46,597 bases of DNA from Octopus bimaculoides (Eukaryota): assembly GCF_001194135.2 (NCBI RefSeq), contig NC_068994.1:30771281-30817877 (forward strand), written 5' to 3'. The notes under the pieces were generated by a model, which worked only from the letters and a program-made list of their open reading frames with translations, made no database searches and was not told the DNA's origin. This document shows, piece after piece, positions 1 through 46,597 of this stretch (positions are counted from its first letter, which is position 1; the number at the start of each line of letters is the position of its first letter). The position numbers and the translations under genes are program-made.

Positions 1-202
1 ATGTAACACTACAAAGTTCATACAAAGCTTTATACTTTAAATATATTTTATCATCAAAGAATGTATATATGCATTTTAATACTCAGACTGTTTTTTAACA
101 TTTTTTATTATTCTCAAAGACTTTTGATAATCTTTTTCTAAAAAAGTGAAACCGGTTAAGTAAATAAATATTTTTTAAAAATAAGTGCATTTTCAAACCT
201 TC

Positions 203-244
<42 letters not shown>

Positions 245-249
245 CTTTG

Positions 250-690
250 GCCTTTTGCTTGTTTCAGTCATTGGCATGTTGCCACACCTTGAAGGATTTA
301 ACTGAACAAATCGACCCCAGCACTTATTTTTAAATCCAGTACTTATCCTATCAGTTCCTTTTGCCAAACTGTTAGGTTATTGAGATTTAAACAAACCAGC
401 ACTAGTTGACAAAACCAACACAAATATGCATATGCATATGTATATACACACATACATACACACATACATACAAACATACACACAAATATACACATACATA
501 CGCAGATACACACACACATACATGCATACATGATGAACTTCTTTCAGTTACTATTTATCAAACTCACTCACAAGCTTTGGTCAGCTCAGAATAATTGTAG
601 AAGATACCAAAGAATACTGTACAATGTAACTGAGCCCAAGACCACATGGTTGTGAAGTAAGCTTCTTAACCACACAGTCATCCCTGCACC
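250..690 (-). mobile_element. Composite tRNA/CORE-like SINE with internal (CA/TA) microsatellite, decayed
   Basis: Same head and tail blocks as the copies at 23146-23488 and 41908-42200 (cttgtttcagtcatt...aaatcgaccccag; ctcactcacaagctttggtc). Confidence 0.75.
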
Positions 691-721
691 TATATGTGTG
701 TGTGTGTATTTGTGGGGGACA

Positions 722-2180
722 GTGATTCTTTTATACATTCTTCATTAAATACATGAGAGTGCTCAAGTTTTATCCTTTTTTAGATTTTTCATATTTCCTT
801 ATTAGTTTTGTACAGTTAGCTTGGAACAATAAAGTTCCTAAATTCATATTTGATATTTCTGAACCTTCACAGTCTCATTTCAAGAAGTGAATATATTTGG
901 CACTTGTGTTGTTCTTATATACTGGTGAAATTCATGTAGACCTGTCAAAGGAATTTTCACTATTGGGCTTCTACATCAGCAGTCACACATTGATTTGTTT
1001 GTTGCAAACAAATTTTTTAGTATTAGGTTTTATGTCAGTAGCCACATTTTTTTTTATACGAGTGCTGTTTACATGTTTATTTTGGCATTGTATGGCACTG
1101 ATTAATCCATGATTAATCTTGTATTTTTGTGAAGAATTTTATAGATTATTTTGTGGTGTATGGTACAATGTTTTGCAATAGCTTGTTGTTGTGAATGCAT
1201 AGTAATGTTATGAACAAGTGTCATACTAGTATGTCCAATTTGACAGCTGGAGTCCTGAAGTTTTCAACTTTCAGTTTTACATTGGTCATATGTAGTTTGT
1301 TCTCAAGTTCACATACTTGTGTGTTTTTGATAAGGGGTTTTGGTATATTATAGTATATTATTAGTTTATGTTTATGGTTAGGTGTAATAATTTTGTGATT
1401 TATATTCTACATTCATCTGTTCCATAGTTTTCATGTATTTGATTCATCTAATAAATTTTATGTATTTCTGTTAGATATATTCGCTAATGTTTTTGTTGTA
1501 TTTATGTCTGTATTCTTCTGTAGCTCAGTCTACTTGTCTGTTAAAGTATCCATTGTTAATTGATGTTTGTTTTATTTTGTGAGTTTGTTTCTGGAGTGCA
1601 TTGTTTGTAGGTAAGGATATAAATACTCTTCTGATGAGTGCTTATTCACTGTTTCCATGCAGCTAAATGCATTTGTTTGATTCTTTTGTGTATATCAATG
1701 TAATTTTGTTCTTCCAATTGGTATGTTTATGTCTAAAATTGCAGTTGTCATATGTATTATTCTGGATGTTAAATTTTATTACAGAGTTGTTTTTTAAGTT
1801 TTTAGTTTCTCAGCTTCTGTAAATGTATCCATTTCAACTCGTGTATCATCTATGAATATGGTGCATATAAGTATTGCAGCCTACGTTGTTTTGGGATGTC
1901 TCTGTATGTTTTCTATTTTGATATCTATTGTGCTATTGGGATTTTAATGAACAAACTTTCTAACTCTAAGGTGGAGATGGTACCTGTTGTAATGGTTTCT
2001 TCTAAAATCTGTAAAAATTCTTCAGATAACCTTATACTATATTTCTCTGGTGTACATCTTTTGATAATATTGTCTATTTATTTGGCGATTGAATATGTAG
2101 GTGTATTTATTTGGGCTATAATGTCTCTGAAGGGGTTGCTTTGTTTGTGTATTGTGTTTTTTCTCTCGATAAAAACTACA
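722..2180 (-). mobile_element. Penelope-like retroelement, degraded (RT, GIY-YIG and a tandem restart of the ORF N-terminus)
   Basis: Minus-strand translations give IHKQSNPFRDIIAQINTPTYSIAK and ISTLELESLFIKIP (PLE RT) and QIGHTSMTL...ITMHSQQQAIAKH (GIY-YIG-like). MNLGTLLFQ...HVFNEECIKESL at about 722-850 resembles a PLE ORF start, as expected for a pseudo-LTR/partial tandem. Many stops and frameshifts. Confidence 0.7.
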
Positions 2181-2284
2181 GCATCATTCTTGTCAATGGT
2201 GTATATGTGTTAGGTATGATACATAGATTGTTGTTTTAATGTAGTGATATTTCAAATGCATACACTAAGCATATATGTTTATAA

Positions 2285-4003
2285 GACCAAGGTCCTAGTA
2301 AGCAATAAACTGGACTGGATCCTTGCTCTTTCATGTAAATAACCCTGCTCAATATGTTGGAATGGTGTAAGCAGGAATTCCATTTGGTGTACCCAGTGCA
2401 ATCTAAGGGCACATAAGAGGTACAGTGAAATAATACAACGGTTAACAAAGAAAGTAATGTTTGGATGTGGAAGATGTACAGGAGCCATAAAGTCTATGGA
2501 TACATGGGAAATTGGTTTTCTGAAATACTCTGGAGGCTCTCTAGAGGTAGTGGATAATTTCTGGTATCTAGATAACCAGTAACCTAATTAGCAGTAGAGG
2601 AAGATATGCCGAAAGTGTAATTGCTGGAGTAAGAATAGGATGGAGAAAGTTCAGAGAACTTTTACAACTGTTGGTAACCAAAGGTTTCTTTCTCTTTCAC
2701 TGAGTGAAATGAAGATTGTATGAGGCATGTGTATGAAAAGCAATGCCTCATGGCAGCGAGATATGGGCTCTGAATGCAGAAGACTAAAAAGGAATGAAGC
2801 TCTCTATGTTCCACTGGATGTGCAATATTCGTGTATGTGTGCTACAGAGTGCAATGTAGTGAAGTGTAGTGAGAGAAAAGTTAAGCGTAAGAAGAATTAG
2901 ATTCAATGTGCAAGAGAGAAGACTACACTGGTTTGGTCATGTGATGTGTATAGATGAGGACAGTTGCATAAAGAAATGCTGATGACTTAAAGTGGATGGA
3001 ACTTGTGGAAAAGGAAGACTCAAAAAGACATGGGACAGAGTATTGAATGCCAATATCATGGCACTGAGCCTTATAAAGTAGATGACTGAAATATTTGGTA
3101 CCTTGCTGTACTCAAGAAGATGTGTCTACCACAGCAGAATTGGTATCTTAAAACCACTTTGGTGATGCTTGTCTGTGAGGGGGCTGTACCCAACTCCCAC
3201 CTTGAGAGCAGAATAAGAATAAGCACATACCACATCCTCCAGCTTTCTCAGTTTCCTTTTTTCTTCCACCTTAAACCACTTCCATTTTCCATTGTCTTCC
3301 CCTGCCTTCTGTCTCCACCAATCACCTCTTTTCTGTGCTCCTCCCTTCTGCTGGTCACCATTAACACCTTGCTTTGCTGCTATCACTCTCAATGCCCTCA
3401 CATACCTACTACAACTCCTGCCCCCAAGCAACTCCTATATTTCTCCCGAGCATTTGCTACAGTTACTTCACCCTGCCCACTCACCCAGTCCAAGCCTCGA
3501 CATCACTTCACCTATTCTCACCATACCCAACCCAATGTCCCAACATATCTTCACTATCATCTCTCTCAGTATCATTCTCTTTATCTTACTTCCTAACTCA
3601 CCCTCGATTCTTTTCCAACTGGGGTATCCATGTATCTATTCTACAGCATGACAATGTATCTCTATCTCCCTTTAATCTCTCAAATAGCGCAAAGTTACAC
3701 TCCCTCAGTATTACCCACCTCATCTCAGTTGAGGTTTTTTTTGTCTTGCAAGGTACTTGCTGACCCTGTTGGTGCCGGTGCCACGTAAAAACCACTGGTG
3801 CTGATGCCATGTAAAAAACACTGGTGCTGGTGCCATGTAAAAGGCACCCATTACTCTTTGTAAAGTGGTTGGTGTTAGGAAGGGCATCCAGTTGTAGAAA
3901 CCGAACCAAAACAGAACCCGGGGTGGCTTCTGGCCTTGCCAGTTCCTGTCAAACCATCCAACTTATGCCGTCATGGAAACCGAACATTAAATGATGATGA
4001 TGA
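2285..4003 (+). mobile_element. RTE-clade LINE 3' part with 3'UTR and (ATG)n tail, degraded
   Basis: Remnants KTKVLVS, PCSICWNGVSRNSIWCTQC, LEVVDNFWYL, RIGWRKFREL, RRLHWFGHV and GTCGKGR (to about 3120). A C/T-rich spacer and a GGAAGGGCATCCAG...ATGATGATG tail follow. Confidence 0.85.
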
Positions 4004-4202
4004 TCATCATCATCATATATAAGAGAAACCATGTGACAGGGGAGAAGCAGAAAGTAAGAAGTGTACCTATGTTCTACAGCTTAAGGGTCAGATGTGTGAG
4101 GTGTCCATGATTGTAAGACAGTGTGTCAAAGAGAATCAACATGTAGGTGAGGCATGTGTATGGATGTATAATGGTTCACTTACACTTAGTGATTTTGGAA
4201 AG

Positions 4203-6020
4203 AAAGAGAATAGTGGCATGACTATGAAAGGTTACTAAATGTGGAGAAAATGCAGATGGAGGGTCTTCCCTATGTGGAACCAACAGAGGGACCTGCTACC
4301 TTAGCATTAGACTAAATAATTAAAGGTATGAAGGCTAAAAAAAAATGCTTCTGGTCCATCAGGAATTACTATCAACACGCTTAAAGTATTTGGCACAGTA
4401 GGATATAGCCTTGTCACCCAAATAGTTAATCAGCTTGTACAGGAAGGTAACATGCCCAATGGTTGGCATAGCAACATTCAAGTCAACTGTTACATGGATA
4501 AAGGAAATGCCTCAGAAAGAAGTAATTACAGAGGTATCAAACTGCTGGACCAGATCATGAAAGTTATGAAAGAGTTATAGCCTCCAATTAATTAGGAAGA
4601 GAGTCCAAATGAGATGCAGTTTGGTTTGGTGCCAGAGAGTATTATTGATGTTTTCTTTGTAGTAAGATAACTGCAGAAGTATTTAGTTAAAAGTAAGCTT
4701 GAAGAAAAGCCTTCAACAAGGTTCTTCACTCTGTGATCTTGTTGTCTCTGAGGAAGCTATGGATTGATGATTGGTTTGTGAGAGTTGTACAAGTCATGTA
4801 TAGGGATGTTATTAATAAGGGGAGAGTTAACAATACGTGTAGGAAAGGAGTAGGTAGAAATGTGTTGTACCCTATGCAAGTTATGGGAACACAAAAGGAA
4901 TTACAAGAAGGTTAAAGGAGGAAGTAGACTTTGCTTGCGGTTGATGTATAGGGACAATAAACACTTAGAACACCTGGAAAATGGGTTCTCTCAAATGACC
5001 AGTATGTTCCCTAGTGGTAGTCGATAGTTTCTGTTACTTAGGTGACCCAATTAGCAGTGGAGGAGGAAGTTCTGAGAGTAAAGTTGCTGGAATAAGAATA
5101 GGATGGAGAGGGTTCAGAAAGTTATCATCTTTGTTGGAAACAAAAGATCTCTCCTTCAGACTGAAAAGCAGATTGTACAAATACTGTGTATGAACTGCAG
5201 TGCTACATAGTAGTGAGGTGTAGACCTTGAATGTTGATAAGAGAAGACCAGAAAGGAATGAAGCTTATATGCTCTGATGGTTGTGCAACATTAGTGTGCA
5301 TATGCATCAAAGTGCAAATGTGTTGAGAGAAATCTTGCACATAGGTGGAATCAGATGTGTTCTGGTGTGGTCCATGTATTGTGTATGGGTGATGATAGAT
5401 GTATAAAAAATGCTGGTCATTGAAGGTAGATGGAACTTGTGGAAGAGGGAGACCCAGGAAGATATGGGATGGAGTAGTAAAGGCTGATCTCAAGATGCTG
5501 AGCTTCACAGTGGAGATGATGAAAGACCAAGTTGATTTTTTCTTCTTTTTTTTTGCTGTGCTCAAGAAAACCCCTACATCATATTGAAAGTGAGGTCCTA
5601 AAATCATTATGTTTATGTCTATAAACTCACTGGGCATCGCCCCCAATCTGTCCCCATCAAACTTTCCCACCTCTCATCTTCCTAACACCTATCCCTCTAT
5701 CAGTTCTAACAATAGCATTTATTAACTGCTGAATTGAATTCAGCTTTACATATTTCATCCTCTTTGTGCTATTAGTGACCTCCCCCTCTCCTTGAATCAC
5801 TTCTTTTAACATTCATCACTCATTTCTCAATATCGTTACCTCACGTTTTACATTCCACTGGTATCCCTTTCTATACCTCCAGTTATCTCTTACTCTCTTC
5901 TGAGCTACAGCTTTGGACTGCTATATCTTATCTTTAACACCCTCTCACATCTCCTGACACTCTCAGCAGCCCTTTCATATGAACTATCATTCCCAACATC
6001 CTCTCTTCATACTGTCTGTA
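4203..6020 (+). mobile_element. RTE-clade LINE RT/C-terminal region plus C/T-rich 3'UTR, degraded
   Basis: Remnants GPSGIT, NYRGIKLLDQIMKV, EMQFGLVP, LRKLWIDDWFVRVVQVMYRD and LKVDGTCGRGRPRKIWDGVV. Coding part ends at about 5585. Confidence 0.85.
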
Positions 6021-6059
6021 TTCGTGTTTAATTTATCAAGCTCTTTTTTTTTTTTTCAG

Positions 6060-6123
6060 CTAGTTCTGTATGAAGGGACCAGATGACAACCATTAACCTC
6101 CTGATGCCTATAACACTGTAGTT
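6060..6123 (+). promoter_or_regulatory. 5'UTR part of the first coding exon with two short upstream ORFs
   Basis: uORF 6070-6096 (ATG...TAA, in frame with the main ORF). uORF 6083-6121 (ATG...TAG) ends 2 nt before the main ATG. The acceptor at 6059 implies a further upstream non-coding exon. Confidence 0.5.
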
Positions 6124-6274
6124 ATGCCTCGCCGAAAATCAGCAGAAAGCCTAAAGAAGCAATGCCTTCACAGCATTGCTTTTAACATGGACAAGATGTT
6201 GAGCTCGGATTTCTATTCTAGTTTCCCAGTGGGTCCACGTCTCTACTATGTTATCGGACCATTTAGCTGCCTCA
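6124..6274 (+). CDS. LRR protein gene, first coding exon (MPRRKSAESLKKQCLHSIAFN...YVIGPFSCL)
   Basis: Poly-T tract plus CAG acceptor at 6057-6059, ATG at 6124 and a consensus donor A|GTAAGT at 6274/6275. It ends in phase 1, matching the next exon. Confidence 0.85.
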
Positions 6275-6479
6275 GTAAGTATTTTGATATTTTCAGTATT
6301 ACACCTAAATTTCTCAGCACAGAAATCCTTTATTAACCTTCTCGTATTTTGTATAGCTTTGTCCTTCGCTGCATTTTGATCAGGCCATTCTCTTTTTGTC
6401 TCAAAGTGTGTGTGTGTGTGTGTGTGTATACTCACACACACTGTATTATTCTGCAACTCACCATCCCTTTATACTGCCA

Positions 6480-7010
6480 GTCATCACTTTCTCTCCTCTG
6501 TGCCACATCTACTGACAGTCATCCCTCATTCTTACCATCTTCCAAAATCCCCCAACACTTACCCTTCCTGATCTTCTAACCCCTCATACTCTCCTATTTA
6601 CTTTTGTGATTCTTGATGGTACACTATTACACCACCACACCTCATTTACTACCACCTCCCTTATATAATTTCAGTTAGCCATGTGTCTCCTTTACAACAA
6701 CAAACCTGTTTCTGCCTTCTATCATACTTTTCTCAACACTTCACATAAAGCTGCCACCCTCCTTACTTTCCTTTCTCTCAGTTGATGGTCTTGCAGATTA
6801 CATGGTGACTTCACCTGTGCTGGTGCCATAAAGAAAAGCACCCTGTACATTCTGTAAAGTAGTTGGCATTAGGAAAGGCTCCTGATGACAGAAATCATGC
6901 CAAAACTGAAACATTGGAGCAAGACATGGTCCTCTGACCTATAGGATCCTCTTAAACTGTCCTACCTGCGCAGGCATGGAAAGTAGACGTGATATGATGA
7001 TGATAGTGAT
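6480..7010 (+). mobile_element. RTE 3'UTR-type fragment: C/T-rich spacer plus conserved tail ending (ATG)n
   Basis: AAAGCACCC...GTAAAGTAGTTGGCATTAGGAA...CATGGAAAGTAGACGTGATATGATGATG. Confidence 0.6.
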
Positions 7011-7680
7011 GAGAATATAGGGTGCAGGCATAACTGTATGGTTAAGAATTTCTCTGAATCTGCTATTTCTAGCACATCAAGCTCCATATAAAAGCTTCCT
7101 TAACTAGAGGTAATCTGGAGTTTTGAATCAGTGACAAATCCACTGTATTTAAATATCTAATGTCCATGAGAAGACATGAATGTTACTACACAACACTTCC
7201 TCGCCAACTACTTACTCAAAATTTGATTTCATTCACCTCTTTCTGCTCACAAAGTGATTGTAAAGACATTCTTTATATTTGTTTCATGTATATTGCAATA
7301 GCTAAATCTTGAACTAATTATATACTGTATTGTAAAAAGATGCCATAACTTAAATCTGTACTAATTACAGTATGCTGTATTACACACCACACTGATGGCT
7401 AAAATGCACACTAATTATTAGATTATAATAATCTAATTGTTTAACATCTGTTTTACTATCCCGGCATTGATTTGACTAGGAATTATTTTTATGATTGGAT
7501 GCAGTTTCTGTTGCCAACCCTTACCTGTTTTACTCATTTAAGGAATTTTTTTTTACTCCAGAGCTCTTTAAAAACTGGTCATAACATTGACAATCACCAC
7601 TGTGAGGAGCTTGAAATATTAGCATTCATACGCATACTTATATATGTGTGCGCACACACACACACACAACAACAACAGTG

Positions 7681-7805
7681 GGCCTCCTGCAGTTTCCTTC
7701 TCCCAAAATTCACTCACTTAGCCAAGCTACTATACACTAGGAGTGAACCTCAAGCCACATGGTTGTGAAATGAACCTCTTAACCTCACAGCCATGCCTGC
7801 TCCTG
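7681..7805 (-). mobile_element. CORE-like SINE head, decayed
   Basis: ccacatggttgtgaaatgaacctcttaacc...cagccatgcctgc, matching the copies at 640-690 and 19000-19058. Confidence 0.6.
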
Positions 7806-8155
7806 TACTATATTACACATTTATATTGTACATAAAACAAAACTCCGATACTAACGCTGTACCATGGTTTTTGATCAAGAGAAGGTAACTCAAGCAATTC
7901 AAAATGTATTAAAGTCAACTTTATTTATCTGCAGGGTTCTAGAAATATTTGAGTTGGTGACTGAACAAGTAGTAACACCTGAATTTAGGTGGGACAGACC
8001 TTTAGTTCTAGTCAGAACATCCTTCTCAGAGATGGAAAACCCCAAATTCATTATCTCCAACTAAGGGCTGAGTAGTCACACTGACTTTTGAAGGTTTTTG
8101 ATAGCAGATGGATAAAGGAAACATTCTTAAGGTGTCATATAAAAAAGTATTGGTG

Positions 8156-8380
8156 TGGGTACTGGTGCTGCACACAAATCACTTGTGCTGGTGTCATGTA
8201 AAAAGCACCCAATACACTCTGCTAAGTGGTTGGCATTACGAAGGGCATCCAGCTGTAGAAACTGAGCCAAAACAGACTATGGAACCTGGTGTGGCTCCTG
8301 GCCGTACCAGTTTCTGTCAAGCCGTCAAACCCATACCAACATGGAAAGCAGATGTTAAATGTTGATGATGATTGATGATG
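8156..8380 (+). mobile_element. RTE-tail/V-domain-like repeat ending in (ATG)n
   Basis: GTAAAAAGCACCC...GGTTGGCATTACGAAGGGCATCCAGCTGTAGAAAC...CATGGAAAGCAGATGTTAAATG. Confidence 0.8.
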
Positions 8381-8754
8381 AGCACTATGATAGTTTCCTG
8401 TCAAATTCTGCACAATCTCCAGTAACTCCAGTCTCTAGTCTCTTCTCCAGTCATCCTGAGTCGGATATGAGACATTTTGACACAATTGTTTTGGTATCAC
8501 TGATTTGACACTGGCATATTTGACATCAGTTGTTTTAATGTTTCTTTCATTTTAATGATAATCTTGTTCTCCCTCCCTCCCTTTGTTTGTCTATGTGTCT
8601 GTCTATTGCTCTCTCTTTCTCTGTTTATATGTGTGAGCATATTTCTCTTCATGTATATGAAAAGAGGAAAATTGCTTATGCCAATTGTGTTCAGTTAATA
8701 AATTATAATCTCTCTCTCTCTCTCTCTTTCTGTCTATGTGTATATTTCTGCACA

Positions 8755-8792
<38 letters not shown>

Positions 8793-8897
8793 TTGACTGT
8801 CCATTCAGTTGTACCAAATCAATGTCCAAACAGCCATGCCCAATCATTTCATTCTTTCCTGAGCATGTCTTGCTGCTGCATTCAAATGATTCTAGAT

Positions 8898-9142
8898 CAG
8901 TGGTTCTCTACTTGAGGTTCATATGACCCTTGAGAGTCCATATCAGATTTTGTAGTTAAGGTTTATGTGCAATAAACTGGTTATTCTTTTGCAATACACA
9001 AAAAATGTTTTAACAATTCTTTTATACAATTCTTAATGATATTTAATTAAAGAAATATGAGATTTTTTAAGCATTGAATGGTTATAAGAGCCCACCTGCG
9101 TAAAATAGGGATCTATAGGTAAAAATGGCTTCACAACCACTG
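8898..9142. mobile_element. hAT (Charlie-type) MITE
   Basis: Termini CAGTGGTTCTC...ACAACCACTG. Perfect 8-bp TSD TTCTAGAT at 8890-8897 and 9143-9150, matching the NTCTAGAN Charlie target preference. Confidence 0.85.
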
Positions 9143-9194
9143 TTCTAGATTAATATGGATTATGTTTTGCAAGTTTTCTCCAATCCAGTATAAC

Positions 9195-9520
9195 TACCAC
9201 CACCACCACCACTACCACTACCATCATCTTACTCTTAATACCACCCTTGTGCCACACCCTTCATATCACCATCACTACACTTTTTAATACTACAACCACT
9301 ACTTACATCATGTCACCACAACCACACCACTATCACCATCACAACTAATACCTCCACCATAACCACAACCACCATCACATTACCATCACCACTGTCACCA
9401 TCACACCCACAACCACCACCACAATTACCATCACTGCCATTCGCCTTCCCTCCACCATCATCACTATCACCACTATCATCACTACCACCATTACTACTAC
9501 TACTACTACCACTAGCATCA
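9195..9520. repeat. Degenerate (ACC/ACT/ATC)n trinucleotide low-complexity tract just upstream of exon 2
   Basis: Visible directly in the sequence. Confidence 0.85.
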
Positions 9521-9553
9521 CTAACCCTTCTGTGTTTCTGTCCCCTGTTACAG

Positions 9554-9723
9554 CCACTGAGATGACACAAGACCTGATCAACATTCTATCGGAGCAACGA
9601 CTGCTGAAACGACATCATCTGCAAGTATTGATCTGCACTCACCTGAAACAGCTGCAGTTAGATGTGTGTGGTTCGATAGCCAATCATGACAGTGTTGCAC
9701 GTATGGTTGGTGTTAGGTGCCAG
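9554..9723 (+). CDS. LRR protein gene, coding exon 2 (TEMTQDLINILSEQRLLKRHHLQVL...RMVGVRCQ)
   Basis: Acceptor tttctgtcccctgttacAG (9552-9553) and donor CAG|GTAAGT at 9723/9724. 170 nt, phase 1 to phase 0, bridging exons 1 and 3 exactly. LxxLxL pattern followed by RC. Confidence 0.9.
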
Positions 9724-9742
9724 GTAAGTCACAGCGATGGCA

Positions 9743-9829
9743 CATCATCATCATCATTTAACATCTGCTTTCCATGCTGGCATGGGTTGGACGGTTTGAC
9801 TGAAGGCTGGCGAGCCAGAAGGCTGCACC
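9743..9829 (-). mobile_element. RTE-tail repeat 3' end, antisense, about 19 nt downstream of the exon 2 donor
   Basis: CATCATCATCATCATTTAACATCTGCTTTCCATGCTGGCATGGGTTGGACGGTTTGAC. Confidence 0.8.
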
Positions 9830-10174
9830 TCCTCTTACTAGTGTTTGTGTTCTATTTTTAAAAATTTAATTCCTGTTTTCCTACCTCTTCTGTATTTCAC
9901 ACATCACACCTCCACTCACCCAATGCACATCTAGCCATCACATGTTAAAAAAGTCCACCAATTTTCTTTCCACTTCCGAGCAGTTATTGCAGCGCACTCA
10001 CACATCAGTGAAGAAAGCAGAACACTTTTACAGACTTCAAAAATTCTCAGTAGAACTAGTTCCAGCTTGAAATAGAATCAAGATTTACAGAATTCCACAA
10101 TATTGCCATAATCACCATCATAGACACTGCAGTAAATACATTCAACGACACCACGCCTCATAGACATTATGGTG

Positions 10175-10404
10175 CAGTGGTTCTCAAACTAGGGTCAATA
10201 TGACCCTTGGGGGTCCATATAAGATTTTGTCCTTTAAATTTATCTACAGTAAATTGGTTATACAAAATATTTTTACAATTTTTTTTGTACGATTCCTAAA
10301 TATATTATGATGTTTTCAACATCGAATGGTTATGGGGGTACATTCAAGTAAAATAGGTATCAAAGGGGGTCCATAGGTGAAAAAAAAGGGGTTGAGAGCC
10401 ACTG
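10175..10404. mobile_element. hAT (Charlie-type) MITE, same family as 8898-9142
   Basis: TIRs CAGTGGTTCTCAAA / GTTGAGAGCCACTG and shared internal blocks (ATATGACCCTTG, TGAATGGTTAT). Flanks TTATGGTG / TTACAGTG match at 6 of 8 positions as a TSD. Confidence 0.8.
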
Positions 10405-10480
10405 TTACAGTGCAATATATTCAGCAACATCACAATCACCACTACAGACACCATAGCACATATATTCAAGAAATCAGGAT

Positions 10481-10822
10481 GGCACCTGTGCCCAGCGTCA
10501 CCTTCCTGTGGCACGTGTAAAGACATTCGAGCGAGATCGTTGCCAGTGCTGCTGGACTGGCTCCTGTGCAGGTGGCACGTAAAATACACCATTTTGAGCG
10601 TGGCCATTGCCAGTACCGCCTGACTGGCCTTCGTGCTGGTGGCACGTAAAAGCACCCACTACACTCTCGGAGTGGTTGGCATTAAGAAGGCCATCCAGCT
10701 GTAGAGACTATACCAAATCAGATTGGAGCCTGGTGTAGCCATCTGGTTCACCAGTCCTCAGTCAAATTGTCCAACCCATGCTAGCATGGAAAGCGTACGT
10801 TAAACAATGATGATGATGATGA
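10481..10822 (+). mobile_element. RTE-tail/V-domain-like repeat, relatively intact
   Basis: Repeated GGTGGCACGTAAAA motifs, then GGTTGGCATTAAGAAGGCCATCCAGCTGTAGA, CATGGAAAGCGTACGTTAAACAATGATGATG. Confidence 0.85.
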
Positions 10823-12786
10823 TTACAATCGCCACCATAGATATTGTAGTACATTCATTCAATAACACCAGAGCCACCAAGATAGAGGCTGCAGTACAAT
10901 GCATTCAACAATACCACAATTACCAACGCACACACACTGCAGTAGATTCATTCAACAACATCACAAACACCAACAAAGAAACTGCAGTAAATATCTTCAA
11001 CAAAATAGTTGCAGACATATCCAAAAAACATATCCTCAAGGTAGTATAAAAACAGAACACCAATTCTATAACAGAATGAGAGACAATCTTGACCACAACA
11101 CACCAAAATCACACACAAACTTAACATCAAATAAACTAAACAAGGAAAAAATAAGCAAAAGATAGTAAAATAGTTATTAGAGTAATTAGCAATATCAGCT
11201 TTAATGGTCAGTGTCTGTCACACAAGCAACCTCAAATAATATGCATATAGTGCAGTATCAAGCTAACACCTTTATCAAGTATTTCTTGAAAACCAGTCAC
11301 CAAAACCTTACAAAGAATGCAGGAATACAAAATGATAAATAAACATCTACATAGAGCCCAAATTTGAACCATTCCATCCATGAGACACCCATAAAGCTAT
11401 ATAGAAGTGTAAAAATATCAAAAGCGTCACAGCCACAAGATCACCAACGTAAAGTTAAAACACTCAAGACATGAAAGAACCCAGCACTCACCACCTACAA
11501 TTCCTTATACCAAGATTACCAATTCCTTAGAATCTAGAAGCTGGTCAAAATTATTAATATTCTGAAGCTCAATAAAATCCCCAAATGAAATAAGATCATA
11601 GAGACCAATTGTTTGATCAATCATTTGATTAATCAATCAATCAGTTAAGTTTGTCAAAGTCCTTTTATTGCCATTAGTGGCCTTTTCAATAACGCACTCT
11701 ACTACTGAGATACAACAAAATCTGTTTTAACACATGAGTTCACATCAAGAATCTTTTAAACAAAGTACAAGCTGAAATATTGCTAATATATTCTTCAATA
11801 ATGTCTTATACAGTTTAGACAGTGGTGTTAAATATCAGCTCTGTTGTTGTCTTCTTACCACCTACTATAGACTCAAAAATTCAAAAATCAACTCCTTTTT
11901 TGTATTAACTTTGATTAGCCTGTCTGACTCTAGCTTCTCTTTCTGTGATGTTAGTTTAATCACTTATCACCCAACTAATGAGCTAGAAATAGCAGCCGCC
12001 TAATCCCTTCAGATAACTTCCTTTCATCATAGAGACAGATTATATAGGATAATGTAGTCCTCCATGATAAAAAGATGTGATAGTTAACACTGGAACATCT
12101 TTGATCATGCAGCTACATGATCAGGGTTGACCGGGGCTAAACAGTAATAGCAATAACAAGACTTGTAGGGGATACAGTTGTCATTCAATGGTGGTCATGG
12201 GATCACTTCTTAATGACTGCATTTCATGTTGAATAATTGAGACAACAGGCCAATATGACTTGGAAGGATTTTTAATTAGTATTGCAAGCTTGTTATGATT
12301 TCTTGCCACCACTTACACTGGTAAACTCTGAAACCTGTCATTCTTATTTGCAACTTTAAGGACTGGGCCAATAATTAATTAAGTAGCCATAAAGACAAGC
12401 ATTATATTGACCCCACTAGCTTTGACATTCAGTACATGATACATGTCCTTGAAACATGCATTTCTCAGTATACATTACATGGTCTTGCAAACATGGATCT
12501 CTCTCAGTACACTATATGGTATCGAAACATATATCAATATCAGGAAAGTCATTCAGACTGAGGTATTTTTTTTTTATCACTTCAGTCTGGTAGTTTTTTT
12601 TAGTTTTTTTATTTGATTGCTGTCCCATAGCTAAAAAGCAGATTTTGAGCCACAGTCCTTTTGCATTTGAGCTTAGTCTCAGAAATTATCGATTTTAATG
12701 TACGTAACAAAATTTATAGCCTGAATTTAATAATCTAATTATCTTTGCATATAAATTAATGTACGTATTTTTTTGTTTATTTGTAG

Positions 12787-14415
12787 ACTCTTACAAAGTT
12801 AAACCTGTCATCTCTGAACAATATTTCAACTAAGATCTTGGTTGATCTCATCTATAATGTACCACAGATCCAGTCCCTTGTATTACAGAACACCAAATGT
12901 AATGACCAAGTGATGTCAGTTATTGGTCGAACTTGCTGTCACCTCCGTGAGCTGAATGTCTTCAATTGTCCTGTTACTGATTCTGGCGCCTTCGGCTTAT
13001 GCGTGAAAAACTCTGCTGCTGGTGGTGTACCAAATTGTTCCCAGCTTGTCAGCCTGGACATTAATGCAACAGCAGTAAGCCTGAATGGCGCCAGTACCAT
13101 CTTGCAGAACTTACATCACCTGAAATATTTTCAGTATTGTGATGTGTGCGCTGTTTTTGAAAAACTTTATCTTGACAGTCTTCGGTTTGGCTCTTCATTT
13201 GTTGCCAGCCAGAACCGTGCTTATCGTACTCAACAGCTAGCTAATAGTGATTCATCATCAGTAGGTCCGTTAGAAGGAAACAAAGACACCAATGCATCAT
13301 TCATTAGCTTACTGAGCACAGTTGAAGATGGCAATGGGAACAAGGATGCACATGAGGATAAGTCGGAAAATGTCAATGATGCTGTTAGAAGCCAAATAGC
13401 CATCACAGCTCATACCAAAAGCAACAGTTTGAATAGTGTTGAGAGTCAGCGTAAGTATTGTATCAACTCTCTGACTGCAACAGGACTAAAGTGCTCTCTA
13501 GTTACTGCCCAAAGTATCAAAATAGCCTGTGAAGTATGTCCATATGTAACTGAGGTGTACCTTCATCAGAACATTGGTAATAAAGGTATGGTTCACCTGA
13601 CACAACTCTCACAATTACATGTTCTTGAAGTTGTCAGTTGTGCACCAGATCCCATAACATTCGAAGAAGGTCTTGTGCCTGTTCTGCGCAAGGCTGGCCC
13701 TACGTTATCACGCCTCACTCTGTATGATTTTTCTGATATTGACATTATTCGAATTGGGCAATACTGCCCTCAGCTTCATTATCTTAATTTAGAGTCATCA
13801 ATGTGTGACTTTATTGATTATGATATGAACGTTTTGAAGAAGTTCATTGTGAAAAATGGTAGCTTTCCTCCGTGGCAGGCCATGAAGTGTGCCAATATTC
13901 ACAATGATAATCCGCACACAAATAAATTGTGGACAAGACAGTCAGTGGGTAGCAAAGCAGGGTCTTCTTCTATTGGTTCTCCTTATGGTAACCAAGATGA
14001 CCGGGCCTCTCGATGTCAGGATGAAAATAACAGAGTCGGACTTTTTGCTCACATTAGAAGCTTACGAATAATATTACTCAGTGAGACGCATAACTTTCCT
14101 GCAGATGTACTACGACTAATCTTAATCAATGCAGAGAATTTGATCCATTTGCATCTAACAAACATGCAGTTTCTCACTCACAACCTGCTTATTTCAGTCC
14201 TGATGCACAACCCACTGTGTTTCTTGCAGACTCTCCTCTTGGAAATGTGTAATGGGGTTGATCGGGACTTTGTGATGCGCCTACTGACTGATGAACAAAA
14301 TGGTCTGCGCAGGCTTGATCTGATCGAGTGCCAGAGTATAACTAGGCGGGATTTCGAACACTTTCTAGACCGGGTACGCCAAGATAATGTTGATGTGACA
14401 ATAACTTGGATGTAA
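12787..14415 (+). CDS. LRR protein gene, terminal coding exon (RNI/AMN1-like leucine-rich repeats); full CDS 649 aa
   Basis: Acceptor ttttttgtttatttgtAG (12785-12786), then an in-frame open 1629-nt stretch (TLTKLNLSSL...VDVTITWM*). Repeated LRR motifs include LRELNVFNCPVTDSG, LVSLDINATAVS, LSRLTL, LQTLLLEMCNGV and LRRLDLIECQSIT. Confidence 0.95.
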   Translation, partial: TLTKLNLSSLNNISTKILVDLIYNVPQIQSLVLQNTKCNDQVMSVIGRTCCHLRELNVFNCPVTDSGAFGLCVKNSAAGGVPNCSQLVSLDINATAVSLNGASTILQNLHHLKYFQYCDVCAVFEKLYLDSLRFGSSFVASQNRAYRTQQLANSDSSSVGPLEGNKDTNASFISLLSTVEDGNGNKDAHEDKSENVNDAVRSQIAITAHTKSNSLNSVESQRKYCINSLTATGLKCSLVTAQSIKIACEVCPYVTEVYLHQNIGNKGMVHLTQLSQLHVLEVVSCAPDPITFEEGLVPVLRKAGPTLSRLTLYDFSDIDIIRIGQYCPQLHYLNLESSMCDFIDYDMNVLKKFIVKNGSFPPWQAMKCANIHNDNPHTNKLWTRQSVGSKAGSSSIGSPYGNQDDRASRCQDENNRVGLFAHIRSLRIILLSETHNFPADVLRLILINAENLIHLHLTNMQFLTHNLLISVLMHNPLCFLQTLLLEMCNGVDRDFVMRLLTDEQNGLRRLDLIECQSITRRDFEHFLDRVRQDNVDVTITWM

Positions 14416-14464
14416 TTTGTTGCAAACATTCTGTATAAAGTAACATGAAAATACATGCACAAAT

Positions 14465-14466
<2 letters not shown>

Positions 14467-14519
<53 letters not shown>

Positions 14520-14683
14520 ATATATATGTATGTGTGTATGTATAATATATATGTGTGTGTGTGTGTGTGTGTATATATACATGTATATGTATCTATATAT
14601 AGATATGTATATATATCGGTATCTATGTATATATATATGTATGTATATATGTGTGTGTGTGTATATGTATATATGTATTTATT

Positions 14684-14714
<31 letters not shown>

Positions 14715-14744
14715 GTATGTATAAATATATATATATATGCACTA

Positions 14745-14786
<42 letters not shown>

Positions 14787-14863
14787 CTGTATCTATATAT
14801 ATGTATCTATATATATGTGTGTGTGTGTGTGTGTGTATCTATATGTATGTATATATATATATG

Positions 14864-14914
<51 letters not shown>

Positions 14915-15357
14915 ATGTGTATATATATATATGTATGTATGTGTATATATATATATATGTATGTGTATATATATATATATGTATGTATGTGTATATATAT
15001 ATATGTATGTATGTGTATATATATATNNNNNNNNNNNNNNNNNNNNNNNNNNNNNNNNNNNNNNNNNNNNNNNNNNNNNNNNNNNNNNNNNNNNNNNNNN
15101 NNNNNNNNNNNNNNNNNNNNNNNNNNNNNNNNNNNNNNNNNNNNNNNNNNNNNNNNNNNNNNNNNNNNNNNNNNNNNNNNNNNNNNNNNNNNNNNNNNNN
15201 NNNNNNNNNNNNNNNNNNNNNNNNNNNNNNNNNNNNNNNNNNNNNNNNNNNNNNNNNNNNNNNNNNNNNNNNNNNNNNNNNNNNNNNNNNNNNNNNNNNN
15301 NNNNNNNNNNNNNNNNNNNNNNNNNNNNNNNNNNNNNNNNNNNNNNNNNNNNNNNNN

Positions 15358-15423
<66 letters not shown>

Positions 15424-15555
15424 TGTGTGTGTATGTATATATATATATATATATGTGTGTATATATATATATTTATGTCTGTATATATGTGTCTATGTCT
15501 ATATATATTTACTTGCGCACATACATGTATACATACATACATATATATGTGTATG
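14467..15555. repeat. (CA)n/(TA)n/(TG)n microsatellite block with assembly gap 15027-15357
   Basis: Visible directly; begins about 50 nt after the stop codon, in the presumed 3'UTR. Confidence 0.95.
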
Positions 15556-15866
15556 TGAAGAAACGTAAGCCAATAAGAGATGAGCAGTTTTAATACTGTC
15601 AAGTAGGTTGTGTATCCGTGTGCAAACATGCATTCATTCATTCACTCATACACACACAATTACACAAAAACGTACATCTTCACAGACGCACTCACATGCC
15701 TCTTGTAAGATATTGTTATACTGGAAAGTCTATTCATAATTGTAATGTCAGACTTTCTTTGTTGATTTTATGTGAAATGTTAAAATCCTGAACAAGAGGT
15801 TAGAGGGGAATCACCAAGAATCAAGGACAAAAATAGAATTTCAGTATAGGATTGGTCTTTGACCAC

Positions 15867-15872
15867 AATAAA
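15867..15872 (+). promoter_or_regulatory. Candidate polyadenylation signal for the LRR gene
   Basis: First clear AATAAA in unique sequence after the stop codon and the microsatellite/gap block. Position only; no transcript evidence. Confidence 0.3.
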
Positions 15873-16819
15873 GACCTCCATACATACATGTTACTGCCTT
15901 ATATGTCACCACCACCACCCCTACAAAGGTCTGGTGCTGATGCATTTTTTGTGTTTTTTGTTTATATAATTTTTAAAGCCTGAAAGAAAAGAAATTGACA
16001 AATCTGTTACTATAAGAGTGTTTTCCATTGTTAATGGACAGCAGGGTAGCAGAGGTAAGAAAACAAAAGCTGAAACACCTGACCTGTTAATGCATACCAT
16101 TAGAATTAAGGAATAAAATGCTGTCCTGTTCTCCCCACCCCACTTCCTCACTGTTGCTTGCTACAAGAGACATACCAAAGATGAGTGTTTGTTCTATGAC
16201 TGACTTAACTATGACTGCGGCTAGATAGAACAAATTTGCTAGAAGTGTTTCACTAATTAATATTACCGATTTATTAATTATGAATGGCCTGATGTATAAA
16301 AAGAATTATTTGACAGATTGGTTTTCTTTTTATTATGTTTTATTTATTCATTTAATTTAATTTCATTTCATTTTCTTTTGTTTTTTGTTTTTTTTCCCTT
16401 TATTTTATTAATTATTAATTTAATTTATAATAACTTATTAATTGATTTTATTTATTTATTTACTTATTTTCTGTTTCCAAATCAATTTATGTGTTTTTTG
16501 TTTTTGTTTTGTTCTTATTTTGCTGCTGCTGATGCTTGATTTTTATTTTTCATTTATTTTTTTGTGTTCATTCATCTCTATTATAGTAAACTCAATGGAA
16601 TGAATGGTATATACTGTCTCTTACAGACTCCACCCTGCAACTCTCTCCACCATCGCTAACGGATGATGCAACAAGCCTACTATCCACTACACACACACAC
16701 ACACACCTTCAGATATGTTTGTAAAGGTTTATACATTCTAAAATTGTTTGACTTCAAAGGGCTACAAGCATGTAAATTAAAATGTTACTACATAATCCCA
16801 CTCCTCACATGCTCTCATC

Positions 16820-16994
16820 CATGCAGACATACACACGTGCGCACACACACACACATATATATATATATAGACACATACATAAATAATGTAAATATATTGT
16901 TATGTGTGTGTGTATACACATATACATATATATGCATACATTTATATATTCATACATAATATATAATGTATTACATTATATTCGTATATTATCA

Positions 16995-17026
<32 letters not shown>

Positions 17027-18073
17027 TGTAAAGAATATATATAACATATTACATCATATATATATACACACACACACATATATATAATGTGTGTATGTAT
17101 GTATATATNNNNNNNNNNNNNNNNNNNNNNNNNNNNNNNNNNNNNNNNNNNNNNNNNNNNNNNNNNNNNNNNNNNNNNNNNNNNNNNNNNNNNNNNNNNN
17201 NNNNNNNNNNNNNNNNNNNNNNNNNNNNNNNNNNNNNNNNNNNNNNNNNNNNNNNNNNNNNNNNNNNNNNNNNNNNNNNNNNNNNNNNNNNNNNNNNNNN
17301 NNNNNNNNNNNNNNNNNNNNNNNNNNNNNNNNNNNNNNNNNNNNNNNNNNNNNNNNNNNNNNNNNNNNNNNNNNNNNNNNNNNNNNNNNNNNNNNNNNNN
17401 NNNNNNNNNNNNNNNNNNNNNNNNNNNNNNNNNNNNNNNNNNNNNNNNNNNNNNNNNNNNNNNNNNNNNNNNNNNNNNNNNNNNNNNNNNNNNNNNNNNN
17501 NNNNNNNNNNNNNNNNNNNNNNNNNNNNNNNNNNNNNNNNNNNNNNNNNNNNNNNNNNNNNNNNNNNNNNNNNNNNNNNNNNNNNNNNNNNNNNNNNNNN
17601 NNNNNNNNNNNNNNNNNNNNNNNNNNNNNNNNNNNNNNNNNNNNNNNNNNNNNNNNNNNNNNNNNNNNNNNNNNNNNNNNNNNNNNNNNNNNNNNNNNNN
17701 NNNNNNNNNNNNNNNNNNNNNNNNNNNNNNNNNNNNNNNNNNNNNNNNNNNNNNNNNNNNNNNNNNNNNNNNNNNNNNNNNNNNNNNNNNNNNNNNNNNN
17801 NNNNNNNNNNNNNNNNNNNNNNNNNNNNNNNNNNNNNNNNNNNNNNNNNNNNNNNNNNNNNNNNNNNNNNNNNNNNNNNNNNNNNNNNNNNNNNNNNNNN
17901 NNNNNNNNNNNNNNNNNNNNNNNNNNNNNNNNNNNNNNNNNNNNNNNNNNNNNNNNNNNNNNNNNNNNNNNNNNNNNNNNNNNNNNNNNNNNNNNNNNNN
18001 NNNNNNNNNNNNNNNNNNNNNNNNNNNNNNNNNNNNNNNNNNNNNNNNNNNNNNNNNNNNNNNNNNNNNNNNN

Positions 18074-18130
<57 letters not shown>
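16820..18130. repeat. (TA)/(CA) microsatellites flanking assembly gap 17109-18073
   Basis: Visible directly in the sequence. Confidence 0.9.
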
Positions 18131-18159
18131 TAGAGAGATAAATGCATGTGTGTGTGAAA

Positions 18160-18450
18160 GTGTCTGGCCTAGTGGTAAGGGTGTTGCAGCTATGATTGCA
18201 AGATCTCAGTTTCAGTTCCCAGACCAGCAGTGCATTGTGCTATAGAGCAAAATAGTTCATTTCACTTTGTTCCAGTTCATTAACTTGTAGATGTGTAACC
18301 CTACAATGTGATAAACTGGCATCCCATTTGGAGGAAATGTTGACGTGATTGCCTAGCCAGCAGGGTGGCATCATTTGAAAGCTACAACAATGCAAGGATG
18401 TGCATTGTGATCAACAGCATAGAAGAACATCCAATAATCTAGTCAATACA
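18160..18450 (+). mobile_element. tRNA-derived SINE, decayed
   Basis: A-box-like TGGCCTAGTGGTAAGG and B-box-like AGTTTCAGTTCCC, followed by a SINE body. Confidence 0.55.
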
Positions 18451-18473
18451 GTGGTGTATGTATGTATATACAC

Positions 18474-18710
18474 AGCGGTGAGCTGGCAGAAACGTTAGCA
18501 CGCCGGGCGAAATGCTTAGCGGTATTTCGTCTGCCGCTACGTTCTGAGTTCAAATTCCGCCGAGGTTGACTTTGCCTTTCATCCTTTCGGGGTCGATTAA
18601 ATAAAGTACCAGTTACGCACTGGGGGTCAATATAATCGACTTAATCCGTTTGTCTGTCTTTGTTTGTCCCCTCTGTGTGTAGCCCCTTGTGGGTAGTAAA
18701 GAAATAAAAG

Positions 18711-18715
<5 letters not shown>
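18474..18715 (+). mobile_element. Young tRNA-derived SINE with a Meta/MESC-like central domain
   Basis: A box TGGCAGAAACGTTAG (18484), B box GAGTTCAAATTCC (18546), central GCCTTTCATCCTTTCGGGGTCGAT..AAGTACCAG and an A-rich end. The domain name is from recall of SINE superfamilies. Confidence 0.85.
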
Positions 18716-18748
<33 letters not shown>

Positions 18749-18924
18749 ATAGAACATCTGAAAAATCTAGTCAGTACAGTGGTGTGTGTGTATACACACA
18801 CACACACACACACACACACAGATATATATNNNNNNNNNNNNNNNNNNNNNNNNNNNNNNNNNNNNNNNNNNNNNNNNNNNNNNNNNNNNNNNNNNNATAT
18901 ATATATACATACTTATATATATAC

Positions 18925-19058
18925 AACAGGCTTCTTTTAGTTTCCGTCTGCAAGGCTATAGTAAATGACACTTGCCCAAAGTGCCACACAGTGGGACTGA
19001 ACCCGGAACCACGTGGTTTGTAAGCAAGCTACTTACCACACAGCTACTCCTACGCCTG
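18925..19058 (-). mobile_element. CORE-like tRNA SINE head
   Basis: GACACTTGCCCAAAGTGCCACACAGTGGGACTGAACCCGGAACCACGTGG...CTACTTACCACACAGC. Confidence 0.8.
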
Positions 19059-19559
19059 ACACAGCCACTCGTACATCCTACACAGCCGCTCCTACATATG
19101 ATTTGGGTTTGCATGTGAAGGTGTTTAGTGTAGTGGTTTGGATGTGAGTCTCATGATATTTATGTTGTGAGTTCAGTGGATACAGGTCACACCCGGTGTT
19201 CTTATATAAGGCATTTCAATGTCAATGTCTCCTGAAAATGAGTAGCAGTCAGTGGGGGTGGGGATTGTAACATTATAACACTCTGGCAGTCTTATTCTGT
19301 AGGGAGTCCTGAATTTTCAGTTGCTTAAATCTTGTAGAAATTGATATAATCTCCAGTTGAATAGACCTTAAGGGTCAAAACAGACTTTTTTGCAAAATAT
19401 GTGTGTGTGTGTGTGTACGTATCATTGGTAACAAGACATACTCCTTGAAGTACATCATATTTAGTCTATTTGAATATCAAAATCATTGACTGTACAGACA
19501 CTCTATTACTAGCTTGAGTTGGATGGGTCATGGGTCATTACAGATCAAGTTTGCTTTTA

Positions 19560-20240
19560 TTTGGAGTTCTGTTCTCCCAGATGGTTCAGGGACCATAGCT
19601 GTTTCATACATTCCACATCTGACATGGTTTCTGTGGTAGGGCGTCCTTCCTAACACCAACCATTTTACAAGATGTATTGGGTGTATTTTATTGTGGAACC
19701 AGCTCTCTAGAGAGGTTGTCTTGTTGCCAGCAAGACTAAAAGGCTGTCTCTACTCAACATCATCTTCATTTCTGATCACCAGTACCAAAGTATTGACTCA
19801 TCCCCAGTTGATAGAAGAGAGAGTGATGAAAGAGGATTAGAGTGTAAAAGTGATGGACAGAAGAGTGATGATGGAAGGGAAGTTAAAGGAAGAAACTGAT
19901 AGATAGCTAAATGTGAGTATTAATTAAGGAGACCGAACAGTAACATTTGTGGTTGATGGTCAATGGGAGGAGAGTAATAAAAGGTGGAATACCAGAAATA
20001 AGAGAAGAATGAAAGGTCAGTGCTAGTGGAGAGAGAGAGAGTGTTGGATGTTAACTCAGAGGAGGGAGTAATTTGAGAGAGAATTAAAGATCACAATAAA
20101 GATGGGTGATGGTGAGGGAATGGAAATGGTTGTTTTATATAATGTGTGATTGGAGAAGATGTTAAGGGGAACAGTGATGTCTAGTAATATAGAAGAGGGG
20201 ATGGCAGTGAAAGACTTAATACAAATAGACCCAATGTAAT
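19560..20240 (-). mobile_element. Antisense RTE 3'UTR-type fragment (tail plus purine-rich spacer on + strand)
   Basis: GCGTCCTTCCTAACACCAACC at about 19642 is followed by a long G/A-rich tract, mirroring the layout of 3120-4003. Confidence 0.5.
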
Positions 20241-20337
20241 GTCAACGCACTTTACATGGGTAGCATAATGGATGTGTGAAAGGTTCTGGGTTCAGTCCAT
20301 TGTGTGGCACCTTGGATAAGTGGACTATTGTATTATG

Positions 20338-20878
20338 GACAGTCTGGGGAGTTAGGTGGCCAGATGTGATTGCAAAAATTGTCTGACAGCCATGACTGGG
20401 TTCTCCTACTTGTGTGGTATGGTGCAGAGTCCTGTTGCCAGACATAGAGTCTTCCAGCAGCCACCCTCTTGACCTAGGGCAGCACTACCTCCTCTAGGCA
20501 CTTGATGAAGGCCTCCGTGTTGAGTTTGATGCCATGTGGGAGGATGAATGGGGGCATAACGTTGTCATCAGTATTGATCACTCCAAATACCATGATGTTG
20601 ATCGGATGTTTGATTTTTATCACTCTCAGTACATGTTCTCAGATTGACATCCAGACACTCTGAAATGTTCGTATTGGAGCTTCTGGTGCAAATGCCAAAC
20701 AGTACAGCATGTCGTTTCCAAATTTCTGGCAGAGTGAATTGCATCATGGTGCTGTCTTTCTCACGGATGGTACCCAACTAACCCTACTATACTGTGTAGT
20801 TGACAAAATCAAAAGCAAATGAAGCTCATGCATGAAATTAAAAATATAAAACAGTGACGATTTACCCATTACACCCTG
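20338..20878 (-). mobile_element. Tc1/mariner (maT/DD37D-like) transposon, internally deleted
   Basis: Minus-strand EIWKRHAVLFGI (N-terminus), IMVFG, VMPPFILPHG, WQQDSAPYHTSRRTQSWL and WPPNSPD. One terminus CAGGGTGTAATGGG with TA at 20879-20880. Confidence 0.85.
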
Positions 20879-20919
20879 TATATATACACATACACGACTG
20901 ACTTAATATGTATGTGTGT

Positions 20920-21080
20920 GTGTCTTTGTGCCTGTGTTGGTGTGTTAACGTCCCTATAATTTGACTGAAAGAGACTGATAGAATAAGTACCAGGCTTTAA
21001 AAAAAATGTACTGGGGTTGATTCATTTGACTAAAAATTCTTCAATGCAGTGCCCCAGTGACTGAAACAACTAAAAGATAA
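20920..21080 (+). mobile_element. 3' block of the composite SINE, decayed
   Basis: GATAGAATAAGTACCAGGCTT...CTGGGGTTGATTCATTTGACTAAA...GACTGAAACAAC. Confidence 0.65.
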
Positions 21081-21708
21081 ATGATATGTGTATGTATGTA
21101 TGTATGTATATATGTACATATGTGTGTGGTGTAACCATTATTATAATAGGTGAGTACCATGTAGTAGAACTTCTCATTGAGATAAACTTCCCAGCAAGAT
21201 CTCATTAAGTCTACATCCTTTATATCCATTCTGCAGTGAAAATAATACAAAAACCATAACTTCCTGTTTCTTCTCTACATAAAAAGTATTGAATTCCATA
21301 TATCCATGAAAGCAGCAATTATTGTTGCTTGATAAAGAAGCTATGTAGTTAAGATTCTGAACTTCTGCCCACTTGGTTATATGTTTAGAAGCCATTGAAG
21401 TCTTCAGAATTGTTTCTTCTTGAAAGAAAACACCTAATTCTGCTAACCTCAGTTTACATGGCTGGTAACAGGTTTCATAAATAACAGTACAACAGGCTAT
21501 CTCATCATCATTTTAACATCTGCTTTTCCTACAGCCAGATAACCTTCCTGTCACCAACACTTACCTGTTTCTATGCAAGATAATATTTCTCCTTGGCTGG
21601 GTATATTTTTGCAGATTATTGGAAATGAGTGACATTCATTTGCAACAATCATACAATGTCAAGACAATGTGACATGCAGATATTCACACTCATACGTATG
21701 TATGTGTG

Positions 21709-21749
<41 letters not shown>

Positions 21750-21847
21750 NNNNNNNNNNNNNNNNNNNNNNNNNNNNNNNNNNNNNNNNNNNNNNNNNNN
21801 NNNNNNNNNNNNNNNNNNNNNNNNNNNNNNNNNNNNNNNNNNNNNNN

Positions 21848-22400
21848 ATCACCATCATCATCATCATCATCATCATTACCGCTTAACATCCGTTTTCCAT
21901 GCTGGCATGGGTTGGACGGTTTGACTGGAGACTGGCAAGCTAGGTCGCACCAGGCTCCAGTCTGATCTGGCAATGTTTCTACAGCTGGATGCCCTTCCTA
22001 ATACCAACCACTCTGAGAGTGTAGTGGGTGCTTTTTACGTGCCACTGACACAGGAGCCAGTCGAGTGGGTGGGGCTGGCATTAGCCACATTCGGATAGTG
22101 CTTTTTATGTGCCACCAGCATGGGGAGCCAGTCAGGCGGCTCTGGCAGCGACCTATGCATGAATGAATGGTGCTTATCATGTGCTACCAGCACTGGTAAC
22201 GGCCACAACTACAATTTCCATTTGATTGTAATTTGATTTGATTTTGATTTACTTGACTAAATAGGTCTCCTCAAGCACAGAATGTTGCCTCACGATTCAA
22301 TGGTGCTTTTTAAATGGGGTGGTTATGCAACGCTGGTGTAGGCTACGGCTGTGATCTCACTTTCCTTGCCGGGTTTTCTCAATCACAGCATATCTTCAGA
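21848..22400 (-). mobile_element. RTE LINE extreme 3' end with full UTR and (ATG)n tail
   Basis: Minus strand begins GATATGCTGTGATTGAGAAAACCC, the same motif that ends the RTE ORFs at about 3105, 5557 and 28000. It ends GGAAAACGGATGTTAAGCGGTAATGATGATG. Confidence 0.8.
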
Positions 22401-22698
22401 TATATAAGATTCAGTTGAATTAGGTATTTAAGTTGAGGCATCTTGTTAGGTCAGAATAATATACACATGCAATAATATTATGTAAATATTAACCTTAGTA
22501 CCAAAGTACTGACAAAATTATATTCCTGTAGTGCATGCAAACAATTAGACCTAGCTGAGTATATAATCCACTTTTGAGCTCTTCAGACATGTACATTTTA
22601 TTAAATATACAATCCATAATATACTTCAGAATTTGCGTTGGGAATGTTCTGAGATAGCTGAATAAGATATAAATAAGTAACCATTAAAGGACAATTGA

Positions 22699-23110
22699 CA
22701 ATTCGTTACAGCCATTTCTTTAATTGATTAATGAGTACATAAAGAAACCGTTTTCTTCGGATGAATACATGAACTTTACAATCAAGGACATCCAAAATTA
22801 TTTAACATAGTTTAAATCTAAGGAGCAAAGCATTTTCAATGATTCTGCTACTATTTAGTTGACAGAATGGATTTATCAAAATGATGTATATTTAATCAGA
22901 TCATTATTTTGGTAAATCCATTGTCAACTGAAATAGTAGCAGAATCATTGAAAATGTTTTGCTTCGTGGATTTAAAACTATGTTAAATTATTTTGAATGC
23001 CGTTGATTGTAAAGTTCATGTATTCATCTGAAGAAAGTGGTTTCTTTATAATGATGTAATGTACTCATTAATCAATTAAAGGAGTTGTTAGAAACAGCTA
23101 TAATGAATTG
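22699..23110. repeat. Foldback element: about 165-190 bp inverted arms with a short spacer
   Basis: Left arm CTTTAATTGATTAATGAGTACAT...AATGGATTTATCAAAAT (22718-22882) is the near reverse complement of ATTTTGGTAAATCCATT...ATGTACTCATTAATCAATTAAAG (22905-23081). Confidence 0.85.
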
Positions 23111-23145
23111 AAACCTGTCCTACAATTGTTATTTATATATATATA

Positions 23146-23660
23146 TTTTACTTGTTTCAGTCATTTGATTACGGCCATGCTGGGGCACCACCTTGAAGGA
23201 TTTTAGTTGAACAAATCAGCACTAGGACATTTTTCTTTTAAGCCTAGTACTTATTCTATCGATCATTTTTGCTGAACCACAAAGTTGCAGGGATGTAAAC
23301 ACACCAACACCAGTTGTCAAAAGGATAGTGGGGAACAAACACATACGCACACACATATGTATATATTTCTCTATATATATGATGGACATCTTTCAGTTTC
23401 CATCTTCCAAATTCACTCACAGGGCTTTGGTCGGTCTGAGGCTATAGTAGAAGACACTTGCCCAAGGTGCTACGCAGAGGGGCTGAAATAAATATATATA
23501 TATATATATATATATTTGCAATGGACTGTTTTTAGTCTCCATCTACCAATCCACTCACAAAGCTTTGGTTGACCCAGGTCTATAGTGGAAGACACTAACC
23601 CAAGATGCCATGCAGTGGGACTGAACCTGAAACCATTTGGTTGGGAAGCGAGCTTCTTAA
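23146..23660 (-). mobile_element. Composite CORE-like SINE (23146-23488) plus a second SINE head (23520-23660)
   Basis: CTTGTTTCAGTCATTTGA...; two copies of CACAAAGCTTTGGT...ATAGT(A/G)GAAGACACT. Confidence 0.8.
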
Positions 23661-23742
23661 TATTGCTCAGTTTCATATCTTTGACCCTGAGACTGGAACA
23701 GATTCTCCTGGAAGTTGTTTCCAATCAGTATGTTACTTTAGT

Positions 23743-23762
23743 TTACTTCAGTTTTGCTTCAT
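23743..23762 (-). CDS. Candidate terminal exon D of the minus-strand gene (DEAKLK*)
   Basis: Strong acceptor ctttctaatctgtttttctgtAG. The phase-1 start completes a GAT codon with exon C; TAA at 23743-23745. Confidence 0.35.
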
Positions 23763-24277
23763 CTACAGAAAAACAGATTAGAAAGAAGCAAATTTGTGAG
23801 CTAAAATAAATGATTCGTTGTAACTTTTTTTTCTTTTAGGTACTCACACACACACACGTAAAATACGCAATTGAAGCAAAAACAAAACCAAAAAAAAAGG
23901 AAAGGCAATTCAAGGAAAAAAAAGAAACAGAGTTAAGGGGAATAACTCTTAACATATATTTCTTTTTCTTATCACACAAATTGTCAGGTTCATATATAAG
24001 TTCGATACACACATATGTATAGATAACTGTATACACACACTCACACACATGATTTTATGGCTTTCAGCCATGCTGGGACATCACAATCGAAGTATTTAGT
24101 CTATCATATCAACATCAATAATTTTGTCTGTGGCAACATTTTATTGATTTTATAGCAGGGTATGAGGCAAAATCAGTTGTGGATGAAAATACCACAAGGT
24201 ATTCTCATTTAGAGTAACTTTTTGCATTCTCATGATTAGAACACACAAACACACATGCAAAACATTAAGACACATTA

Positions 24278-24308
<31 letters not shown>

Positions 24309-24572
24309 CAATTTCTGTGTCCCAAATTTCACTTCACAGTGCTGAGCAGTGGTATCAAACCCGAAACCTCATATATTCAGAGAGGCTGTTTGTGGTATGA
24401 CAAAAATAGTTCACTCTATCACAAGATGCATGTGCGTGCATGCACACACACACACACACAGCATGTGTGAATTTATATTCAATTTTAGTGATTATTAAAA
24501 TTGCTATTATCTCATTCTCTTTCTTCTGTCTGTCTCTCTCTCTCACACACACCTCTCTCTGTCTATCAATAC

Positions 24573-24612
24573 CAAGGTTTTGATACTGATGTACAAAAGA
24601 ATATATGAGTTC
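24573..24612 (-). CDS. Candidate exon C of the minus-strand gene (ELIYSFVHQYQNL)
   Basis: Acceptor ttgatttgccacAG and donor TTG|GTATTG. 40 nt, phase 0 to 1. Confidence 0.35.
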
Positions 24613-25280
24613 CTGTGGCAAATCAATGTATTTAACTCTCACATCCCCACCCCGTGTATGTGTATATAAATATGTATGTATGTATTTACAAAAATTGTTT
24701 TATAAAACAGAAAACAGATCTGTTATTGTCTCATGGCATTGTAATATGTAAACTATTCTGTCTTGCTGTTGTTATTGTATATTTCACTTAATAAAGAGTG
24801 TATACACATGCGTATGTATGAGAGAGAGAGAGAGCAGTGTTTCTGTATATATTTTAATATCTGTTGCAGGTTGAAAATTGAAACCTGTTTTACAAATTAT
24901 GTAATAATAATTATAATATACCTATAAAAATTATCAATCTTTTTCATGTCTGAAGACATACCCGGTTAAATTAAGTCATGGATATTGCTTTCTAATCCTT
25001 ACAGTAAAAGACTATCAAAACACACTCATAAATATCTATGGATATGTATACATAAAACGACAGCCATATTCACTGAAAGAATCATGCTTATTTTCATTCT
25101 TGGGTAAAAAAAGAAAAAGAAAGAAAAAAATGAACTGTGGAACTCTGAAGTGACCCATTCTCTTTATAATTCCTCAAGGCAGTCATAATTGATAATACTG
25201 CATTTTAATTCTGTTCCTCCTGCAGTTGATTTAAATGTAATAAATTCTTATCTTTTATTGAATCTTGTATATAAATAGTA

Positions 25281-25336
<56 letters not shown>

Positions 25337-25907
25337 TTATTCGGATTCTTACTATAAAGCCACTATTGTTTTAGTATGAGGGAAAATTGCCTAAGCATCA
25401 TCAGAANNNNNNNNNNNNNNNNNNNNNNNNNNNNNNNNNNNNNNNNNNNNNNNNNNNNNNNNNNNNNNNNNNNNNNNNNNNNNNNNNNNNNNNNNNNNNN
25501 NNNNNNNNNNNNNNNNNNNNNNNNNNNNNNNNNNNNNNNNNNNNNNNNNNNNNNNNNNNNNNNNNNNNNNNNNNNNNNNNNNNNNNNNNNNNNNNNNNNN
25601 NNNNNNNNNNNNNNNNNNNNNNNNNNNNNNNNNNNNNNNNNNNNNNNNNNNNNNNNNNNNNNNNNNNNNNNNNNNNNNNNNNNNNNNNNNNNNNNNNNNN
25701 NNNNNNNNNNNNNNNNNNNNNNNNNNNNNNNNNNNNNNNNNNNNNNNNNNNNNNNNNNNNNNNNNNNNNNNNNNNNNNNNNNNNNNNNNNNNNNNNATTC
25801 TACAACATACAATGGCTTGTATGCATAATTAATCAGTTAATTAATCAACTAATTAATGGAACAGCCCTCAGCCATTCTCCTTAGACCTTATTTATCTATC
25901 AATCTAC

Positions 25908-25978
<71 letters not shown>

Positions 25979-26049
25979 TACCGCTAAGCATTTTGCCTGG
26001 CGTGCTAATGATTCTGCCTGTTTGCCACCTTAATAATGATAATATTTAT

Positions 26050-26270
26050 GTGTATGTATCTTTGTGTTTGTCCTCCACTTCTACTTGACAACAGGTATTG
26101 GTTTGTTTACATCCTTATAACTTAGCAGTTTGGCACAAAGGATCTATAGAATAAGTACCAGGCTTAAAAAAAGTACTGTGGTCAATTTGTTCAGATACAA
26201 GCCTTTGAGGTGGTGCTTCAGCATGCTGCAGTCAACTGGTTGCAACAAGTAAAAGATAGAAGGTACATAT
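26050..26270 (+). mobile_element. 3' block of the composite SINE, CpG-decayed
   Basis: CTTGACAACAGG...ATAGAATAAGTACCAGGCTT...CAACAAGTAAAAGA. Confidence 0.7.
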
Positions 26271-26289
26271 GTCATCACTTTCCTCTGTC

Positions 26290-26460
26290 CACTTTTATAT
26301 GCTTTCATGGCTTAATGGAATTTGTAGATGTAGATTTCTACAGCCGGATGCCCTTCCTGTCACCAACTGTCATCTGTTTCCAAGCAAGGTAATATTTTAC
26401 CATAACTAGACATTTTTTATGGAAGAATGGAAACAAACAGCCTCACTTTTATGTTGATGG
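26290..26460 (-). mobile_element. RTE-tail/V-like repeat fragment
   Basis: TTTCTACAGCCGGATGCCCTTCCTGTCACCAAC. Confidence 0.6.
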
Positions 26461-26464
26461 TGCT

Positions 26465-28281
26465 TGGGAGAAGGAGAGTCTGCCTAATGTAGACCCAACT
26501 GAGGGACCGGTTATCAACGATAGCTTGGTAGATGAAGTAATTAAGGATATGAAGACAGGGAAAGTCTCAGCCCATTAGGAATCACTGAGATGCTTAAAAT
26601 ATCTGGCAGAGTGGGATATGGCCTAGTCACCTGTATAGTTAATTGAGTTGTCTATGAGGGTGTCATACCCAACGATTGATGTAGCAACATTATGATCAGC
26701 TGCTACAAAAGCAAAGGTGATGCCTTTGACAGAAATAACTCCAGAGGCATCAAATTGCTGGACCAGGTGATGAAAGTCACAGGAAGGCTCACAGTTCAAT
26801 TAGGAAGAGAATTAATGTAGATGAGATGCAATTTGGATTTGTGCCATGTAGAAGCACAACTGATGCTATAGAAGTATTTAGCCAAAAATAAACCTCTGTC
26901 CTTGACTTTTGTTGACATAGAGAAAGCTTTTGACAGAGTCCTCTGCTCCCTTATTCGGTGATCAATGTGGAAGTGAGGGGTAGATGAGTGGTTAGTGTGA
27001 TTTGTACAAACCTTGTACAGTGATGCTGCCAGTAGGGTGTAGGCTGGCAATGAGTACTGCAATGAAGTTAGTGTATAAGTAGGAGTTCACCAAGAATCAA
27101 TTCTCAGCCCCCTCTCATTTATCTTTCTCCTCCAGACCTTAATAGAGGAATTCAAGACTGGCTTCCCCTTGGAGCTCTTCTACTCTGATGACCTTGTTCA
27201 TATAACTGAACCACTACCTTTTCTGACCTAGAGAAGAAATTTCAGGGGTGGAAGCTAAGGGTCTTAGAGTTAATTTAACAAAAACCAAAGTCTTACTCAG
27301 TAGGAAAACAGACAAATCACAAGTCCCTTCAGGGAGATGGCCTTGCTCAATATGTAAGAAGGATGTTGGTAGAAACTCCATATATTGTATCCAGTGCTAG
27401 CTTTGGACAAAAGAGGTGTAGTGGTATCACAGAAAGGTAAATGGAGAAAATAGATTTTGTGTTGCAAATGTGCAGGTACAATAAATACTAAAAATGTGCT
27501 GACAATAGACTCTCAAATGCTCAAGGGAATCATTGGTAGTAGTAGATAGATTCTGTTGCCTTGGTGATCAAGTTAGCAGTGGAGGAGGAAGTTTTGACAG
27601 TGTTATTGCTAAAGTAAGAACAGGCTAGACAAAGTTCAGAGAGCTTCTACCTTTGTTGGCAACTAAGGGTCTCTCCCTCAGAATGAAAAGTAAATTATAT
27701 GATGCTTGTGTATGTACAGCTATGCTACATGGCAGTGAAACATGGGCTTTGACTACAGAGAACTTGTGAAGGCTTGAAAGAAATGAAGCTAGCATGCTCC
27801 ACTGGATGGATAATGTCAGTGTGACAGATGAGCTTGGTCATGTGATGTGTATGGATGAGAACAACTGCATAAAGAAGTGCCTAGCTCTAATTGTGGAGGG
27901 AACCTGTGAAAAGGGTAGACCCAGGAAGACATAGGATGAAGTGGTGGGAAAGGATCTTCGGATGTTGAGCCTCATTGAAGCTGGGAGTTGTGGCAATTTG
28001 CTGTATTTGAGAAGACGCATGAAGCTAAGTAAAATTGCTATCATCCATACTTACAGGCTTGTTCTTTACAGGTGCTGGTGTCACATAAAATGTACTCGTG
28101 CCAGTGGCATGTAAATAGCACTGAGCACACTTTATAAAGTGGTTGGCATTAAGAGGGGTGTCCAGCTGTAGAAACCATGCTACAACAGACAGCTGGAGTC
28201 TGGACTGCTCCCTTGCTGGCCAGCTCCTGTCAAACCGTCCAACCCATGCCATCATGAAAAACAGATGTTAATCGATGATAA
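26465..28281 (+). mobile_element. RTE-clade LINE (RT plus C-terminus, short UTR and tail), degraded
   Basis: Remnants RGIKLLDQVMKV, DEMQFGFVP, FVDIEKAFDRV, GVHQESILSPLSF, ELFYSDDLV, KTKVL and GRPRKT. The conserved tail follows at 28060-28281. Confidence 0.9.
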
Positions 28282-28468
28282 CAGTCATAACTGTACTTCC
28301 CATGCCTTCAGTTATATTCACTCAAAACTGATAATTCATTTTGTCTAGATTCTTGCATGTATTTGTGTATGTTCAACAACAATAAGAACATGCTTCAATA
28401 GAATATTTCCTCCAGTGCTAAATGAATGCATACAAATGAGAGACAGGAGTAGAAACAAAATAAATCAC

Positions 28469-28561
28469 CTTCAAACAAACATCCCTAGATTTATTGAACA
28501 TTTTTCTTCTGGTTATCACACAAAGTTCCTCTAGTGGACTCAGCTGGTTCTTTCTATATGG
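28469..28561 (-). CDS. Candidate exon B of the minus-strand gene (PYRKNQLSPLEELCVITRRKMFNKSRDVCLK)
   Basis: Acceptor atatttcAG and donor AAG|GTGATT. 93 nt, phase 0 to 0, open frame in non-repetitive DNA. Confidence 0.45.
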
Positions 28562-29140
28562 CTGAAATATATATATGTATATGTGTGTGTGTATATATTA
28601 CACAACAACTACATTATAGCACTGAACTATACACCAACCTCTACCAAATTATGCACTACACAACTCACAACATTCCACCATGAAAGCACATCATAATATA
28701 CACTACCACTAGACTACAACAGGCTATACACTACATCACCACTACTACACTGCAACATACTGTATATCAAACACTTCGTTCCAGACATACACCCCTATCA
28801 CACTACATCATACAGCAAGAATATTTTAAAGAAAGTGTGACCAAACCTGGATCAGCTTCCATGAAGTAAAACCATGTTTCCTGTGGCAGACATGTTGAAC
28901 AAGTTTCTCCATGCCTCATTGCTTTGATGATTCACTAACAGCTTAATCATGCAAGGTTGATGCTTGCTTCACTGAACACTACTACATTTTTCTCATGACA
29001 TTGATCAAAACATGTACATAGACAAGCATGGGCATGTTGTTTAACCCCAGGTCAGCTCTGATCAAGCAGATTTATTATCTAAATATATTCCAGTCGTGGT
29101 CATTCCAACAATAATGTGTTTACACAGCAAACTTGTACAC

Positions 29141-29211
29141 CTGCTCCAGTGAAGTTTTTGATACGTTTTTTGAGAACAGCTTCAGTAAACCCCAAATCAG
29201 TCTGTTTGATT
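29141..29211 (-). CDS. Candidate exon A of an unidentified minus-strand gene (xSNRLIWGLLKLFSKNVSKTSLEQ)
   Basis: Acceptor tgtatttcttctgtAG and donor CAG|GTGTAC. 71 nt, phase 1 to 0, open frame. Confidence 0.4.
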
Positions 29212-29744
29212 CTACAGAAGAAATACAATGTGGGAAAGTTGTGTAACAAGACAATAAGGAAACCTTATGTGTGATTTTTTTTTTTTCTCTTTTTGTTGAA
29301 ATTGGTAAAAATAACAGCAAAATTGCCCTCAAATCTCATCCTCCAGTCTTAAAAGGAAATATGACATTAAACATTGATGTCCCAGATAGGTTGTGTCAGA
29401 ATAAAACAATGGTATGGTTATTGTTAGACCAATCACTAGTACAGCTCTACTGGATTAATGCAGAAGAACAACATGTACACACACACGAGAGAGAGAGAGA
29501 GAAGATAAAGCTGACACATTCTTAGTGTAGCGTCATGCCATATTTATAATGTTTATGCATGCACGCATGTGCACATGTGTATATGTACATGCATTCATGT
29601 ATGCATACACACGCACACACACACACACACACACACATACAAATGTACATGTCAGTTTGCATAAAAGGAAAAGAAAATATCCCATTCAAAAGTAAAATTA
29701 TTTTATAAAATCAAAAAAGTATCAACTTGATTATAGCCAGGAGA

Positions 29745-30450
29745 TAGCAGTTTACTCAAAGTAACTGTCTTCAGTTTCCTCAACATTCTTAAGACAATTC
29801 TGGAGCCTGGTGTATGCATTTCTCAATGTCTCCCTGGGGAGATCTTCAAGCACCTCTTTGATTCTTGGCCACCAGCTTGGTCTTGGTGTTGCCGACAGAC
29901 CAGTTGGTATCTTTCTCAGCTGTACCTCACACATAGTAATCCATAGGATTACAATCGGGTTGATTAGGAGGCCAGAAATTGAGGCTGGTAAGTCATAGGA
30001 ATATCTGCGACAACCACTTCTGATACTTTCTGGGGGTATGGCAAGGAGCTGAATCTTGCTGCTGTACATACGTCTTTCCAGCAGCAACCCTCTCCAGGCA
30101 AGGATTCACTACAGTCTCCAGCAGCTTCATATAATTGTCTGAATTGAGCCTAAGGCCCAGTTTAAAGATGAGGTGAATTATGGCGGGCAGCTGACCATGT
30201 TATGTATTACAGCCTTTACAATGTTCACAGTGCATTGAGCAGCAGCCATGATGTTGGCATTTTGATGCTCAGCACGAATTATCATGATACAAGTAACTGT
30301 TTTCCAATATTTAGATGCCTTCCAGCCTTCCATGTCAGCTGACATTTTATCGACTACAACTTCAAATTTTATGCTCTTCAATGCAGTTGACTGTTCACTA
30401 TTACATTTAGCTGTTCCTGATAGAAAGGTGACATCAAGCATCATCAAATT
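29745..30450 (-). mobile_element. Tc1/mariner (maT/DD37D-like) remnants
   Basis: Minus-strand FWPPNQPDCNPMDYYV*GTAEKDTN and RIKEVLEDLPRETLRNAYTR. The N-terminal-like KYWKTVTCIMIIRAEH resembles the copy at 20338-20878. Confidence 0.7.
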
Positions 30451-30459
30451 TAGCCTGAG

Positions 30460-30520
<61 letters not shown>

Positions 30521-30559
30521 GTTGAAATCTACAGAAAACCAAAAAAGAAAACAAAAGAT

Positions 30560-32215
30560 GAAGACAGGTGTATGAATAACAAGTGAGTGTATTAATTTGA
30601 TGCTCGGGATAGTGAGAAAGTCTTTTACCTTTCGAGCGTATGCTCTTCAACAGAAAGGAATAAGAAAAAATAAAGAGAGAATAAAAAAAAAGTTGTGGAT
30701 TTAGCGATTAAGCATGGCAACTGGTTGGGAAACAAGGGTTTGACAGGTGAAGTAGAAAGAAGGGGAGATAATAAAGTATCGGTGATCCCAAAATGAAGGT
30801 ACGCATGCATGTGAGAATGTGTAAGTGTGTGTGTGGATAGGGACTAGTAAATTTAACGTGTGGGTGTGCAGATGATGGTGTGAGTACTGGGAAGTGGTCA
30901 GTGTTAGTGTGTGTGGAGTTGTGTGAAACGGTGAGATGGAAGTTTGGGTAGGGGTAGGAGTGGGGTGTGGGTAGAGGGGGTAGGAGTGAAGAGATTAATC
31001 AGATGAAGAGGGGCGGGGAGTTGAGCCATGTGGTACAAAGGAGCTAAGAGAGAAGATTAATTCTTGTTCATGGTAAAGGCAGGAGTCTGGATGGCCCCTG
31101 TGCAAAGACAATCCGAACATAAATAGGTGTTGTAGAGCGGAAATGGCGCGAGACTAGGGTGATGTCTGATGTCTCGGAGACGCTCTACGAACCGGTCAGC
31201 CAAGCAGCATCCCGTTTGACTGATGTACAGAGAAGGGCGGAAAGAGCAAGTGATGCAGTAAATGACGTTGCTAGAAGAGCAGGAAAAGGAGTCGGTGATA
31301 TAGAGACGATGATGAGTGCCTATAAGGATGGTGGTGTTGGAGAGGTAAGGACAAGTGCGGCAGTGTGGGCTGGAGCAGGGGAACGAGCCAGGTTGGGAGG
31401 TGGGGTTAGGGAAAAACTGTGGACCATGAGGTCACGTAGGTTGTGGGTTTGTTTGAAGGAAAGGAGTAGATTGGGGAAGATGTGCGAGGTGGAGGGGTTA
31501 GTCTGGAGTCGCCGGAAGGCTCAGAGAATGGTGCGTTGGAGGGGTGGTAGGTGAGGGGAGAGAGAGCAGAGGCACGGTCCCCGGAAGTGCTCTGGCAAGG
31601 GCTGTGTGGATAGTGGTGAAGGAATATCTACAAAGGATGAAGTGGCGAGCCATGAGTTGAGACTGAATCGAAAAGTCATGGTTGTCGCTGTAGAGCCTGT
31701 GCAGATGGAGAAATTGAGAATAGGGGATGGAGAGTATGGTGCGGGTAGGGTGGGAGGAGGAGACGTTAAGGTATGAGTGTGAGTTGGTGTGTTTGTAGTG
31801 GATGGAGGTAGTGAGAGCGGAGTGGTGTATGTTGACCGAAATATCGAGAAATACTAAGGAAGTGTTGGAAATAGTGCAGGAAAATTTAAGGGTGGGATGG
31901 AAGGATTGGACAAAAGAGAGGAAAGAGTCTAGTTGTTCGCAAGATTTGAGGTCGCACCGATACAATCCTCAATATAACAACCGTATAGTTTGTGAGTGGG
32001 ACCAGTGAATTGTAAGAATATTTGGTCCTCAACGTAGCCAACGAACAGGTTCGCATAGTTGGGGCCCATTCTCGTTCCCACGACCACTCCCGAGATTTGT
32101 TGGTAAAAATTCCCCGCGAACGAGAAGTAGTTGAGCGGGAGAATAAGTTCGGCCAGATGAAGAAATGTAGAGGTGACCAGTTGGGGGTTGGGTCGAAGGT
32201 TTAGGAAGTGCTTGA
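30560..32215 (-). mobile_element. Penelope-like retroelement: RT C-half, GIY-YIG and 3' pseudo-LTR
   Basis: GTRMGPNYANLFVGYVE; FLDISV...HYKHTNSHSYL..SSSHP...SIPYSQFLHL; SSNVIYCITCS...LYISQTG...DRF.E. Coding part about 31005-32215, with frameshifts. Confidence 0.9.
30622..30657 (-). ncRNA. Degenerate minimal type-I hammerhead ribozyme motif in the Penelope 3' region
   Basis: Minus strand: CTTT CTGTTGA A GAGC-ATAC-GCTC GAAA G GTA AAAG. Stems I and II are intact, with two deviations from CUGANGA and GAAACGUH. Confidence 0.5.
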
Positions 32216-32260
32216 GTGCACGAAGTCCTGTTTATTTAAAGGCCACAATACATGCATTAA

Positions 32261-32315
32261 AGCGCTACTAACAGTTTCATATGTTGAGAGAACTCAAACA
32301 TATTCTTCTGGCGCA
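32261..32315 (-). ncRNA. Type-I hammerhead ribozyme motif with one core substitution
   Basis: Minus strand: GCGC CAGAAGA ATATGTT(T)GAG-TTCT-CTCAACATAT GAAA CT-GTT-AG TA GCGC. Stems I, II and III all pair; core is CAGAAGA rather than CUGAAGA. Confidence 0.65.
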
Positions 32316-32529
32316 AACCACATATCATAACGAACTAAAGAAATTGAATAATAGAAGAAATGCGAAAAAACTGAGAAGGCAGCATATAGAAAACGCAGAC
32401 AGTAAACAACGGAATACGAAAAACAGAAACTAAAATGTCAAAGATAAAAAGGAAAAGGTAAAAGAGCTATCCTCCTTAGACCTTAAATGATAAGGCTGGA
32501 AAGATATCAAGTTAGTCAGAAATAGGCGG

Positions 32530-32915
32530 AATTTTCCAATTCTCCAGAATATATTTATACATATGTATGCAACCACTGAAAATTTCTGACCTGAAGTTCA
32601 ATAGAGAGTAAGGGATCTTATATGTGAACAAGATCTGCATTCTTTCAACCAAACAAAGTCTACATTTATTCGATCCATTCATATAAGGTACGGATTTCTC
32701 AATTACTTTCTATTTAATCACATGCGGTGTTTCGTTATCTGTTAAAGTCCATACGTAGCTAGACAACTTTGTAGCTTTACTTTTGTCTCTATGTCGGAAA
32801 GAGGCTATGTGATTGGCATAGCAAGTTTTAAATTCTCCTTCACATAATCCAATATAGTTCTTCTTAAAGCTGTATGAGTGCATATTTATATACATTGACA
32901 CATTAGCATTTCGCT
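32530..32915 (-). mobile_element. Penelope-like GIY-YIG endonuclease fragment
   Basis: KNYIGLCEGEFKTCYANHIASFRHRDKSKATKLSSYVW and KVIEKSVPYMNGSNKCRLCLVERMQIL...LLNFRSEIFSGCIH. Confidence 0.85.
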
Positions 32916-32948
32916 AAGTCAGCCATAAATTTATACTGAGAGTAAATT

Positions 32949-32992
32949 TATGACTGACGAGTCTGCAATTAAAAGACGAAACTAGTCTAGTC
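32949..32992 (+). ncRNA. Minimal type-I hammerhead ribozyme motif with an intact catalytic core
   Basis: CTGACGA (32954-32960), stem II GTCT/AGAC, GAAAC-TA-GTC with palindromic ACTAGT. Predicted cleavage after 32987; stem I is imperfect. Confidence 0.7.
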
Positions 32993-33404
32993 CAGTGTTT
33001 CTCCAGTTTTGGTCATGGGGTGGTTATCTTCCCTGTCATGGTATATAAAGGTGCACTTATGCAGGTTTAAAGGGTTTAACGCTTATTTCTAACAATATAG
33101 GTGCTATTCAGCACCCTCAGTCGATAATTAGAGACAAGTTTATATATGTGTGTGTGTGTATACCCACACACGCACACGTGCATATGTGTGTGTGTTCTCT
33201 ATCTAAAGTAGATTATTAGAGAAATTTGGAAACTATTTCTGGCAGTCTAATGAATATTCAAAGAGCTCTATCATTTGCTGTTTTTTGAATAGACGTTATG
33301 AAGATCAACTATCGCTCTCTAGCCAAGTTTTGTTTACCTACCCTCACTGCTGCTACCATCACAATCTACAGACATACAGACCGGACATTGGAAAGAGTAC
33401 AATA

Positions 33405-34004
33405 CGAGGGGGTACCCAAAAGAAACCGGAATTTTGCAATAGTATTTTATCCACTTGGTTTTACATGATTTCAATTGCAATTCCTCGTTCAAAATTCGCT
33501 GGCAGGAGCTCCAGGACAAACTAGTTATATCAACAAGTTCGTCAATTGTTCGGTGACGGTCCTTCAAGATCAGTTCCTGAATTTTCACGATCTTTTTCGT
33601 TCGATCGGAAGGTCGACGGTCGCCCTAAACGAGGTTGGTCTTCAAACGACAACTGACTATTTCTAAAACGTGAAAACCACTCGTAAACTTGTATTTTGTT
33701 CATGGCAGCGTCCTTATAAGTTGTCTGAAGCATGACAACTGTTTCGACCGCCGTTTTCCCAGCACAAAACAGAATTTCACGGAAGCACGTTGTCCCTTCG
33801 TTTCAGTTATCGCAAAAATCGACGAACAGAGGAGAAGCATTGCAAAACAAAGACGCACCACGTGGCAGTACGACTTCACTCGACGACCCCGATCGGCAGA
33901 CTTTTGCCTGAGGGTTGCATCAAGTGGCTTTAGCGGCGGAAGCCCGAACTACAGTGAGTCTATCTCACAGAGAAAGTTTCCGGTTACTTTTGAGTACCCA
34001 CTCA
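33405..34004 (-). mobile_element. 600-bp internally deleted mariner with both TIRs
   Basis: TIRs CGAGGGGGTACCCAAAAGAAACCGGAA / TTCCGGTTACTTTTGAGTACCCACTCA, with TA on both sides (33403-33404, 34005-34006). Transposase HTH remnants VYEWFSRFRN...EDQPRLGRPST and KDRHRTIDEL. Confidence 0.9.
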
Positions 34005-34209
34005 TATGTTCAGACTGTAACACTATACACCTTACAGTTTGTCATTGCATATTGGTGGTGTAGTATGTGCGAAAAAAAGAAAAGCGTGGAGGAAAGGGAG
34101 ATAAGAGTTGTGTCTCTATGACTCGTTTGGAGGAGAATAAACAATGGTTGGTGAAGGTTAATTAAACGGGAAAAGGTTGGTTTGTAAGGCTACATATTTA
34201 ACCCTTAGA

Positions 34210-34490
34210 GGGTGGCGGTCTCCAGTTCGGTAGTTGGAACTTGTCAAGATGTTTGCATTTTGTGGAAAATTCAAATCCCAGGTTCATGTAGGTCGGGTGA
34301 GTTCTTAGATTTAAAATGGATATGAATTCTTTTAGCTAAACAAAGCTTGCACCTCCTTCACCCATTAACTTATGGCGTGCATCGTTCAAAGATACTCCAC
34401 TTGATGTTTTGTGGGGTATGTTTAGCGTTGAGGTCCCAGATGTGGCTAGCCAGCTTGATAGTCTTGTTCTTGTCTTTGAACAGGAAAGAA
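34210..34490 (-). mobile_element. Penelope-like endonuclease C-terminal fragment
   Basis: KLASHIWDLNAKHTPQNIKWSIFER...RCKLCLAKEFISIL...EFSTKCKHLDKFQLPNW. Confidence 0.7.
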
Positions 34491-37195
34491 AACTAGTTAG
34501 CATATCCTCTTTTTAAAAGTGACTTTTACTTAGTGTAATATATGTATTTCTTTTCAGTTTCGTTATTTCGTACACAGCTGAGCTAACCATGCATTCCTGG
34601 TTGGATAGGCAAATATTTGGGTTTCTGAAGCTACCTGTTGCAGTGGGGTGCTGTTATGACTTCAGTATAATAATATTTTTCATGTGGGGGCAACAGCTTT
34701 TTGTATACCTATGGCTATCTGGAAATGTTAATCTATCAAGGAGAAAGGTGGCGGTGAAATATATACACAAAAACAACACTAACTGAAGAAGCACTCAACA
34801 CATAAAAGTAAATTCTATACCGGTTTCACAAAGAAAAGCTGTGAAAATGACTGAGAAGTTTCGTTGGTATATACATATATCCAAAGTGGTCGAAAAATCT
34901 CCTCAGGTCAAAGCGGAACGTGATCTTAACCTTACATTGTAAATTAGCTTGGGAACTCGTTTCTTAAAAATATCTGACTTAATCATGAATCACCCATTCA
35001 AAAGGTATTCTTGACACTGTAAAATATCTTCGGTAAGTACTTCAAGTAAAAACTATGGAATTCTGATTTTTCTAGTAAAACTGGATGATTTTGGTTTCTT
35101 CCTATATCAATAATGAGGATCTGAAGAAATCTAATTATAATAGAGAAAAGTGCAGTTAAAATGTAACCAAAATTGCATCAATCTTCATTTTAAGTCTAAA
35201 ATGAGATCCAAAATTCTCAATAATCCCAATTTGGTTATATCTTCATAAAAATGTAATTTTTATGGCCTATTTTGAAAACTTCAGCGTGGCTTTCATCCCT
35301 TTTCGATCAAATCGAAAAATGACTTATTCACGGCAATGTTACCTTTTACTAACATTACCTTTACTAACATTACAATATGAAGGCTCATGTCAGTGAATAA
35401 TGTAAAAAAACCTACTTTTGCTTTACTTTTTTGTAGAAACCCCGTAATTTTAAAACAGATGAGGCTCGTTTTCATCATTTATGTCAAATCAAAATAATTA
35501 CATTTAGAAGTACAAATCCACAACCCTTAAATAGTCTAAAACAATACAAGGCAAAGTTTCCGATTGAGCATCTTCACCTAAAACTTGTTCAAACTTTTTT
35601 CTGAAAATCCTTTCTGATATTGGTTTTTAATATACGAGATTGGAAATTCCGGAATTAACATTCTTAAGTTGTAAGTGATCCAAATTTATATGCATATGAA
35701 AAATAGTATCATACAGTGCTGGATCATAGCATAAATCATTACTTGCAGCCCGATTTGGCAACCCTGCACAAGTAAAAGTTTCTTTTGTGTTTATATATGA
35801 AACATTACGTTAGACATATCCGTTTCCACATTATGTTAATCACACATACTATTTATATCTCCATATAGGCAGTATAAGCTCTAAATTAACATATCTCCAT
35901 GTAAACAGTACTAGCTCTAAATTTGTCTACATGTAAGCAGTATTAGCTCAAAACATCTCGCGAGAAACTTCCCTGCTGATCTTATTGATTTTTATGATCT
36001 TTCGTGTTATCATATAAATTTCACATTGACTGGCTGCAACGGTTTTTTTTTTATTATTTTGGGCTGTGAAGTTAATGTGAGGGATGTATAACCACTTTCT
36101 GGACTGCTTTTTTTATATTGTGTATACTATTGATGTAGTAAGCATCTTAAACTGGTGAATTCTCCATCGTTGTCGACGACGAGTATTGTGTCGTTCAATC
36201 AACTGAACTATCTGTTTATTGAACTAATGCAAAGGTGGCTCTGTAATCCACAGATAACGTGTACTTTGAACGCTATTTCCAGGCTGAATCAACGCTACGA
36301 GGCCGGACCTTCGAATCAGGTACAATACAAAGAAAGAAAGAAAAAACTGACTTATATGTTAGACTGGTATTTTATTGATAACAAGGTTGACCTAGGTGGG
36401 ATTCGAACTTAGGCTACAAAGAGTCAGCAAAACAGAATTCATTCTGGTTTTGTGTGTGTTGACGTTCTAACTATATTGCCAATTTAACTCCTCATTTTAG
36501 AAATATACAATTTCAGAATGTCTTCGTTTATTTACGTAAACTTTGCTGCGTTGATAAAATTTCTGGGACCGTAATACATAAAAGATTGTAAACAGATTTA
36601 CCAAACAACATTATAATTATGATAACAACAATAATACACACACACATATATATAAAGTACGTGTGTGTGTGCATATATATGCATATTTGTGTGTGTGTGT
36701 ATGTAATGGATTCGATGCGTCGTGGTCACCAATTGCAACAGTTATATGTAATATGTAGAAGTTAACAAATGTAATGGTAGGAAGTTTGGGTAAGGCTGCG
36801 TATTGCAAATTGAGAGAAGACTGTTACACAGTTAATCATTTTCGGGTGCATTGAAAGAAATTGACGCAAAATAATATATCCTCATAATAGATATTATTCA
36901 ACCGTTACAAAGTTTTCATACTATAACAAGTTGGAAGTATTGGGATGCCAGATAAACTGATTCGTTTGTTTTTCTATTTATTTTAATCTTCAGTTTTCGT
37001 GAACAATTTTAACAAATCAGTCGATAATATATTCTTCTTCGTTGTTCACGACTTCTTGCCAACGTTCCACTAGCTTGTCAATGTCTTGACACTGGGTTTT
37101 GACTCGAAATGTTTCGCTCCACGTTTTCAACTCCTTGTCGTTGTTGAACGAAACTCCTCGGAGAGCGATCGGAAAAGGTCATAATCTGAAGGCAC

Positions 37196-37877
37196 TGTAA
37201 TGGGTGTTGTTTATGTTGAAGAAGAGAAAGATGATGTGGATGTCGTTGTGTTGGACTTCAAGGAATAATGACAATTGCCGAAGTTGTAGATTATATATTT
37301 TATTGCACCGTTTCATATAATCATTTCCTAACCACGACGAGTAGGTTTGTATAAAATAAAACAGTCGAAAAGCATACCAGGTAAAAGAGAGTTGAATTAT
37401 CTTGTATGAAAGTGTATGGTCTTAAGTTTAGATATTGTTGTCGTTCTAACCGAAGGAAAGAGATTGACAGAGTGATGTTTGTTTAAAAAGGGGCTTGTGA
37501 ACAAGTGAGAGACAGGAGAGGGAAGTTGTATGGTGAAAACCATAGCTGCCGATTGCCACGCAGGATTGCTTTCTCTCCCCCACTCTGCCTGGTCTGCTGG
37601 GAACTGCTTGTATTTATAAGTACGCAGACCAGCTAGAAAAAGAGGTATATCGTAACTGTGACTAGTCACCTGTGGGGAAACTTATTTTATTTATTTAAAC
37701 TCTTTGTAGTCTAGAAGAGTTATCGGTCAAGAGGAAAACGCATCAATCAAATGATGGCAAGACCATAGGTTGAACGAAACGACGTTGTTCCACGACAGAA
37801 CAATAAGGCTGTATATTTAGGGGGAAATTTACTGATTCAGTTTCGAAGCTCAGGTAGGGCCAAGCGAGGTCTCTACA
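37196..37877 (-). mobile_element. Solo LTR (682 bp), Ty3/gypsy-like by its 4-bp TSD
   Basis: TGTA...TACA termini and GCAC TSD at 37192-37195 and 37878-37881. Minus-strand TATAAATA (37611-37618) lies upstream of AATAAA (37299-37304). Confidence 0.85.
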
Positions 37878-38542
37878 GCACTATATCAGGAGAATATGAT
37901 GGGTGCGATAGAACTTCTCAACCATGCTCTTGCATAGCATCTTTGGTCAAATTAGCGACGTAGGGACGAGCGTTGTCATGTTGAAGAAGCACGTAGTGTT
38001 TGTTGTCAGTTGGTGTTTCAGCTGGATTACCTCGTTGAATCAGTGCACTTGCTGGATGTATTGACAGGGAGGTTGTTTACAAGAATTTCGTAGTGGATTA
38101 ACCCTTCTCAATCCCACCAAATTTAGATTATTGTTTTTGTGGACGTAGCTCTTACCTGGCTTAGGGTGTTGCTTGTTTTTTGGAATTTTGCCATTATTTC
38201 TTCTGCTTCATATTGACATAAACACCATTTTCCCTTGTCTGTGACGATGCAGTAAAAACCTCTCTGTTTCAGTTCACGAATAGACTGGGTTCGAGTGAGT
38301 AAACTGGTAGCAATGGAGGAGCTCTGGAGTTTGTCTCTTTCGTTGAGAGTGTGTGGATCCATGTACCGAACTTTTGAACTTTATCCAGCGAATGAAGGTG
38401 ATGTACGACAGCAGCACGAGAACATCTCATCTGCTGGGTTAATTCCCAAGTAGATTGACGTAAATCCTCGTGGATGACCTGATTCAATCTCCTTATTGAT
38501 TTGAACCGGCGGGCTGGAAAGCAGAGAGCCAGACCGAATTTT

Positions 38543-39052
38543 GGATCTTTTCAATTTGACGGCCAGATTTTTTTATTAATTTTTTTTTTTCACTAAACAC
38601 TTTGAAACTTCGGATATTGGTAGAATGTGTCACACAGAACAGGGTTTACTCTTAACGTTTTTGACAAAAATTTGTATTTTAGAAGTTATTTCGTGTTAAA
38701 GTTGTCGTATTTGGGTAATTCTAACCAATCAATGACGTGTATTCAGCTGAAGAAAATTACTGCTGCTGTTTGCGAACAACTTTCGGGTCCACTCCCCAAA
38801 CAAAACCCTTCTTTAATAACCAGAGATGTTTTTATAGCAGCATAAGTTTGCTGTATGAGGGTTGATTAATTGGTTAGAATTACCCAAATACGACAACTTT
38901 AACATGAAATAACTTCTAAAATACAAATTTTTGTCAAAAACGTTAAGAGTAAACCCTGTTCTATGTGACACATTCTACAAGTATCCGAAGTTTCAAAGTG
39001 TTTTGTTAAAAAAGAATTAATTAAAAATCTGGCCGTCAAATTGAAAAGATCC
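38543..39052. mobile_element. Foldback MITE with ~185-bp TIRs
   Basis: Arms 38543-38729 and 38869-39052 are near-perfect reverse complements. TSD CGAATTTT at 38535-38542 and 39053-39060. Confidence 0.9.
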
Positions 39053-39355
39053 CGAATTTTCACTCCTCGAAGCGTGAAAACCATTTCTGTACACAACACC
39101 TCTGTACACAACACAATTGTCTCGAGTGGCTTTGGAAGCATTGGGACCTTGATTGAAAGCGAAGAGAAGTAAGTGTCGAAAATGCTCGTGTTTTTCTACT
39201 TGACACTCCCTTGTCATATGCCTAAAAAAAAGTAAAATATATTCAAATTTCAAAAACGATAAACAAAAATTATAGAGGAAAAATAACGCTATAAGCAAAG
39301 TAGCTTGTTAAAGTCTCTACTAGAGATGAAAATAGTAACTATACTGAGAAGTAAT

Positions 39356-39455
39356 GTTTGCCGCCACTTCAACACGGCTGTACCGTACGAACCGACGTTA
39401 CTATCACTTGGGGTTCAAAAATAGTAGTAACAGCCATGTTGAAGTGGTGGCAAAC
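39356..39455. repeat. 100-bp hairpin element with 26-bp arms
   Basis: GTTTGCCGCCACTTCAACACGGCTGT / ACAGCCATGTTGAAGTGGTGGCAAAC, complementary at 24 of 26 positions. Confidence 0.7.
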
Positions 39456-39569
39456 AATAGTGCTATAAATATATAGCACAATAGTGCTATAAATAATCTA
39501 TTTACTTATTACATGACACGCTTATATTGCTACCTATGTATGCACTACGCGTTATATATCTATATATGC

Positions 39570-39896
39570 GTTGGCACTCCGTCGCTTACGACGTCGAGGG
39601 TTCCAGCTGATCCGATCAACGGAACAGCCTGCTCGTGAAATTAACGTGCAAGTGGCTGAGCACTCCACAGACACGTGTACCCTTAACGTAGTTCTCGGGG
39701 ATATTCAGCGAGACACAGTGTGACAGGGCTGACCGTTTGAATTACAGGCACAACAGAAACAGGAAGTAAGAGTGAGAGAAAGTTGTGGTGAAAGAGTAAC
39801 AGCAGGGTTCGCCACCATCCCCTGTCGGAGCCTCGTGGAGCTTTAGGTGTTTTCGCTCAATAAACACTCACAACGCCCGGCCTGGGAATCGAAACC
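39570..39896 (-). mobile_element. Young tRNA-derived SINE, 5' end lost in the assembly gap
   Basis: Minus strand starts with B-box-like GGTTTCGATTCCC. CpG-rich body ending ...CGTAAGCGACGGAGTGCCAAC. Confidence 0.8.
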
Positions 39897-40013
39897 NNNN
39901 NNNNNNNNNNNNNNNNNNNNNNNNNNNNNNNNNNNNNNNNNNNNNNNNNNNNNNNNNNNNNNNNNNNNNNNNNNNNNNNNNNNNNNNNNNNNNNNNNNNN
40001 NNNNNNNNNNNNN

Positions 40014-40081
<68 letters not shown>

Positions 40082-40199
40082 CACATTTGCATTAAACAAA
40101 ATATTTTATTGATATCATGAATTACATTGTCGTAGCATACAAAGCATTCACACAACTCATTATTCAGCTCCAAAATAACTTATTTTTCACTTTACTCCT

Positions 40200-40587
40200 A
40201 CCTTAGTGCTTCACTACGCCCGAGGGAGGTCGTTGTTGTAGTAGTAGTTGGAGCGGTATTGATTATGGTTGTGGTTGTAGTGGTGATAGTTGGTTGTGGG
40301 GGGTTATAGTAGTGGCTGTAGTGGTGGTTGTTGGTGGTTATGGTTTTGATGATGGTGGTGGCAGCGGTGGTTATAGTGATGGTAGCTGTTGCAGTGGTTG
40401 TTGTAGAGGTTGTTGTGGTAGTGGTTATTATAGTTGTCGTAACCAAGTGGGTTTGATTAAATCGATTACTGCCTTTTCTAAAAAAATGTGTGGCCCCTAC
40501 TCATGTCAGAATTCATAAGTGTAATAGATTATTATGTTCATTGTTAGTAGTAGTAGTAGTAGTAGTAGTAGTAGCAGTAGTAGTAGC

Positions 40588-40627
<40 letters not shown>

Positions 40628-40635
40628 ATAGTAGT
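40200..40635. repeat. Degenerate (GTG/GTT)n tract and (AGT)n microsatellite
   Basis: Visible directly in the sequence. Confidence 0.85.
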
Positions 40636-41285
40636 ATTGAATGTTATTCAGTAATTGTGTTAATTGTTCTCTAAACAGTGTTGGCACATATTCTAAGGTT
40701 GCTTTTCTAGATGTTTTTTGTTTTTGTTTTTGTTATTCCTACTTTTGCGTGAGATTTGATATTAGCCAGAATATTTCTGACAGTTCGACAGAAAATAGAT
40801 TTGGATCCATATTAGTGCCATTATTGTGGCATAAAATCATGTGTGTGTGTGTGTGTGTGTGTACATACATAATGCATACATACATACATATATACATACA
40901 TGTATATATGCATGTATATATGTATACATGTTTTAATATTTCGCTTGGGCATTGCGATAGCAATAACCTGGCGTAGAAGTCAATATAGGTATGCCTCAGA
41001 AAGAAGCGTTAGTCGAGTACAGAACGGTATTAAGAAAATGAGATGACTAAGGAAGAAGCGATTAACTTATGAACTTCATTAGCTTACAGCTGTTTCCAAT
41101 ACAAGCTGTGGTGGGCTCATGCTTCAGTGCCTGAGTAACACCTTACATTTTCGCTTCATATTTGAAGCTCTGATGAAACGGTATGGTGTTACTCAGGCAC
41201 TCAAGTATGTATATATATATATTGTTGTGTCTAGATAGGTTATTATGCTAATAAGGAAATATGTATATATACATATATATATATA

Positions 41286-41337
<52 letters not shown>

Positions 41338-41907
41338 ATATTTCGGGATGGTCATTTTCTTTTTTTTTNNNNNNNNNNNNNNNNNNNNNNNNNNNNNNNN
41401 NNNNNNNNNNNNNNNNNNNNNNNNNNNNNNNNNNNNNNNNNNNNNNNNNNNNNNNNNNNNNNNNNNNNNNNNNNNNNNNNNNNNNNNNNNNNNNNNNNNN
41501 NNNNNNNNNNNNNNNNNNNNNNNNNNNNNNNNNNNNNNNNNNNNNNNNNNNNNNNNNNNNNNNNNNNNNNNNNNNNNNNNNNNNNNNNNNNNNNNNNNNN
41601 NNNNNNNNNNNNNNNNNNNNNNNNNNNNNNNNNNNNNNNNNNNNNNNNNNNNNNNNNNNNNNNNNNNNNNNNNNNNNNNNNNNNNNNNNNNNNNNNNNNN
41701 NNNNNNNNNNNNNNNNNNNNNNNNNNNNNNNNNNNNNNNNNNNNNNNNNNNNNNNNNNNNNNNNNNNNNNNNNNNNNNNNNNNNNNNNNNNNNNNNNNNN
41801 NNNNNNNNNNNNNNNNNNNNNNNNNNNNNNNNNNNNNNNNNNNNNNNNNNNNNNNNNNNNNNNNNNNNNNNNNNNNNNNNNNNNNNNNNNNNNNNNNNNN
41901 NNNNNNN

Positions 41908-42200
41908 GGCACCTTGGGTAAGTGTCTTTTACTATAGCCTCGGGCCGACCAAAGCCTTGTGAGTGGATTTGGTAGATGGAAACTAAAAGAAGCCCGTCGT
42001 TTATGTGTGTGTGTGTTTTCCCCACCATCGCTTGACAACCGATGTCGGTGTGTTTACGTCCCCGTAACTTGATGGTTCGGCAAAAGAGACCAATAGAATA
42101 AATACTCGGTTTACAAAGAATAAGTCCTGGGGTCGATTTGCTCGACTAAAGGCGCTGCTCCAGCATGGCCGCAATCAAATGACTGAAACAAGTAAAAGAA
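41908..42200 (+). mobile_element. Composite CORE-like SINE, CpG-intact copy
   Basis: GGCACCTTGGGTAAGTGTC...GCCTCGGGCCGACCAAAGCC...GGGGTCGATTTGCTCGAC...GACTGAAACAAGTAAAAGA. Confidence 0.85.
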
Positions 42201-42464
42201 TATATATATATAAAATTATAATTTAAGGTATCTAAGAGATACCGCCATGCTGAAAATAGGTTTTTATTCCCATGCTGGCCACTTGATAAAATCGATATTT
42301 AAATATTGATCTTATCCTTATTTATGTAAATATATATATGGATGTCACGAGCACATGATGACATGTTGCGATTGCGTCTGTAAGAGCTCCCTTGAAAATT
42401 ATATCAATAGGGTTTCCTACCTCTTCTGACGTTGATCATAGATACCATGAACGGTCTATCACGA

Positions 42465-42526
<62 letters not shown>

Positions 42527-43279
42527 AGTAGTAGTAGTAGTAGTAGTAGTAGTAGCTGTAGTTTAGCATTTTACTGGTACTATATTTATAGGTTCTCAAG
42601 GGATGAAAAACAAAGCTGAGTTTCGCGGGAGTTTTCTCAGAGCTAGTCTCAAAATTATATTGCCTTTTAGGCGACGCTTTAACGATTCTGTTAGCTAGCC
42701 TATCATTCTAGAAAGTTGCCGTAAATGTATGCAATATGATTATATTCGAGTTTCGTTCTTTCCTTCAATATATTTCACACAGACATTAGTCATAGTCCCA
42801 ATAACTTTCTTATTAGTTATAGGACACTCTCAGTTATATATGTTTATTAATGAATAAAGATGTGCCTTGTGAGGTTCATATATGTCAAATTATAACAGCT
42901 TATATACAGGTAGACATATCCATACTATAACAAAGAAAGCTGCTTATTAATTAACGTGGATTGCGTATATACATGCATATATACATACACACAAACACAC
43001 ACACATATACCCACACAGGCTCATACATATATATAAACTCTATCAATATAGCATAATGTACGTTTGTACTCGCTACGCCTGACACTGCGGTTTTCGTCCG
43101 GCAAAACTCTGCTTATAAGCGCGAGTTCAATCATTTCTGGAGCGATTTCGTTTTACCTATCTCTGAAGTAACTGTGTTTTTTTTTTAAATCTCTCTATAA
43201 AGGGATTTTTTCCGGGCGAAAAACGCAGTTACTTGTGTTTTAACTACATACTGGTGATCCGCTTCCATTGCTTAATTCA

Positions 43280-43332
<53 letters not shown>

Positions 43333-43337
43333 GTCTA

Positions 43338-43384
<47 letters not shown>

Positions 43385-43394
43385 GTCAATCTAT

Positions 43395-43429
<35 letters not shown>

Positions 43430-43430
43430 C
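43280..43430. repeat. (ATCT)n/(GTCT)n tetranucleotide microsatellite
   Basis: Visible directly in the sequence. Confidence 0.95.
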
Positions 43431-44258
43431 CCCCCCTCTCTCTCTCTATATATATATATATAGAGAGANNNNNNNNNNNNNNNNNNNNNNNNNNNNNNNN
43501 NNNNNNNNNNNNNNNNNNNNNNNNNNNNNNNNNNNNNNNNNNNNNNNNNNNNNNNNNNNNNNNNNNNNNNNNNNNNNNNNNNNNNNNNNNNNNNNNNNNN
43601 NNNNNNNNNNNNNNNNNNNNNNNNNNNNNNNNNNNNNNNNNNNNNNNNNNNNNNNNNNNNNNNNNNNNNNNNNNNNNNNNNNNNNNNNNNNNNNNNNNNN
43701 NNNNNNNNNNNNNNNNNNNNNNNNNNNNNNNNNNNNNNNNNNNNNNNNNNNNNNNNNNNNNNNNNNNNNNNNNNNNNNNNNNNNNNNNNNNNNNNNNNNN
43801 NNNNNNNNNNNNNNNNNNNNNNNNNNNNNNNNNNNNNNNNNNNNNNNNNNNNNNNNNNNNNNNNNNNNNNNNNNNNNNNNNNNNNNNNNNNNNNNNNNNN
43901 NNNNNNNNNNNNNNNNNNNNNNNNNNNNNNNNNNNNNNNNNNNNNNNNNNNNNNNNNNNNNNNNNNNNNNNNNNNNNNNNNNNNNNNNNNNNNNNNNNNN
44001 NNNNNNNNNNNNNNNNNNNNNNNNNNNNNNNNNNNNNNNNNNNNNNNNNNNNNNNNNNNNNNNNNNNNNNNNNNNNNNNNNNNNNNNNNNNNNNNNNNNN
44101 NNNNNNNNNNNNNNNNNNNNNNNNNNNNNNNNNNNNNNNNNNNNNNNNNNNNNNNNNNNNNNNNNNNNNNNNNNNNNNNNNNNNNNNNNTATATATATAC
44201 ACAACATCAGATCAGAAAAGTAGATAAGCACAAGTAGGCTTAATGCGTATATTTACAT

Positions 44259-45166
44259 CACTGGTTCTCAAAGTGGGTGGTACCGCCCTGGGGTGGGGGG
44301 CGGTGAGAATTTCCACGGGGGCGCTGAAAGGTTAGGAGGGTGTTAGGTGTTTGGTGGATGGCCGAAAGATGGCCAGAAGGTGGGATTAATAGAGAAAAAC
44401 TTGAGAAAAGGATGTGGAAAGGCAAGTTACGAAAGGCTAACGAAAAAATGAATGCGTTTAAGTGTCACGTATGCCTTAATTCTTTTGGTGAGGTCTTCAT
44501 GATGGGAATGGCAAAATGACATAGATATCCAGAATAATTCGAAAAAACGTTTCAGATAAAACATACCACGATATTTTATCCAAATGTTCATTGAATATAA
44601 TGGCCAGTATTACCTGATGGAATTACATGATGGAATTATTTTCCCTTTGGTATAGTCGAACACTGTAGTGAGTGATTCAGCTGCCGCATCACTGTAAGCG
44701 CAGTAATACGAGTTCACGCCTCGTTTTCGATTCTCCGCTGCTTGGCACCAAACGCTTAGCTTTGACTAGTTGGCGTTTAAAGTTTGATCTGTTCACAAGT
44801 CCTTGCGGTGCCGTTGGTGTTGATTTCTCAACCAATGTGTAACGGTACACACATCTCTCCAACATTCAATCACTAACATGGCAATTCCACTTAAGTACAG
44901 CCATAATGCATAGCATCGTGCATTCAGCAGGAGTGAAGAAGAGATGCCGGTAATATAAGGTCGAATATTTGAAATACGGCTTTATTCCATCACCTCACAG
45001 CGAGCAATTGCCATTTTGCCTGATATGCAAGAAGACATTATCAATCGAAGCCGTCAAGCCTTCGAGACTGAGCAGACATTTCAAGAACCTGTATCCCGAT
45101 AAAGCCGATAAAGATGTGACAAAGTTGCGTGACAAATGTGGCAAGAACAAAACTTTACATTACATG
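44259..45166 (+). mobile_element. 5' part of a hAT Charlie/Buster-type transposon with a dead BED zinc-finger start
   Basis: Terminus CACTGGTTCTCAAAGTGGG. ATG at 44906, then VKKRCR*YKVEYLKYGFIP...PFCLICKKTLSIEAVKPSRLSRH, with TAA at 44951 where Q is expected. Confidence 0.75.
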
Positions 45167-45873
45167 CAAGGGCCCGGAAACAGGGGGTGCAGGTGGTACT
45201 CTTACACCCACTAAAATTTTTAGGGGCTGCAAAATCAAAATTTGCACCCCCCACATACTTTGTCAGGTTTAGAAAATAGTGTCTAAAAACTGATCTGTAA
45301 AAAGTTGCTTGAAGTTAGGTTCTCAAAATAAGAACAAAAGGACAAAAATATATAAATAAAAAGTCCCAAATGTTTACTAATGAAGCTAGTCATAAAATTC
45401 CCCAGGGAATTCTCCATAATGAAAACCCTTCACTGTCCAGCTATCCACATTCTTCATTTTCTCTTAATACTACAACTGACCCATCATCATCATCATCATT
45501 GCCATAATATTCAACTGCTACAACCATAACCACTACTACTATCAGGCCTTTCTTCCCACCACTCTCCACCTCAGTTTGAATGTCTACCTCACAGATNNNN
45601 NNNNNNNNNNNNNNNNNNNNNNNNNNNNNNNNNNNNNNNNNNNNNNNNNNNNNNNNNNNNNNNNNNNNNNNNNNNNNNNNNNNNNNNNNNNNNNNNNNNN
45701 NNNNNNNNNNNNNNNNNNNNNNNNNNNNNNNNNNNNNNNNNNNNNNNNNNNNNNNNNNNNNNNNNNNNNNNNNNNNNNNNNNNNNNNNNNNNNNNNNNNN
45801 CAATCTTTATATACAGGTTGTCTACTTCACTGTGTGTGTGTGTGTGTGTGCATACATACGTATATACATATAA

Positions 45874-45910
<37 letters not shown>

Positions 45911-46028
45911 CACACACATATATATACATATACATACATGCATATATATATATATATACATACATACATACACGCATGCATACATGCATGCATACATACA
46001 TGCATACATACATGCATACATACATACA

Positions 46029-46063
<35 letters not shown>

Positions 46064-46597
46064 TACCTACTTTCTCGTATACGAGTAAAGCCATTGTTAG
46101 AAAGAATCATTGAAATGAGTCGTTGATGATGCAATGCGAGTCCGTTGTATGACTCTTGAGCCCAGCGAAAGGTTTTCACATTCTATTGCATAATGCACAG
46201 CTGTGCTGACTGGCAGAAAGAACAGGNNNNNNNNNNNNNNNNNNNNNNNNNNNNNNNNNNNNNNNNNNNNNNNNNNNNNNNNNNNNNNNNNNNNNNNNNN
46301 NNNNNNNNNNNNNNNNNNNNNNNNNNCACACACGCACAAAGGTGCACATACGTACACACACGTATACGCATGGATGCATGTATTTATGAAAGCATGTATG
46401 ACTGTGAAATCGACTTGAAAATAATTTATTTACGTAAAAGCACATCCTTAACATAGCTAGGACCGCATTTCAAAGACTCTCATGTCTCCTGAGGCTCAAA
46501 AGATACTTTCTTCTCCATCAATTATCGTTACCCTACAACGGATATGTGTGTGTGCGTGACTGCGTGTGTCTGTGCATGTGTGTGTGTGTGTGTGTGT

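What the first reader, a model, noticed from the sequence alone, without database searches (positions are those of the whole stretch)
6124..9723. N-terminal BC-box and Cullin-box-like motifs suggest the LRR protein is an uncharacterised Cullin-RING E3 substrate receptor
Seen: the spliced N-terminus reads ESLKKQCLHSIAFNMDK...GPFSCLTTEMTQDLINILSEQRLL before the LRRs. Known: Elongin-BC receptors carry a BC box, (S/T/P)LxxxCxxx-hydrophobic, followed by a Cullin box. ZYG11/ZER1 and PRAME place this VHL-box directly in front of LRRs. SLKKQCLHSI fits the BC box. LTTEMTQDLINIL parallels the ZYG11-type downstream helix as I recall it, but lacks the usual proline. Inference: this is a VHL-box+LRR receptor with no ARM domain, possibly from an invertebrate family usually annotated only as an F-box/LRR or uncharacterised protein. 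The motif is invisible in the ORF track because it spans two small exons.
Basis: partly seen in the sequence, partly recalled or inferred. Interest (0 to 1): 0.7.

Follow-up and report, generated by a model that had tools for sequence, protein, structure and literature searches.

The report
Octopus LRR protein with BC box
This octopus gene encodes an unstudied leucine-rich-repeat protein, from a family found across animals, whose conserved first 80 residues match the part of yeast Rad7 that grips Elongin C, so it is probably a substrate-choosing subunit of a cullin ubiquitin ligase, not the F-box protein databases call its relatives.

Summary
A three-exon gene (6124-6274, 9554-9723, 12787-14415, + strand) encodes a 649-aa protein. 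It differs at 6 residues from Octopus sinensis LOC115219491, an "uncharacterized protein". SLKKQCLHSI (aa 9-18) fits the BC-box consensus. LTTEMTQDL (aa 50-58) spans the exon 1/2 junction.

An exhaustive HMMER search finds a large family. Named representatives run from a sea anemone to reptiles; no mammal or bird was among the 30 named. All are labelled uncharacterized or F-box/LRR. In 69 N-termini, L10 is kept in 68. Residue 14 is C/S/A in all 69 and residue 18 is I/V/L in all 69.

A profile of the pre-LRR region alone gives one significant PDB hit. That hit is yeast Rad7 in its crystal complex with Elongin C (5ZB2, E=2.6e-6). L10 and C14 align with Rad7 L168 and C172, the residues changed in the SOCS-box mutant. 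No F-box model matches any of 58 N-termini.

The second motif maps by register onto ZYG11B F50/P51/V54/L58, which contact Elongin C.

Best reading: an Elongin BC-cullin substrate receptor, Rad7/AMN1-like and not ZYG11-like by sequence. Main rival: a split atypical F-box that binds SKP1, as reported for yeast Amn1. Binding, cullin identity and substrate are untested.

The parts
6124..6274 (+). Coding exon 1: Met1 to Leu50 plus the first base of codon 51. It holds the whole BC-box helix and the invariant GPF.
   Evidence: ATG at 6124, with an in-frame stop 9 codons upstream. Donor GTAAGT at 6275. The product matches O. sinensis LOC115219491.
6148..6177 (+). BC box SLKKQCLHSI (aa 9-18).
   Evidence: Fits (S,T,P)Lxxx(C,S,A)xxx-hydrophobic, the consensus quoted from PMC4878042. 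In the family, L10 is kept in 68 of 69, position 14 is C/S/A in 69 of 69 and position 18 is I/V/L in 69 of 69. L10 and C14 align with Rad7 chain residues L8 and C12, taken to be L168 and C172.
6151..6201 (+). Predicted first helix (aa 10-26), which carries the BC box.
   Evidence: AF2 full-length model: helix 10-26, with block-mean pLDDT 95 for residues 11-20 and 85 for 21-30. In the N-terminal-only model the helix spans 10-33.
6256..6264 (+). G45-P46-F47, at the end of the long loop between the two motifs.
   Evidence: G45 and P46 are invariant and F47 is kept in 68 of 69 family N-termini.
6275..9553 (+). Intron 1 (3.3 kb).
   Evidence: GT...AG borders. It contains microsatellites and one SINE-like repeat copy at 8325-8346.
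9554..9723 (+). Coding exon 2: aa 51 (last two bases of the codon) to Q107. It holds the second helix, a third helix and the first LRR strand.
   Evidence: Acceptor AG at 9552-9553 and donor GTAAGT at 9724.
9556..9594 (+). Second helix, TEMTQDLINILSE (aa 52-64). With L50 and T51 it forms the motif L-T-x-x-M-x-x-x-L. This is the family's version of hydrophobic-P-x-x-hydrophobic-x-x-x-hydrophobic.
   Evidence: AF2 helix 52-64, block-mean pLDDT 96 for residues 51-60 and 95 for 61-70. The full Cul2-box consensus is met in 28 of 69 members, and in 53 of 69 if P/T/S/A is allowed at the proline position. By register it maps onto ZYG11B F50/P51/V54/L58, which line the cavity that takes Elongin C L104 (PMC13201589).
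9724..12786 (+). Intron 2 (3.1 kb).
   Evidence: GT...AG borders, in phase with exon 3. SINE-like repeat copies at 9770-9791 and 10770-10791.
12787..14415 (+). Coding exon 3: aa 108-649 plus the stop codon. It encodes the LRR solenoid, taken to be the substrate-binding domain, ending in the conserved ...ITWM.
   Evidence: ORF seen. Pfam LRR_6 match. The AF2 model shows alternating strand/helix repeats to the C-terminus. W648 is nearly invariant.
13252..13440 (+). Disordered insertion 1 (aa 263-325).
   Evidence: pLDDT below 50 over 263-301, 312-314 and 316-325. The non-cephalopod relatives are about 150 aa shorter, around 500 aa. Four of the six differences from O. sinensis fall here.
13861..14031 (+). 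Disordered insertion 2 (aa 466-522).
   Evidence: pLDDT below 50. This stretch is variable or deleted among cephalopods. Two of the six differences from O. sinensis fall here.

Best explanation
The gene encodes a substrate receptor of an Elongin B/C-cullin-RING (ECS-type) ubiquitin ligase.

Proposed mechanism. The first ~80 residues form a VHL-box-like adaptor module with four parts: an N-terminal helix (aa 10-26) carrying a canonical BC box, a ~25-residue loop ending in an invariant GPF, a second helix (aa 52-64) with the pattern hydrophobic-(P/T)-x-x-hydrophobic-x-x-x-hydrophobic, and a third helix leading into the LRRs. By analogy with Rad7-Elc1 and ZYG11B-EloBC, L10 would insert into the hydrophobic pocket of Elongin C. 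C14, L15, I18, L50, M54 and L58 would form the complementary cavity. The LRR solenoid (aa ~83-649, with two cephalopod-specific disordered inserts) would bind the substrate, which is unknown. The cullin is more likely CUL2-type than CUL5-type.

Shown here: the gene model, the motif, its conservation, homology of the module to Rad7's Elongin C-binding module, and the absence of an F-box signature.

Inferred: Elongin C binding, the identity of the cullin, and ligase function.
For: (1) Gene model and motif.

(2) Family size. An exhaustive HMMER search finds 789 proteins at E<=1e-3 and 230 at E<=1e-10. Many are about 500 aa long and match from residue 1.

(3) Conservation. L10 in 68 of 69, position 14 C/S/A in 69 of 69, position 18 I/V/L in 69 of 69. 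The set C, S, A is exactly the small-residue set the BC-box consensus allows.

(4) Homology to Rad7. A profile of the pre-LRR 86 columns alone has one significant PDB hit, Rad7 5zb2_A, at E=2.6e-6 (query 5-85 against chain 3-80). The only other row is an L-amino acid oxidase at E=0.89. hhalign gives 94.6% probability.

(5) 5zb2_B is Elongin C.

(6) The aligned Rad7 residues L8 and C12 correspond to L168 and C172. The L168A/C172A SOCS-box mutant fails to ubiquitinate Rad4 after UV (PMC4551923).

(7) No F-box. None of 58 N-termini hits any Pfam F-box or SOCS_box model at E<=10. The FBXL2 control scores F-box-like at 4e-15. hhalign against the FBXL2 N-terminus gives 0.45%.

(8) The ZYG11B-EloBC cryo-EM structure shows that a BC helix, a long loop and an F-P-x-x-V-x-x-x-L helix together bind Elongin C. 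The octopus residues map onto these by motif register.

(9) The AF2 models are confident over the module, with block-mean pLDDT of 72-96 in the full-length model.

(10) The Cul5 box LP-hydrophobic-P is found in 0 of 69 members, against 28 of 69 for the full Cul2-box consensus.
Against: (2) The BC box alone is a short motif that occurs by chance somewhere in 18.5% of shuffles of this protein.

Its yeast namesake Amn1 is reported as an atypical split F-box protein that co-precipitates with Skp1 and Cdc53 (PMC6181423).

(4) UniProt names two family members 'F-box domain-containing protein', which suggests that some signature method saw an F-box.

(5) Octopus has T51 where the Cul2 box has proline, and L26 where 64 of 69 relatives have W.

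(6) Foldseek could not single out Rad7. It ranks 9th among generic LRR proteins with the full model, and the isolated N-terminal model found nothing.
Confidence: 0.6

Rival explanations
1. The N-terminal module is an atypical split F-box: helix 1, then an insertion, then helix 2. It binds SKP1, making the protein an SCF (CUL1) receptor, as automated annotation implies.
For: (1) The family aligns with human AMN1 from residue 1 (hhalign 98.7% with the full-length profile and 84.8% with the N-terminal profile).

(2) Yeast Amn1 is described as having an F-box split by a 56-aa insertion. It co-precipitates with Skp1 and Cdc53, and Ace2 is stabilised in skp1 and cdc53 mutants (PMC6181423).

(3) F-boxes with loops between helices are accepted for Amn1, Ctf13 and others (PMC9485057).

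(4) Relatives are named F-box/LRR-repeat protein 2, 13 or 20, or 'F-box domain-containing protein'.

(5) The LPxxLxxxL helix resembles F-box helix 1. hhalign aligns it there with FBXL2, though not significantly.
Against: (1) No F-box model matches any of 58 N-termini, while the control is found at 4e-15.

(2) The PDB holds many F-box/LRR proteins (FBXL2, TIR1, COI1 and MAX2/D3 all appeared in other searches here), yet the N-terminal profile hits only Rad7.

(3) The hallmark LP of F-box helix 1 is absent from the first helix. Position 14 is restricted to C/S/A, which is a BC-box feature.

(4) There is no equivalent of F-box helix 3 with its conserved Trp. This comes from my reading of the family consensus against the F-box consensus as I know it, not from a tool result.

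(5) One published census lists Rad7 and Ela1, both Elongin C partners, under 'F BOX' (PMC2198940), so that label is unreliable.

(6) The link between yeast Amn1 and this family was not tested directly.
Confidence: 0.2
2. It is the animal ortholog of yeast and plant RAD7. It would work in global-genome nucleotide excision repair as part of an Elongin C-cullin ligase acting on the XPC/Rad4-type damage sensor. It would have been retained in many animals and lost in mammals and birds. This is a special case of the best explanation, with a specific substrate and pathway.
For: (1) Rad7 is the only significant PDB hit for the N-terminal module.

(2) The architecture is the same: a BC-box module directly followed by an LRR solenoid to the C-terminus.

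(3) No mammal or bird appeared among the 30 named representatives sampled. That would fit a UV-repair factor with patchy retention.
Against: (1) Beyond the first two repeats, the LRR part is no closer to Rad7 than to other LRR proteins. With the cephalopod profile, FBXL2 LRRs score 31.8 bits, against 23.4 bits for Rad7, most of which comes from the N-terminus.

(2) Foldseek TM-score normalised to the target is 0.56 for Rad7 and 0.64 for FBXL2.

(3) No reciprocal search or phylogeny could be made. The Rad7 fragment search returned nothing usable.

(4) Whether these animals have a Rad16 partner is unknown.

(5) AMN1 is at least as close a relative as Rad7.
Confidence: 0.12
3. The conserved N-terminus is only a structural cap of the LRR solenoid, or a binding site for an unrelated partner. 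The protein would then not be part of any cullin ligase.
For: (1) Short BC-box-like strings are common by chance.

(2) Hydrophobic residues spaced i, i+4, i+8 on a helix could simply pack against the first repeats.

(3) No experiment links any family member to ubiquitination, and no paper mentions the zebrafish gene symbol.
Against: (1) Conservation goes beyond what a hydrophobic core needs. M1-P2, S/T9, N21, W26 and G45-P46-F47 are all conserved.

(2) The homologous module in Rad7 is seen bound to Elongin C in a crystal.

(3) The analogous module in ZYG11B is seen bound to Elongin C by cryo-EM.
Confidence: 0.08

Closest known systems
Yeast Rad7 (SOCS/BC-box LRR subunit of the Rad7-Rad16-Elc1-Cul3 ligase; PDB 5ZB2, Rad7-Elc1)
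   Same: The N-terminal module aligns over about 80 residues (E=2.6e-6; hhalign 94.6%). L10 and C14 fall on Rad7 L168 and C172, and W26 and G45 are also shared. Like octopus, Rad7 has no proline in the second motif (V-S-T-A-N-L-N-N-L). Both proteins run from a BC-box module straight into an LRR solenoid that reaches the C-terminus.
   Different: Rad7 has about 160 residues in front of the BC box, whereas here the BC box starts at residue 9. The LRR domain is longer here, and beyond the first two repeats it is not specifically Rad7-like. Whether a Rad16-type partner or a role in DNA repair exists is unknown. Orthology was not established.
AMN1 (human 'antagonist of mitotic exit network 1 homolog'; yeast Amn1)
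   Same: Human AMN1 also starts MPR... and has L10, C14 and a hydrophobic residue at 18 in the same positions, followed by an LPxxIxxxL helix and LRRs. hhalign gives 98.7% over 195 columns starting at residue 1.
   Different: AMN1 is only 258 aa long and lacks 18 residues of the loop that contains YViGPF. Yeast Amn1 is reported to bind Skp1/Cdc53 through a split F-box, which is a different adaptor from the one proposed here.
ZYG11B / ZER1 (CRL2 receptors: VHL box + LRR + ARM)
   Same: The layout of the adaptor module is the same: a BC-box helix at the extreme N-terminus, an unusually long loop, then a hydrophobic-P-x-x-hydrophobic-x-x-x-hydrophobic helix, then LRRs. In the ZYG11B-EloBC structure both motifs contact Elongin C. 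hhalign puts the motifs in register.
   Different: The sequence similarity is not significant (5.5% and 1.2%). Full-length ZYG11B is in the PDB and was not hit by the family's N-terminal profile. There is no ARM domain here. In ZYG11B the substrate binds the ARM domain, whereas here only LRRs are available.
F-box/LRR proteins (FBXL2, FBXL13, FBXL20, EBF2), the labels given to relatives
   Same: The LRRs are of the same cysteine-containing, RNI-like type. FBXL2 LRRs are the best PDB hit for the cephalopod full-length profile (31.8 bits) and rank among the top Foldseek hits.
   Different: No F-box is present (0 of 58 N-termini; control 4e-15). The N-terminus carries a BC box instead.

Membership tests
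BC-box (VHL-box / SOCS-box) receptors of Elongin BC-cullin ligases | BC box (S,T,P)Lxxx(C,S,A)xxx-hydrophobic on a helix | tested here: met
   SLKKQCLHSI at aa 9-18, on predicted helix 10-26. The consensus is quoted from PMC4878042. The strict consensus is met in 56 of 69 family members, and L...[CSA]...hydrophobic in 68 of 69.
BC-box (VHL-box / SOCS-box) receptors of Elongin BC-cullin ligases | Cullin box downstream: the Cul2 box (hydrophobic-P-x-x-hydrophobic-x-x-x-hydrophobic) or the Cul5 box (LP-hydrophobic-P) | tested here: inconclusive
   Octopus has LTTEMTQDL, with T in place of P. The full Cul2-box pattern is present in 28 of 69 relatives at this position. The Cul5 box is found in 0 of 69. 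The spacing from the BC box is long: the median distance from L10 to GPF is 35 residues.
BC-box (VHL-box / SOCS-box) receptors of Elongin BC-cullin ligases | Physical binding to Elongin C/B and to CUL2 or CUL5 | not testable with these tools
The only support is by homology to Rad7-Elc1.
Rad7 family | N-terminal SOCS/BC-box module homologous to Rad7 residues ~163-240 | tested here: met
   hmmsearch with the pre-LRR profile gives Rad7 5zb2_A as the one significant hit, E=2.6e-6. hhalign gives 94.6%.
Rad7 family | Orthology over the whole protein (reciprocal best match or phylogeny) and a Rad16 partner | tested here: inconclusive
   Beyond the first two repeats the LRR part is not specifically Rad7-like. 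The Rad7-fragment search found nothing usable. A Rad16 partner could not be looked for.
F-box/LRR (FBXL) proteins | An F-box domain detectable N-terminal to the LRRs | tested here: not met
   None of 58 family N-termini hits Pfam F-box, F-box-like or F-box_4 at E<=10. The FBXL2 control scores 4e-15. hhalign against the FBXL2 N-terminus gives 0.45%.
ZYG11/ZER1 family | C-terminal armadillo-repeat domain behind the LRRs | tested here: not met
   The AF2 model shows strand/helix LRR units up to residue 648 and no ARM domain.
ZYG11/ZER1 family | Significant sequence similarity of the N-terminal VHL box | tested here: not met
   hhalign gives 5.5% for ZYG11B and 1.2% for ZER1. The ZYG11B chains 9lk2_A and 9bid_A are in the PDB and were not hit.
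AMN1 family | N-terminal MPR...L10...C14 module followed by RNI-type LRRs | tested here: met
   hhalign gives 98.7% (E=2.5e-16) from residue 1. The lengths differ greatly (258 against ~500-650 aa), so this looks like a sister family, not membership.

The most novel reading that the evidence does not exclude
Animals other than mammals and birds retain an ortholog of the yeast and plant repair factor Rad7. Under this reading, the octopus gene and its relatives from cnidarians to reptiles form an Elongin C-cullin ligase that acts in global-genome nucleotide excision repair, on the XPC/Rad4-type sensor. That pathway is currently thought to be replaced by DDB1-DDB2 in animals.
Probability: 0.12. 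Interest if true: 0.75.

Novelty: new member of a known kind. Interest (0 to 1): 0.5.

Why it matters
If the prediction holds, cullin ligase biology gains a widely conserved substrate-receptor family that has never been studied. One likely reason is that it was not seen in mammals, and another is that databases label its members F-box proteins or leave them unnamed.

It would also tie together three groups: Rad7 (fungi and plants), AMN1, and this animal family. All three share one adaptor module, a BC-box helix, a long loop and a second helix. A recent ZYG11B structure paper described that layout as unique to the ZYG11 family.

Two practical gains follow. The F-box/LRR labels on the relatives sampled here look wrong and could be corrected. 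The family also has members in tractable animals such as zebrafish, Xenopus-like frogs and Nematostella, where the adaptor, cullin and substrates could be identified. A possible role in UV repair could be tested in the same animals.

Tried and rejected
(1) Word-index protein searches were of little use. The octopus protein found only five cephalopod sequences. A 42-sequence family profile was swamped by generic LRR candidates. The Rad7 fragment found one irrelevant short hit. No Rad7-family profile could therefore be built, and orthology stays open.

(2) Foldseek with the full-length model is dominated by generic LRR proteins such as FBXL17, FBXL2, ribonuclease inhibitor and NLRPs. Rad7 ranks only 9th, so this search does not discriminate.

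(3) Foldseek with the isolated N-terminal 108 residues returned nothing below E=1. It favours neither an F-box nor a BC box.

(4) Pfam has no model for this N-terminal module, nor for those of Rad7, ZYG11B or AMN1.

(5) Membership of the ZYG11/ZER1 family was considered and rejected. There is no ARM domain and the profile scores are not significant.

(6) A SOCS box of the CUL5 type was considered and rejected, because no LP-hydrophobic-P motif occurs in any of 69 members.

(8) A literature search for the zebrafish gene symbol found nothing.

(9) ORFs elsewhere in the window were screened for a neighbouring gene. Only decayed transposon fragments turned up.

Full report
**1. What is in the sequence**

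The window is draft cephalopod DNA. It is AT-rich, full of microsatellites, and broken by ten runs of N.

On the + strand, an ATG at 6124 opens a 151-nt exon ending at a GTAAGT donor (6275). An in-frame stop lies nine codons upstream of that ATG. A second exon, 9554-9723, follows a TACAG acceptor and ends at another GTAAGT. A third exon starts behind TTGTAG at 12787 and runs to the stop at 14413-14415.

The 649-aa product differs at only six residues from the annotated Octopus sinensis LOC115219491, an "uncharacterized protein". All six differences fall in predicted disordered inserts. The splicing is therefore confirmed independently.

SLKKQCLHSI (aa 9-18) lies wholly in exon 1. LTTEMTQDL (aa 50-58) spans the exon 1/2 junction.

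**2. Is the motif more than chance?**

Alone, it is not. The BC-box pattern turns up somewhere in 18.5% of shuffles of this protein, and in the first 20 residues in 0.7%. Conservation and homology decide the matter.

An exhaustive HMMER search with the cephalopod alignment found 789 proteins at E<=1e-3 and 230 at E<=1e-10. Many are about 500 aa long and match from residue 1. I looked up names for 30 representatives:
- Lophotrochozoans: the molluscs Patella, Potamilus, Pinctada and Nucella, the annelid Owenia, the brachiopod Lingula and the nemertean Lineus.
- Arthropods: the centipede Strigamia, the shrimp Penaeus, a krill and the amphipod Hyalella.
- Other invertebrates: the starfish Patiria, amphioxus and the sea anemone Nematostella.
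- Vertebrates: a shark, a bichir, a tarpon, a frog, a turtle and three squamates.

Every name is "uncharacterized", "hypothetical", or an F-box/LRR label (FBXL2, 13, 20, EBF2-like, "F-box domain-containing"). No mammal, bird, insect or nematode was in this sample. That is an observation on a sample, not a demonstrated absence.

In 69 aligned N-termini:
- L10 is kept in 68.
- Position 14 is C in 64, S in 4 and A in 1. These are exactly the residues the BC-box consensus allows (PMC4878042).
- Position 18 is I, V or L in all 69.
- Position 9 is S, T or P in 56.
- M1-P2, N21, W26 and G45-P46-F47 are also conserved.

**3. What the N-terminal module is related to**

Pfam sees only LRRs in the protein.

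A single-sequence search of the PDB put yeast Rad7 (5zb2_A) first, through the N-terminus: query 5-141 against chain 3-134. I then built a profile of only the 86 pre-LRR columns from 58 family members. Against the whole PDB its one significant hit is Rad7, at E=2.6e-6, over query 5-85 and chain 3-80. The only other row is an L-amino acid oxidase at E=0.89. hhalign gives 94.6% probability.

Chain B of 5ZB2 is Elongin C, so the matched region belongs to a solved Elongin C complex.

The 405-residue chain has exactly the length of Rad7 161-565, taking Rad7's length of 565 aa from memory. On that numbering the aligned L8 and C12 are L168 and C172. Those are the two residues changed in the Rad7 SOCS-box mutant that fails to ubiquitinate Rad4 after UV (PMC4551923). 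The numbering offset is my inference from chain length. It fits the residue identities.

**4. Tests against an F-box**

- None of the 58 N-termini hits any Pfam F-box or SOCS_box model, even at E<=10.
- A positive control, the FBXL2 N-terminus, scores F-box-like at 4e-15.
- hhalign of the family N-terminus against FBXL2 gives 0.45%.
- The PDB holds many F-box/LRR proteins, and none was hit by the N-terminal profile.

**5. The ZYG11 parallel**

Sequence similarity to ZYG11B and ZER1 is not significant (5.5% and 1.2%), although the motifs align in register. My recalled ZYG11B sequence was verified as identical to PDB chains 9lk2_A and 9bid_A. The missing hit is therefore meaningful.

The layout is nevertheless the same. 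The 2026 ZYG11B-EloB-EloC cryo-EM paper (PMC13201589) reports three relevant points:
- L18 of the BC box enters the Elongin C pocket.
- Elongin C L104 sits in a cavity made of L19, C22, L23, L26, F50, P51, V54 and L58.
- An unusually long loop joins the BC box to the Cullin box.

By motif register these residues correspond to octopus L10 and to K11, C14, L15, I18, L50, T51, M54 and L58. In the family consensus, seven of the eight cavity positions are hydrophobic or proline.

The full Cul2-box pattern is present in 28 of 69 relatives, and in 53 of 69 if P/T/S/A is allowed at the proline position. The Cul5-box LP-hydrophobic-P occurs in none. Rad7, like octopus, has no proline there.

**6. Structure**

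AlphaFold2 with a 42-sequence family alignment gives a confident model: mean pLDDT 81 and pTM 0.78. It shows helices at 10-26, 28-33, 52-64 and 70-76, then strand/helix LRR units to residue 648. Two disordered inserts lie at 263-325 and 466-522. The ~500-aa non-cephalopod relatives are about 150 aa shorter. There is no ARM domain.

Foldseek with the whole model finds generic LRR proteins, with Rad7 ranked ninth. The isolated N-terminal model (pLDDT 85) finds nothing. These searches are uninformative, not negative.

**7. A complication: AMN1**

Human AMN1 aligns with the family from residue 1. It also starts MPR and has L10, C14 and F18. hhalign gives 84.8% with the N-terminal profile and 98.7% with the full-length profile.

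Yeast Amn1 has been described as an atypical F-box protein whose F-box is split by a 56-residue insertion. It co-precipitates with Skp1 and Cdc53 (PMC6181423). That bipartite description sounds like the same two-helix module, so SKP1 binding is a live rival.

Four points argue against it:
- Position 14 is restricted to C/S/A.
- The first helix has no LP.
- There is no counterpart of F-box helix 3 (my reading of the consensus, not a tool result).
- One published census lists Rad7 and Ela1, both Elongin C partners, under "F BOX" (PMC2198940), so that label is unreliable.

I could not compare yeast Amn1 directly.

**8. Conclusion**

The most likely reading (about 0.6) is a substrate receptor of an Elongin BC-cullin ligase with a Rad7/AMN1-type adaptor module. 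The cullin is probably CUL2-type, and the substrate is unknown.

Rivals:
- A SKP1-binding split F-box: about 0.2.
- A true RAD7 ortholog acting in excision repair, which is a sub-case of the main reading: about 0.12.
- A mere structural cap: about 0.08.

The kind of system is known. The family is unstudied and mislabelled. I rate it a new member of a known kind, of moderate interest.

Noticed in passing
window 13252-13440 and 13861-14031 (aa 263-325 and 466-522): Two long, low-confidence (pLDDT below 50) Ser/Asn/Asp-rich inserts interrupt the LRR solenoid. The ~500-aa relatives from other phyla are about 150 aa shorter, and Argonauta lacks part of the second insert. All six differences between this window and the O. 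sinensis protein fall inside these inserts.
   Followed up: partly
window 6124-6129 (Met1-Pro2) and family alignment A2: The family starts almost invariably with Met-Pro (M1 in 55 of 69, P2 in 52 of 69), followed by basic residues. The BC box begins only eight residues later. After Met removal, a conserved N-terminal proline could be a Pro/N-degron or an adaptor contact. This is speculation.
   Followed up: no
window 8325-8346(-), 9770-9791(+), 10770-10791(-), 21895-21916(+), 28238-28259(-): Five copies of a SINE-like repeat with the core TTCCATGCTGGCATGGGTTGGA (none expected by chance). Three lie in the two introns of this gene, and one starts about 20 nt after the exon 2 donor.
   Followed up: partly
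window 39020-39298(-) and 33545-33733(-): Short ORFs match the HTH domain of Mos1/mariner transposase (HTH_48; E=2.3e-6 and E=1.6e-3). They are decayed mariner-type transposon remnants downstream of the gene. Other ORFs that look transposon-like at 29755-30130(-), 31501-31965(-) and 38126-38487(-) gave no Pfam hit.
   Followed up: partly
window 15027-15357, 17109-18073, 18830-18896, 21750-21847, 25407-25796, 39897-40013, 41369-41907, 43469-44189, 45597-45800, 46227-46326: Ten assembly gaps (runs of N, 3,532 bases in all), mostly flanked by TA/CA-type microsatellites. No second credible gene was seen in the 32 kb downstream of the LRR gene or the 6 kb upstream.
   Followed up: no
AMN1 aligns with the octopus family from residue 1. 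Rad7, AMN1, ZYG11/ZER1 and this family may share one ancestral module: adaptor helix, long loop, second helix, then LRRs. The ZYG11B structure paper calls the long loop unique to ZYG11 proteins.
   Followed up: partly
window 6050-6123: A polypyrimidine tract and an AG at 6058-6059 lie 65 nt upstream of the ATG. This suggests that the first coding exon is preceded by an intron and a separate 5'-UTR exon outside or upstream in the window.
   Followed up: no
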